A stretch of DNA of 63,437 nt from Schmidtea nova (lineage: Eukaryota): positions 380,060,564 to 380,124,000 of the forward strand of contig CM097883.1 of NCBI GenBank assembly GCA_044892505.1. Reading direction: 5' to 3'. Shown piece after piece: positions 1 to 63,437 of the stretch. The notes beneath the pieces were generated by a model, which did not search any database, was not told the origin of the DNA, and saw only the letters and a program-made list of their open reading frames with translations. The position numbers and the translations under genes are program-made. Within the stretch, counting starts at the first letter, position 1, and each line of letters starts with the position of its first letter.

Positions 1-819
1 TACTTATAAAATACTAATTGTAATAAAAAAAAATAATATAAAAAAATAATATTAAATAAAATATTATTACTTATAAAATATTATTAGTAATAAAAATAAT
101 ATTAAATAAAATAATACTTATAAAATAATTATAAAAAAAATTCTTATAAAATAATAATAGTTAAAATAATGATAAAAAAACTATTTAAAACTTTTGAAAA
201 TTGCGCTTAAAATTTACTTTGATTAAACAAAATGACACTAAAATTCAAAAATTGCGAGAAAATATTTAAAATTTAAACAAAAATTTCGCAAAAAAATGTT
301 AAAACAAAAAACGACCTTGACCTCGAAATGACCTTGACCTCGAAACGACCTTGAACTTTGACCTCGATTACGTAACCTCGATGTCATAACTCATGTGCTA
401 TGTAAAAAGCCCGCGAAATATTATGTAATAACGTGTGTGCTATGTAAACCCCGAGAATTATATAATGATTAAGTAATCATATGTACTATGTAAAGTCCGA
501 TCGATTAACTAATATACACACATAGGGGTATTGACGCAGACCTGACATAGCCTCCTACTAAGGATACGAAGAAAAAACGAATCGCTGATCTAATACATTT
601 GTTTGCAAAATATATTTGACTAGCACATCTTATTACGCTCAACAATATTATTGTCTTCACATTAGTAGATATTGTACTGTCACGTATATGACATGATTAT
701 ATAAGTATATTATACAATATCAGTTAGGTCTTGAAGGTAATTTAACCCGATCACTATACTATATTAAATTATTACATAAGTATGTTTGTGTGATGTGTGT
801 TGTTATTGTTCATAGCATT

Positions 820-1221
820 CAGATACTCCTCAAGGAGAGTTTCTCAGTTGTATTATAGTCAATAAATCGTTGATGACTCTAACACATCCAATCCCATATG
901 ATTATAAATTTGAGTACAGAGATAATGTTGAATCTCTACGATGAATGTGACATTACATCTATTACAAGTAAAATGCTTTACAAGATTAGAATTAAGAATA
1001 ATTTATGTCCAAGATTTTTACTGAAAAATAAGTAACTTGTGAGACTTTTAGATTAGTCTAACATTTATAGTTCTAATATTTTTAAGGTGTTTAAAACCTC
1101 TAAAAACGGTAATATCATAGCAGAATCTTCAGAAATGGACAAGGAAATTTCATTATTTCATCAAATATGGTATTACTGCTCCCAGGAAATGCCCCATGGT
1201 TACCATCAGTTGAGCCTGTTA
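820..1221 (+). CDS. Probable exons of the host semaphorin-like gene (Sema domain, N-terminal part)
   Basis: Frames HPIPYDYKF and IFRNG..PWLPSVEPV echo the Sema CPYDP and IYR..WL motifs. The GTAGGC donor at 1222 is in phase with the acceptor at 12662. Confidence 0.5.
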
Positions 1222-1351
1222 GTAGGCAGGGCGTATTGGCAAAGCATCAGTAGGTAGATGTGTGGAGCCGGGAACAAAGACATTATGACTCATGCGTGGG
1301 CGGAAAAAAACAAAGACCCCCCCCCCTCCCCAGGGGGTAGAAAAAATTTTT

Positions 1352-1415
1352 TGATGAGTCATCGATGAGTCATCGATGAGTCATAATTTTTTTTGATGAG
1401 TCATCGATGAGTCAT
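1352..1415. promoter_or_regulatory. Subterminal cluster of TGAGTCA (AP-1/bZIP consensus) in GATGAGTCATC repeats
   Basis: Five copies here, more in the mirror at 12397-12500. The motif match is direct; binding is only inferred. Confidence 0.5.
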
Positions 1416-1426
1416 ACTTTTTTTTC

Positions 1427-2385
1427 AAATTTTTTTTTCGCGCCAAAAACTTTTTTTCAAATTTTTTTTTCGCGCCAAAAAATTTTTTTCAAATTTTTTT
1501 TTCGCGCCAAAATTTTTTTTTCAAATTTTTTTTTCGCGCCAAAATTTTTTTTTCAAATTTTTTTTCGCGCCAAAAACTTTTTTTCAAATTTTTTTTTTCG
1601 CGCCAAAAAAATTTTTTCAAATTTTTTTTTCGCGCTAAAATTTTTTTTTCAAATTTTTTTTTCGCGCCAAAAACTTTTTTTCAAATTTTTTTTTTGCGCC
1701 AAAATTTTTTTTTCAAATTTTTTTTTCGCGATAAAAACTTTTTTTCAAATTTTTTTTTTGCGCCAAAATTTTTTTTTCAAATTTTTTTTTCGCGCCAAAA
1801 AATTTTTTTCAAATTTTTTTTTCGCGCCAAAATTTTTTTTTCAAATTTTTTTTTCGCGCCAAAAACTTTTTTTCAAATTTTTTTTTTCGCGCCAAAAAAA
1901 TTTTTTCAAATTTTTTTTTCGCGCCAAAATTTTTTTTTCAAATTTTTTTTTCGCGCCAAAAACTTTTTTTCAAATTTTTTTTTCGCGCCAAAATTTTTTT
2001 TTCAAATTTTTTTTTCGCGCCAAAAAATTTTTTTCAAATTTTTTTTTCGCGCCAAAATTTTTTTTTCAAATTTTTTTTCGCGCCAAAAACTTTTTTTCAA
2101 ATTTTTTTTTTCGCGCCAAAAAAATTTTTTCAAATTTTTTTTTCGCGCCAAAATTTTTTTTTCAAATTTTTTTTTCGCGCCAAAAACTTTTTTTCAAATT
2201 TTTTTTTTGCGCCAAAATTTTTTTTTCAAATTTTTTTTTCGCGCCAAAAAATTTTTTTCAAATTTTTTTTTCGCGCCAAAATTTTTTTTTCAAATTTTTT
2301 TTCGCGCCAAAAACTTTTTTTCAAATTTTTTTTTCGCGCCAAAATTTTTTTTAAATTTTTTTTTTCGCGCCAAAAAATTTTTTTC
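1427..2385. repeat. Tandem array of about 30-bp units, each containing TTTCGCGCCAAA (E2F-type double site)
   Basis: Unit T(n)CAAAT(n)CGCGCCAAAA repeated about 30 times, read directly from the sequence. Confidence 0.9.
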
Positions 2386-3025
2386 AAATTTTTTTTTTTA
2401 GACAAATTTTTTTAACACAAATTTTTTTTTTAGACAAATTTTTTTAGCCAAATTTTTTTTTAACACAAATTTTTTTTAAGACAAATTTTTTTAACACAAT
2501 TTTTTTTTTAGACAAATTTTTGAAGACATTTTTTTTTAACACAAATTTTTTTTGACAAATTTTTTTTGACAAATTTTTTAAGACATTTTTTTTTTTTCGC
2601 GCCAAAAAATTTTTAAATTTTTTTTTTAGACAAATTTTTTTAGCCAAATTTTTCAAGACAATTTTTTTATAATACAAATTTTTTTTTTAGACAAATTTTT
2701 TTAGCCAAATTTTTTTTTAACACAAATTTTTTTTAAGACAAATTTTTTTAACACAATTTTTTTTTAGACAAATTTTTGAAGACATTTTTTTTTAACACAA
2801 ATTTTTTTTGACAAATTTTTTTTGACATTTTTTTTAACACCAATTATTTTTTTTACAAAAATTTTTTTATTTAAGACAAATTTTTTATAACACAAAATTA
2901 GAGTCATCAAAAATATTTGCAACAGGTGTGCAAACTAAACAAAGACATTGTTGTATGTGTGCATGTTTAATTAATTAGTATTTGTCAAGTATGAAGCTTT
3001 TGCACATCAAAACCATCACAGAAGA

Positions 3026-3109
3026 GGTTCTGCTTCCAGGGTTCTGCTTCCAGGGTTCTGCTTCCAGGGTTCTGCTTCCAGGGTTCTGCTTCCAGGGTTC
3101 TGCTTCCAG
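3026..3109. repeat. 14-bp tandem repeat GGTTCTGCTTCCAG x6
   Basis: Read directly; two copies in the right TIR. Confidence 0.9.
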
Positions 3110-3189
3110 GGTTCTGATCGCAATGTTCTGCTACTAATGTTGTTATTTATTCAATTAATTATTTCACAAATTATTATTTTTCAAACTAA

Positions 3190-3390
3190 AAAAAGACTTT
3201 GCAACACGCGTGCAAGTTAACAAAGACATTGCAACACACGTGCAAGGACTTTGCAACACGCGTGCAACATGAACAAGGACTTTGCAATACACATGCAAAC
3301 TAAACAAGGACTTTGCAACATGCATGCAAACTAAACAAAGACATTGCAACACACATGCAACACTTTGCAACACATGTGCAACATAAACAA
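3190..3390. repeat. Degenerate tandem TTGCAACAC(G/A)-type repeats inside the TIR
   Basis: Repeated TTGCAA cores with AACAAAGAC/AACAAGGAC spacers; mirrored at about 11480-11680. Confidence 0.75.
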
Positions 3391-3415
3391 AGACATTAAA
3401 AAGCCAAAATAAAAT

Positions 3416-3760
3416 TTATTTATAAATATATTGTTGTGTGCGTGTACAAAATTTAGTTTCAAAATTATTTACATCTAAATTATTACTCGGAATATTACTC
3501 ATAGGAATATTATTCATTGTAATATTAGTATTTTTCGGAATATTATTCTTTGGAATATTTGACATCTTCTCCAACCGTATGGATGCCGATAACATCATTA
3601 TAATTATTAATATAAATAAACTTATATAATGTAATACAACTGATGTTTTTTCGTTTTCAACTGTTTGATTTTGGTATCTGACTTCATATTCTTTTTTAAC
3701 AAAGGTTTGATTGATACATTTTAATCGTTCAACTATTTTCATCATTATTTTGTTAATCAT
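3416..3760 (-). CDS. Tandem-duplicated stalk+TM segment with an Asn/Pro-rich cytoplasmic tail
   Basis: The first 58 or so aa are nearly identical to the C-terminal part of 3763-4161; the DNA at about 3590-3760 duplicates about 3765-3950. Confidence 0.55.
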   Translation of the reverse strand: MINKIMMKIVERLKCINQTFVKKEYEVRYQNQTVENEKTSVVLHYISLFILIIIMMLSASIRLEKMSNIPKNNIPKNTNITMNNIPMSNIPSNNLDVNNFETKFCTRTQQYIYK

Positions 3761-3762
3761 TT

Positions 3763-4161
3763 TTATAATAACATCATTATAATTATTAATATAAATAAAC
3801 TTATATAATGTAATACAATTGATGTTTTTTCGTTTTCAACTGTTTGATTTTGGTATCTGACTTCATATTCTTTTTTAACAAAGGTTTGATTGATACACTT
3901 TAATCGTTCAACTATTTTCATCATTATTTTGTTAATCATTTTTTCAATATCATTATTAATCACATTATTTTTGGAAGGACATTGATTACATTGTAATTTT
4001 ATTTGATTGCATTCAATGTTTGAGTAAAGACATATATCGTTATAGCTCGCGCAAGTACTATCTTGTTTTCGAAACGGATGAGATGATTGACAATCTTCCA
4101 AAGCTTGTTCTCCTTCAGTATTGTGAATACATAATAATAAAATAAGTATATTTAATTTCAT
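3763..4161 (-). CDS. Small predicted type I membrane protein, N-terminal part (signal peptide, Cys-rich domain, stalk, TM)
   Basis: Hydrophobic N-terminus MKLNILILLLC, six Cys in about 40 aa, C-terminal hydrophobic stretch VLHYISLFILIIIMMLL. Confidence 0.6.
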   Translation of the reverse strand: MKLNILILLLCIHNTEGEQALEDCQSSHPFRKQDSTCASYNDICLYSNIECNQIKLQCNQCPSKNNVINNDIEKMINKIMMKIVERLKCINQTFVKKEYEVRYQNQTVENEKTSIVLHYISLFILIIIMMLL

Positions 4162-4225
4162 TTTAAAAACAAAAACTAATATAAAAACTAAATTTGTTCA
4201 TACTAAAATATTTATTAAAAAACAA

Positions 4226-4642
4226 TTATGCGTATCTTGCATTGTCAACTCTCCAAATCGGAGTAACAACATCTTTTTTATCAATCTTGTATCCCTGGAT
4301 AATAATGGTAACGAACCAGTGTTCTTGATCCACGAAATCAATAGTTTGAAAAGCATCATGAAACCGAGTTTTTCTGTTATTGATGTACATGGTTTCTTTA
4401 CATGTCAAATTAACAATGATCTTTGAAAATAATCGATTTAATGCGATAATATCTTCCTTGGCAATAATTACAGCAAGACTGTCATATAAAGATTTTGTTA
4501 ACTTTACCGGAAATGATAATCGATACGGTATTTCATTAACCAAAAAATAAATTCTGCTGTCATAGTACATCTGAACTGGTTTTACCTCAGTCTGATATAT
4601 TTTTTCTTCGCTTATATCAAGATTTTGTTTTCGTGATTGCAT
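4226..4642 (-). CDS. Orphan family A protein (138 aa), homologous to 62249-62629
   Basis: Aligns by eye over its length with the 126-aa ORF at 62249 (e.g. IYFLVNEI..PVKL, TMYINNRKTRFHDAFQ vs TIYINNKKTYFHDTFQ). Confidence 0.8.
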   Translation of the reverse strand: MQSRKQNLDISEEKIYQTEVKPVQMYYDSRIYFLVNEIPYRLSFPVKLTKSLYDSLAVIIAKEDIIALNRLFSKIIVNLTCKETMYINNRKTRFHDAFQTIDFVDQEHWFVTIIIQGYKIDKKDVVTPIWRVDNARYA

Positions 4643-4882
4643 GTTGTGACAATATTTTATAAAATGTCTTTGTATTTATACTGATGACTGGATGTCTTTG
4701 TCCAATCATATTCATGCATTTGTTTTGCACACACTATGCACATGTATTGCAATGTCTTTGTTGTATGCGTGCATGTATAATTAATTAGTATGTGTTTAGT
4801 ATGAAGCTTTTGCACATCAAAACCATCACAGAATAGGTTCTGCTTCCAGGGTCCTGCTCCGAATGTCCGGTTACTAATGTCC

Positions 4883-4913
<31 letters not shown>

Positions 4914-5191
4914 TTTTATAATACTACTACTTTCTTTCTGAATAGTATTTAATAAAAAAAAAGTTTTTTAGCTTTTATATACAGTTAATAAAAAACTACT
5001 ACTACTTAAAATGCTTTAATAAAAAACTATTACTATTATTATTTAAATAAAAACTAAAATGAATAAAAAACTTTTATTTAACTAAAATGAAAATTAAAAA
5101 AACTAAAATGAATAAAAAAACTTTTATTCAACAAAAATAATAAAAATGACACAACAAATGACAACAACAACAACAACAACAACAACAACAT

Positions 5192-5746
5192 TCACATGTC
5201 CGATGGTTCACCGCGAAGAGATTGGCAACCATCATTATCATCACTATTATTCTCATCACCATCACAATCTTCTGCCTTTCGATGGCATTGCTTACAATCA
5301 GGAGATTGTGGCGATTCCAAACATTCATTGGATTCATCAGATGGAAACGGACCATCGAGTGTTGGTGCTTCCAAATCTGTTGTTGTTTTTTCATCTGCAT
5401 CAATCGGCTCCGGAGTAGAGTTGGGCCATGTTTCCTTGATATGGTCCTCCTCATCGATTTTGTCCATTTGCCGGACTTCGTATAATTTGAGGGAATTCCT
5501 CAAAACCCAAATGTTGAATTGGCGAATGCGTTCAACACAACTTCCGCATTGATATGCGCACATAATGTGTTCGGGTACCATTGGTAGATCGGTATTCTGG
5601 CTCGTCATGTGGTCCAGGACGATCTGGTTTATATCAATACCAGTCAGGACCATAATTTTATATGGGAACATCTCCGGAGCCGTGTAGACCAGAGCTGGCA
5701 TAAGATTTGGGAACAGTTCCTCCAGCTTCCTATATATTATGTTCAT
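5192..5746 (-). CDS. Orphan family B protein (184 aa, acidic low-complexity tail), homologous to 60412-60717
   Basis: VYTAPEMFPYKI..IDINQIVLDHM..CVERIRQFNIWVLRNSL aligns with IYFAPDIIPFRI..IDFNAVLLDHL..FVDRLKNYHVWILKNEL. Confidence 0.78.
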   Translation of the reverse strand: MNIIYRKLEELFPNLMPALVYTAPEMFPYKIMVLTGIDINQIVLDHMTSQNTDLPMVPEHIMCAYQCGSCVERIRQFNIWVLRNSLKLYEVRQMDKIDEEDHIKETWPNSTPEPIDADEKTTTDLEAPTLDGPFPSDESNECLESPQSPDCKQCHRKAEDCDGDENNSDDNDGCQSLRGEPSDM

Positions 5747-6016
5747 TAACTTTTCTAAATAAAAAAAAAATTAAATTTATTAAATAAATAATTAAAATCC
5801 TTACGGCTTTTAATTACGGTTTGCGTAAGAGACATATTAGTGAATATAAACTATTTGAGATTGTTCATAGTATATATATATATATCAAAGAAACACACAT
5901 GATTTGAAACACATATAATGAACCAATCAGAATCAAGCATGCACAACATGTCTTTATTCTATCGATACACACAGAGCCAATCAGAATCGTGCATTTCTAA
6001 TGCATAGATATTGCAA

Positions 6017-6550
6017 TCATGAGTCACGTGTTAGTATGAAATCAACAAAGGCTTTATCTTCTATAATTGATTTTATATCGTTAATAATATCATCAACTAT
6101 AGTACTATAGTCTTTGTTTTTTAATCCTAATATGACTAATTTCCCACTTGCAAATATATTTACACACATGGGATTATATTTGGTATATCTCAAAGCTGGA
6201 AATAATTCTGGCTCGTAAACACATGGTATTAATTTCGATAATTCATTCAAATTACAAATAAATCCTAAATCCGCAGTTACAGTTATCGATTGTATTGTTA
6301 AATCGTAAAACTCAACTTGTTCGTCACTAATAAATTCCCTGCATCCCATTATTCTATATCTTCCTGTTTTAAAGTATATTATTGGGTATTTCCCACTTCG
6401 ATCTACAATTTGCTGGGGTTTTCCTTTTGGAAATTTCATGTGTGATACATCTGTCTTACCTTTATAATTAATGTTTCTAATCATTACTGAAAATAATTTT
6501 AAAATGAAATAATTACTTTGAGAACTAGTATTTAAAACAAATATAAACAA
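6017..6550 (-). CDS. Divergent TATA-box-binding-protein-like protein (likely true start at Met 6484)
   Basis: C-terminal TBP repeat is clear: IQSITVTADLG..YEPELFPALRY..VNIFASGKLVILGLK (compare TBP YEPELFPGLIY..LIFVSGKIVLTGAK). The N-terminal repeat is degenerate: IRNINYKG..IIYFKTGRYRIMG. Intronless. Confidence 0.9.
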   Translation of the reverse strand: MFIFVLNTSSQSNYFILKLFSVMIRNINYKGKTDVSHMKFPKGKPQQIVDRSGKYPIIYFKTGRYRIMGCREFISDEQVEFYDLTIQSITVTADLGFICNLNELSKLIPCVYEPELFPALRYTKYNPMCVNIFASGKLVILGLKNKDYSTIVDDIINDIKSIIEDKAFVDFILTRDS

Positions 6551-6578
6551 TAATATTAAGAAAATATAATTTTTAAAT

Positions 6579-7202
6579 ATGGAATTAAGAAATGATGCAG
6601 TGTTTCAAATTGTTGGTTCGAGCGGGAGTGGAAAAACTTTATTTGTTTGTAAATTATTGCAATCGAAATTATTCAAATCAAAATTTAATAATATTTATTG
6701 GCATAGGGGTGCTGACGATGAAAGCGGAATGACACAAGATCAGTTTTGTAAAATAAAAATGACAATCATTAAAGGTTTCGATAAAAACTGGTCATCTAGA
6801 TTAAAACAAGGTGATGTGATTATCATTGACGACTTGTATCAAGAAGCAAATAAAGAAAAGGATTTCAATAACTTATTTACGAAAATCAGTAGACATAAAG
6901 GTGTTACTGTTATTTTTATAACTCAGAATTTATTTCATCAGGGCGGTAGTCATCGAACTCGTAATTTAAATGTTCAATATCTTGTTGTGTTTAAAAATCC
7001 TAGAGATGCAACAGTTATTGATTTTCTGGCAAGACAAGCTTATCCTTCTAATCGTAACTTTTTGATTGAAGCCTTTCAAGATGCTACAAAATCTCCTCAT
7101 GGATATATTTTCCTGGATTTTACTCAACAATGCAGTGATGATTTACGAGTTAGAACTGATATTTTTAACCCTGAAGGAGCCATGGTTTATAAACAAAGTT
7201 AA
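6579..7202 (+). CDS. A32/FtsK-HerA-like DNA packaging ATPase of Polinton type
   Basis: Walker A GSSGSGKT, Walker B VIIIDD, downstream ISRH..VTVIFITQNLF and YIFLDF motifs typical of Polinton ATPases; intact 207 aa. Confidence 0.92.
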   Translation: MELRNDAVFQIVGSSGSGKTLFVCKLLQSKLFKSKFNNIYWHRGADDESGMTQDQFCKIKMTIIKGFDKNWSSRLKQGDVIIIDDLYQEANKEKDFNNLFTKISRHKGVTVIFITQNLFHQGGSHRTRNLNVQYLVVFKNPRDATVIDFLARQAYPSNRNFLIEAFQDATKSPHGYIFLDFTQQCSDDLRVRTDIFNPEGAMVYKQS

Positions 7203-7222
7203 ATTGATTTACAGTAATAATA

Positions 7223-7549
7223 ATGTTAATGAAATCTCGAGTAAAGTTTGAGCCATTGATAAAGGCTAGAACAAAGAAAGTGGGAAAGAAAACAAAGAAA
7301 CTATTTACAAAGAAATCTATAAATAAATCAAGAATGAAATTAAAAAAGAAATCAAGATCCAAGAAAATAAATATGGATAATATTCCCAAAAATAATTTGA
7401 AATCTAATGCTAAACAAGTACATCATCGGAGTTTACCATTTTTTAATGCATTACTTAAAGCCCCCTCAGTTAGAAGAATGGGTATTCTTCAATCGTTTCC
7501 TAGTTACGTCATCGATGATTTACTCGCTATTTTAATTAAAGTCGCATGA
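7223..7549 (+). CDS. Basic (Lys-rich) putative core/DNA-binding protein, probably C-truncated
   Basis: Very Lys/Arg-rich N-terminal half. The C-terminal FFNALLKAPSVRRMGIL..VIDDLLAIL resembles, from memory, the small ORF that follows the ATPase in invertebrate Polintons. It ends abruptly where pPolB begins. Confidence 0.5.
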   Translation: MLMKSRVKFEPLIKARTKKVGKKTKKLFTKKSINKSRMKLKKKSRSKKINMDNIPKNNLKSNAKQVHHRSLPFFNALLKAPSVRRMGILQSFPSYVIDDLLAILIKVA

Positions 7550-9758
7550 CGATCACTGCGACCCAACAGCGAGAATTTGATAATAGCACTAATTGCTATT
7601 TATGTAAAAAGCTTTTAAATACGCCTGTTAGGGATCACGACCATTTCACCGGTCTTTATATTGGAGCAGCCTGCTCAGAGTGCAACAAGTCCCGGCAAAT
7701 AAGACACTCTTTGCCCGTTATATTTCACAACTTGAAGGGCTACGATTTACACCACATTTTAAAATACGGCCTTTCAAAATATAACACGTGGAATATAAGT
7801 TGTATTCCCTTGACCAGCGAAAAGTCTTTAAGTCTTTTCGCGTACATCGATAGCCTGACTGTAAAATTTATCGACTCGTATCAGTTTGTAAGTGAGTCTC
7901 TAAATAACGCGGTAAAAACCCTTACTTCGTTACCTTTGACAAACTCGGAATTTCGCGGCACTATAGTCACGGCCAAGGGCATCTTTCAATACGACGCTGC
8001 CACTTCTTTAGAGGTTTTAAAATCTACATTGTGTTTACCACCCAAGTGGAAAGATATAACTGCTGTCGAGTATGCTGCTGCCCATAAAATATGGCAAGAA
8101 ACCTCATGTACATCACTGTACGATTACATGATGGTTTATTTAAAACTAGATGTGTTTTTGTTAGCTGACTATTTTCAGCAATTTCGAATTAAATCTATTA
8201 ATCATAACAGGCTTGAGCCTTTAAATTTTCTCGGAATTCCCGGCATGTCGTGGAGTTCCGCTTTATTAACTCTTGACTCTCCTATCGAGCTCCTCACCGA
8301 TATGGAGATGTATAACTTTTTCGAGGGCGGTATTCGCGGCGGACTTACGTTTGTCAATAAACATTATGTCAAGACGAGCCCGGATACCGCACTATTATAT
8401 ATTGACATAAATAATTTATATGGGTGGGCCTTAAGCCAACCCTTGCCATGTGGTAATTTTGAGTGGGTCACTGATGACCAATTATTAAATGAAATCGTTT
8501 GTCAGTGCTCATCGGAAAATCTCGATACACTTCATTATGGTTACACCATAGAAGTGGATTTGGAAATTCCGGCATCGATTCACGACAAACTGGATGATCT
8601 TCCAGTTGCCGCTGAAAAGATGTGTGCACCGGGATCCAAGGTTGAGAAGCTGTTGCTAACGCATCTTCCAAAGAAGAATTATGTTCTTCATTGGCGGCTT
8701 TTGCAACTATTTATTAAAATTGGTGTGAAGGTAACACACATACATCGCGAAATTAAATATAATCAAGAAAAAATCTTTTTTAATTATATAAACATAAACA
8801 CCAGTTTACGAGCGGCTGCTACTAACAAGCTCGACAAAAATTTTTACAAACTATTAAATAATAGTCTCTACGGCAAAACTGTAGAGAACTTAAAAAAAGA
8901 ATAAATTTAAGACTGTGTAACTCGGCACAAAAACTGCTGACTTACACGTCAAAAGCTAATTTTAAAAAAACTAACAAAATCGACAGTGACCTCATCTCCG
9001 TATTGCTTCAGAAGGAATCAGTATGTTTGGATAGACCCAGCTACATTGGACAAACCGTACTGGATTTATCCAAACTTCGTATGTACCAGCTGCAGTATGA
9101 AGAGTTACAAAAATATCGTAACGACTTCAACTGCGAAATTAACATCGTTGCTGGGGATACTGATTCCTTCTTCTTGGAAATCAAAAATCTGCCTTTGAAC
9201 ACTCTTTTGACCGCCATGATTCGCGATAGGCTTTTGGATACCTCTAATTACGACACTCATCATGCATTGTATAGTAGGACCCTTGATTCTGTGATTGGTA
9301 AATTTAAGGATGAGAATAAGGGTCTACTGTATGATGAGTGGGTTTTCTTAAGACCTAAATGTTATAGTTTGATGGGAGACGAGGCCTGCATGAAAGCCAA
9401 GGGGATCTGTTTAAAAGATGCAGGTCTCACTCATCAGTCTTACCTTGACTGTTTTTTAAACGACAAAATATACAATGTCCCCCAGTTCCGCATTACGAGC
9501 AAAAACCATCAGCTCTTTAGTATAAAAAGTAATAAGAGGGCCTTATCCTGTAGGGATGATAAGAGGAACTGGGTGGAAAAAAATAAAAGTTTTTTGTATG
9601 ACCACTATATGGGGGGTGACACCACTATATTTGTAGGTGATCGAGAGCCGCTTCAACAACAGCAACAACAACAGCTTCAACAACAGCTTCAACAACAACA
9701 ACAACAAGATGACCCCTACGATTTCTATGACCCGACGGCTCGGGATTATTTCGGATGA
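7546..9758 (+). pseudogene. polB: Protein-primed family B DNA polymerase with an endonuclease-VII-like His-Me finger; N-truncated, one frameshift at about 8890-8900
   Basis: CYLC..RDHDHFTG..AACSECN; exonuclease motifs FHNLKGYD, FIDS and YLKLDV; IRGG; motif A DINNLYG; motif B KLLNNSLYGK; motif C GDTDS. ORFs 7546-8904 and 9003-9758 join if one A is added to the A-run near 8890-8897. Confidence 0.93.
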
Positions 9759-11431
9759 TGGCAAGAATGCTGATGACAAGGAGGAGAAAGATGATAAGAA
9801 TGACATGGAAAAAATAAAAACCAAAAAAAAAAAGAAAATCAAAAACCAAAAAGATATGAGAATGAACAATCGGCCCTCTTCAGGGCCACAATTTATGATT
9901 GTATTACAAATAATAAAAAGTTTTAGAAAATTTAGCTCACCGAAAACAGAAAAGAAAACAGAACGCAAAAAAAAAAAAAAAAATAAAAAAATAAAAGATT
10001 GAGAAAACCGAAAACTGAAAGGAAACCAATATTGATAATTAACCGAAAATGAAAAGAAACAAATTATGAAAAGAAACAAATTATGAAAATAAAACGAAAA
10101 TGAAAATAAACCGAAAAGATAAAAGAAAACAGAAAACAGAAAACAGATTGTGCACGAAATAATGGCCCTCTTTAGGGCCAATACATTTTGATTGTAATAA
10201 ATTGCGCAATCAATTAAAACTAATGAATTATTTTTATGTTATTTTTTTATATGTTATTATTTTTACTTTTTTATAAGTTCTTTTTATAAGTTCTTTTTAT
10301 NNNNNNNNNNNNNNNNNNNNNNNNNNNNNNNNNNNNNNNNNNNNNNNNNNNNNNNNNNNNNNNNNNNNNNNNNNNNNNNNNNNNNNNNNNNNNNNNNNNN
10401 NNNNNNNNNNNNNNNNNNNNNNNNNNNNNNNNNNNNNNNNNNNNNNNNNNNNNNNNNNNNNNNNNNNNNNNNNNNNNNNNNNNNNNNNNNNNNNNNNNNN
10501 NNNNNNNNNNNNNNNNNNNNNNNNNNNNNNNNNNNNNNNNNNNNNNNNNNNNNNNNNNNNNNNNNNNNNNNNNNNNNNNNNNNNNNNNNNNNNNNNNNNN
10601 NNNNNNNNNNNNNNNNNNNNNNNNNNNNNNNNNNNNNNNNNNNNNNNNNNNNNNNNNNNNNNNNNNNNNNNNNNNNNNNNNNNNNNNNNNNNNNNNNNNN
10701 NNNNNNNNNNNNNNNNNNNNNNNNNNNNNNNNNNNNNNNNNNNNNNNNNNNNNNNNNNNNNNNNNNNNNNNNNNNNNNNNNNNNTATTACAAGTATTTAT
10801 AATAATTATTATTATAATTATTATTAATATTATCATTAATATTAATATTATTATTACAAGTAATTATAGNNNNNNNNNNNNNNNNNNNNNNNNNNNNNNN
10901 NNNNNNNNNNNNNNNNNNNNNNNNNNNNNNNNNNNNNNNNNNNNNNNNNNNNNNNNNNNNNNNNNNNNNNNNNNNNNNNNNNNNNNNNNNNNNNNNNNNN
11001 NNNNNNNNNNNNNNNNNNNNNNNNNNNNNNNNNNNNNNNNNNNNNNNNNNNNNNNNNNNNNNNNNNNNNNNNNNNNNNNNNNNNNNNNNNNNNNNNNNNN
11101 NNNNNNNNNNNNNNNNNNNNNNNNNNNNNNNNNNNNNNNNNNNNNNNNNNNNNNNNNNNNNNNNNNNNNNNNNNNNNNNNNNNNNNNNNNNNNNNNNNNN
11201 NNNNNNNNNNNNNNNNNNNNNNNNNNNNNNNNNNNNNNNNNNNNNNNNNNNNNNNNNNNNNNNNNNNNNNNNNNNNNNNNNNNNNNNNNNNNNNNNNNNN
11301 NNNNNNNNNNNNNNNNNNNNNNNNNNNNNNNNNNNNNNNNNNNNNNNNNNNNNNNNNNNNNNNNNNNNNNNNNNNNNNNNNNNNNNNNNNNNNNNNNNNN
11401 NNNNNNNNNNNNNNNNNNNNNNNNNNNNNNN

Positions 11432-12597
11432 ACAACAATATATTTATAAATAAATTTTATTTTGGCTTTTTAATGTCTTTGTTTATGTTGCACATGTGTT
11501 GCAAAGTGTTGCATGTGTGTTGCAATGTCTTTGTTTAGTTTGCATGCATGTTGCAAAGTCCTTGTTTAGTTTGCATGTGTATTGCAAAGTCCTTGTTCAT
11601 GTTGCACGCGTGTTGCAAAGTCCTTGCACGTGTGTTGCAATGTCTTTGTTAACTTGCACGCGTGTTGCAAAGTCTTTTTTTAGTTTGAAAAATTATAATT
11701 TGTGAAATAATTAATTGAATAAATAACAACATTAGTAGCAGAACATTGCGATCAGAACCCTGGAAGCAGAACCCTGAAAGCAGAACCTCTTCTGTGATGG
11801 TTTTGATGTGCAAAAGCTTCATACTTGACAAATACTAATTAATTAAACATGCACACATACAACAATGTCTTTGTTTAGTTTGCACACCTGTTGCAAATAT
11901 TTTTGATGACTCTAATTTTGTGTTATAAAAAATTTGTCTTAAATAAAAAAATTTTTGTAAAAAAAATAATTGGTGTTAAAAAAAATGTCAAAAAAAATTT
12001 GTCAAAAAAAATTTGTGTTAAAAAAAAATGTCTTCAAAAATTTGTCTAAAAAAAAATTGTGTTAAAAAAATTTGTCTTAAAAAAAATTTGTGTTAAAAAA
12101 AAATTTGGCTAAAAAAATTTGTCTAAAAAAAAAATTTGTATTATAAAAAAATTGTCTTGAAAAATTTGGCTAAAAAAATTTGTCTAAAAAAAAAATTTAA
12201 AAATTTTTTGGCGCGAAAAAAAAAATTTGAAAAAAAAATTTTGGCGCGAAAAAAAAATTTGAAAAAAATTTTTTGGCGCGAAAAAAAAATTTGAAAAAAA
12301 TTTGTCTAAAAAAAAAAATTTGAAAAAAATTTTTGGCGCGAAAAAAAAATTTGAAAAAAAATTTTTGGCGCGAAAAAAAATTTGAAAAAAAAAGTATGAA
12401 TCATCGATGACTCATCAAAAAAAGTTTGACTCATCGATGACTCATCGATGACTCATCGAAAAAAATTATGACTCATCGATGACTCATCGATGACTTATCA
12501 AAAAAAATTCTACCCCCCGGGGGGGTCTTTGTTCTTTTTTTTCCGGCCACGCATGAGTCATAATGTCTTTGTTCCCGGCTCCTCACATCTACCTACT
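11432..12597. repeat. Right terminal inverted repeat (visible part)
   Basis: Mirror of 1249-3437. About 5 copies of the GGCGCGAAA unit versus about 30 on the left; 2 versus 6 copies of the 14-mer GGTTCTGCTTCCAG. Confidence 0.92.
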
Positions 12598-12662
12598 AGC
12601 ATCCCATTAATAAAATAATTTAGTTAATATAAGAAATAGTTAACGGGGTTTATCTTTTACAG

Positions 12663-13217
12663 GTGATGTAAATTTCATAAATGTCGTCAAAGAATCCGAT
12701 AATTATCTGTACTTCTTTGGCCACGAAATTAATAACCAGTACGGACTGAATAATCAAGAGGATAGGCAAGCTTGGCAGGTAAGGCGCTCGTCTACGGGAT
12801 AATTGACAATATTTACAGAGTTTCATGCTGAGAATTTGCAAGAATGACAGTGGATTCAAGTATGAAATTCCAAAACCGGAAATTCAAATATATAAAAAAT
12901 ATCATGTAACTGACTCAGGCAGTAAGCTTAATTCTAATTCTATTTTTATTATCTTTTTAATTGTCTGGAATATTATTTGAACGCTTTATATTCCATGCTG
13001 TTTCCAATGGATACTTTATATTTAGGAGACACAAAATTCCTTCATGAAGATTTGGGCTACAATAAGGCTTGGTACGGAGAAACAGCCCATTTGCCAACAA
13101 AACATTTTACCACTCCATTAAAAATTAACTTCGGTTGTTATTTAGGAAAGAGACCTCGAGCTATCAGCGATAATCATTTTTGGGGACAGACAAATGTCAT
13201 TTATTTCAATCAATTAG
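12663..13217 (+). CDS. Three exons of the host semaphorin-like gene (12663-12778, 12819-12921, 13026-13217)
   Basis: The spliced frame gives DVNFINVVKESDNYLYFFGHE..SFMLRICKNDSG..HFTTPLKINFGC..IYFNQL. This matches the order of Sema motifs P.FV..YFFFRE, SRVARVCKND.G, WTSFLKARLNC and YFDEL. All introns are GT-AG with consistent phases. Confidence 0.8.
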
Positions 13218-13239
13218 GTAATCCATTAGTAATTTAATA

Positions 13240-13246
13240 ATAATTT

Positions 13247-13301
<55 letters not shown>

Positions 13302-13513
13302 TCATAATTATCTTTTTTCACCTTTGATCTTTTCTTATTATTATTATCAATAATTCTCATAATGACTATAGATCAAAATTTTTTTTTATAAACAATAACA
13401 CAATATTTCGGCACAGCCTTTATCAAATACACACTTGATAAAGGCTGTGCCGAAATATTGTGTTATTGTTTATAAAAAAAAATTTTGATCTATAGTCATT
13501 ATGAGAATTATTG

Positions 13514-13605
<92 letters not shown>

Positions 13606-13768
13606 CATATCATAATTATCTTTTTTTCACCTTTGATCTTTTTTATTATTATTATCAATAATTCCCATAATGATGACTATAGATCAAAATTGTTTTTTAT
13701 AAACAATAACACAATATTTCGGCACAGCCTTTATCAAGTGTGTATTTTGATCTATAGTCATCATTATG
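13240..13768. repeat. (AAT)n microsatellite-associated repeat of about 190 bp in inverted/tandem copies, forming a hairpin centred at 13427-13434
   Basis: CAATATTTCGGCACAGCCTTTATCAA-loop-TTGATAAAGGCTGTGCCGAAATATTG, with arms of about 90 bp. Partial copies at about 45270-45327 and 61185-61250. Confidence 0.8.
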
Positions 13769-13931
13769 NNNNNNNNNNNNNNNNNNNNNNNNNNNNNNNN
13801 NNNNNNNNNNNNNNNNNNNNNNNNNNNNNNNNNNNNNNNNNNNNNNNNNNNNNNNNNNNNNNNNNNNNNNNNNNNNNNNNNNNNNNNNNNNNNNNNNNNN
13901 NNNNNNNNNNNNNNNNNNNNNNNNNNNNNNN

Positions 13932-14374
13932 TTTTTGACAAAACGCAACAATGTTTCGAAGATTCTACTATCCAGAACAGCCCTTTCATTGGACAATGTC
14001 TTGAACATTACAAGAGGAGAGTGAGGATCAATCATAAAATTATTGTAAATTGCAAGACCAAACAATCTACCGATCACAGTAAACTGGGTTAAAATGTCAT
14101 CAAATATCATTTTGTTCACCCAGCAGAGTCTTGATTCAGGATACATTTCAAAGAGACCATAATCAAAGAGACCATAACTCTGCAACTGGCTAATGGTATC
14201 ACCTAGCAAATTATCTCTTCGTACAGTAGTATGAGAACTGCTTTGTGCTACGAAGCATGGTAAATCTTCTGACATTAAGCATTGAGCATCAATTTTCATC
14301 GACATAACATCACTATTGCTGTCATTGAAATAACCGTTGTAATGATTCTCTGAATTTCTTCCACATTCGATCAA
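13932..14374 (-). pseudogene. Second, internally deleted copy of the HECT fragment
   Basis: Same peptide as 15016-15639 without the RASQCHLK..VLNP segment. Confidence 0.8.
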
Positions 14375-15581
14375 GAACTAAATAGCCAACTTCCTAAATC
14401 CAAACCGAAACTAAAATTTCACTAATTCCACATCAAAAAATCCAAACTGAATTGATTGGTTTAAACAAATCTAAAATTCAACAATTACTCAAAATTCACT
14501 ATTCTAAAAAATCAATTCAATTCAATCTAAAAAAAACCAAACCCAAGAACTTACCGATTACACTCACACCAAAGGTGAGAAAAGGAACGCGCACACAGAC
14601 GCGATTAAGAAAATTATGAAACCCAAGCGGTAAAAATGCGCACACAGACGCGACACTACAAAAATATGAAATAACACGACAAAAAATAGCCAAAGTTTGC
14701 TCAGGCAAACTTTGGCTGAAACATTTTTTCATGTTGCCTGAACAAACTTTGGCTGTTTTGTTTTTGCTGCATGTATTTTTCAGTTTATAGCGTCTGTGTG
14801 CGCTACCACCAATTGATCAGCGTCTGTGTGCGCATTTTTTAATTGGAGTTATTTTGGATAGGTAAATTTGTAATTTGGAGTTTAATTGATTTTTTAGAAT
14901 AGTGAATTTTGAGTAATTGTTGAATTTTAGATTTGTTTAAACCAATCAATTCAGTTTTGGATTTTTTTTTGATGTGGAATTAGTGAAATTTTAGTTTCGG
15001 TTTGGATTTAGGAAGTTGGCTATTTTGTTCTTGATCGAATGTGGAAGAAATTCAGAGAATCATTACAACGGTTATTTCAATGACAGCAATAGTGATGTTA
15101 TGTCGATGAAAATTGATGCTCAATGCTTAATGTCAGAAGATTTACCATGCTTCGTAGCACAAAGCAGTTCTCATACTACTGTACGAAGAGACAATTTGCT
15201 AGGTGATACCATTAGCCAGTTGCAGCGTGCTTCTCAATGTCACCTTAAAAGGCCATTTAGAGTTAATCTCATTTGTGAAGATGCTTTAGATGAAGGCGGG
15301 GTAATGAAGGAATTGGTCTTGCTTGTTGTGCCTCAAGTTTTAAACCCCGATTATGGTCTCTTTGAAATGTATCCTGAATCAAGGCTTTGCTGGTTGAACA
15401 AAATGATATTTGATGATAATTTACCGCAGTTTAATGCAATCGGTAGATTGTTTGGTCTTGCAATTTACAATAATGTTATGATTGATCTTCACTCTCCTCT
15501 TGTAATGTTCAAAACATTGTCCAATGAAAAGGCTATGCTAGATAATAAAATCCTCGAAACATTGTTGCGTTTTGTCAAAAA
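13932..15581. mobile_element. Foldback (long inverted repeat) carrying a HECT E3 ligase fragment in both arms
   Basis: 13932-14530 is the reverse complement of 14870-15581, with SNPs and a deletion of about 120 bp in the left arm. The centre has smaller palindromes. Confidence 0.75.
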
Positions 15582-15584
15582 CAA

Positions 15585-15616
<32 letters not shown>

Positions 15617-15639
15617 ATAATAATAATATAAAATGGTGA
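15016..15639 (+). pseudogene. HECT-domain N-lobe fragment, HERC3/4-like
   Basis: VRRDNLLGDTISQL..LKRPFRVNLICEDALDEGGVMKEL..LNPDYGLF..GRLFGLAIYN. It lacks the catalytic C-lobe and runs into an (AAT)n tract. Confidence 0.85.
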
Positions 15640-15766
15640 TTCCTTGGTAGCAGCATTAAGTATTAAATTAATTAACAAATAAGTAAGCCTTTGCTGCAAA
15701 AACAATTTTATTAAGTGAGAAAATTTTCGATTATAAAATAATCCTATTCAATCGCAATCGTAACCG

Positions 15767-16460
15767 CATCCCATTAGGGCGCATCCGGACAATCTTTCAA
15801 CGGCTTCACTTGTCCGCTGCCCCCGTTTTAGCACCACTCTTTGGATATTTCGAACAACAGTGGAAGGTAAATATTCCTTTATAGATGTGGAATGTCTACC
15901 AAGTCAACCTTAGAATGAACAATCATTGTGAAGGTTGGTATAATCGCTTTAATCGTCTGGTTAACTCACATCACCCAAACATATGGCGTCTACTTACTTC
16001 AATTCGTGACGAACAGGCCAGTTTCTCACTAACTTGACTGCAAATTGCTGCAGGACAAGAAGTGGTACGTACAAACAAGAATTGGAAAAAACGCATAGAG
16101 AGTCTGACAGTATTGTATAACAACGGGAATATTGATGCCATTGAAACTGGTGTTAGTCATAATCTCAATCATTTTTGCCTGTAAAACTGTTTAAACAATA
16201 AATGTAGTATGTTAAACGTAGGACTACCACTTTAAATCATTATAAATTTAATAGCATTAAAATTTGCATCTTACTAATTTAGTTGATCATTTTTAAAACA
16301 TTGCAGGGGGCCCAGAATTTGAAGTTATGCCGCTGGTTGCGCTCTAACGGGATGCGCTCTAGTAAGATGCGCTCTAATGGGAGTAAAATATTTTTTGCGC
16401 TCTAGTAAGATGCGCTCTAATGGGAGTAAAATATTTTTTGCGCTCTAGTGAGACGTTGCT
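15767..16460 (+). mobile_element. Deleted Mutator-like (MULE) relic
   Basis: About 15830-16185 translates as LFGYFEQQW..MWNVY..RMNNHCEGWYNRFN..HHPNIWRL (MULE C-terminus, with stops). GCGCTCTA repeats on the right partly mirror CGCATCCCATTAGGGCGC on the left. Confidence 0.6.
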
Positions 16461-18793
16461 CGATTTCCATCAATTACATAATTTTCATTGTCGTGGCCTC
16501 CATATAACTACATACTTAAATTTTTCTTTTTTATGTCAAATAAACATTTTTCATTGTATCTGATGAAAGAAAATATACAATTCCTTTGCTATTTCATATA
16601 TAGTCCTAAATATACAAAGAGGTTTGACGTTCTTCAAAGATTTGACATTCTTCAAATACCTGACTTGAATTCTTTAATCAATTTATTTTCCTGATAAATT
16701 TCTTGCTTTCATATCGCAGTAATTCACCATTGAACCAAAGGAAAACTTAAATGGCATATTGAAGCTCCATTTGCTGTAAGACAGTTTTGCGTATTTATGC
16801 AATTTTGTGTCCAGGTCGAATAAAACTTTTTTTTAATGGACTAGTTATCACTGACAGTAAAATTTAAATTTTTTTGAAAAAAACACTTCCCTTTAAATTG
16901 AGATCTTATTTGAATTAAAGACCCCATCTAAAACAAATTTTATTTTCATGTTCCAGCTGACGTGGTTTTTGAACCTGATAGATCTATTAAATTTAAAACC
17001 CAGAACGAAAGTACCGAGTCGCCATGTCGAAGTGAATTTCATCGGCAAATTCCTTTGATAGGAATATTCAATCGGCCAGGAATATCTGCAACGAAAGCCT
17101 CTCCGATGGGATCTCTCTGTCAATTACAGTAACAATTATCTATTTGATAATTATTTGATATGTTGTATTAATATCTATAGAATAAATGGGAATATTCTCA
17201 ATGATGAAAACAAAGAAACACTTCCTTACCATAAATACAACTTTTTGGAGGCTCGCAATTCACACGAAGAAGTCCTTCTTCTTAATTTAATGAGTTCTTC
17301 AAATTTTTATAGTAGATCTTTTCACAGAATAAATGGGTACACATTGTATCCATACTGGAACCAAGGGGTTCTTATAGGGAAGAAAAGTGATAGTTATAAA
17401 AGAATTAAAGAGGTTGGTAAATGCAAGCAAGAATATGGAAATATGAACAAAGATGAATTTCTGGAATTACAAAACTATTCCAACACAGCCTGGCCAAATG
17501 AGCTCCCAAACAGAATGACTTCTCCTCTATCAGCCATTTGCCAATATTCCGCCGCAGAGGTAATATATTCAATTTTTGATTAATTAGCCTTTTTAAGCTT
17601 TACACTTTCAACGCGACGTTTTACCATGGAAATGTGGAGTTCAAAAAACTATTCATGTTAAAAGAGAATATCACAAATTATGCAATGTAAGTTTATTTCT
17701 TGTACGCATTTTCTAAAACAAATTTTCAAAATATTGTAAGTTTTGTCAAATAATTTTGGAAACATTTGAAAAATAAACTAGCAAGATAAGTAAAATTTGA
17801 CAATTTCTCCTATTCAAGTCTTAAGGTGAAAAATTATATTTATGTGTGTGTACTGATTATTATAAGTAATATATAAATTTTATAAAAATAATTTATTATA
17901 ATAATATTGAAATTAAATAATTTTTAAATTAAAAATTCAATTTGTCTGTATCATGGGAAGAGGGTGCTCGATCACTTGAAATAAAAAATTCTTTTCGTAC
18001 GAACTCCATTCGATATTAATATGAACTTTAGCAGTTGTTGAATGTAAATTAAGACAAATATTTTAATTGATAATTAAAGAAGCGTTTTTCATTTATGACG
18101 AATATAACTATTAATAAGATTATTATTATAGTCGTTTGCTAATACGTTTTAATCTAAATCAGATATTACCAAGCTTTTTTACCACTGGCCAACTAAAAAT
18201 TTTAAAAATTTGTATGGGTCTCATATAAGAAACGTATTAAATATGAACACTAGCTGATAAACACATAATAGCAACTGGTCAATTCTGATTGGTGTTCGTG
18301 AGAAGTGTGCATTTATTTGTATGTGTGTAGTTTTTTTATTTTTTTATTTGATATTCGGAAGTGAACCTGAAATAAATCACTTTTCTAGTGATAACTATTC
18401 CGAAATGGAAAAGTAATAACTATTTATCAACAACCATATACAAAATAACATAAATAAAACATAATAGATGTGTTATAAAAACGACAAAAGATAATTACTG
18501 TGAAAATATTTTAATGAGAAGTTTGGCATTGCTTTTTTGCAACTAGCTCACACGCAGCTTTCCAATAGTTCGTCATTTAGCCTTGATAGGTTGTTTCTTT
18601 TAATTAATAATTTTTCATGGCGGGAATTAATGGCTTACAAACAATAATCCTTCCAAAAAGTGTCATGATTTGCATTTCATGCATGACTAATCGTGGAGAA
18701 GTTTAGAAAACCATGTAAAATTGATAAAACCTTTGATAATCACATTCTAATATTTATTTCTCAAATCACTATTGTTGTGCAAATCTAAATTCT

Positions 18794-21192
18794 CGTGATC
18801 GGATTATTGCCCACACGAAAAATGCCCACACGAAAAATGCCCACACGAAAATTGCCCACAGAAAATTGCCCACAGATAGTATTGCGCACACGATTAATGC
18901 CCACACAGAATAATGCCCACAAGGAAAAATGCCCACATAGACAAATGTCCACATAGAAAAATGCCCACAAGGAAAAATGCCCACATAGAAAAATGCCCAC
19001 ACGAAAAATTATTTTAAATATAAAAATTAAATTAAAATAAATAGAGAAAAAATCAAAAATTATATTCTATCTTGGAGATAATCTATTTGTGAAAATTTGT
19101 GAATATATAAAAAAACAATTATAAGGTATGTAATATTTAAATTCTCTTTTGTTAATATAATATTAAATTGCGTAGTATAGTATTTAAATTTATAGTTTTG
19201 GGAAATACATAGATTGAAAATTTGTGAATATATAAAAAAACAATTATAAGGTATGTAATATTTAAATTCTCTTTTGTTAATATAATACTTTTGATACCAT
19301 AATTTTCTAACGATATTTTTTTAAATATTTTAATAGGTCTGAGAATGGAATATTCTAGTACGCAGAGAGGCAATCGAGTTTTAATTTACTCTGGGTTTGA
19401 GTATATCTATTTCCGTACAACAAATGGAGTTTTGACTTGGAGATGCAGGCAACATCGCATTATAAACTGTCATTCCATCATAAAAACTAAAGATGGCAAT
19501 ATTGTAAATCAACCAACGCAACATTGCCATGAATCATGACCACAAAAAATAGAATGCAATTTAGCAAAGAAAAAAATCCAGGATGAGATGACATCAATTG
19601 GTGCTACTCCTAGAAATGTAATGGGGAGTATTTTATTAGAAGTGAGCAGTGAAGCACTAGCGTTTATGCCGAAAAAAACTTCAATATCACGAAATCTACT
19701 GAATTTTAGAAGAGATAAACATTTACCAGTACCTAAAGATACAAATTTTGAAATTCCAGATAAATACACCGAGCTAGTGCTTCATGATTCAGGTGCAAGT
19801 GATCCAGACAGAATTCTGGTTTTAGGAGATATTTATCTCTTAAAAGAATTAAATAAAGATATAATATTCGGAGATGGAACTTTTGATAAAGTTCCAAGCA
19901 TGTTTTATCAACTTTATACTTGGCATGCTCAGTTGGTAATTCTTATCCACCTTGTAAATATTTTTTGTTAAAAAAACGGAGATACATACAAAAAAATGTT
20001 TGATATATTAAAGAACTTGCTATCAAATTTGGCACCTGAAAGAATATTACTAGATTTTGAGAAAGCAGCGATGAATGCAGCCAGAATTGCATTTCCACAG
20101 ACTGATATGAGAGGCTGTTATTTTCATTTGGCCCAAAGTATAACAAGAAAAATTAGTTCTGTTGGTCTAAAAACTACTTTTGAAAACAACCTGGATATGA
20201 AACTAAAGCTGAAATCATTAGCAGCATTGTCATTTGTGCCTCCATCTGATGTTAGATCAGTATTTACTAAGCTTGCAGCAACTTATTCGGAAGAAGAGAA
20301 TTATAGTGAAATACTGACATATTTTTTTGGCACATATATTGAGGGTGCAGCTGGTAGAAATCCGCTGTTCTCTATTGAATTGTGGATTCATTATGATTCA
20401 GCTTTGGAGAAATCACCGAAAACAACGAATTGCTGTGAGGGATTTCATAATGCATTGAATTCTTTATTCCACTGTAGTCATCCCAGCATTTGGTTTCTAT
20501 TTGATGGATTGCAACGAGATATAGCTTGCCATAGATTGACACTAGCTAACGCAGAAACGGGTCGTCCTGAAATTAAAAATAGGAAATACCAAAAATTAGC
20601 TGATTCGGTATCTACTATTGTGCAACAATATAGTACAACAGAAGATAAAATTGTATACTTAAGAAAGTTGGCTAATTTACAATAAATTTAAAATGTATAT
20701 TTGTATTAAGTAGAAGTAGAATATAATGAATTAAAATTTTTATTTTTTAAAAACAATTTTTTTAATCTCCTTTTCACTATTTTTTTAAACACTGATGTAT
20801 TGTATCGTATAGTAGCAAAGCGATCTTAAGTATTTTAAATATAAAAATGATTTTAAATTGTAAAATTTGTAAATTTATTGTTGATACATTTTAATATTTT
20901 ATTTTAAATCACTTATAGATTATCTCCTAGATAGAATATAATTTTTGATTTTTTCTCTATTTATTTTAATTTAATTTTTATATTTAAAATAATTTTTCGT
21001 GTGGGCATTTTTCTCTGTGGGCATTTTTCCTTGTGGGCATTTTTCTATGTGGGCATTTGTCTATGTGGGCATTTTTCCTTGTGGGCATTATTCTGTGTGG
21101 GCATTAATCGTGTGCGCAATACTATCTGTGGGCAATTTTCTGTGGGCAATTTTCGTGTAGGCATTTTTCGTGTGGGCAATAATCATCGAATC
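18794..21192 (+). mobile_element. Mutator-like (MULE) DNA transposon
   Basis: TIRs of about 300 bp made of GCCCAC repeats. 9-bp TSD CTAAATTCT (18785-18793, 21193-21201). Confidence 0.9.
19345..20685 (+). pseudogene. FLYWCH + MULE transposase, with an in-frame TGA at 19537 and a frameshift at about 19930
   Basis: FLYWCH-like LIYSGFEY..WRC..C..HCH; DGTF; LLDFEKA; GCYFHLAQ; TTNCCEGFHN. Confidence 0.9.
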
Positions 21193-21349
21193 CTAAATTC
21201 TACTTGTAACTCATCCGGAACTGTTTCCACTTCTATGTTAAATAGCGAGAAAATAATATTAAAACTAAGAACGGTTTTTTTCCGATTTAAATATTTTAAT
21301 CCGTGAATATAATTCGGTAATTCATTTTTGTATTTGCTGGGTATACTTT

Positions 21350-21720
21350 TGGGTGCAGCAACCTTGCCGCGCGGGACTATTGCGCGCCGACTTCTGCACG
21401 CAGATTATTGTTTTAATATTCAATAAAAAATATCTATAACTGAAAATTCAGAACATTTATTAAAAAATTAAAAAAAGTTCCATACAATTAATTTAGGAAT
21501 TTAAGCGAATATACTTTATATAAAATTAAAAAAATTGTATTCATGAAAATTTCGTAAAAGCACCAATTAATCATAAATAAGATGTAGCTTTTGCAGAAAA
21601 GTTATCTTAGTTTTGTAAATTTCTTTAAATGAGCAGTCAATAATATAAAATAAACGTCCCGCGCGCTATGATCGGGGTTGTATTACGCGCTAATATCCCG
21701 CGCGGCATAGTCCGGGTGCC
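21350..21720. mobile_element. Possible MITE
   Basis: Imperfect inverted ends TGCCGCGCGGGA..GCGCG / CGCGC..TCCCGCGCGGCA around an AT-rich core. No clear TSD. Confidence 0.4.
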
Positions 21721-22123
21721 ATATTTTTGTGCTTTTGAAGGAGTTTATTTTCTCAAGTATGGAAAATGACAACAGATATTTGTTCCAAATTTTGAATTTG
21801 CTTTCAAAAGCTTTAATTTTATCAAACATATATAAACTGTTTATTTTCTTGAAGTTCCATAAATAATGCAATCAGATGCTGAGTTGTATCCGTGAGAAAG
21901 GCAGAACCTCACATCCATTTTTTATCATTTAAAGGATATTTTTTCATTTCTAGACAATTAAATGATATTTGTTAAGTTATACATTCTTTTTGGCATAGCA
22001 CATCTACTCTTCTGAGTTATAAACTACATCACGATAATCACTTTCCAAATCTTTTAGAAATTGTCTAAATTGGTGATAGTTACATGATTGAGATTTGTGA
22101 AAATTAATAAGTTTTATTTACAG

Positions 22124-22550
22124 GCATAGCGACATTTGGAATATTTAAAAAGTGAATGACCAGGATATTATTTCGTTCGTCTTTCTATATTGTCCAGGCA
22201 CATTGTACGATGTAAGACAAAGAGAAACAATTTTTGAGTCTTGTTGGGTTATTAATGAGTAGTCGAAGGTATCTGACTCCTGTGTTATCTTCTTATCACA
22301 ACAATAAATGAGACCCAACACAATAATTTTTATTTCTCCAATTCAATCACAAGACTGTCAATCACAAAAGTTACAACTGGTATCTGCACTCATCTACGAT
22401 AGGGTAGAACACCCAATGGGATAATTCCCTTTCTGGCAAATTCTACCTTTAGTTTTCTCGGGGTTCCTCCTCTCGCTTTCAATAGTTGTCGTTATTTGCA
22501 ATTTCAAAATTTGTCTTCGACCCCTGGCCATATCGGCAAATTGCCCTCAG
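22124..22550 (+). CDS. Possible further semaphorin exons
   Basis: A phase-compatible acceptor (TTACAG at 22123), short GT-AG segments and Cys-containing frames. Boundaries are not resolved. Confidence 0.3.
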
Positions 22551-25500
22551 TTTATATTCTGTCTTTTTCAGTTCATCTTGTCACCTTAATTGGATCTATC
22601 AAAATAAAGCAAATCAAATTGCCTCTGCCGCTGCTTAATTGAATTTCGCTGACAATGGGTTTGCGACTTTCCCGGTGCATCCTTCTCTCATATAATTTAT
22701 TTGGATAATTAAATGATTTTTTTGATGCCCCGGGTTTCCCACATCGCTCGGGTTTGCCATTAGGCAATTAATTATTTTTAATTAATTTGTATTTTCTTAA
22801 TAATTTTTTTCTGGGGGTCCCTTTATATTTTATATACCCATATTTGAATTCATCTCATCATTTGGCATCCTCTCATACCAGTTTTCCTCTCTTAATCTTT
22901 ATTTTTGAATTTCATAAATTTTTAATTAATGTTTGCACTTTAATTATTATTTTTTCAAATTTGTATTTTTTATAGCTTTGCACATAGCTTTTGTGCTTTT
23001 TACTTTTATTTTCTGTTTATTTTGATAACCCCAACAGTCTTTATCTTTTGGACCGCCATTTAGGTCTGACGAAAACTTTGATAAAAATCAAAAAGATTTG
23101 AAATTTAAATAAGGACTGATCTAAATTTTCAAAATATTAAGAAAGTTAATTTTTACGATGCTGGGAAGCTATAAATGTTTGATGTTAAATCCTCACTTTG
23201 ATCACTAAGGAGTGATCTGATGTAAGTATTATTAATTACAAAAAATCTTACAATTATTTTATCAACAAATTGGTATATAGGTGTCTTGGTAAATGTTTAT
23301 GGGTCAACAGCTAGATGGGTCTTTGTCGAAACCAACTTTGATAAAACTTTTCTGTACTTTCAAAATGATTTTTAAAACCTTCAAGTGGTCAAATTTTAAA
23401 ATTTTATAATGTTATTTTATTTTAATTTAATGCTTTAAAGGATAGAATGTTGAAAAATTGAAAAATATCAAAATTAGAGAAAAGTTTGCGTAGTAGGCAG
23501 ATGCGAGGCTGCTTGAACAAGCGCATTTAATTATTTAATAAATAAATTTAAATTGGGGGTTCATGCAAAATTATTTTCTCTAAAACCTGATCGAATGAAA
23601 CTTTTGATTTACGCGTCTGACATACGTAAAAACGTGGCCTAAGGTAACATTCTCTACCGGCTAGTTATTCTAATATTTAATTTCAGTGTGGTGATTAAGC
23701 GTCAAAATGGAAAACAAGTTATTAACCGAGTGTTTTCCCTCAGAATTATAATCTGATCAACAAACCATCAACAGCAAAGTTGTAGAGAATCGATTTATCT
23801 ACAAACACCATTTCAAGAAATCTTTAAAAATTATTTTTAAAATAGGTTTCTTTGTTTAAATTGACTCATGGTCTTTGTTTTCAAATATGATGAACACAAC
23901 ATGACTCATAATGTTTTTATTCAACTCAGAGTCTTTGTTCTCCAGAATTATGACTCATTGTCTTTATTCCAACAAGGCACGAACCGTCCAATGAGTCAAC
24001 TAGTGACTCGGTGTGTTTGTTTTCCAAAAGTATGATTCACCTGATGAGTCATAATATGACCCATAATGTCTTTGTTTAGTTGTTCTGGGGTGTCTTTGTT
24101 CTCGCGGACTCACATAAAAGGAAAACAGCCTTGGCTTTTACAAGAGTGAAAAAATAATCTAATTTTCATTTTTCATTATAACTTCTATGTTTTTTACTAA
24201 CCATTCCTTTGTTTCGAAAACATTTCTGTAACTCTAAAAACAGGGCAAATGTTTATAAAAATATCATAAAACAATTAACTACTGCTTCTTTTTTATTACA
24301 ATAACACACTAACAAGTCACAAAAAGATTGAACTCAAAATAGACGCGTAAAAGTTCAATGATCTTTGACAAAACCTTTAATTAAACTTGAAGAATTATTG
24401 CAAAAAAAATAAACTGAAAGACTTTCACTACAGTCAGTATACAGTTATGGAGCGCATGCACCCTTGTGCGCAACTCACTGGATCTTCAGGTAAAATAAGC
24501 AAATAACTTTGTCGAGTTTGAGTCAACAGTATCAACAGTATTATTACAGTTCATTTATTGCTCTTTTGGCAACCTGACAGTGACCAGCATTTTACAATCA
24601 GTTCCCTTGACAGCAAATATTTAAGAAATGGGAACTGATTTAAAATGCATCTATATTTTTTTTGTAATTTTATGTATTTTTTTCTTATTTTACACAGAGA
24701 AATATATTTAAAGTCAAAAAGTAAAACTTTAATGGTCCAATAGAAAAAGTGGGCTGGGCCACGCGTTGTTTCCTCCCTGATCTAAATTATAAGTAGATTA
24801 TAAAATGGTGATTCCTTGGTAGCAGCATTAAGTATTAAATAAATTAATCAATAAGCAACAAAATAAGTCTTTGCTGAAAAACAATTTTATTAAGTGAGAT
24901 AATTGTTTTTGCAGCAAAGGCTTATTTTGTTACTTATTTATTAATTTATTTATAAGAAGATTGTTTTGCAAACTTTACTTTGAAAAGTCTTTAAATATTT
25001 GATGCTAATTTTCTAGGAATGACATTCAGAATGTAAGTATGGACATTAAAGATAGAAAAAGATTCTCTCCTCTCATGATTGTCAATATTCTATCAAGTAT
25101 GATTTTTTTCTTTGAAATTTTTCATATTTTAATAATTAGTCGAATAAAATGAAACATTTTGATAATAAATGACAACGAATCAATAAATTCTAAACGATGT
25201 ACGCAAATTCTTGCACGAAAATAATTAATAAATCACTCGAATTATAACTGATTGCAACTACAGTGAATTTGAAATAATGCGCGCTTTAGCACCTAGTGAG
25301 CCATCGTTACATCGCAGTCATGGGCGGCCGCAAATGGTGGCGAGGAGGGACATGAGCGTCAAGCGTTCGGCCCCCACGCCTCATTAATCAGGGCGATCAT
25401 TCTTTCCCTGCCGTCTGAAGCAAGTGCCGAGTCCCGTAAACTCCGCGCGTCGTATTGTATTTATCTATGCAAATACTCCTGTAACCTTTATATAAATAAA

Positions 25501-26422
25501 CTTGTGAACCGAGCCGTGAGTATTACTAAACCTTACCATACATTAAATATATTACATGCTCTCCTTAATGTCAACTGCAAAAGCGAAAATTGACTGACGG
25601 GCGTGGGACCTTCTGATATCAAAATCCTAGTCAATTCCATCTTCCCGGCACGTCGCCGCCAAAAGAGTATTAGAAAAATATAAATAATCTTTTTTAATTT
25701 CGCTATAAATGTTGTTGTATGAGCTACATGTTTTATTATACAGTCCTATGATTGAATAATTAATGAGGTTGTTTGCACATACAATGGTTAAAGTTATTTT
25801 GTAAACCTTTAATAATCTAAATATTGTGATTATTTTCCTTTAGTTATAATTACTAAGCTTGTTATATTGCAACTTAATATAATTTATTTTGTTAATTTTG
25901 TTATATTATTATAAAGATTTTCGTTTCTTAACTTGTATTTATTTTAATTTCTACCAAGCCTTTGGAGACTGGTTAGGTTTTAGTTTTAGTTTAAGTTTTG
26001 TTCTTTCTTTTTTATTCTTTTTCTTTGTATTCCTTGTTACTTTTAGGCGTCATGGATATCCGGAAATTTTTAAAACATTACTAAAAATATTTTGCCCCCC
26101 CCTAGAAAATATTCTACGAGAGCCCATGATCGCAGTTAACTATAATAACATTTTTTGTATATTTGCAATTAAATGTTACTAAATGTGAAGAAAATTTAAA
26201 AGATATTGAAAAAAGTCGATGAAGCTGACCAGGAATAACCAAAAACTTAAAATATATAGGGAAACACTTATTAAATTTCCATACTAGTCGACGCTAGCTG
26301 TTGCTATAGTGAAAATGATAAATAAACAAACACGCTTGAAATTAGAATTTAATAAAGTAAAATAAACTTTAAATAATAAAAGAAAAGTTGCTTAGATTTT
26401 TATTGGTACGAGGGGTTATGAG

Positions 26423-29210
26423 TAGAGTTGGGAATACCGGACCAAAAATCCAATACCGGTATTTCGGTATTGGATTTTTGTAATCCCGGGATCCCGGTAT
26501 TAATACCGGTATTATTATTTTTCCTATAATAATACGAATGAATAAATAAATTTAATTAAAAAATTGTTTGGCAATTAAAAAAAACTAAATTTATTTATTT
26601 AAAGAATAAAAATTAGATAAATGTAAAAACAAAATTCAGTAAAATGTTAGTTATATATATTATTTATAAGAAAAGGATGAAGACATAAAATTTTAAGATT
26701 CTACTTTTTCTGTAGTTGGTTGTTGATATAAGACCTGAGAAAACATAGATTGTTGAGCGAATTATCTCCCAACCTTGACCGAATTCTGGTGCAGATTAAG
26801 CCAGCTGCCGAAAAAGCTCTCTCCGATTCTACACTGGTCGGTTGAATACTTAGCAAATAATTATATAATAAAGTTAAGTATTTGCCTCTTATGCCATTTG
26901 TCTCAAAAAATGACATTTCTTTTTTTATTGAGCTTGTGAGATCATTTTTGTTTTGGTCGATTCCACTTTCAGGTAATCTGGTGCAAATTTTTTTTGATAT
27001 TGCCCTCTCCAACTTTTCTTGTAAAGTCAGAGATATTTCATTTCTTTGATCATCTTCATCATCATCGACATTGAATAATATATTTGTATCTGAATTTGAA
27101 ACGTTGGATGAAGTAGATGTTGTAGCTACAGGTGCAGCTTCATAATGCAAGTTGGGCATACCCAAACGTTGTATCTGTAAAACAATAACTTTTGCGATTG
27201 CAGCTTTGGTAATGATCGGAAATAATTCATAATCTTTATTGGTTTCATCATCGCTTGGATTTTCATTGCAGTTTGCATCATGTAAATATTGCAAAACACT
27301 TGAAATTTCTGTTCGTCTTTGAAGAATACGTACTTTTAAAGCTGCTTTCAATTCATAACCTAATGAACATGGATGGTCAGTTATTGATTTCATCATAAAT
27401 TGAATAGCAGCATCTGCAGATAACAAAGTTGCATCCTGTCGGCAGATTGCTTCAACTGTAAGCTTAATGGGAAGTAAAACTGAAAGGATATGTGACAACA
27501 TTTCAAACTCGCCATCTGAAAACAAAATAGGTGATTTTAAATCTATTAGACTCTTTTTGATGCAATTTTTTAATTTGATGAAACGTTCTATCATAGACAC
27601 CAAACTATTCCATCGTGTTCTTGAGTCTAAAACCAGAGACAATTCTTTCCCGAACTCTTCTTTTATATATTTTTGTAGGATTTTGTCATTTTTTGTAGGC
27701 GAAGTTCGAAATATTTTTACCACTTTACGAAATTTTTTAATTAATGGTAACATTTGCTGATGTACCAGAAAGAAGAATTATCATCATCATTTTCAGTGGA
27801 TATTATAAGTAAACCATTTTCATTTCCGTAATCTTCATCAATTATTTCGTCGTCATCTGTGGAATTCTGCTCTCTTTCAAATCTGGGTGTGGGAACAGAT
27901 GTAACGTTGGCATCTTCTTCATTATGCAGACTAGCCTCATTAATAGGTTTTTTGTAGAGTACGCTGATAACAGCCAACTGAATTCCATGCGCTAAACATA
28001 GCTGCTGATGTGCTTCAATTAACCTGCCAACCTTTGTCATAACTGCAGCGCCATCAGTGGTAATACCTACAATATTGTTCATCGAAAGGTCGAAATCACC
28101 TAACCTATCATTCACAAGCTTAACACATTTTTCTGCTGGAATTGTTCCAAAAGCACGAATCAATCCTAGATTCCAAAATTCTTTGTCAGAGTGGACATTA
28201 ATATTTATGTAACGTCTATTTCTTACCGATGTCCATTCGTCGAAAGTAAGAGAAAATCTGTTTCCATTAGCAATTCTGCACGATAATTCTTTAATTACTT
28301 GATCTCGTATATTTCGACTGTAATTCAAAACCATTTTTTGAATTGTTTTGTGATCTTTTGGTATGTTAGAAAAGCCTCTGGCTGTTAAGCCTTTTCTGAT
28401 ATCATATGAAGTGCAGATAATGTTGAACGATAAACCATCACACGCAGTCATCCTAGCTAAAATAGCTGGCAATGAGTCATCCATTTTATCACTTTTAAAA
28501 AAGTTGTTTATAGATACAGAAGGTTTTGATTTCTGTACAAATTCTGAAGAATCTAAAACAGTGGTGCTACCTACATCTCTTTTCAATAAATTGATTTCAT
28601 GAATTGTTTTTAAATGGGTATGAAGACCGCTTGTAGAACCTCCATGTGTTTTTATTATTCTCTTACACAATTTGCATTTAGCACACTGTCCTGCTTTTTC
28701 TCTTAGAAAATGAAACCATGGTGAATTTTTATCATTTGCTTTGGAATGCTCCTCAAAATCTTGAATATTCATATCGGTGTAAAGTACAAATTTTCTAAAA
28801 GTTCGAAACACGATAATAAAATGTATAATTCATATTCTGATTAAAAAGAAAATATTTTACTTACCGTTTCGAATTTTATATAATAATATTTTAATTTAAC
28901 TATTATAGTAGTATGTAAAAATAATCTATAATATAAATTTTGTTTCGATTTATAAGAACAACTAAACTTTTAAATTTTTCATATAATACTAGATTGCTGT
29001 TTTTTCGCATTAAGAAATAATAATGCAAATATTTTTTTGTAGTAAAAAACCATAAAAAACATTATATTGGTGAAATTATTTCGAATGGTGAACTTATTTC
29101 GAATACCGAAATACCGGTATTCGACTTTTTCAATACCGGTATTTCAGCAACTATATATTGTTCCAAATACCGGGATCCCGGTATCCGGGATCCCGGTATT
29201 CCCAACACTA
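26423..29210 (-). mobile_element. hAT DNA transposon 1
   Basis: TIR TAGAGTTGGGAATACCGG / CCGGTATTCCCAACACTA. 8-bp TSD GTTATGAG (26415-26422, 29211-29218). Confidence 0.95.
26701..28811 (-). pseudogene. hAT transposase (BED finger, DDE, dimerisation domain), one frameshift at about 27775
   Basis: WFHF..C..C..STSGLHTHLKTIH; FDEWTS; TTDGA; CLAH; TRWNS; SVESERAFS. Confidence 0.92.
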
Positions 29211-30589
29211 GTTATGAGGCGCAATAGAGATAACGAGAATTTTACATTTAAATGCAAGCAGTTGAATGGTCTATTCGAAATCTATATAAATCTTATGTTC
29301 ATTTTCTCGATTTATCAACTATGAATGATTCTAATTTATCAAATAACACAAATTCTACTTCTATAAGTCAACAAACTTAAAATAGTGAAATTGAAGATTA
29401 AGATGGGGAAAAAATCAAAGATTTTGAAAGACCGAATTATTAAAAGAAATTAAGGAATGTATTGTGTCTACCAAATTATACATACGGAAGTTATTCAAGA
29501 TCTTACAAGACATGAAATCCAGGGTAATGTCTTTGCTGGAGTAATCTAAAGAAACCAATATGAACTGAAAAGTATGTGTGGTGGGAGTTTTATTTTGTTC
29601 GGCGGGAATGCCGGAATTTGTGGGATGAATTCATTATACAAAGAACAACTTTTGACATGAAAAGCGATTTCTATTACAGAGTAAATCAATCATTTATCAA
29701 ACCATGCCAAAATCTCGTGCCCAGAAAATTCGGAAAATAGATAATTTCGTACTTCGAAAAAGAAAAATTTATCAAATATTCCTCTAGCTTCTTTTGATAG
29801 TTTTTCTGATAATGAAAGTCACATTGTTCATAATCTATCGGGTTTGTCAATCCAATAAACTCGTCGATTGTCACAGGGAATTGTTCTCTTCAAAGAACTA
29901 GCATCAGTTATGAGTAGACAAATTCCAATAAAATGGCAAAGTTTTCTCAGTGTTTTCCAATCAAAATAATTCAGTAATTCTCGTGATCTTTCTCTTTCAA
30001 TGGATATTTTAAATATCACTTTTCAACTGAAAACTATGTGCTTATTTATTCGCAATACGCATTTAATAGCCAATGAAGATGAGAAATTCAGTAATATTGC
30101 TCACAATATATCTGTAAATGTCTTCTCGTTTTTCCTAATTCTCTCAAATGTTATCATGATTTATCGACAATTTCAAACGATCAATTTTTGAGTTGTTTTC
30201 AAAAATTTCTTAAAAGCATGATTTGGGTGTTGTTACCTTATCAAAATAAAGTTGCAAATAAAAGAATTTACACTATTAAAAGAAAAAATTAAATTAACTA
30301 AAATTTTATTATTGTTAGAAATATCATTTATTTTGATTCTTTTATTTAGGATTGTTTTAATAATCCAGATTTGTTAATTGTTGTTTTTGTCGTTTTAAAA
30401 ATATAAAGATTTAAATGTGTTTATCCAGATTTGGTTTTTCAATTCGATTTATTAACTCTATTCATACTGACTCGATTTCTCTCAACAAAATTGCTAATAT
30501 CGAATCTAATAAAAGAGTGTATTAAGTAAAAAGCTTCGTGCTACCAATAATCTGGCAGCCACAAAAGTATGAAAGGAGTGTTGAAATTT

Positions 30590-31030
30590 AAAAAAAACAA
30601 ATTGAATTCAGCCCTGGTTTTGGTATATCCAGATTTCTAAAAGAATATTTTATTAGATATAGATACATGCTTAGGAAAAATGTAAAGTTTAGATATTGAT
30701 TTACATTACAGGAAAGGAGAAATCCATAAGAATGCCAACGCGATGTCAATATGCGAATATTGACATGTGTTCGCTGTCAAATGATACACTCTGGTCTAAA
30801 AATATGGAAACTAAAAATAAAAGTATTATCAATGATGGAGAAAATATATGGTAACAGGGGTCAAGGGGAAAAAAGACATAATAAGTAAAAAAACAATAAA
30901 ATGGTACCAGTAGAAATTTTCATTGATAATGGAATAGTAAAATCTGAAAATGGTAAGATATGGATGCCAGAAATTTAACGAGAAGAATTTATCGAAAATT
31001 ATGATGTCCCAAGTAATACTGAAAAGTAGG
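30590..31030 (+). pseudogene. Degenerate Ty3/gypsy pol (RNase H) relic
   Basis: Fragments LNSALVLVYPDF..LD.D and LHYRKGEIHKNANAMS resemble PILEFPR..ILDTD and LRYRKGEEHGNADGMS of the element at 51-53 kb. Confidence 0.55.
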
Positions 31031-31730
31031 AAATTAAATAGAAGTTAATTTCAATATGCTAAATACAACTTTTCAGAAATCTATTAATAAAATATCAGCT
31101 GAATTCTCGACTTGATAAAACAAACATCATCACTTATAATAACTACCAGTGTTGTGGGTATTGGATGGGTTAAAACAAAAATAAAAAAATTAAAATACGC
31201 TCTAGGGATTCCTCCATCCAAGACCTAACATAAAATGCTTACATATCACACGAGCACCCTCGATCATTTCCCTGTAATAATCGAGTTGGAAATGTGCAAG
31301 GTGTTTGAACAATGATGGGCAGGTGAGCTCTATTGCTAAAACTACTCCCCATTTATGTTCACGGGTTCGTCTCGCTGCCGATAGAAGGACTTACGCTTTA
31401 CTTTTAATTAACCGCATTCATCATCTTTCATTTTAATTGTTCTTTCTGCCCCTGTCTTTACAATAGTTCATCTTTTAAATTTTCCTTCAACCCCTTCTTC
31501 ACAATATCACCAGACAAGTTCAATCGATTACGATATATTATCTCTTTAATGCTCCTAGTGATTATTATATTTATGTCAATCCTATTGCCAATTCTAATTT
31601 ATATTTAATTCATTTTAAATTTTTAATAAAATACTTTAGTTCATATACTTTATAATAAAATAAATACAAAACAAAAAATATAATTAAGGTAACACTTTAT
31701 ACATAAGTTAATATCAAGAATTCTAAGTTA

Positions 31731-32336
31731 TTATTCAAAATATTTAAGGATGTCTTCGTCAGATACGGCAAAATCCATTGTTAAATCGATCTCGGGCACT
31801 TCTTTTGACTGTTGTGCCAATTGCTGAAGCACTTGCTTTTTCCAGCGACGCTGACGCGCGCCCATCTTACTCTTCTTCTTCTTTTTGACTTCTGGATTTG
31901 CAGCGCTTTTTGGTGTGTTTGATGCTGTTATTGCTCGAACCTGAGATGGTTCCTCTGTATTTGTTCCTTTCGAACATCCTGATTTCTCTTCAGCCCAATG
32001 CTGATAGGTAATTGGTCGGATGAGTTGTTTCAACTCTTGATTGAGATAAGAAGCCGTTACCGATTTCAGGCATTTCTTCAACTCCATCTTGGTTGCATCG
32101 AGTTCCATCTTTATTTCGTCGTTTGCTCGCTGGGAGCGTTGATTTTTGATAATTTGCGCCTTCATTTGCTCTGGACTAAACCAGCTCTTCTTTAGATTTG
32201 AAATCATAACATCGGCCTCTTTTATCTTTTCGGATTTTCGCAACATCTCTTTCTCCAGGCTGCGGATAATACGCCATGCCTTGTCCAATTCTGTTTGAGG
32301 AGTTATTGAGTTGAATGACATTTTTCTAGAATTCAA
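31731..32336 (-). CDS. Orphan family C coiled-coil protein with a basic tail (201 aa)
   Basis: Long open frame in more GC-rich DNA; homologous by eye to 55975-56340. Confidence 0.7.
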   Translation of the reverse strand: MNSRKMSFNSITPQTELDKAWRIIRSLEKEMLRKSEKIKEADVMISNLKKSWFSPEQMKAQIIKNQRSQRANDEIKMELDATKMELKKCLKSVTASYLNQELKQLIRPITYQHWAEEKSGCSKGTNTEEPSQVRAITASNTPKSAANPEVKKKKKSKMGARQRRWKKQVLQQLAQQSKEVPEIDLTMDFAVSDEDILKYFE

Positions 32337-33959
32337 GATGATTCATCAATATGAACTTGGTGCTTTGGTTTAAATAACTCTCATGATTTTTACGTCCATT
32401 AGTTTTCAATTCAGGAGAAGAAAAAATGATATACCTACTATACTTTCAACACTGTCGCTATGTACAGCGATCAGATATCTTCATTTGATAATATATTTCG
32501 TTTATTCACGCCTGTGCTATGTACAGCAATCAGGATACGAAATTATTTAAATAAAACTAAGATCTACTGCCCTATGTACAGGTTTCAGGATAATAAATTA
32601 GTTTAATTCTCTGTGTTGAATATTTGATCCTTTAGCCTATTGATGATATTCTACTAGCGTGGTAGATCACTACGCTATTAAAGTTATCGATTTTTGATAT
32701 TATTGTATTTAAAGGTGTATTTTGTACGAATTTCTAGACGTTGTATCTGCCGCTTTATGCCCACAAACCCAAGATGTGACAATCGAAAAAAATAGGGTAA
32801 CATTCTGTTAATCCAAATGTGAAATTAGATCAATAATAATCGCATCTATTATTGCCTCAGACTCAAATACAAATTCATAATAATCAAATCTCTTATAAAA
32901 TAAAATTCCAACTGGTTATACTATCCAGTGATAAAAATTGTTAGTGATCATGGTTTGTAAAAATCCATACCCTCCTTGTGGCGCTTTACACCAGTTGGAC
33001 GGCCCAACTGTACGGAGCAGTCTTCTACTAGGCACAGTATGCCTCCCTTTCACCGATTTCACGGTGATCTGAGTGATCGGAGCCCCTTGAATAATACGTA
33101 TACATCTACTTAAATACAATATATAATATAAATTCGCCTCCTTCCACCGCTTACACAGTGGAAGAAGCTCGACCAAAAAATGCTCATAAAAAATATACTC
33201 ATACCTAGTTATTAACCGAATATAATGATGTTGCCTCCTTCCACTGATTACACAGTGGAAGAAGCTTGAACACATCTCAATTAAAATAAATCTTTTCAAA
33301 AGATTTTTATTAATTTAATTCAAATAATGACAACGACAATGTCAGAAATCATAACAATAAAATTATACAACTAAGATAAAACAAAATACTCATACCTCTG
33401 GTTCACAATTTTCTGATTCAAAATCGCATATAACAAAAGCTATAGTATTTTTTAACATTTTTAAAATTATCTGGATCTGCATCAGTATATATACTGATCA
33501 GATCACTTTCTAAACCAATCAGCGTGAAGCTAATGCTTAAAGAATGATTTTCTTAAAAAATAATCAATTTTATTTTCTGTTTAAATTCACTTAATTTTTT
33601 GTTTAAATTTACTAAAAATTTCTTTAATTTTTCTTAATTTAACTATTAATTTCTATTGTTAATCAATTTTATGCTATTTAGATATTATTTCTTATGACTT
33701 TTTATCATTTAAAATTTTATTTCTTTTAATTTTACAGATCATTTATATTTTTACATTACTTTTAATTCCTTTTTAATGGAATTTATTTAAGTACATTCAT
33801 ATTTCTTTATTCTCATTTGTTTTCCTATCATTATTATTTTTATGTCGAATGTGGACCAAATGGTGGATCCAACACCAGGAATTAAAAAAAACAGTAACTC
33901 CAATAAATTTTGTGATTTCTTGTTTTGGTTTCTACATTAAAATTTTGGCCTCTAAATAT

Positions 33960-34915
33960 TGTTGAGGATACCTAAATAATAAAATAAACATTGACATAAA
34001 TAAATAAAATGATTGAAGGGAAATGAACAGGGTTAATTATGTGATGTTTAGAAATATGAAAAATGAGGTTAGAATAACAAAACTAGAAAAACGAGAATAT
34101 GACAGAAAAACAAATGAAATCGAACAAATAACCAAGAAAGGTCATTCTTAATTACAAAGTACAAAAAGGCAAAAGGAATTCCGAAATCGAAAAACAAAAA
34201 ACAAGTAGAAAATTATATCTTAACAGCCTGTCAGAGATAGCGGAATGGTAGGAGAAAAGTCGGGACAACAAAAAAGCAGGACAGCTGTCATAGATAAAGC
34301 GAGAGCTGTGGAAGAAGGCAAAATTCAAAGTTGACAAACAATTTTGTTTTTAAGTACCACAAAATTTGACGAGCTTTAAAATCAAAAAGTCAATGCAGTT
34401 GAATTAAAAGAAAATTTGAGTGGGACTACACATTTGTGTAAAGAAATTTTATTTTATGACAAGAACTTTTGACAGATGTCTATTAAGAAACTTATTGAGA
34501 AACTTATTGAGAAACTTATCGAGAGAAACATATTGAGAAACTTAGCCAGAGAAATTTGTTGAGAAATTGATTGATTGAGAAATTAATTATTGAGAAATTT
34601 GTCGAAAGTTTGTGGAGTAGAATTTCAAGTCAAAGGAAAGAAAGCAATTAGTTGATTACCCATTGTTAAATCTAAATCAGTAGCTAGTGGTGGTTAGACG
34701 GATATTATACACTAGTGCTATTCTTCAAATAAGTGTCTCAATAAGCACTGTATAATTGTCACACATTATTGATTGATTATACAAGTTTATTTGTGAAATC
34801 AGTTGTTATATCAATAAAGATTCCTGTTGTAATTGTTATTCTATTGATTAATAAAGCACGCATTAAGAGTCAGAAATTTTATTGATAACTTTTAAATTTC
34901 AACAACCACCCAACA
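33960..34915 (+). mobile_element. Solo LTR (TGTTG...CAACA)
   Basis: 4-bp TSD ATAT; AATAAA near the 3' end; colinear with 38811-39662. Confidence 0.75.
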
Positions 34916-35389
34916 ATATTTATTATCAAATTTCAAATTTATGTTATTATAAGGCCAGCAACAGGATGCGCCAGGTGTACATTGCACTTGGGCCTGCAGA
35001 GCGGGATTGCTTTGTGAGTAACAATATTCGTCACTATTTTTCTTTGTAAAAATATTTCAATATTTTAATAAGATTGTAATAATTATAAATTATTTATATT
35101 ACTTTTTTTAATTTTAAAATTTTTGTGAATTTATTTAAATAATTATTTTTTGTCGTTTGAAAAATATACTCATTTATATTTGCACATAACCCCACAAACC
35201 CTAAGAATGGCTATCTTCTACTGGCATTAGTATTTCCTGGGGAAAAGAAATCTTATTGTTAGATATTTTCATTTCCTAAATCTAATGTTTTAAAACTAAA
35301 TCAAAACGTCTAAAAATTGAAAAAAGATTAAAATTATAAATATTAAGGATAAATCTTGGGCTATTATTTTAGAACCCCATTAATAATAT

Positions 35390-36590
35390 ATTATAGAAAT
35401 TTAAATGATAAACTGTTTTTTGTTCTAGCGCACGGCCATTTATATCGAGTCGTCCTATGTGACTTCGACAATGGGATGCTGAATCACGGAGAGGATAAAT
35501 CCTCAGGTCAATGGTACAATTGGTGCATATTCCGGCACACTGACCAACCGTATTTATATCGGCAATATACGCCAATGGAAACTCGGCAAAGGGGTCAATC
35601 TGTACAATTCCGAGCCAGCTCTTTATTACTTGACAAGAAAATTGTCACTAGTGAAGACGAGTCGAGTTTCCCAATAAATCGAGATCCGCAATTCCATGTT
35701 GTGAAGGATGTCTTGAGAAAAGTAACAGTCCAATGATAAATGGCAATGGGAAATAATCAGTGAAATTATTGCAGGGGAATTATTTGCATGTTTTGACAAC
35801 AAATAATGTGCGCACGGTAAATATGGATGTGAATTGCAGCAATGATTATGCAACATGTATTGATTGTGCCAGTGATCCTGAGTGCATGTGGGACAATGAC
35901 AAGCAGAAATGTTCCCAGTATAATGAGGCTGGATATCAGTACTTATTTGCACAGTATTTATGGGGAATTGATTCATTATCAGGACACAATCAATGGTGCA
36001 AGATGTGCTGGATCGCGGTTTCAAATGCGCACAATTTATTAAGCCATCCAATCAAATGATTGATATGTCAACCAATGATAAAGCTCCATTGACCATTTAT
36101 TGTGATATTGCCGGATATTGGCGGGGAGACATTCAATGGAGGATAAATAACAGTAATATTCTTTTTGTTTTTATTTCTAATGATTAATTTGGGGCAAAAT
36201 GGGATTCTGATTTACTCTAAATTTATCATTAACCATTCGAGTTCCTTTGCGGTGGCGATAACCGATAATAAAATATTCAGTAATTTTATAAAATAAGTAA
36301 AAATTGTTTTTGAAATTTTTTTACCAGTGATTTTTTAATTATTGTTTACGAATTCTCATTTGCTGATTGTATAATGTTCCAGAAAGCGTGGGAAATGATC
36401 CGAATCACTACATCATTCACACGGATCAGAAATACCTGACAATATTGCATGTGAATGGCTCTATCAAATCTGCCAGCTGTCAAGGAGTGAAGGATGATCT
36501 AGATAAGCTGTTTGATGGCGCAGAATATGATTGGATCACAAAGGGGGATTATTCTACAAAACTATTATCAAATTATACAAGTTAGTGATT
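35390..36590 (+). CDS. Semaphorin-like exons: end of Sema domain, PSI domain, Ig-like domain
   Basis: LHVLTTNNVRTVNMDVNCSNDYATCIDCASDPECMWDNDKQKC fits the Sema-end/PSI pattern. LTIYCDIAGYWRGDIQW..LTILHV..ASC fits an Ig C-W-C pattern. Confidence 0.8.
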
Positions 36591-36856
36591 ATATTTATGA
36601 TTATCATTTTGGCACCGTCCACTGTGAATAATTGCACTTTAATATTGATTGTTTGTGATAATATTCACAAATGGAAGAAAGGCGGGAATTACCATAAATT
36701 GCAAAACATTAATCTTTCATTTTCTTAATTTTAAATTTTTTTGATTATTGAAAAAATAGTTTTTTTCTGAAAATTAATGTTAATTTATTAGTTTTGAAAA
36801 TTTGAAATCAAATAAAAATATAAACTGTTGCAGCGTGTTATTAAATTGAGGCATTA

Positions 36857-38108
36857 TTAGGTTGTCCGGAATGAAATGCCCGAATAATTTATAATAAGTT
36901 TAAATCATCACAACTTTATTTTATATAAAACGTATTTCTTTATGTTAAAGTTCATTAGAAAGCGCTAATTTCAAATTCAAATATTAAGTAAGATTTATAA
37001 TAATTCTATTACTATAAATTGCATTTTCAAATGGAAATGTACAAGTTAGAAAATCATGATTTGAGACTTCTTTATTTATATGAGTGGAAATCGAACAACA
37101 ATTCACTTGAGGTGGAGAGGAATATTAATAATACTTTTTGGGAGCGATACAGTCAGTGAAAGAACTATTAGGCGTTGGTTTAAAAGTTTTGAAAATTGAT
37201 CTTGAAAATATGCCTCGCGGTAGACCCAATATCAAGCTGTCGGAGGAAGATTTAAGTAAAGCTGTTGATCAAAATCCAACAAAATCCGTTCCGAGAACTC
37301 GCTATAGATCTATCTGTCTCAAAAACAACCGTTCGCGACAATTTAAAGACAATTGGTATGGTCAAAAAGCTTCAAAAATGGGTCCCACGTGAATTGACTG
37401 AATTGCAGAAATTAAACAGTTTACAAACTTGCTTATTTATTCAAGCACGACATCAAAAGTCATCTTTTCTTACTAATATTATTACCTGCGATAAAAAATG
37501 GATTCAATATGATAAGATTGGATAAACATCAATGCCCAAATCAATTTCTAAAACCGGAACTTCACCAAAAGAAAGTTATGCTCTCAGTCTGGTGGTCTAA
37601 GCATGGTGTAATACATTATTGTTTTCTGAAAATGGATACAATAATCAATTCTGAACGATACTGTGTAGAACTAGAAAAAATGCATGAAAACCTCACCATT
37701 AGTCACCCTGCAACAGAAAAGGTATAATTATCCTGGATGATAACGCCAGGACTCACGAATCAAAATTCACTATAAAAAATACACCGGTTAGAATTTGAAG
37801 TTTTACCGCATCCACCTTACTCACCTGATCTATCACAAACTGATTTCCACTTATTTAGATATTTAGGTCTTTATATCAAGGGCAGGAAGTTCAAAAATTT
37901 TGAGAAGATAAAGTCGACAGTTATCCTTTTCTTGGACTTCAGACATTAGACCTCTTTTAAAGAAGGTAGAGAAAAGCTCCCGCAAATAGGGAGAGAGTGT
38001 ATTAATGTTGATGGATCATATTTTGATTAAATAATAACTGTTTAAAAATATTTGTAAGTCCTTTCATTTATAATCCATTTAGCGGAAATTTCATTCCGAA
38101 TAACCGAA
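36857..38108 (+). mobile_element. Mariner (DD34D) transposon relic
   Basis: Imperfect TIRs of about 28 bp flanked by TA. Fragmented transposase from 37031: SERTIRRWF, KWVPREL, ITCDKKW, KKVMLSVWW, DNARTH, PHPPYSPDL. Confidence 0.9.
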
Positions 38109-38810
38109 TAAAACCTGTCTGGGAATAGAAATGCAAAATTTGCTAAAATCTCTGAAATTCGGAGAGATTTTTCTGATTCTTATAAACTTGAAAGAAATTG
38201 AAGTGATTTAAATAATATCGATTCTTCAATAATTGTCATATTAATAATTGTAAGACTAGATCAAAATTTATTGGCTGTTAAGTATACGATATTTATATCG
38301 AGTGTGTATCATGTGTGTTCTATGAACTTCCTGTTTATTTTGTACAAAATTGCACTGGGTTGTTCTCTGTTTGTAAAATACTTTTAAGTAAATGTAATAG
38401 TATTACATAAAATTTTGTTTTCAATTATTGTCAAATCAATGTTTACACTACCAATCACAAATGGATTCTAGAGTTCAAAATTTGGCTTCAGAATGTATGA
38501 AGTAATTGTGTCATATTTCGAATAAATATGTTCAGCTATTTCATTGATAGAATCAAAACTAACATTAAAAATTGAACACATTGGCTTTATGTCCAGACCC
38601 AATAGTAGTCACTCTGTCACCAGGCCATATCGAAAATCATAATTTTTGTACTGCTCTAATAAAGCAACTTATATAATTTCTGTATCCCCAGTAAAAGTTT
38701 GTAATGGCATACAATAAATAGTTATGTTAGGCATTGGAAAGGGCTCATACGGTACGGGTCATACCTATCAGGTTAAAAGGAATTTAAGCTAGAAATTTGT
38801 GCTTTCCCCG

Positions 38811-39662
38811 TGTTGAGGATACCTAAATAGTAAATAATATTATAAATAAATTGAATAAATTGGGGGTAAAAACCGATAGGTAGATTGAGATAGCATTCTG
38901 GAACTTGGAGAAGAAAACAGAAAAGCACAAAATTGAGAAATAAGGAAGGAATAACAAAACAAAAGAAATTCAACAATAAAGCGGAGAAAAGTCATTTATA
39001 AATAATAAGTGCAAGAAAACAAAAAGGAATTCCAAAATTGGAAAACAAAAACAAAATCAGCATCTCCACATCTGTCTAAGATAACACGGGAACTGAAAAA
39101 AAATATTTGGAAAATGCCATAGGCAAAATGGAAAAAAACAAATTATCCCGAGTACTGAGCTGTTATGGGTAACACGAGAACGGAAAAAGAAAACGGGAAA
39201 TACCAGCGGCAGGAATGGGAAAAACGAATTATCATGAGTGCCGAAGAATGGCGAACTTTAAAAGGGAAAGACACCAGTTTTATGACAGAAGTTTTATGGC
39301 AAGAATTTGTAACAGAAATTTATTGAGAGAAATTTATTGACAAATTTATTGAGAAAAGTTTGTTGAGTCGAATTTTAAGTCAAAGCAATTAGTTGGTTAC
39401 ATATTGTTAAACCAAAATCAGTAGCTAGTGATTGTTAGACGGATATTATACACGAGTGCTATTATTACATACGTATCGTAATAAGCACTGTATAATTGTC
39501 TCATATTATTGATTTATTGTATCAGTTAAATTGTGAACTAGTTGTGATATCAATAAAGATTCCTGTTGTAATTGTTATTTTATTGATTAACAAAGCATGC
39601 ATTTGAAGTCAGAAATTTGATTGGTAACTTTTAAATTTCACTAACCACATTATAACCCAACA
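38811..39662 (+). mobile_element. Solo LTR, same family as 33960-34915
   Basis: TGTTGAGGATACC start and CCCAACA end; flanks CCCG/CTCG (one mismatch); shared internal blocks. Confidence 0.72.
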
Positions 39663-40323
39663 CTCGGGAAGTTACAAACGATTAATAAATAGTAATTCTT
39701 TCTGATGGTGTAAAATCTAATTGAAAATTTCCAAAGAATTCATCAAATATGAATTGAGAAGGATCAATTACGTCATTAAAATTTCGGCAAAAATCATAAA
39801 ATTTCTTTGAATGTCAAAAATCTGATAAATTCTTCAGTCGTCTCCAACCCATATTTATCTTACTACTATTTCGGATGCTAACGTTATTTCCTTTATAGAA
39901 GACCTATCAAAGTATTACCTCGCGCAATTGTATATACTTTACTGGAAGTTTTCTCATGTGAAATGTTGATTGGGGAAATTAGTGTATAAAAATTCCTTAT
40001 TTGCTATAAAGCAGTTGAATGATTCCAATAATGCATTTGCTCAGCACTTCATAATATTTCCACTTTCCCTACACCCTGCCGAATGAGGTTGTTTCGTTGA
40101 GTAACATTCTTTACTATCCTTTGAAATAACAAACACCTTCAATAATTTAATCAACAGATTTTGGATTTCCTTATTAGACGGCTGGCCATCAGTGATATGG
40201 ATAAGCTTTTATAACAGAAATCGGTATCAAGAATTTCACCCCTCAACCCTGTTACGCGGTTCCATGTAGTTCATCCATGACAACTAATAAACCCCTTTAT
40301 TCAACTGAAGAACGTTTGAAGAA

Positions 40324-40998
40324 TTGCTATTGCTTGGAAGGGATCCCTGGGATAAATGGCCTGATCGAGAGTGGGCGTGTTTATTTACTTCCCACCGTTC
40401 CAATTACACTTTTATTATAATAATCTATATCATTTTATATTTTCAAACTTTGTATTATTCGTTGCAAACTCGTGATGATATTTGCATTTGGTTTGATTGT
40501 GTTATTAACATTGATATTGTCCACTAGGAAGCACCGGGAAAGGCGGGACCAATGCCACCCTAGTGTCACCACCTTCTGTGCCAACATGTAGTATATCATT
40601 ATATTATGACTATGTTGCCATGTTATGACATTGTTATTTATCCTTAGTTAATCAACCGGCAAATGGATGGAAATGCGCGGCTATTGTGGCTATTGTGTTT
40701 ATTGTCTTGCTTATAATAGCTATCATAGCAATAGTACTATTATATTGCTTTTGTATAAAGCCCAGAACTGAAAATCCTCATAAGCACAGTAAGTTATTGA
40801 TATAAATGTTTACGGTTGCGTGATTGGTATTATGCAACGGTATATCACTGCTGCATTGCAGCAATCTGCATGAGCGATTATATTTGATTGAAATTTGTTT
40901 ATATGAATTAGTTAATCGCAATTTTGGCAACCAAGGAAATCCCTTGATAAATCTGCCAGCACTCCCAACAGATGAACAGGCAGATGATACTGCTTAAT
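40324..40998 (+). CDS. Terminal exons of the semaphorin-like gene, including the transmembrane helix
   Basis: The exon at about 40645-40790 encodes WKCAAIVAIVFIVLLIIAIIAIVLLYCFCIKPR (TM plus stop-transfer) and ends in a GTAAGT donor. A short tail ends TAA at about 40998. Confidence 0.6.
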
Positions 40999-41122
40999 TG
41001 AATGGTGAGTAGCATTTGAAGGTGTTTTATACTATATTAATTTATTCATGTGGATAAACTTTGTCTTTTCCGATAGATCTTGACATTTTGTCGCCTTTAT
41101 AGTACAAACATCCCTCGAGTTA

Positions 41123-42480
41123 GGCGGAACCGATTAACCGCGTAACTTGAGGAATTTCTGTAATTTCCGGTTTCGTTTTGATGTCTTCATTGAGTCGATT
41201 TACCAATGTAACTTCCATTACATCATCAGCAAATGAGCTTGTAACCTGTTGCTGGTTAAAATCAAACAGAGCGTCACATCTCTTCAGTCAAAAACATTCA
41301 TTCCTCGCCTTGCACGGTATCATGGAAATCAGGACGTTAATCAGATATTTTTTAAACATCTTGTTTTATGTGTGAGATACTTTGTTTTTTATGCCAAAAA
41401 AAATATATGTAAAATAAAATGATAATTACACACACACACAAATGATTTTTTTTACAAAATCTCTTAACATTAAAATTTTATTTTAAATACGACATTAAAA
41501 AAAATTTTTCGTCTCTTTTCATCAATGACGGTTCTCGTAATATGGGAAACCTTTATGTTCATAATGTCATCTCGCACTTTCCCAATCTTCCATAATTTGA
41601 TGATTCTTATGCTCAATATTTCTAAAAATTACTTTAAAATCTTGGATTTTCCTCACCCTGTTCAGCCTCCTCCTCAGTTAATGTGATTCGGGATAATTGG
41701 GAGTCTACTGGGCATGCAAACTAGGACTATGGACTCGCTATCAATTGTATTCGTGGCCACATTGAATTTATATACAATTACTTATAAAACTTTTATAACC
41801 CCATTAATTATAATTTAGAAGGGTCGCCTACTAGTGACATCAATGAAGACTCAGATATGTGGTAATGGATATTAACATGGATGAAGTGAACTCATAACTT
41901 TTTATTTTTATCTGCCTTACCGTTTGTGATTAGTACGCAAAACTATAGTCTATGGACACCTTCAAACCTTTATCTGTCTCTCTTTATTCTTTACTAAATC
42001 ATATTATTTTACTTTGTTATGACGTATTCAAAACAATCTTTTTTAATTTTTAATCAGAAATATAAATAAATGATTTGAATCTTCTAAATGAGTATTGAGA
42101 ATTATGTTTCATAACATGTATGGTGCCTTATGTATGCAGATTCTGTCCATGACACACAACTGGGCGGTTATAAATCAACAAAAAGATCCAAAAGAAGATT
42201 TCAACATTTTTGACCAATAATATTTAGAAGAAAATCTATTAATTGTGCATTTGAGTTTAAATAGAGCGACATATTAGATTAGATAAGCGTCTTCAAGGCG
42301 TGGCGCATAAAGGAAACAAGTTCATCAAAAGAATAAGCATGGATGTCAACTTGTGGACGCGCATATGAATACTTGGCTGCCCGTTGATTTAGTTCTTTAA
42401 ATCTTTAACTGCACTGAGTAAAAGGCTGTGTCATGATGTGCAATGGTGGAGCTATTATACTAATTTAACTGTCGGCTCTG
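41123..42480 (-). CDS. Possible multi-exon host gene, 3' end, function unknown
   Basis: An open minus-strand frame RCDALFDFNQQQ..TRLIGSA-stop at about 41123-41290, and other GC-richer blocks upstream. No family recognised. Confidence 0.25.
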
Positions 42481-45335
42481 TAGAATCTCATCAATGAAAT
42501 ATCCTTCTAAGTAAACCCTGCAATTAGGATCAAAGAAAATACTGAATCTGGAACAAAATACACAAAATGAGGTTAGCCAAAAATTGCACACTTATCCACA
42601 GAAATAATGACAAAATTTCGTTCACAACACCCAGTCTCACTCAATTAATCCTAGACACTTACCTGAGTGTTGATTATGCTATGACGATGAATAAAATCTT
42701 ATTAATATTTTTAATTTTCGTCACTTAATATTTTATTCAATTTCAAATATTTCAGTTATTATAGGACTACAGATTAAATTTTTTCATTTGGAACTGAATT
42801 TTCGGATCATGAAAACAACTACCGAAAATTCATGTGTCGGTGAAAAAACTTTGATCTAGTCTTAAAAAAATAAAAAATATCTAAAATTAATAATATACAT
42901 ATATTGCTGACAAATATGGACAAAAAAATAAATGAAACACACAAGCAAAGGACGTCGTATTAAAATACATTTGCAAAATGTCAATATTTTTAATCTTCAT
43001 CATAAATAGAGCACTCTTTAACGAATTTAATAGCTGCAGGTGTGAGGTGTTTTCAGATGAGAACTAAATATTTCAATGATTTATTAAAATAATTTGAAAT
43101 GATAAATAATTCAATTTTAATAAGTTTTAAAATAATTGTTATAATTAATGTGTGTTTAAATTTTTATAATTTTTATAATTTGCAATTTTTATTTTTAAAG
43201 TTTGTAATTTGAAGAGATGAAATAAATAATTAAATTTTAATAAATTATAATTTTATAAAAAAAATTTCTACATTTAAATTTATAAATTGTTTTGAAAATA
43301 TTTTGTTCAAAGCTGAAAATTTATTTGAAAATTATATAATATTTCATAAAATAAAAACTTGGAATTATGACTTCAACTTCTCAACCTGATTAAGAAAATA
43401 ATTTAGAAGATGTTCTAGCAACATCTAATATGTCTATGGCGTCAATGGAATTCTTCATAAAGAAGCTATTTTCAAGCGATTTCTATAGGGTAAATGACGT
43501 TGAGACATTCAATAAAGGATATGATAAATATTTTAAAGTCTACTTCAAAACAAGAGGTCAAATTACTGATCAACAAAAGTATTCAATAAATATATAAATG
43601 AGATGATCCAAATATTACATGGAACAAGGAGAGATTGCAGAAGGCATTCGTCAAAAAAAATAATGTTGGCAGAAGATTTACAATCGGCTATGTCCTAAAG
43701 ACAGACAAGCGAGGAGCCTGAAAAATTTTTTTTTCTTCGACCAAACTGACAATTCGATGTTGTTTCCGTGTCGCTTTCATCGTTTTTCAGCTTGTAAACA
43801 AATTGATTATGTTTCCTAACTTGAGATGAAATTAGATTATGAATTTCAGTAATTTGATTTTTTGTTTATTGGAATTTGCTACAATTCGATTTAATTCATC
43901 CGCGTTTTTCGTAATTTGATTTCATCTCGGGTTTCCCTTTGTTCAGTCTCTCCAATAGCCCGGATCTCACATGCATTCGGGCTCCGCCTTGACTCGGGTT
44001 TTCTATATAATAATTCACTTCATGCGCAGTCTCTACATACTATGTCATCGTTGCTCTAAAACGAATATCAAATGGGTCCATGTAGAAAATATTGATATGG
44101 TAAATACAAACCAGACAAAAAGAGGTGTAATATACTCAAGTAATCAGAATGACCAATAATTTGGACATTATAATTATTAAATACTTATTTATGTTTATTT
44201 TTTAATTTTTTTAATGTTGTTTATTATGTAAAAATTTATGACAAAACATTAAAAGGAGATTCCTTTGGTCAGATATTTGAGTATACTTCTTGCGCGGTCT
44301 ATTCATGATATGTTTACGCTTGCTTCCAAATAGATGAAATTTAGATTTTGCCAACAATATTAATAATAATTATTTTTTTTTCGTTATCATTATAGTTATT
44401 ATTGGTTTTCGCGTGTAGGATTAATCTATCAGCATTTAGAATCTAGTTACCAGTAAAAGTTGACTTTTTGTTGTAAGTTGCCAGCTTGCAAGTTAACGTT
44501 GACTTTCGTTCAGAAACATCATCACGATTGATATAACATTGATAAAAATCTGTTACCTTATTTTAATAAACTCTGCTTTAATGAACTCTATTTTAATAAA
44601 CTCTGCTAACGACAAAACAANNNNNNNNNNNNNNNNNNNNNNNNNNNNNNNNNNNNNNNNNNNNNNNNNNNNNNNNNNNNNNNNNNNNNNNNNNNNNNNN
44701 NNNNNNNNNNNNNNNNNNNNNNNNNNNNNNNNNNNNNNNNNNNNNNNNNNNNNNNNNNNNNNNNNNNNNNNNNNNNNNNNNNNNNNNNNNNNNNNNNNNN
44801 NNNNNNNNNNNNNNNNNNNNNNNNNNNNNNNNTTTTATGAATTTCTTTATGCAGATATATAGTAAGAGTCACGCTTATAATTATCAACAAAACCACATTT
44901 AATTCTTTAATCGATTATTTGCATTTTTACGCACATTCAATGGGAATGATCACACCTGAGAGCACACTATTGTTTTTCCCCGACAACCTTTGGTGAAAAT
45001 CAATGACTGAACTTAATATTATATGAAATAAATAATATTAAGCTTTTATGTTGATTGTTTGTCTAGTTTTTGGCAGTATTGAATGATCCACTTTAAAAAA
45101 ATCGAAATGAAGAACTAAAAATTAAAGTTAGACAAATAAGTGGGGTTTTGGGATTGGAAATGAAACTAAATTTATAAAATCACAATTATCTTTTGATTTC
45201 ACTTTTGATCTCTTTTTATTTATATCAATAATTTCCATAATGGTATGATTATAGAATAAAGTTTTTTGGTTGTTAAGTACCCAATATTTCGGCACAGCCT
45301 TTATCGAGCTTGTATTGATAAAGGCTGCTCTACAG

Positions 45336-48125
45336 TAGGGTTCGGAATCCCGGGATCCCGCAATTTTTAGCAATCCCGGGATCGAGCACTTGATCCCGGG
45401 ATTTGACTTTTTAAGCCTAAAAGGAAAAATACCTTACAGTTTCCTTAAAAATTCTTTAAAACAATCGTTTTTGGTTGAACATTTTCAAATTTAAATTTTT
45501 TCGGTTGAGATTTGAATTTTGTCATATAGAAAATACTTGGAATTTTTTTTGCATTCATATTCTTAAAATATATAAATTTTAAAAATCGAAATTCTTGGAA
45601 CTTTTTTTTTTCAATATTCAATTTGTAATAATATTCTTAAAATTTTTTGTTGGCGCTCAGACGTAATTAGTATATAATTGTTTTCACGTGTTATTGTTTT
45701 TAATTATTTTAAAGTGTAGATTTAATTAAATTATCATTCGCACTATTTGAACAACAAATTTTAAAAATATAATGGCTTCTTACATAGACCATGAAAAGAA
45801 AAGTAATTCTGCTGTTTGGAAACATTTTTTACGAGAAGAAAAAGGACAGACAGCGATGTGTAAGTATACCGACTGCAAAAAAATTCTAAAAATTGGGGGT
45901 GGGTCAACGAAAGGTCTCCATACGCATCTACTTTCCGTCCATAAAATTAACATCACAACAGCTACTACTTCGGCTAACACATCAGATGAACCACCAACAA
46001 AAAAATCGAAAACGTTAACCAAGTATTTTCCGATGCTGGAACGAGAAGAAAAATCACTTCCTGCTACACTTGCAAGGTTAACCGCACTTGATGGGATTTC
46101 ATTTAACTTTATATGCCGTTCTTCTGATTTACGTGCAGGTCTTATAGCAACAGGATTCAAAAGTTTACCTACAACAGTCAACACAGTGCGCAAAATAGTT
46201 GTAGATTACAACAAAAAAATTAAGAATTCATTAATTACGGAAATAAATGGCAAAAAAACCCACAATTCGGTGTTGGTGAGAGATTTTCTTTATCGTTTGA
46301 TGAATGGACATCACTACGTAACCGTCGTTACATGAATATTAATTTACATGCTCAAAATTGTCAGTTCTGGAGCTTAGGCTTAATTCGAATAACAGGATCA
46401 ATGCCTGCAGATAAATGTATTGAGCTCCTAGAACAAAAGCTCGCAGAATATGGACTTGATTTGCGAAAAGATATCGTCGGAATTATGACTGACGGAGCAA
46501 GTGTAATGAAAGAAGTTGGGAGATTATTACCTGTAAATCAACAATTATGTTTTGCCCATGGTGTGCAACTGGCCGTAATTGAAGTACTATATCAAAAGCA
46601 AAATATAGAAACAGATCAGCAATTCGACGAAGACGAACAATCAGAAGTAGAACACGATTTTTCGGAGAGTAACGACGATGAAATTTTTTCTGACAACGAA
46701 GAATTGGTTGATCTCGATTCTGGTCATAGGCATGGAGGAAACCAAAGTGATGTTACTGAGATAAATTCCGCTCCAGTGATCAAAAAGGTACGAAAATTGA
46801 TAGTAATGTTCAGACGATCGCCAACAAAAAACGATATCTTGCAGAAATATGTTGCGGCTGAATTTGGGAAGCAAATAACTCTAATAAAAGATTGCAAGAC
46901 TAAGTGGAACAGCCTTTTGTCAATGCTTGAACGTATCTATTTATTAAAAAATTGTATTCAAAAGGCATTGATAGACATAAGTCTACCTGAAGGTGAATCA
47001 TTTGCTTTATCTAATGATGAGCTTAAAATGATATCTTCTATCATTAGTGCTCTAGTACCAGTAAAAGCAACAGTCGAGGCCCTTTGTCGTCGGGATGCTA
47101 GTCTGTTCACAGCCGATGTTGCTATAACTTTTATGTTAAAAAAACTTAAAGATTCTAACAACGTTATATGTCAAAAATTGCATTCAGCTCTCATTCTTCG
47201 CATGCAACAAAGGCGGACAGATATCAGTGGTGTACTTCAGTATTTACATAATGGTAGGACAAACGTTCAGTCCGAATCTGAAATAGCGCTCGTAACAGTT
47301 CCATCTGCCGTAAAATGTCGCAAAATAATAGTTGAGTTACTCGAAAGATTAGATGCTGCAAATTCAGCTACAGCACTAACAGCTCATGAGTCCGAAGTTG
47401 AATCTTCTGTTTCAAATGAGGCACCTATCGAAATTGTTTCAGATTCTTCTGATTCTCCATCTGAATCTCTTTCCTTTTCTCTTGAACAACCTTTAACTAT
47501 TGCAGACGAGCTCAATAAAGCTATAAAACAAGCACATTTTCCGAGGATACCAATTCGATGTGAGATGCTGTCAGCGAAAATTCAAAAGGAAATGGTATTG
47601 TTTGAAAATGGAGGAACACGTGGTGATTTTTTGCAAAGAGCGTATGATTTTCTAATGACAATCAAACCAAGCAGTGTAGAGTCCGAACGTGCCTTTTCTG
47701 CGGCCGGACTTTTTGAAACGAAAATAAGAAGTCGTATGGGCGATGAAACTTTGGATGCACTATGCTTTCTTAAAAGTTATCTGATGTATGAATTTGATGT
47801 ATAATATTATAAAAACATTTATTTTCTTTATAATTTAATAAACTATTTTTTATAAACTTATTTTTGAATGTGTCATTTTTTTTAAATACCTGTTCTTGAA
47901 ATATATTAACGGCATTTTTAAATACCTGTTCTTGAAATATATTAACATATTATTTTAACAAAATTAATCTCTTTCTTTTTCTATTAATTTGGTTAAAATA
48001 GTATGTTAATATATTTCAAGAACATGTATTTAAAAATCCCGGGACTAATCCCGGGATCCCGGGATTAGGAAAATGCAATCCCGAAATCCCGGGATTGAAA
48101 ATATAGCACGGGATTGCCAACCCTA
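45336..48125 (+). mobile_element. hAT DNA transposon 2 (no TSD)
   Basis: TIR TAGGGTTCGGAATCCCG / CGGGATTGCCAACCCTA. The flanking 8-mers CTCTACAG and ATAATTGA do not match. Confidence 0.92.
45772..47804 (+). pseudogene. hAT transposase, one frameshift at about 46250-46280
   Basis: BED finger VWKHF..C..C..STKGLHTHL..H; shifted-frame RFSLSFDEWTS; MTDGA; CFAH; TKWNS; SVESERAFS. Clear paralog of 26701-28811. Confidence 0.92.
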
Positions 48126-48767
48126 ATAATTGATATAAATAAATTTATAAAGATAGACAAATTTATTTAATCTACATAATCACCATATATTGAATACATT
48201 TTATTATTTTCACAAGCTCTTTCCAGGCAGTACTGTAACATCTGGAATCAGTAAAACATTTCCCAATTTATAGCAATGTATAAAAACTAATCGCAAAATA
48301 ATTAATAAAAAATCGTCATTATGATGCGAAAATTCGCCTATAAATATTTTTAACAGTAGACTGGAAAAAAGACATATTACGTAATCGATAAGTCATGGCC
48401 AATCAAGATCAAGTATACCCCCGAGGGGTACTTTTTTTGCGACCCCCCATAATTTTTTTTGCGAACCCCCCCATAAAATGTTTTTTACACACACACAAGC
48501 GATGAGTCATAAAAAATTATTTTTAATTTTTAAGGACATTTTAAGGACAAATTATGAGGTCAACTTAAGTTTAAATAATGAGGTCAACTTAAGGTCAACG
48601 TGAGGTCAAATAATGAGGTCACATTAGGGTCAAATTCATAATTTTTAAGGTCAAACTTTTAAAACTTTTTCAAAAATTCAAAAATTTTCAAAAACTCAAG
48701 AATTGATTACAACATTTATTAATAATACATTAAAGATATATTAAGCGATTCTAGCGCTATTGATTTT

Positions 48768-49148
48768 CTAAATCGGAGACACTGCTTCTTTTGGATCTAC
48801 TTTATATCCTTGAATCGATATATCAATAAACCAATTTTCATTGTCCATAAACTGAATGGATTGAAATGTGTCATGGAAGTAAGTTTTCTTGTTGTTGATA
48901 CATATTGTTTCACCTCAAGATAATTTCTTGTTGATTTTCATCAACACTTTATTGATTGCAACAACATCTTCTTTATAAAGCTGACCAATTAAATTTGAAT
49001 ATTGCGAAGTCGACAGCTTTACCGGATTTGGGACCTTGAAAAAGATTTCATTTACCAAGAAAAATATTTGGTAATCGTGAAGGATCTGAACAGGTCGTAA
49101 AACAAATTTGTTTTGAATTGATTTGGTATCGTTCTTAACTGGTTTCAT
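48768..49148 (-). pseudogene. Orphan family A copy in the left TIR arm, with a premature stop
   Basis: Mirror of 62249-62629; a TGC codon is replaced by TGA at about 48915. Confidence 0.75.
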
Positions 49149-50202
49149 TTTAACTGAATCTTTAATTGGACTCGATTTGCTGAAAAGATTTTACATTTTA
49201 TATGAAATTATTGTAAGTTTATATCATTATTATTGGTTTTATTGCACTTGTGATGTTTTGAACTTTTGTTGTATTAGACCTTTGTTGTTTTTTGTTGATA
49301 TTATTATTATTATCATCATTATTATTATTATTACTAGTATGGATATATTTCTTTTTATTATTGTTTTCTTAAGTATTATTATTATTATTATTATTAATCT
49401 TTTACAAAGTATTATTATTATTATGATTATGATTATGATTATTATTATTATTTTCTTAAGTATTATTATTACTATTTTTCAAAGTTTTATTATAATTATA
49501 ATTATTACTATTATTATTAATATTTCTACTATTAATATTATTATATTTCTACTATAATTAATATTTTCAAAAGAAATATTGATCTTATTTTTTAAGTATT
49601 ATTATTATTAACTAAGTAATTGTAAGGTGCCTAAGGCGCACGTTGACAAATCATAAAATAAACGAACAATTTGATGTACGAAATTTTATTAAAAAATTTT
49701 TTTTTTATTTTTAAGCAATTGAAAATTATTTCTGTTATATATATGGAATGGCAAAAAAATTGTTTTTATTGAAGAACGTCTTGTAAAACTACATTCCGTG
49801 TGAATTGTCTTTGATCATTCAATAAATTTCCCTGCTGTAGATTCGATTCAATAAGCACCTTCACTTGACTTGCAACTCTTGATTAATTTTTAATTTTTAT
49901 TTTGTAAAATAAACTTAGAAAGCGCTGTTTAAAACTTGTTAATCGTGTAAAAAATCTATGTTAGTATTAGTAGTTCAAAAAAAATTATGATAGTGTTAGA
50001 ATCAAGCAATCCGCGAGCGTTATAGAATCAGTGAAACAGCGAATCAGTGAATCAGTGATGAGCGTAATTATATATTAGATTATTAATACTACTAATATTT
50101 ATATATTTCTTATTATTACAGTGATGTTCAATAATTAACCTTGTTTAAATATTATCAAGTTGGCACTGTTTTAAAAATATATATTTAATTTGTTAAATTG
50201 TT

Positions 50203-51420
50203 ATGAATTATGAAGAGATTGTAACTGGCGACCACGCCGAAAAAATCGAGCCGATTCACGCGGTGACAAGAAATCAGCATAGAAAGATGATTATGGAATC
50301 TTTGCCTAAACAGGCAAAAGACATTTTGAATTTTAATGTCAGAAGATTCGACGGCCGAAGCACGGTAGAAGCAGAGAAATGGCTCAAGGATATTGAAGAT
50401 TGGATGCTACTAAATGATCTAAATTTAGTAAGTATTTTTGATTTATTATTGTCTGAAGAGGCATCTATTCTCTGGAAAGAATTTAAGGACATCGCCATAT
50501 CGAATGAAAAAGCTCGTGAATGGTTTAATGAAACATTTACCAAAAAGAAGTCTATTATGGATAAGATTTGTGACTTATCAGCAGTGAAACAAAATAAAGA
50601 TGAAAGATTTATTACATTCGAGATACGAGTAAAGAAACTTGTTGACGAAGTTTTTGACTGTGGAATTTCAAAAGAAAATATTGTTAAAATGATTTTGTGC
50701 AGCAGAGTTCGAAACGGCCGTTTGAAAGAAAATATTTCAACGAAGGCTAATATCACGAGGGAAGAAATTAGAAATTTAGCAAAAGTATATGAGGCACAAG
50801 AAGGCTACGATGCAAAAGAACGATTTGAAGAAGTTCAGGCAGTAGTGAAATCAACCTATGCAAACGTTGCTCAAGATAAACAGAAGCAATGGACTAAAAA
50901 AACATCTTTAAATAATAGAATGTATTCGAGTCGTCAACCAGAAATAAGTTATCAAAATAGAAATGAAAGAAACGAAAGACAAATTGATAGAGTGAAACCC
51001 GTGGTAGAACAATATAATGAGAGGACAACTATGGATCGTAGACCACCACCGTTAGTTTCAATGAAACATATCGCAAGAAAAGTTTATAATAGATGTTGTG
51101 GTCTACCTGAGCCAGCAGAAGAAAGGTTAAGATGTGGTCAATGCTATTGTTGTGGACAAAGTGACCATATGCGATTTGAGTGTCCTTTGAAGGACAAATG
51201 CTTAATATGCGGTAAAGAAGGTCATTCATTTAGAAATTGCAATTTGTTAGTGAAATCAAGAAGCAATACACAAAGACTGGAACGAAGAGTGTACTGTATA
51301 CACGAAGAAGACGATGACAGATCAGAGGAATTGATAGCCCCAGTCATACATAATGTTGAGACTCAAAAAAACCAAGAAGACCCTGTTGTCTACATTTCGT
51401 CAGTAGGGTCGAGACAGTAG
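50203..51420 (+). CDS. gag: Gag with two CCHC zinc knuckles
   Basis: CYCCGQSDHMRFEC and CLICGKEGHSFRNC. Slippery A AAA AAC at 51366-51372, with pol open in the -1 frame. Confidence 0.9.
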   Translation: MNYEEIVTGDHAEKIEPIHAVTRNQHRKMIMESLPKQAKDILNFNVRRFDGRSTVEAEKWLKDIEDWMLLNDLNLVSIFDLLLSEEASILWKEFKDIAISNEKAREWFNETFTKKKSIMDKICDLSAVKQNKDERFITFEIRVKKLVDEVFDCGISKENIVKMILCSRVRNGRLKENISTKANITREEIRNLAKVYEAQEGYDAKERFEEVQAVVKSTYANVAQDKQKQWTKKTSLNNRMYSSRQPEISYQNRNERNERQIDRVKPVVEQYNERTTMDRRPPPLVSMKHIARKVYNRCCGLPEPAEERLRCGQCYCCGQSDHMRFECPLKDKCLICGKEGHSFRNCNLLVKSRSNTQRLERRVYCIHEEDDDRSEELIAPVIHNVETQKNQEDPVVYISSVGSRQ

Positions 51421-54400
51421 ATGAGTATAAAAAACGAAATGTTGTAAAGAAGGATGTGATGTTTAAGAAGGATGATGACAGAAAGTGGAGTACGATTGAA
51501 ATAAATGAATTTTATGTAGAAATGCTATGGGATTCAGGAGCTTCAATCAGTGTGATGAGTGAGAAATGTTGGAGATTAATTGGCAGTCCAAAATTGATGG
51601 AAAGCAGAATACGGTTGAGTGGAGTATTTTCAAAAGAAGATGAGAAACCTCTTGGAAGCGTTAAAATCGTTGCAAAATGGAATAACAAATGTCGAGAATT
51701 GGATGTTATTATTGTCAGAAAAATTCATCCAGATTTTATAGGAGGTGTAGACACCATGAGAATATTTGGCTTGGAGCTTAAAGAAGTCAATAATATAGAT
51801 GCATCGTTAATTACCCAGAAATTTACAGATTCTGATCGTTTAGAGTTTGCTTTATCGACGCTCAAGTTGGACAAGAATTTGAAGTTGGGTACTTTAATAT
51901 CTAGGTTTAGCAACATTTTTATGGCATCCAGATTTGACTTAGGTCATACAAAAGTAATAACACATGAAATAACGACTTCGGGTCCTCCAATTTTACAAAA
52001 TCCAAGAAGACAACCCATGCATTTAGAAGTCAAAATTGAAGAGTTAATACAGAATTTATTAGAAGCTGGAGTTGTGAGAAAATGTCAGAGTCCATGGAAC
52101 ACACCACTAGTAATAGTTGGAAAACCGGATGGCTCTATAAGAATGTGTCTAGATTTTAGGCTATTAAATTCAGTTACAGAAAAGTTTTCATTCCCGATGC
52201 CAGACATGCAGTTATTATTGGATTGTCTCGGTAAATCAAAGATATTTTCATCAATTGATTTAGGTCAAGCTTATTATCAGGTAGAGTTGCATGAAAATTC
52301 CCAAACCAAGACGGCATTTAGTACAAAAGAGGGACAATTCTGTTTTAACAGGTTACCATTTGGTTTATCAACAGCTCCGGCCACTTTTCAGAAACTGATG
52401 CATAAGATATTGGAAGGATTAATTTTCAAAGGAGTGGTTGTCTATCTTGATGACATTTTAATATATGCTGAAAATCAGGAAACTCATGATAAACTTCTAC
52501 TTGAAGTATTCACACGCATTAGAGATGCCGGCTTGAAAGTTAATCCCGAGAAATGCGCGTTCCATAAAAGCGTATTAAATTTCATTGGTCATACAGTGAG
52601 TGAAAAGGGAATTCAAACAAACAAAAGAAAGATTTCAGAAATTGAAAATGCAACTGAACCGAAGAGTGTTACAGAATTGAGGTCATTCTTAGGTTTAACT
52701 AATTATTATCGGCGGTTTATCAAAAATCATTCAATGATAGCAGCACCTTTGTATGCCGCAACAACAGGAAACGATAAAATTATTGTTTGGACTGAAGAAT
52801 GTAGAAAAAGTTTTATCAATTTAAAGAAACTCTTGTGTGAAGCACCAATATTAGAATTTCCAAGGGCAGATCGACTATTTATTCTTGATACGGATGCTAG
52901 TTTTGGAGCCATAGGTGCAGTTTTATCTCAGATTAAGGAAGATGGTACTGAGGGAGTAATAGCGTATGGTTCAAGACATTTGACAACACATGAAATGGGA
53001 TATTGTGTTACTAGAAAAGAGTTGTTGGCACTTCACGAGTTTATTGTACATTTCAAGCAATATTTATATGGAAGAAAATTTATAGCCAGAACGGATCACA
53101 AGGCATTGACGTTTATGAACACGACAAAGAAACCAATAAGTCCGCAGTTTCAGACATGGATGGCAAATTTATCTGAATACGATTTTGAGTTACGATATAG
53201 GAAGGGAGAAGAACATGGAAATGCAGATGGTATGTCTCGTTTAAATAATGCCATATGCGCTCATTGTCAGATGAAACACAAGGATGCTAAAGAGGCAAAA
53301 TGTAGAACTCGGTACATTAATAGTCTACAAGGAAGTTCAAATATTATGAAAATTATTAAACAGAAGCAAAACGAAGACAAAATTATTTCAGAAATCATAT
53401 CACATCTTAATGGAAATGAGGCTCATATATCTTATGAAACAATCAGTAGCAGTATATTCAAGTATCTAAAAATATTACAGATACAAGATGACATATTGAT
53501 GACTAATGCAGATGGAAAACTTGCAGTTGTAGTACCTGACAAGTACGTAAAAACATTGGTAAATTATTTTCATATTGAACTGTGCCATCTGGGTATCAAG
53601 AAAACTTTATTTTATTTAAAAGACTTTTCTTTTGGCCATCGATGAATCAAAGTATTACGGAATGTATTAATAAATGCAAGATTTGTGCTAGTAGAAAGAT
53701 TGATCAAGGAAGAACAAAGGAAATTTTATTGCCAAGAACAGGAGAACGGTTTTTAGAACAGATAGTAGTGGATATTGCATATATGGAGACAAAAGCAAGT
53801 AAGAAATATATGATAGTGATAATAGATCGTTTTAGTAAATTGGTCAGCTTATCAGCAACAAGTACGCAGGATGAATCAACAATTTTGAATGTCATTTTAA
53901 ATAATTGGATATATCGTTTTGGTAGACCAGAAAGCATTCTTACAGATAGAGGAAGAATTTTTGAAGGATCGATGTTTCGTGATTGGATGGAGAAATTTGG
54001 TATAAAACAAGAATTCAGTTCACCATATCAACATCAATCAAATGGTTTAGCAGAACGAATCATAAGAACAGTTCGGGACATGTTGGCAACATCATTGACA
54101 GAGATTAGAACAGAAAATAATTGGTGCAGATTGTTACCGAAGATTGAATTTAGTTTGAATGCTACAATACAAAACTCAACAAATTTCTCACCTTTTGAAA
54201 TTGTATATGGTCGGAAGATTAATTTATATTCTAGATTAGGACATATACAAAAAAAGCAAAGAAGAAATCGTGGATAAAACAAAAACTAATCTAGAGAAAG
54301 CAGCTACAACAATGCAAAATAGAGATTTAGAACACCGGGGAACTCGAGTTTTCACGGTGGGAGAGAAAGTATTAGTTCGCTTGGAACCACATAGACGAAA

Positions 54401-54557
54401 GAAGGAGGGAATCCAATATGAAGGACCTTACAAAATTTTAAAATTCTTATCACCAAGACAAGTTGAATTACAATTTCCAAACTCAATCAAATCAAGAAGA
54501 ATTGAATGGCTGAAGAGATTCAAAGAAAATGAAGAGGAGGAGAGTGATGTTCAATAA
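51365..54557 (+). pseudogene. pol: Pol (PR-RT-RH-IN) broken by two frameshifts (about 53620 and 54250)
   Basis: Protease LWDSGA; RT YLDD; RNase H TDAS..E..TDH; integrase CKIC, VDI, TDRG, NGLAER; C-terminal YEGPY (GPY/F). Confidence 0.93.
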
Positions 54558-55974
54558 TTAACCTTGTTTAAATATTATCAAGTTGGCACTGTTTTAAAAA
54601 TATATATTTAATTTGTTAAATTGTTATGAATTATGAAGAGATTGTAACTATTACTATTACTATTACTATTTTTCTGAGTATTATTATTAGTATTATTATT
54701 AATACTAATATTGATATATTTCTTTTTTAATACTATTTTTTACTATAATTACTATTTTGCAACGTATTATTATTGATATTATTATTATTTTTCAAAGTAT
54801 TATTGATATTATTACTGATATTATTAATCTTTTACAAAGTATTATTGATATTATTATTATTATTTTCTTAACTATTATTACTAATATTGATATATTGATA
54901 TTATTATTATTATTAATATTATTATTATTATTATTATTACTAATATTGATATATTTCTCTTTTAATATTATTTTTATTACTATTTTTAAANNNNNNNNNN
55001 NNNNNNNNNNNNNNNNNNNNNNNNNNNNNNNNNNNNNNNNNNNNNNNNNNNNNNNNNNNNNNNNNNNNNNNNNNNNNNNNNNNNNNNNNNNNNNNNNNNN
55101 NNNNNNNNNNNNNNNNNNNNNNNNNNNNNNNNNNNNNNNNNNNNNNNNNNNNTTGTTAATTCTAAAGTTAAATCTAAATTTAAAATTAATACCTACGATT
55201 TTGTATATTATCAGTTCTTGTATAGAACAATGTTCTTGTATAGAATAATTTTTCTATGTAAAACAAGGTTTTTTTGTAAAAATATTTTCTCATATAGAAA
55301 ATTAATGTTATTCTATCAGAACCAGGTAAGTCAACGCAATTATTTAACATGTTTAAATCGCATGTTTTTTATGAAAGTTTAGCTGGTGGGGTCGTAAATA
55401 CTATTTCTTTTATTTTGTGTTGTTGGTCGTATTGCTTTTTTAAATTTAAACAAAATCTCAGCCTTCTACTTCATTTCATTCATTTACCTCTTACTTTTGC
55501 TCTGTTTCCTTTCTAGGGTCGCAATACGCACATAAAAAGCATACTGTCGATGTACCCATAGATTTCCTTACTAATCCACGTTGGTAATGTACATAACAGC
55601 CGATCGCAAGCCAGGTGAGATCCTTTACAAGAACTACTCCTGACTTGTCGCATCGTTCGGGTTCTACTTGACCGATAGAAGGTCTCATTCCTCTTATTCC
55701 TTCACCCAGTCGCAGGTCTCTAATTTGGGTGAATTAACACTCTAGTCGGTTCTATTTTCTTTCTGTTAGTAGTTTAATACTCCGGCTTTGTCTTTCGTTC
55801 AATTTATCATTAATATCCCTTCAGTTAATTATAACAAATTCCAAACGATTTATTATACATTTATTTAATTAACACACAAAACGACATTTATTGTTCGTCA
55901 TCACGCAAGCTTCCTGTCTCAATGTTCTTTAGCACCAATATTGATGAAGAGTTATTCTTCTCGTTGGCGAGTTT

Positions 55975-56340
55975 CTATTTCAGTTGTCGTCGTCTCTGTG
56001 CATGTGATTTTCGACAATTTCGGGGTCTTTGCTCCTGCGATCCTTTCGTTAGTCCCGTTTTCGTCTTCTCATCAGGCAATCTGGGAAACCAATTTTCGAG
56101 AGTTATTGGTCTGATCTGGTCTCGTAGTTGTACGGTCACAAAATTCTCGGTAATCATGCGCCGACAGTTTTTCACTTCTAACCGGGTCGCTTTTATCTCG
56201 ATCCGCTGCTCGTCGATCGTCGTTCGTGCTCGTTGTAATGTTTCCTGAACTCTCTTCATCTCCACAGGATGAAAGTAGCTCTGTTCTAATTTAATTATAC
56301 GACGTTTTAACTTTCCCATCGTTTCTTGTTCAGACGTCAT
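55975..56340 (-). CDS. Orphan family C protein (121 aa)
   Basis: IIKLEQSYFHPVEMK..IEIKATRLEVKNC..QIRPITLENW aligns with ISNLKKSWFSPEQMK..MELDATKMELKKC..LIRPITYQHW of 31731-32336. Confidence 0.7.
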   Translation of the reverse strand: MTSEQETMGKLKRRIIKLEQSYFHPVEMKRVQETLQRARTTIDEQRIEIKATRLEVKNCRRMITENFVTVQLRDQIRPITLENWFPRLPDEKTKTGLTKGSQEQRPRNCRKSHAQRRRQLK

Positions 56341-56615
56341 GGCTTTCTTAAGGAAATTTATGATATTAGTGGAAATTTGAGTTATCGATTCGCCTCATGA
56401 ACTAAATCCTTCATCTTTACGCTATTTCTACTCTCTGGTTGTCCTCTCTACTCACCACTCTATCGTCCTCATTAACGTGAACCTGTTAGTATTTTAATAT
56501 TCCCGGTTACATATGACTACTTAGGTTAAAAAGATGAACGCAACACATGCAACGAAATGAACACGGGCTTAGTATATTTTTAACTACAACACTTTACACA
56601 AACTGCAGGTGGTGA

Positions 56616-57143
56616 TCAACATAAGTCAATAAATTCGATGACATCTTTTTCATAATCCATCTCACTAACTCTTGTGGGACTTGTAGGCGAATCGGAGGGG
56701 TCATCAGCGGAAGGAGGGCCTAGCACGAACCGGCCGAGGCTCCAGAAAGTCCTCGACTGGAATTGTTCCCGTTTAGTAGATGTTGAATCGCCCGGGAATC
56801 TCGGTAGGCGATTGACGAAATAATTCGGTAGATCCGCTGGGTAATCTTTATCCACATCAACTGGCCATGCTCGACTACCATGCCATGTGATGATATCAGG
56901 GCTGTCCCTATGCAAACTGAAGGGAGGCTCCCTGCCCTTCTCTAGGAAAGAAATTCTATGTTCGTCGACGATCTGCTGCGCCAGATACGTCGGAATGTCC
57001 TTCAGTGGGAGAGCCCATATAAGATAATTCTCCCTCACTCCCGATTTTCTTTCCTCCGATTCCTTCTCCGTCATACTATCGTCTACTTCTTTTAGGTAAA
57101 GACTCAATCGTTGCATGTCTAAACTAGATATGATAAATAACAT
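56616..57143 (-). CDS. Hypothetical protein (175 aa)
   Basis: Long ORF of normal composition in a GC-richer block; no recognisable domain. Confidence 0.5.
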   Translation of the reverse strand: MLFIISSLDMQRLSLYLKEVDDSMTEKESEERKSGVRENYLIWALPLKDIPTYLAQQIVDEHRISFLEKGREPPFSLHRDSPDIITWHGSRAWPVDVDKDYPADLPNYFVNRLPRFPGDSTSTKREQFQSRTFWSLGRFVLGPPSADDPSDSPTSPTRVSEMDYEKDVIEFIDLC

Positions 57144-58572
57144 TAAAAAATTTAGGAAACATTGGGGGAAGCGCCTCTCCAGAATATTTGCTATGTTATC
57201 GTGCCCAACGTGGTCTGAATGTTTTTGAAGTGAAGAGTCCTCTAACTCTTGTATTCTCAGGAATCGTGATAACTTGTTATTATAGGGTCAACTCACTTCC
57301 GGTAACTTCATTAACACTGCTATATTTTATTTATTTTCTCTTTTGGAATCGTCATTTATTATTCCGTTTATTTTAACTTTCGTCAATAGATTGAATGTAC
57401 GATTGCTGGTGATTCTATTACGGGTTGGTATAGTTCTACTTTAATGACAGTTCTTGTGCGGGCTTAATTCAACTGCCTAATCTTTAGTGACACTTTCCTC
57501 AAACTAAATAAAACTATTCGTCGACTTATCAGGCCTCTCCATTGTACTCGATGAAATTCATTCATACTTTCCCACAACAATTCTCCGCTCTCCTGGCATT
57601 AAGTGTATTCACTGCCACTTCACATATTCTGAAAATCGAGCTAAAACACCTGACAATTCCACACAAATCCCCACTCGCGTGGTCTTAAGTGTTTTTCACT
57701 GCAACTTCACGATTTCACAAAATTTCACTACACGTACTTGAAAAAATTGTCACTTGAGATTATGCCGCTAACCTACAGTGCGCTGTTTACTGGATATTTC
57801 ACATATTACTCAACTAGATGGGAACCCCAGGGTGAACAATTTTATCGATTTAATCAGACATTTTAGTCGAACCGGAGCAATGAGTACGATCTACCGGAAA
57901 ATATTTTATGTAATTATAACGCTAGTCGACGCACTTGGCCGATTTATTAGTGGGTTTAGAATAGTTTTCCGCTCTCTTTTACGTTTGGTGGGATTAATTG
58001 CCTAATTTGTAACTATCGAATAGTCGTATCCCTCTGACAATGGGTGGAAAAAGTCACTACTGGAAGTTCACTGGCAGTAAACCTTCCCGATTTTGTATGG
58101 ATTATTTTCATCATTTTTCAATTTATTATCCTACATTCTGCTTAACTCTCTGTTATTTACTACCCTGAAAACCTACATCGCACGGTTCTGACATTCACCA
58201 TATTACTTCAACATAAAAAGGTCTTATACGGAAATCCCCATCCTCGCCCCGTTCCCGAAGGCCCGAAACGAAGATGGAAACTCCCGGAGAGCCGACGAAT
58301 CCGAACTGACTGTCGAGACCATAGCATTATCTATATGCATGATATAAAACGAACGAGAACACATATGGTTATTATCATAAATTTTTCTTTAACAGTAATA
58401 CAAGTAACTTACAATTTACTTCCGAGGAAAAATGTTGGATTAGAACTTTGTCCTGCGAGTGTTGGTATGATAATAATGCAAATACGTGACTGGTCTAAAT
58501 TAGTGGTTTTTGCGTGTAGAAATGACATACACTCGTATAAATGACCTTAATTTGACTGTCCTGAGTGCCTCC

Positions 58573-58612
58573 TTATATAGTCAAATTGGCGCTCAGGTAG
58601 CCAATCAGAATC
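58573..58612 (-). promoter_or_regulatory. TATA + CCAAT promoter-like module
   Basis: CTATATAA on the minus strand with GCCAATCAGAATCG about 25 bp upstream. The same CCAAT word occurs at 5923 and 5977, and a related one at 33515. Confidence 0.45.
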
Positions 58613-60411
58613 GAGTACTCCTTTTATTGGTTAATTTATCCGTTTCTATATTTTATTTTATTTATTCGTTTTTATTTGTTATTATTATATTATTTGTTTT
58701 ATTCATTTCATTTATTTTCATTAATTCTTCTTATTTTCTGAATTTCTATTTGATTTCACATTTTATCACTTTTTCATCACTTTTTCATTTTTATTTTTGT
58801 TTTAATTGTAATATTTTTCCTGTTAATGCTTTCTCAATTGTTTCCTAACTTTCATTATTATTTTATTATTTCTTACTGATTCTTTGTCATTTCCTAATTA
58901 ATTGCTCACTTTATTTCTTTATTTGTTTTTGCACTAACCCAACAGTGTTAATATGGATGATTTTATTTTAGTAAAAACACACATGTTTAGTATATTATAT
59001 GATGATTTAAGTAAATAATATGGTCATTGCTTATTTGAATACCAGTTAGCTAAAACTTACTTGTCATAGTAAATTAATGCGGTTTACTGACACATATAAA
59101 TTATAGTAAAATCTTTAGTTGTTTTACAATTTCTTTGTTGCTTAAACACATTATTTACAATCAAGTTGCAATAGAATTACAATCAAGTTGCAATAGAATC
59201 GCAATTAAGTTGCAATAGGCATGCAATCAAGTTGCAATTCATGAGTAATACACACATACATCTTGGATAAATTTGTAAATATACTTGAAAATTTATGATT
59301 ATTTATAAAATGAAACAAGAAATATTTATTATAAATTTGATTGATGGTCTCTTGTCTAAAGAAAAAGATGATGAAATTATATCAAATTTACAAATCTTGG
59401 TGTCAGATGCCAAGAAAATATAAAATTCCAATCCCATCAACTATTCACGGATTTTGAATCAAAAATCGGCTACAAGCAAGAAACATGCATTCAAAAGCGT
59501 GTTTTACTCGTTATTTGAGCCTGAAATGAAGTGGTAACGTGTTATTGTGGCGTTCATGTATATAAAACCAATAATTGAAAATTCGGGTTCAAATTATGAA
59601 AATTATTTCAATGCTCAGTATAAGTATATTATTTTTATTTAATTATATTATTAATATTATTTTAGATTATCCAAAGTGAAATATGCCCTTGGGTTCAAGA
59701 AAATGGACAATGGCAAAAACTAATAGAATTAGCTGAAAATAGTAGAACTATTAGAAAAACCAAAGAAAAATTGAAAAGTTTATTGAAGATAACAATTTTA
59801 TTCTGTAGCATTTATGCTATTGTAAATTTAATTTATCGAAAATAAATGTATTTTTGTTTGATTTTATTATTTTTACTGATTATTTAGCGATTTTAAAAGA
59901 TATTATTGTAAAACTAGTTAAATATAAGGTACTTTAGTTAGGTCACGAGTGTAAAATTTATTGATTTTACATTCTTGTCTATATAAAAATAAATAGTATT
60001 TATGTGAATAAAATCGATTTTTAACCAAATAATACTGTAAATATTAGGTGATTGATCAAAATAATGACAAGGGTTATAAAAAATCAATAAAAGTTTTCTA
60101 TATTGATGGGTTTATTTTAAAACAAAGTAGATAAATTCGGGTTAAAAAGTAATGATGTGTAAAATGACCTGTGTATGTGTGATTGATTAATGTATGTTAC
60201 GCATATATTACGCAAGTGTTATGCACTTATATTGCAAGTGTAATGCATTTGTATTGCAAGTGTTATATACGTGTATTGAATATGTCATATATTGTGATTA
60301 TATTGAGCTTAAATTGATCAAAATATTATTTTTTCAAAAGTAAATACTATAAAATATTAAAATATCAAACAAAAACAAATTAAACATTTATTATTGCAAA
60401 TTAAACATATT

Positions 60412-60717
60412 TTATTGCACACATTTATTGGTTGCACAGTTTTTATCCATGTTTGAACATTCATCATCAATATTTGAACATTTATCTACAATGGTTGAAA
60501 AATGATATTTTCTCAACTCATTTTTTAGAATCCATACATGATAGTTCTTCAACCGATCAACAAAACTTTCACATCGATATACATAAGGTTCATGATATAT
60601 TACTACCAATAGTTCCTGATCAATCGTCTTTAAATGATCCAATAAAACAGCATTGAAATCTATTCTGGTTGACATCCATATTCGAAATGGTATAATATCC
60701 GGTGCAAAGTATATCAA
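60412..60717 (-). CDS. Orphan family B protein (101 aa)
   Basis: Homolog of the core of 5192-5746. Confidence 0.7.
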   Translation of the reverse strand: MIYFAPDIIPFRIWMSTRIDFNAVLLDHLKTIDQELLVVIYHEPYVYRCESFVDRLKNYHVWILKNELRKYHFSTIVDKCSNIDDECSNMDKNCATNKCVQ

Positions 60718-61748
60718 ATTTTTTAAAAGACATTGCTAAAGCTTATTTGCCTTGTTAATTAAAATTTGCATAAGTTTTTCTAAAATAAATATTAAAAAAT
60801 GAATTACAAATAATCAAAATTTACCATTTGTTGTTAAGTTTGACATTTTAAAATATAAATAACTGGTATATATACTAATTATTTACACAAACACACTTAT
60901 TTGTCAATAAAATATTGAATGAAGCTTTTGCAGATAAAAACCATCACAAAAGAGGTTCTGCTACCAATGTTTTGATACTAGGGTTCTGTTAGGAAGGTTC
61001 TATTAATTGAGATTATTGATAACTGAATGAAAATATTCAGTATGAGCTTTTACAGGTAAAAACTATCACAAAAGATGTTCTGCTACTAAGGTTCTGATAT
61101 TGATGTTCTGCTAATAGGGTTCAACTATTGAGTTACTCATCACATTTCAAGTCTGAGTTGTTGATATAAATCACTGTGATACGTGTGAGAATTATTGATA
61201 ATAATAATAAAAAAAGATCAAAGGTGAAAAAAGATAATTATGATAATAATAATAATAATTAATATAATTATAATTATAATTATATCAATAATATTTTAAA
61301 AATAGTAATATATCAATATTAGTAATAATAGTTAAGAAAATAATAATAATATCAATAATACTTTGTAAAAGATTAATAATATCAGTATTAATATCAATAA
61401 TACTTTGAAAAATAATAATAATATCAATAATAATACGTTGCAAAATAGTAATTATAGTAAAAAATAGTATTAAAAAGAAANNNNNNNNNNNNNNNNNNNN
61501 NNNNNNNNNNNNNNNNNNNNNNNNNNNNNNNNNNNNNNNNNNNNNNNNNNNNNNNNNNNNNNNNNNNNNNNNNNNNNNNNNNNNNNNNNNNNNNNNNNNN
61601 NNNNNNNNNNNNNNNNNNNNNNNNNNNNNNNGTAATAGTAATAATAAGAAATATATAAATATTAGTATAATTATTGTTAATAATAATAATAATAATACTT
61701 AAGAAAATAAGATCAATATTTCTTTTGAAAATATTAATTATAGTAGAA

Positions 61749-61838
<90 letters not shown>

Positions 61839-62248
61839 AGAAAACAGTAATAANNNNNNNNNNNNNNNNNNNNNNNNNNNNNNNNNNNNNNNNNNNNNNN
61901 NNNNNNNNNNNNNNNNNNNNNNNNNNNNNNNNNNNNNNNNNNNNNNNNNNNNNNNNNNNNNNNNNNNNNNNNNNNNNNNNNNNNNNNNNNNNNNNNNNNN
62001 NNNNNNNNNNNNNNNNNNNNNNNNNNNNNNNNNNNNNNNNNNNNNNNNNNNNNNNNNNNNNNNNNNNNNNNNNNNNNNNNNNNNNNNNNNNNNNNNNNNN
62101 NNNNNNNNNNNNNNNNNGTCTAATACAACAAAAGTTCAAAACATCACAAGTGCAATAAAACCAATAATAATGATATAAACTTACAATAATTTCATATAAA
62201 ATGTAAAATCTTTTCAGCAAATCGAGTCCAATTAAAGATTCAGTTAAA

Positions 62249-62629
62249 ATGAAACCAGTTAAGAACGATACCAAATCAATTCAAAACAAATTTGATTTAC
62301 GACCTGTTCAGATCTTTCACGATTACCAAATATTTTTCTTGGTAAATGAAATCTTTTTCAAGGTCCCAAATCCGGTAAAGCTGTCGACTTCGCAATATTC
62401 AAATTTAATTGGCCAGCTTTATAAAGAAGATGTTGTTGCAATCAATAAAGTGTTGATGAAAATCAACAAGAAATTATCTTGCGGTGAAACAATATATATC
62501 AACAACAAGAAAACTTACTTCCATGACACATTTCAATCCCTTCAGTTTATGGACAATGAAAATTGGTTTATTGATATATCGATTCAAGTATATAAAGTAG
62601 ATCCAAAAGAAGCAGTGTCTCCGATTTAG
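62249..62629 (+). CDS. Orphan family A protein (126 aa) inside the right TIR arm
   Basis: Homolog of 4226-4642. Confidence 0.75.
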   Translation: MKPVKNDTKSIQNKFDLRPVQIFHDYQIFFLVNEIFFKVPNPVKLSTSQYSNLIGQLYKEDVVAINKVLMKINKKLSCGETIYINNKKTYFHDTFQSLQFMDNENWFIDISIQVYKVDPKEAVSPI

Positions 62630-63437
62630 AAAATCAATAGCGCTAGAATCGCTTAATATATCTTTAATGTATTATTAATAAATGTTGTAATCAATTCTTG
62701 AGTTTTTGAAAATTTTTGAATTTTTGAAAAAGTTTAAAAAGTTTGACCTTAAAAATTATGAATTTGACCCTAATGTGACCTCATTATTTGACCTCACATT
62801 GGCCTTAAGTTGACCTCATTATTTAAACTTAAGTTGACCTCATAATTTGTCCTTAAAATGTCCTTAAAAATTAAAAATAATTTTTTAAGACTCATCGCTT
62901 GTGTGTGTAAAAAACATTTTATGGGGGGGTTCGCAAAAAAAATTATGGGGGGTCGCAAAAAAATAAGTACCCCCAGGGGGTATACTTGATTTTGATTGGC
63001 CATTACTCATCGATTACGTAATATGTCTTTTTTTCCAGAGTGCTCACATCTGTCTACTGTTAAAAAATATTTATAGGCAAATTTTCGCATTATAATGACA
63101 ATTTTTGTTATTAATTATTTTGCGATTAGTTTTTATACATTGCTATAAATTGGGAAATGTTTTACTGATTCCAGAAGTTACAGTACTGCCTGGAAAGAGT
63201 TTTTTTTAAAGTGGATCATTCAATACTGCCAAAAACTAGACATACAGTCAACATAAAAGCTTATTATTATTTATTTCATATAATATTAAATTCAGTCATT
63301 GATTTTCACCAAAGGTTGTCGGGGAAAAACAATAGTGTGCTCTCAGGTGTGCTCATTCCCATTCAATGTGCGTAAAAATGCAAATAATCGATTAAAGAGT
63401 TAAATGTGATTTTGTTGATAATTATAAGCGTGACTCT

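What the first reader, a model, noticed from the sequence alone, without database searches (positions are those of the whole stretch)
1427..2385. TIR built from about 30 tandem copies of a double E2F site
Each unit of about 30 bp carries TTTCGCGCCAAA in a poly(T) context. Known: this 12-mer is the overlapping inverted E2F site of the mammalian DHFR promoter, and TTTCGCGC is the adenovirus E2 promoter E2F site. Such a CpG-rich core is striking in very AT-rich DNA. Inference: the array could couple element transcription or replication to S phase, titrate E2F/DREAM, or exclude nucleosomes. The right TIR shows about 5 copies, so the array may expand and contract (or be collapsed in the assembly).
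Basis: partly seen in the sequence, partly recalled or inferred. Interest (0 to 1): 0.75.

Follow-up and report, generated by a model that had tools for sequence, protein, structure and literature searches.

The report
E2F-site array in a Maverick end
The repeat is a real block of 30 copies of a cell-cycle (E2F) binding sequence inside the end of a broken virus-like Maverick transposon, and that transposon's polymerase gene is followed by two histone-mRNA-type hairpins, which together hint, without proof, that the element times its copying to the host's DNA-synthesis phase.

Summary
The array is real: 30 units, period 32 bp (1418-2388), 25 of 30 with the exact DHFR double E2F 12-mer; the right end has 5 units. 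It is one module (44%) of a TIR of at least 2.19 kb, not the whole TIR. The element (1249-12597, 6-bp TSD) is a defective Maverick/Polinton derivative: broken pPolB, A32 ATPase, SSB-fold gene, TBP-like gene, no integrase or capsid found. The E2F function is unproven. The core-versus-spacer test is inconclusive, a sister element's ends lack the site, no gene starts beside the array, and CDE/CHR spacing is non-canonical. New, independent support for S-phase coupling: two histone-mRNA-type stem-loops lie on the sense strand 3' of pPolB (9872, 10164). One is 16/16 identical to the C. elegans histone hairpin; they are the only 2 pattern matches in 63 kb, but score below Rfam's cut-off. Best reading: an expandable host-factor docking array in an adenovirus-ITR-like end (0.45); main rival a neutral minisatellite (0.3). 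E2F-site amplification by plant MITEs is known; my searches found neither feature reported for Polintons. Host not identified.

The parts
1243..1248 (.). Left copy of 6-bp target-site duplication (AGCATC)
1249..3437 (+). Left TIR (minimum extent), begins AGTAGG
1353..1415 (+). 11-bp-period array of AP-1-type pseudo-palindromes (ATGASTCAT; motif name recalled) in the outer TIR; right counterpart 12396-12509 has more copies
1418..2388 (+). The finding: 30 tandem 32-bp units, each a double E2F site between A/T tracts; the minus strand also reads a CHR-like TTTGAA 8-10 nt after the core
2389..2896 (+). Second T-tract array (GACAAA/CACAAA units, period 14-17), with one further E2F unit at 2595-2606
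3026..3116 (+). 14-bp array (6.5 copies left, about 2.5 right at 11753-11787) inside a cassette also found at 4750-4880 and in the second element at 60919-61122
4226..4642 (-). 138-aa ORF, predicted OB-fold like T7 gp2.5/Enc34/ASFV CP312R proteins: probable single-stranded DNA-binding protein
   Evidence: (Z 7.5-6.6)
5192..5746 (-). 184-aa acidic, CxxC-containing ORF of unknown function; homolog in the second element
6017..6484 (-). 155-aa TBP-like gene
   Evidence: PF00352, E 1.2e-13; 56 hits, top ones 50-72% identical, unnamed
6579..7202 (+). A32-like packaging ATPase
   Evidence: PF04665, E 2.8e-07
7546..9758 (+). Protein-primed DNA polymerase B, broken: about 500-535 N-terminal residues of full-length relatives are absent and the frame shifts near 8890-8900
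9872..9887 (+). Histone-mRNA-type stem-loop 1, 113 nt after the polymerase-frame stop
10164..10179 (+). Histone-mRNA-type stem-loop 2, identical in all 16 positions to the C. elegans histone hairpin printed in PMC1924863
10301..11431 (.). Two assembly gaps (484 and 562 N) that hide the inner edge of the right TIR and any genes there
11432..12597 (-). Right TIR (minimum extent)
12187..12393 (-). Right-end E2F array: 5 units with one GACAAA-type unit interleaved
12598..12603 (.). Right copy of target-site duplication

Best explanation
The array is a variable-number tandem repeat in the subterminal part of the TIR of a recently inserted, non-autonomous Maverick/Polinton derivative (shown). It grows and shrinks by slippage or unequal exchange, leaving duplicated blocks such as 7 units/224 bp (inferred from the pattern). 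Its unit is most likely a genuine docking site for host E2F/DP, held in nucleosome-disfavouring A/T tracts at about three helical turns per unit. The TIR would then work like an adenovirus-type end loaded with host-factor sites (inferred). Through it the element, or the intact parent it derives from, would be opened and activated in cycling cells, where nucleotides and repair enzymes are plentiful. It would act as an enhancer or origin-accessory module, not as a core promoter. The histone-type hairpins behind pPolB would add a second, RNA-level restriction to S phase via SLBP (inferred). Shown: anatomy, motif identity, left/right copy difference, presence of the hairpins. Not shown: any binding, expression or cell-cycle effect.
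For: Exact DHFR double site; 29 of 30 units keep at least one strict site, and 5 of 5 right-end units are intact. By local composition, a given 32-bp unit holds a strict double site with P about 8e-6; the strict 8-mer occurs 0 times in 55,659 non-TIR bases. T/A flanks match the narrow-minor-groove preference of E2F. The array has 3 TpA steps in 971 bp against 92 per kb in the window, and 65% of it lies in AnTm tracts of 10 bp or more against 0.4% outside the element. The ends carry other transcription-factor-like motifs. An AP-1-type site near the E1 terminus aligns with a TTACGTAA bZIP-type palindrome in the sister end, and 3 of 3 TTACGTAA in the window fall in known or putative Maverick ends (names recalled). 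Independent cell-cycle signal: 2 histone hairpins on the sense strand 3' of pPolB, the only 2 exact pattern matches in 63,437 bases, with 0 of 100 shuffles reaching 2. Rfam E-values are 0.003 and 0.012 for the whole window. The two copies agree at 15 of 16 positions (stems 12 of 12), against about 57-70% in their flanks; P 0.002-0.03. Precedent: E2F binds in vivo to sites amplified by Brassicaceae MITEs (PMC5950925, PMC7329337).
Against: One founding event, read against many possible motifs: given a T3-(C/G)6-A3 frame, 4 of 64 cores are strict double sites and 16 of 64 loose ones. Core variants are rare (5 of 30 units) while spacer variants are common, but 0 of 4 common variants falling in the core is expected by chance (P 0.19-0.44), and the core is not invariant. 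The sister element's two ends have 0 E2F sites; a putative third end has 1 loose site (P 0.07) and its homology is not significant (19 of 200 shuffles). There is no E2F-like site in the 4 intergenic regions between or upstream of the genes. SELEX favours GGCGGG over the canonical core. The CDE-CHR spacer is 8-10 nt (28 of 28), not 4. Tandem arrays in TIRs are generic: the MULE at 18808-21178 has 13 and 12 copies of a 16-bp unit. The hairpins score 26.5 and 24.9 bits, below the Rfam cut-off of 34, and AATAAA signals also follow the polymerase frame. In plants most TE-borne E2F sites regulate no gene. The paper that review cites for the replication/repair idea is listed as retracted.
Confidence: 0.45

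Rival explanations
1. Neutral minisatellite. A T-rich subterminal unit that happens to contain an E2F-like core was amplified by slippage, like the other arrays in this TIR, and does nothing specific.
For: At least five arrays in the same TIR vary in copy number. The sister ends lack the site. The MULE TIRs also carry arrays. The core-vs-spacer test is not significant. The element is defective. No CpG depletion has to be overcome.
Against: An exact double site is unlikely in any one unit (about 8e-6); 0 of 148 TTT-N6-AAA frames outside the TIRs have an all-C/G core. It leaves the histone hairpins and the bZIP-type palindromes at homologous positions unexplained.
Confidence: 0.3
2. Structural or element-protein role. 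The phased A/T tracts exclude nucleosomes or bend the DNA, or serve as iterated sites for an element-encoded protein (integrase, terminal protein-polymerase, packaging ATPase, TBP-like), and the E2F match is incidental.
For: 65% of the array is in long AnTm tracts and TpA is almost absent. The period is about 3 turns and the AP-1 array about 1 turn. The tract after the core keeps a length of 13 in 29 of 30 left units despite four compositions (permutation over 8 types P 0.04).
Against: The constant length can come from single substitutions that move the A/T boundary. Single-strand folding is no better than shuffles (z -0.26). The recalled adenovirus packaging A-repeat pattern has 1 hit in the left TIR, against a background of 0.38 per kb. 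Poly(A/T) alone would not need the 6-bp core.
Confidence: 0.15
3. Repressive or decoy use. The array recruits Rb/DREAM (E2F site plus CHR-like TTTGAA in each unit) to keep the integrated element silent outside S phase, or titrates it.
For: 29 of 30 units keep the junction that reads TTTGAA on the minus strand. DREAM can bind a CHR without a CDE. Hybrid E2F/LIN-54 motifs are conserved in worm, fly and human.
Against: The spacer is 8-10 nt rather than 4. TTTGAA is common here (2.3 per kb). Titration needs a high genomic copy number, which is unknown.
Confidence: 0.07
4. The 30-versus-5 difference, or the long left array itself, is an assembly artefact.
For: The assembly is gapped (7 N runs) with several odd inverted duplications, and multi-copy TIRs invite chimeric assembly.
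Against: The left array holds 10 unit types with a longest exact internal repeat of 137 bp, so it is resolvable by longer reads. The right array has variants and an order absent on the left. This affects the copy number, not the existence of the array.
Confidence: 0.03

Closest known systems
Maverick/Polinton (adintovirus) elements (PMC8097293, PMC10748475, PMC8502044; passages and named sections read)
   Same: TIRs, 6-bp TSD, AGTAG start, pPolB, packaging ATPase; most genomic copies are degraded.
   Different: 11.3 kb, below the 13-25 kb range. No integrase, capsid or protease found. The TIR (at least 2.19 kb) is longer than the 46-1,447 bp and 100-1,500 bp ranges quoted. It carries TBP-like and SSB-fold genes; TBP is named in the figure legend of MELD viruses with adintovirus-like PolB. 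No E2F arrays or histone hairpins appear in the passages seen.
E2F-site-amplifying MITEs of Brassicaceae (Henaff et al. 2014, not read; known through PMC5950925 and PMC7329337)
   Same: A DNA transposon carries and multiplies one E2F motif variant; binding in vivo is reported; a role in replication or repair is proposed rather than gene regulation.
   Different: Plant non-autonomous cut-and-paste elements with no polymerase. Here the carrier is a self-synthesising, virus-like element in an AT-rich genome, and the sites are in the TIR.
DHFR promoter overlapping E2F sites
   Same: Identical 12-mer.
   Different: One copy at a transcription start in a mammalian promoter, against 30 tandem copies downstream of the element's genes.
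Adenovirus ITR, E1A enhancer and E2 promoter (recalled, not checked by a call)
   Same: Protein-primed linear genome whose ends carry host-factor sites; E2F controls the polymerase/SSB module.
   Different: Adenovirus has a few single sites and forces S phase through an Rb-binding protein. Here the only LxCxE, in the SSB-fold ORF, is absent from 28 of 28 distant relatives.
Replication-dependent histone mRNA 3' stem-loop (Rfam RF00032; PMC1924863)
   Same: 6-bp stem and 4-nt loop; copy 2 is 16/16 identical to the C. elegans hairpin; sense strand, 3' of a coding region.
   Different: It follows a DNA polymerase gene, not a histone gene; it scores below the gathering threshold; there are two copies 292 nt apart; the downstream element is not a recognised HDE.

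Membership tests
Maverick/Polinton (intact) | Terminal inverted repeats | tested here: met
   1249-3437 vs 12597-11432; inner part 792 identities, 4 mismatches
Maverick/Polinton (intact) | 5-8 bp target-site duplication | tested here: met
   6 of 6 bases identical on both sides
Maverick/Polinton (intact) | End motif (AGT)2 or (AG)3 | tested here: inconclusive
   Both ends read AGTAGG, 5 of 6; the quoted motifs are for vertebrate elements
Maverick/Polinton (intact) | Protein-primed DNA polymerase B | tested here: met
   PF03175, E 5e-27, but truncated and frameshifted
Maverick/Polinton (intact) | Packaging ATPase | tested here: met
   PF04665, E 2.8e-07
Maverick/Polinton (intact) | Retroviral-type integrase | tested here: not met
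   0 of 15 element ORFs or frames scanned hit an integrase family (10, 5); 1,046 N bases unseen. Hence filed only as a defective derivative.
Maverick/Polinton (intact) | Major/minor capsid proteins and maturation protease | tested here: inconclusive
   No Pfam hit in the same 15 sequences; capsids are often missed by Pfam; gaps remain
Maverick/Polinton (intact) | Length 13-25 kb | tested here: not met
   11,349 bp including estimated gaps
Functional E2F/DP site | Matches the canonical TTTSSCGC consensus | tested here: met
   25 of 30 units on both strands, 29 of 30 on at least one
Functional E2F/DP site | A/T flanks of 3-5 bp | tested here: met
   30 of 30 units have T8+ before and A4+ after the core
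Functional E2F/DP site | SELEX-preferred core GGCGGG | tested here: not met
   The core reads GGCGCG on the minus strand
Functional E2F/DP site | Conserved above its surroundings | tested here: inconclusive
   P 0.19-0.44 within the array; absent from sister ends; no other family copies available
Functional E2F/DP site | Bound by E2F/DP in vivo; host encodes E2F/DP | not testable with these tools
   Host not identified; no binding data
CDE/CHR tandem element | CHR TTTGAA downstream of a GC-rich CDE | tested here: met
   28 minus-strand core-A(n)-TTTGAA arrangements
CDE/CHR tandem element | 4-nt spacer | tested here: not met
   Spacer 9 nt in 22, 8 in 3 and 10 in 3 of 28
Histone 3' stem-loop (RF00032) | 16-nt hairpin, 6-bp stem, 4-nt pyrimidine-rich loop | tested here: met
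   Both copies fold so; copy 2 identical to the C. elegans hairpin
Histone 3' stem-loop (RF00032) | Rfam gathering score 34 bits | tested here: not met
   26.5 and 24.9 bits
Histone 3' stem-loop (RF00032) | Downstream element for U7-type processing | tested here: inconclusive
   Both copies share an 8-nt word about 9-10 nt downstream (7 of 300 shuffles score as well); host U7 unknown
Histone 3' stem-loop (RF00032) | mRNA ends at the hairpin and binds SLBP | not testable with these tools
   Needs RNA data

The most novel reading that the evidence does not exclude
A lineage of TBP-encoding Mavericks has no means of forcing S phase and instead eavesdrops on the host cell cycle at two levels. An expandable E2F/DREAM array in the TIR works as a tunable dial for activation in cycling (stem or germ) cells. 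The DNA polymerase mRNA ends in a histone stem-loop, making it a non-histone message processed, translated and destroyed by the SLBP pathway, and lacking a poly(A) tail.
Probability: 0.25. Interest if true: 0.9.

Novelty: new variant of a known kind. Interest (0 to 1): 0.62.

Why it matters
How and when Mavericks/Polintons replicate is an open question; virions had not been observed as of PMC8097293 (abstract start). A TIR packed with E2F sites gives a direct, cheap test of cell-cycle-gated activation. Histone genes are described as the only genes known to make mRNAs ending in this hairpin without poly(A) (PMC1924863), so a viral-type polymerase message using it would be a real exception and a new way for a mobile element to exploit host S-phase machinery. 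If the array is neutral, the finding reduces to an ordinary TIR minisatellite.

Tried and rejected
ORF 1407-2354 over the array (315 aa) is a translation of the repeat and was not treated as a gene. Single-strand hairpin role: z -0.26, 39 of 100 shuffles fold as well (only 1418-1740 was folded). Canonical CDE/CHR: spacer wrong. Drosophila-type DRE (recalled motif): 0 in the five ends, 1 elsewhere. Rb-binding 'Oncoid' gene: one LxCxE in the element's six frames (segments of 60 aa or more), in the SSB-fold ORF and also in the sister element's copy, but in 0 of 28 distant relatives; rejected. The Atlas gave no usable hit for ORF 4226 and only sub-0.9 leads for ORF 5192. Related DNA: 0 relatives among 23 pattern-matching stretches in genome contigs, 0 matches to a two-unit array pattern there, no match in phages; these are prokaryotic collections, so the blanks say little. 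Viral and metagenome contigs stayed unchecked, so family-wide conservation of the core and of the hairpins is untested. Host identification failed: cluster names could not be obtained, the best named pPolB hits are corals at only 39%, and the HECT fragment gave 1 unnamed hit. The recalled C. elegans EFL-1 consensus could not be confirmed in PMC3093354 or PMC4053757 and is not used. Putative third end at 559: alignment to the second element not significant (19 of 200 shuffles). Rfam miRNA hits (mir-31-like at 13386-13475 and others) fall on local inverted duplications, below threshold; disregarded. With one mismatch allowed, the hairpin pattern is not above chance (4 hits; 13 of 100 shuffles reach 4); only the exact pattern is.

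Full report
OBSERVATION. The 12-mer TTTCGCGCCAAA occurs 31 times in the 63,437-base window: 25 times in 1436-2374, once at 2595 and 5 times on the minus strand at 12207-12375. None of 100 dinucleotide shuffles held one. Parsing gives 30 units at 1418-2388 with mean length 32.0; core-to-core spacing is 32 in 22 of 29 intervals. The core is exact in 25 of 30 units, and 29 of 30 keep a strict TTTSSCGC site on at least one strand. The 12-mer is the DHFR pair of overlapping E2F sites (passages of PMC3526358 and PMC2784457). The adenovirus E2 attribution is recalled, not checked. Two corrections: the array is 971 of at least 2,189 bp of the left TIR (44%), and the window is not CpG-depleted (o/e 0.98), so a CpG-rich core needs no escape from methylation decay.

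THE ELEMENT. It spans 1249-12597, both ends read AGTAGG inward, and the six flanking bases are identical on both sides. It encodes a protein-primed polymerase B (PF03175, E 5e-27), an A32-like ATPase (E 2.8e-07) and a TBP-like protein (E 1.2e-13). A 138-aa protein folds with pLDDT 91.8, and its best matches are ASFV CP312R, DUF2815, Enc34 SSB and T7 gp2.5 (Z 7.5, 7.3, 6.8, 6.6; rmsd 2.7-4.2). These Z values are middling, but the top rows agree on one fold class, and Foldseek adds 36 viral matches at E 0.001 or better. The polymerase lacks the first 500-535 residues of three full-length relatives and shifts frame near 8890-8900. No integrase, capsid or protease family was hit by 15 element ORFs or frames; 1,046 N bases are unseen. 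It is therefore a defective Maverick/Polinton derivative, not an intact member. It is young or homogenised: the inner TIR copies have 792 identities and 4 mismatches. Left-arm genes run toward the left TIR and the polymerase toward the right, so both arrays lie downstream of the recognised genes. The host is an AT-rich (31% GC) eukaryote, probably an invertebrate (inference from transposon content, unnamed relatives and coral hits); it was not identified.

ARRAY DYNAMICS. The left array has 10 unit types with duplicated blocks; the longest exact internal repeat is 137 bp at period 224, i.e. 7 units. The right end has 5 units, an interleaved GACAAA-type unit and tract variants absent on the left. 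The AP-1-type and 14-bp arrays also differ between ends. This fits real expansion and contraction better than simple collapse, though the gapped assembly leaves the true numbers open.

IS THE CORE UNDER SELECTION? Column counts show 5 of 30 units changed in the core, each variant in 1-3 units, while three spacer columns carry common variants. That is the direction selection would give, but it is not significant (P 0.19-0.44). The tract after the core stays 13 bp in 29 of 30 left units (P 0.04 over 8 types), which boundary-shifting substitutions can explain without selection. A strict double site is rare by composition (8e-6 per 32-bp unit; 0 strict sites in 55,659 non-TIR bases). It is, however, a single event judged after the fact, and within an all-C/G core 4 of 64 would qualify. 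The T/A flanks suit E2F binding, but SELEX prefers GGCGGG to the canonical core (PMC4686757 passages). Each unit also reads a CHR-like TTTGAA on the minus strand, 8-10 nt from the core instead of the canonical 4. No E2F-like site lies in the 4 intergenic regions between or upstream of the genes.

SISTER ENDS. A second element (48355-63058) has a homologous end (0 of 200 shuffles score as well) but 0 E2F sites. It carries AGGTCA repeats and a TTACGTAA palindrome where element 1 has an AP-1-type site (motif names recalled, and the list of 21 motifs was partly chosen after looking). A further end at 23492 is homologous and lies near five AP-1-type sites. A putative end at 559 has one loose E2F site (P 0.07), but its homology is not significant (19 of 200). 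So arrays of factor-like motifs are general to these ends, while E2F is specific to this family. A MULE in the same window also has tandem arrays in its TIRs, a reminder that such arrays are common.

INDEPENDENT SIGNAL. Rfam finds two Histone3 matches on the plus strand behind the polymerase, at 9867-9911 and 10159-10204. They score 26.5 and 24.9 bits, below the 34-bit cut-off; E-values are 0.003 and 0.012 for the whole window, and they are 2 of 12 rows at E 1 or better, the others being sub-threshold miRNA or snoRNA rows. They are the only 2 exact matches to a recalled degenerate hairpin pattern, and 0 of 100 shuffles reach 2; with one mismatch the count is not above chance. Both fold as a 6-bp stem with a 4-nt loop. 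The second is identical in 16 of 16 positions to the C. elegans histone hairpin in Table 1 of PMC1924863. The two are old duplicates: 15 of 16 identical in the hairpin, about 57-70% in the flanks; P 0.002-0.03. They count as one origin plus retention. AATAAA signals are also present, no histone-like frame was found nearby, and no RNA evidence exists.

MECHANISM. Most likely (0.45): the TIR is a modular host-factor platform. E2F/DP binds the phased sites in nucleosome-poor A/T tracts (3 TpA in 971 bp; 65% in long tracts) and opens or activates the element in cycling cells; copy number drifts; SLBP acting on the hairpins limits polymerase synthesis to S phase. Anatomy and motifs are shown; every functional step is inferred. 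Rivals: neutral minisatellite (0.3), structural or element-protein array (0.15), DREAM silencer or decoy (0.07), assembly artefact (0.03).

WHAT IS KNOWN. E2F sites amplified by Brassicaceae MITEs and bound in vivo are described in PMC5950925 (passages) and PMC7329337 (passages and section 7). The primary paper (Henaff 2014) was not read, and the study that review cites for a replication/repair role is listed as retracted. Maverick features come from passages of PMC8097293, PMC10748475 and PMC8502044 (passages and section 3 parts 2-3 of 5). Passages only were seen of PMC4686757, PMC4176359, PMC1924863, PMC3093354, PMC4053757, PMC8532177 and PMC10954484; the last two show Polintons and stem-loop histone mRNAs in planarians but do not identify this host. 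No supplements were read; the gene maps and ITR annotations in the supplements of PMC8502044 may bear on the novelty of the TBP gene and the ends. Searches for prior reports: Polinton + E2F gave 3 papers, none on topic by listing; E2F site + transposon + tandem + minisatellite gave 0; histone stem-loop combinations gave 17 and 1 papers, none on topic by listing; Polinton/TBP and Polinton/TIR/tandem repeat were seen as listings. The library lacks most subscription journals, so absence is provisional.

VERDICT. Real feature, partly misdescribed; interpretation plausible but unproven. New variant of a known kind. Interest 0.62: the array alone would rate about 0.4, and the histone hairpins behind the polymerase raise it because they point the same way and are directly testable. 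Boldest reading: two-level S-phase gating, probability 0.25, interest 0.9.

Noticed in passing
window 9872-9887 and 10164-10179 (+): Two histone-mRNA-type stem-loops behind the pPolB gene; old duplicates whose stems are fully conserved; loop starts with C as in C. elegans. Probably deserves its own finding.
   Followed up: yes
window 6017-6484 (-): Short TBP-like gene with a family of about 40 similarly short unnamed relatives. Two pairs of TBP-like and pPolB hits list the same longest-contig length (16,321: P0017/P0058; 22,064: P0022/P0074), hinting at linkage in relatives; not verified.
   Followed up: partly
window 48355-63058: Second Maverick-related element: homologous end, SSB-fold ORF inside both repeats, arrays of AGGTCA instead of E2F, and a Ty3/Gypsy inserted (50203-54557). 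The inversion extends about 140 bp beyond the end motif, and 63201-63437 mirrors 44865-45101, so it may be an inverted duplication or misassembly, not a clean insertion.
   Followed up: partly
window 23492 and 23850-24110: Another Maverick-like end motif, and a cluster of five AP-1-type sites with AACAAAGAC words like those at the element 1 terminus; no partner end with a TSD found up to 35000.
   Followed up: partly
window 1-559: Possible right end of a further element (CTACT end, AGGTCA repeats, TTACGTAA, one loose E2F site at 411); homology not significant.
   Followed up: partly
window 2940-3140, 4750-4916, 11705-11888, 60919-61122: A conserved cassette of about 100 bp upstream of minus-strand ORFs in both elements and inside the TIR; candidate element promoter; no Rfam hit at these positions.
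   Followed up: no
window 18808-21178: MULE with TIRs containing 13 and 12 tandem copies of a 16-bp unit.
   Followed up: no
window 13246-15639: HECT ligase fragments in inverted duplicate with local palindromes; pseudogene or assembly artefact.
   Followed up: no
window 3589-3958: 179-bp tandem duplication at 96% in an ORF of unknown function next to the left TIR.
   Followed up: no
window 1087-1248: The left flank is an open reading stretch up to the TSD, so the element may interrupt a host exon.
   Followed up: no
window 26701-28772 and 45772-47804: Two hAT transposases.
   Followed up: no
window 31731-32321 and 55975-56340 (-): Two unannotated ORFs that look related by eye, possibly accessory genes of LTR elements; not tested.
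   Followed up: no

What the first reader, a model, noticed from the sequence alone, without database searches (positions are those of the whole stretch)
6017..6550. Polinton-like element encoding its own TATA-binding protein
An intronless TBP-fold gene lies inside a TSD-bounded Polinton, head-to-head with the packaging ATPase. Seen: the C-terminal TBP repeat is near-canonical (YEPELFPAL..IFASGKLVILG, keeping both Phe positions that kink TATA DNA in TBP), while the N-terminal repeat is shortened and divergent. Known: the usual Polinton gene set is pPolB, INT, ATPase, protease and capsids. TBP homologs are familiar from large dsDNA viruses, and I know of none in the core Polinton set. Inference: a minimal TBP could redirect or replace host TFIID on the element's TATA promoters, or act as a dominant-negative or origin-binding factor.
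Basis: partly seen in the sequence, partly recalled or inferred. Interest (0 to 1): 0.92.

Follow-up and report, generated by a model that had tools for sequence, protein, structure and literature searches.

The report
Minimal TATA-binding protein in a Polinton
A virus-like mobile element in this (probably invertebrate) genome carries an intact gene for a shrunken TATA-binding protein that belongs to a large, almost undescribed family found in related virus-like genomes, whose packaging and structural-side genes share a fixed TATA-type promoter word; this points to a self-supplied transcription switch.

Summary
Window 6017-6484 (-) encodes an intact, intronless 155-aa protein; the true start is the Met at 6484, not the TTG at 6550. 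Its C-terminal half is a bona fide TBP repeat (Pfam 51 bits against a cut-off of 22.9). The whole chain folds as a TBP saddle (pLDDT 91.6) and every strong PDB fold match is a TBP.

The N-terminal half is collinear with TBP repeat 1 but lacks both helices and probably one of the four DNA-kinking Phe. The gene lies 94 bp head-to-head with an A32-type ATPase, inside an element (1249-12597) with long TIRs, AG..CT termini and a 6-bp TSD (AGCATC).

This copy is defective: integrase and morphogenesis genes are absent and pPolB is broken. The gene is not a one-off. At least 71 clusters (50% identity) share the compact architecture, and all three independent long contigs examined place it among pPolB, rve integrase and ATPase genes.

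New here: the word TATAAAC(AA) sits 33-42 nt before the ATG of ATPase-side and structural-side genes (19 of 38 occurrences, 0.23 expected), but not before TBP, Bcl-2 or PolB. Best reading: a virus-encoded minimal TBP serving the element's own TATA-type promoters. Function is untested. A "TBP" label already appears in one 2021 figure legend.

The parts
1249..12597 (.). Polinton-type element, internally deleted and rearranged copy, containing two N runs (10301-10784, 10870-11431) that were left unfilled
   Evidence: TIRs, AG..CT termini and 6-bp TSD; pPolB and A32 ATPase; comparison with relatives
1243..1248 (.). left target-site duplication AGCATC
12598..12603 (.). right target-site duplication AGCATC
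1249..3437 (.). left terminal inverted repeat, with 11-nt GATGAGTCATC units (1353-1405) and a 32-nt array (1418-2397)
11432..12597 (.). right terminal inverted repeat; its inner edge abuts the N run, so the true inner limit is unknown
6017..6484 (-). mini-TBP gene, 155 aa, intact
6107..6301 (-). complete TBP repeat (residues 62-126 by Pfam; S1-H1-S2-S3-S4-S5, followed by H2) with invariant EPE.F stirrup and Phe 95 and 111
6320..6484 (-). reduced first repeat (residues 1-55): four strands, no helices; Phe 38 pairs with the second kink Phe; the first kink position is a gap or the invariant Pro 23
6485..6578 (.). divergent intergenic region between the TBP and ATPase genes
6542..6550 (+). promoter word TATAAACAA, 37 nt before the ATPase ATG
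6579..7202 (+). A32/FtsK-type packaging ATPase, intact, 88% identical to the nearest database relative
7188..7194 (+). promoter word TATAAAC, 35 nt before the ATG of the next ORF
7223..7549 (+). 108-aa ORF; only its last third matches the first ~40 residues of a 104-111-aa ORF of relatives (truncated gene)
7546..9758 (+). protein-primed type B DNA polymerase, broken: one change of reading frame (frameshift or unrecognised intron). Shorter at the N-terminus than relatives of 802-1191 aa. Orientation relative to the ATPase is opposite to that in all three relatives.
   Evidence: Pfam DNA_pol_B_2 95.3 bits; two matches in two frames; relatives' lengths
4226..4642 (-). ORF X, 138 aa, unknown function. 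It is conserved next to the TBP gene in L001 and L002 and present in both arms of the second element of the window.
5192..5746 (-). 184-aa acidic ORF with paired CxxC, unknown function; weak match to a 150-aa ORF that follows TBP in L005
5923..5986 (+). two copies of the CCAAT-box-like word CCAATCAGAA between the TBP stop and the 184-aa ORF start

Best explanation
The gene encodes a minimal member of the TBP family that belongs to the gene set of one Polinton/adintovirus-like lineage. Shown: it keeps a complete, near-canonical second TBP repeat. This includes the acidic EPE.F stirrup, which cellular TBP uses for TFIIB (established knowledge of TBP-TFIIB structures such as 1vol and 1c9b), and both DNA-kinking Phe. 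Its first repeat is cut down to the beta strands. Also shown: the lineage's ATPase-side and structural-side genes carry the word TATAAAC(AA) 33-42 nt before their ATG, whereas the TBP, Bcl-2, PolB and, in two of the three relatives, the integrase genes do not. Inferred: the protein is made from a different (CCAAT/TATA-like, host-served) promoter, then binds the element's own TATA-type promoters. The canonical C-terminal half would sit on the canonical TATA half. The remodelled N-terminal half would sit on the unusual 3' half (..AACAA). The protein would recruit host RNA polymerase II through a TFIIB-type contact while lacking the repeat-1 helices on which cellular regulators of TBP dock. This would be a small counterpart of the herpesvirus late-gene TBP mimic. 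In this particular copy the element is defective, so the gene may be idle.
For: TBP identity. Family-wide constraint: 19 invariant and 13 nearly invariant columns among 40 proteins of 36-59% identity to the window protein, including F38, E91, P92, E93, F95 and F111. At least 71 clusters at E<=1e-30. Compact spacing: median 97 residues from the N-terminal NINY motif to EPELF in 79 representatives, against roughly 120 in canonical TBP (my estimate). Linkage to the element type: TBP lies among pPolB, rve and A32 ATPase genes in L001, L002 and L005-L010. The window copy shares ORF X, TBP, ATPase and PolB with them. Promoter word: 19 of 38 occurrences at 33-42 nt before a called ATG against 0.23 expected, P 2e-32, followed by A in 18 of 19 and A in 16 of 19. 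Control outside the element: 0 of 17. The word is absent before the TBP, Bcl-2 and PolB genes. The window copy is not decayed: 3 deviations in 42 highly conserved columns, against a family median of 2.
Against: There are no binding, expression or transcription-start data. A TATAAA core could simply be served by host TBP. All four genomes with the word also carry the TBP gene, and no TBP-less relative was examined, so the link is co-occurrence only. The N half probably lacks one kink Phe, so TATA bending may differ or fail. The residue-level fit to DNA could not be checked because no model coordinates were available to scripts. The window copy lacks most of the genes such a factor would serve.
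Confidence: 0.5

Rival explanations
1. A decoy or shut-off factor. The mini-TBP would occupy host TATA boxes or sequester TFIIB. It cannot engage the partners that need the repeat-1 helices, so it would damp host or competing transcription rather than activate the element's genes.
For: Both helices of repeat 1 are missing, while the TFIIB-type stirrup is invariant. No activation-type extension is present in most members; lengths are about 145-160 aa.
Against: A lineage-specific TATA-type word at fixed spacing before its own genes fits a positive factor better. The DNA-face Phe are conserved. A decoy would not need the remodelled but strongly conserved N half (N4, I5, N6, Y7, P23, F38, G41, R44, M46 and G47 are invariant or nearly so).
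Confidence: 0.15
2. A DNA-bending architectural protein for replication or packaging, acting at the termini or with the neighbouring ATPase rather than in transcription.
For: It is adjacent to the packaging ATPase in the window and lies in the same divergent unit in L005-L010. Weak fold matches to rolling-circle initiators, E about 1e-2. The termini carry dense repeat arrays.
Against: Gene order is not fixed: four to five small ORFs separate TBP and ATPase in L001 and two in L002. All strong matches are transcriptional TBPs. The TFIIB-type stirrup is invariant. The terminal arrays are bZIP-site-like and are not TATA-like.
Confidence: 0.08
3. For this copy only: an inert passenger. The ORF is intact merely because the insertion is young, and the element cannot use it. 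This is compatible with any family-level function.
For: Integrase and the whole morphogenesis block are absent. PolB has one frame break, is N-terminally short and is inverted relative to relatives. TIR arms are 95-99% alike, so the insertion is recent.
Against: The ORF is complete, the start codon is shared with the family, and conserved-column deviations are ordinary. The ATPase next to it is also intact, with its promoter word.
Confidence: 0.45
4. A recent retrocopy of the host's own TBP caught inside the element.
For: The gene is intronless and the second repeat is TBP-like.
Against: It is only 29-35% identical to canonical TBPs over 70-81% of its length, against 35-72% to compact relatives. 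The compact architecture is shared by at least 79 representatives and sits in the same kind of element on unrelated contigs.
Confidence: 0.02

Closest known systems
Cellular TATA-binding protein (eukaryotic TBP/TRF, archaeal TBP; Pfam PF00352)
   Same: Significant sequence and fold match. The order of elements is collinear. The second repeat is complete, with the EPELF stirrup and both kink Phe. The profile matches repeat 2 better than repeat 1 in archaeal and eukaryotic TBPs alike.
   Different: The first repeat has no H1 and no H2, is about 25-30 residues shorter, and probably lacks one kink Phe. There is no N-terminal tail. Identity is 29-35%. The gene is encoded by a mobile virus-like element.
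Beta/gamma-herpesvirus late-gene TBP mimic (BcRF1 / ORF24 / UL87)
   Same: Works-like analogy only: a nuclear dsDNA virus without its own RNA polymerase supplies a TBP-like factor for late promoters that carry a non-canonical TATA variant (PMC4893493, PMC7498053, PMC12529657).
   Different: Those are large proteins with a barely recognisable TBP fold (Foldseek E 2.8e-3, TM 0.39). They work in a six-protein complex and bind Pol II directly. Here the protein has 155 aa and a near-canonical repeat 2.
TBP-like proteins of giant and large DNA viruses (mimivirus-, phycodnavirus-, marseillevirus-, asfarvirus-like B263R homologues, iridoviruses)
   Same: Virus-encoded TBP fold. These are the best viral fold matches, E 9e-8 to 1e-4, TM 0.5-0.73.
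   Different: Identity is 8-20% and there is no sequence-level hit. The proteins are longer (about 190-550 aa). Those viruses carry their own RNA polymerase (established knowledge), which this element does not.
'TBP' gene label in maps of midsize linear dsDNA (MELD) viruses, Starrett et al. 2021
   Same: A TBP-like gene noted in a midsize PolB-bearing virus or element (PMC8502044 Fig. 5 legend; bioRxiv 10.1101/697771 legends).
   Different: It is only a label. The figure and supplements are not held, so it cannot be told whether it is the same family. No architecture, distribution or promoter is described.
Polinton/Maverick elements and adintoviruses
   Same: pPolB, A32-type ATPase, long TIRs, AG..CT termini and 6-bp TSD. 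Relatives add rve integrase and Bcl-2, an accessory gene reported for adintoviruses.
   Different: This copy lacks integrase, capsid-size ORFs and protease. TBP is not part of the usual core set.

Membership tests
TBP family (Pfam PF00352 homologues) | Sequence match to the TBP repeat above the curated threshold | tested here: met
   51.2 bits against 22.9, residues 62-126; all 56 database hits carry PF00352
TBP family (Pfam PF00352 homologues) | TBP saddle fold | tested here: met
   Model pLDDT 91.6; 44 PDB matches at E<=1e-3, all TBP, TM 0.57-0.69
Canonical TBP/TRF (two full repeats) | Two complete S1-H1-S2-S3-S4-S5-H2 repeats | tested here: not met
   The N half has four strands and no helix. 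The H2 region is a gap in hhalign. Pfam sees one repeat only. It is therefore filed as a divergent TBP-family subgroup and not as a canonical TBP.
Canonical TBP/TRF (two full repeats) | Two pairs of DNA-kinking Phe | tested here: inconclusive
   F95 and F111 (repeat 2) and F38 are invariant. The first position of repeat 1 aligns to a gap or to Pro 23, with F18 five residues upstream. No coordinates were available to settle it.
Canonical TBP/TRF (two full repeats) | Acidic C-terminal stirrup used for TFIIB | tested here: met
   E91, P92, E93 and F95 are invariant in 40 of 40 at sequence level. Binding itself was not tested.
Canonical TBP/TRF (two full repeats) | Binding and bending of TATA DNA | not testable with these tools
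   Only indirect: the TATAAAC(AA) word before the element's genes
Polinton/Maverick | Protein-primed type B DNA polymerase | tested here: met
   DNA_pol_B_2 95.3 bits; the gene is broken once and N-terminally short
Polinton/Maverick | Retroviral-type (rve) integrase | tested here: not met
   None in 1249-12597 by Pfam or tblastn. It is present in relatives L001, L002 and L005-L010. The copy is therefore a deletion derivative of such an element.
Polinton/Maverick | Long TIRs, 5'-AG..CT-3' termini, 6-bp TSD | tested here: met
Polinton/Maverick | Packaging ATPase, double and single jelly-roll capsid proteins, adenain-like protease | tested here: inconclusive
   ATPase met. No capsid-size or protease ORF is in this copy. 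Relatives have ORFs of about 330-410 aa without Pfam hits; their folds were not tested.
Herpesvirus vTBP | Homology to BcRF1/ORF24/UL87 | tested here: not met
   Only a weak fold match, E 2.8e-3, TM 0.39; this is an analogy, not membership

The most novel reading that the evidence does not exclude
A widespread, uncharacterised family of the smallest known TBPs (one and a half repeats) is carried by an animal-associated Polinton/adintovirus lineage. Together with a lineage-specific TATAAACAA promoter placed about 35 nt before the ATG of its ATPase-side and structural-side genes, it forms a self-contained early-to-late transcription switch that uses host RNA polymerase II. The remodelled first half-saddle reads the non-canonical 3' half of the box and escapes the host regulators that dock on repeat 1.
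Probability: 0.35. Interest if true: 0.8.

Novelty: new variant of a known kind. Interest (0 to 1): 0.64.

Why it matters
Almost nothing is known about how Polintons and adintoviruses control their genes. A self-encoded TBP plus a shared promoter word gives a concrete, checkable model of temporal gene control for this very widespread class of virus-like elements. It would be a second, independent case, after the herpesvirus late-gene TBP mimic, of a nuclear DNA virus supplying its own promoter-recognition factor to host polymerase II. The protein is also a natural deletion of TBP. It keeps the DNA-facing sheet and loses the repeat-1 helices, which is informative about which parts of TBP are needed for DNA recognition and which for regulation.

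Tried and rejected
- **Bacterial promoter and terminator scan of the region:** no signal above shuffles, and irrelevant for a eukaryotic element.
- **Pfam on the other element ORFs and on the relatives' large ORFs:** nothing beyond ATPase, PolB and Bcl-2.
- **Host identification with a hAT transposase:** only about 40% identical named relatives in arthropods and a frog. The host is probably an animal but is not identified.
- **ATPase search:** hundreds of unnamed metagenome and SRA relatives, no organism names. Two TBP/ATPase pairs share the same longest-contig length (3793 and 5945), which hints at adjacency in further lineages. This was not verified.
- **Supplements of Starrett et al.:** not held, so the earlier 'TBP' label could not be matched to this family.
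- **Literature:** no paper links Polintons to the promoter word or discusses a Polinton TBP.
- **dN/dS:** not computed. The look-up tool returns contigs with identical proteins by construction, which would bias it, and no close copies from this genome were at hand.
- **Model coordinates:** not available to scripts, so DNA-contact residues could not be superposed.
- **Phylogenetic origin (host capture versus exchange with other viruses):** not resolved. Scores against archaeal, microsporidian, plant, yeast and human TBPs differ little.
- **Retrocopy reading:** rejected.

Full report
**1. The observation**

The mechanical ORF 6017-6550 (-) exists. Forty database relatives all begin at the Met that corresponds to window 6484. 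The coding sequence is therefore 6017-6484, 155 aa, uninterrupted and collinear with relatives from start to stop.

Residues 62-126 match Pfam TBP at 51.2 bits, against a curated cut-off of 22.9. A sequence search of PDB returns only TBPs, best E 3.8e-17. An AlphaFold2 model built on the family alignment has mean pLDDT 91.6 and pTM 0.83. All 44 Foldseek matches at E<=1e-3 in PDB are TBP chains, with TM 0.57-0.69 over 164-187 columns, so both halves are matched.

**2. Anatomy of the protein**

By DSSP the C half is a full repeat: strand, helix, four strands, long helix. The N half has four strands and no helix.

Profile-profile alignment with canonical TBPs (probability 98.5) lines up window residues 15-123 with repeat 1 strands S2-S5, a gap where helix H2 should be, and then repeat 2. 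The profile also matches repeat 2 better than repeat 1 in archaeal and eukaryotic TBPs. The protein therefore descends from a two-repeat TBP by loss of H1 and H2 of repeat 1.

Among 40 relatives that are 36-59% identical to the window protein, 19 columns are invariant. These include F38, E91, P92, E93, F95 and F111. F95 and F111 are the kink Phe pair of repeat 2, and F38 pairs with the second kink Phe of repeat 1. The first kink position of repeat 1 falls on a gap or on the invariant Pro 23, with the nearly invariant F18 pairing with the Tyr that precedes EPELF. So three of the four kink Phe are kept, and the fourth is probably lost.

**3. The element**

Inverted arms 2543-3437 and 11432-12270 (95-99%) extend outward through repeat arrays. 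The termini are AGTAGG at 1249 and CCTACT at 12597, each flanked by AGCATC. These are the AG..CT termini and 6-bp duplication expected of Polintons (established knowledge, Kapitonov and Jurka 2006).

Inside the element lie:
- an A32-type ATPase (6579-7202), 94 bp head-to-head with the TBP gene;
- a type B polymerase (7546-9758).

Comparison with relatives (outer bounds and counts only) shows the following:
- The copy keeps ORF X, TBP, ATPase, the start of one further small ORF, and PolB.
- It lacks the integrase and all capsid-size ORFs.
- PolB is broken once by a change of frame, is shorter at its N-terminus than relatives, and points the opposite way relative to the ATPase compared with all three relatives.

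Two N runs (10301-10784, 10870-11431) were left as they are.

**4. Relatives**

The word-indexed search found 42 compact proteins (35-72% identity) from metagenomes and SRA assemblies. None was from an annotated NCBI genome.

The exhaustive profile search found 71 clusters (50% identity) at E<=1e-30 and 664 at E<=1e-10; the latter also include ordinary TBPs. In 79 representatives that carry both landmark motifs, the spacing is a median of 97 residues, against roughly 120 in canonical TBP (my estimate, not printed by the call).

Three independent long contigs carry the gene among pPolB, rve integrase and A32 ATPase genes. One type is about 16 kb, was recovered from many samples, and also carries a Bcl-2 gene (40.2 bits). 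Bcl-2 homologues are reported for adintoviruses (PMC8502044).

**5. A shared promoter word (new)**

In the window element and in L001, L002 and L005, the word TATAAAC is the most enriched 7-mer in the 70 nt before start codons. Of its 38 occurrences, 19 lie 33-42 nt before a called ATG on the sense strand, against 0.23 expected (P 2e-32). The next two bases are A in 18 of 19 and 16 of 19 sites. Outside the element the window has 17 occurrences, and none is placed like this.

The word precedes the ATPase, the small ORFs after it, the ORF of about 409 aa, and ORF X (not in the window copy). It does not precede TBP, Bcl-2 or PolB, and it is not found at this spacing before the integrase gene in any of the three relatives (L002 has one occurrence 94 nt upstream). 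In the window it sits at 6542-6550 and at 7188-7194.

In canonical TBP-DNA structures the C-terminal repeat covers the 5' half of the box and the N-terminal repeat covers the 3' half (established knowledge; 1ytb and 1cdw among the hits). Here the canonical half of the protein would meet the canonical TATA. The remodelled half would meet the unusual ..AACAA. This pairing is inference.

**6. Mechanism**

The best-supported reading is a virus-encoded minimal TBP that recognises the element's own TATA-type promoters. It would bring in host RNA polymerase II through a TFIIB-type contact at the conserved stirrup. It would be free of regulators that need the repeat-1 helices.

- Shown: homology, fold, conservation, linkage to the element type, and the promoter word.
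- Inferred: DNA binding to that word, the TFIIB contact, and the temporal order of expression.

Rival readings are a decoy or shut-off factor, a replication or packaging DNA bender, and, for this copy only, an inert passenger in a defective element. The retrocopy reading is refuted.

**7. Comparison and novelty**

- The protein is a TBP-family homologue but fails the two-full-repeat test for canonical TBP.
- The element passes the Polinton tests for PolB, ATPase, TIR and TSD, and fails for integrase in this copy.
- Viral TBP-fold proteins of large DNA viruses are the best viral fold matches but are remote.
- The herpesvirus late-gene TBP mimic is the closest functional analogy (PMC4893493, PMC7498053, PMC12529657).
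- The only earlier mention found is a 'TBP' label in figure legends of Starrett et al..
- No paper describes the compact architecture, its spread or the promoter word.

Noticed in passing
window 1353-1405 and 12406-12488: Both termini carry arrays of the 11-nt unit GATGAGTCATC (7 exact copies, 0.03 expected), found nowhere else in the window. The core TGAGTCA is a bZIP (AP-1/GCN4-type) site by my knowledge. A related GATGACTCATC lies before the TBP gene of L002.
   Followed up: partly
window 1418-2397 (and 12160-12426): A 32-nt tandem array of about 31 copies sits inside the left TIR and is much shorter in the right TIR. This accounts for the unequal arm lengths.
   Followed up: partly
window 5923-5986; L001 about 5692; L002 about 6164: The CCAAT-box-like word CCAATCAGAA lies next to the TBP gene in three of four genomes (0.02-0.04 expected per locus). 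It is a possible host-factor promoter for the non-TATAAAC gene class.
   Followed up: partly
window 44865-63437: A second, hollowed element of the same kind. It has nested inverted arms (48418-49279 / 62118-62979 and 44865-45101 / 63201-63437), each inner arm holding an ORF X copy. There is no TBP, ATPase or PolB. It is invaded by a Ty3/gypsy retroelement (50203-54277) and a hAT transposon (45772-47804), and it runs off the window end.
   Followed up: partly
window 3416-4161 (-): Two adjacent ORFs (114 and 132 aa) share a duplicated 179-nt unit. One has a signal-peptide-like start, many Cys and a hydrophobic tail. Function unknown.
   Followed up: no
window 5192-5746 (-): A 184-aa acidic ORF with paired CxxC motifs lies downstream of TBP and is weakly similar to the ORF in the same position in L005. 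It recalls the 'Oncoid' class of Starrett et al., but no LxCxE motif was seen.
   Followed up: no
window 18823-21178: A small MULE-type DNA transposon with 270-nt TIRs (98%) and a split transposase (MULE domain, 30.8 bits).
   Followed up: partly
window 13697-14374 (-) and 15016-15639 (+): A HECT-domain exon is present as an inverted duplicate around a 0.5-kb spacer, partly masked by an N run. It is either an assembly artefact or a local inverted duplication of a host gene.
   Followed up: no
window 7546-7700 (PolB N-terminus): The PolB ORF starts with a Cys-rich stretch that gives a sub-threshold match to Endonuclease VII (22.3 bits against 23.6).
   Followed up: no
P0034-P0036, P0071, P0072: Some family members carry long Ser/Thr-rich and acidic C-terminal tails (220-275 aa in total) that are absent from the window protein. 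They are possible activation or regulatory extensions.
   Followed up: no
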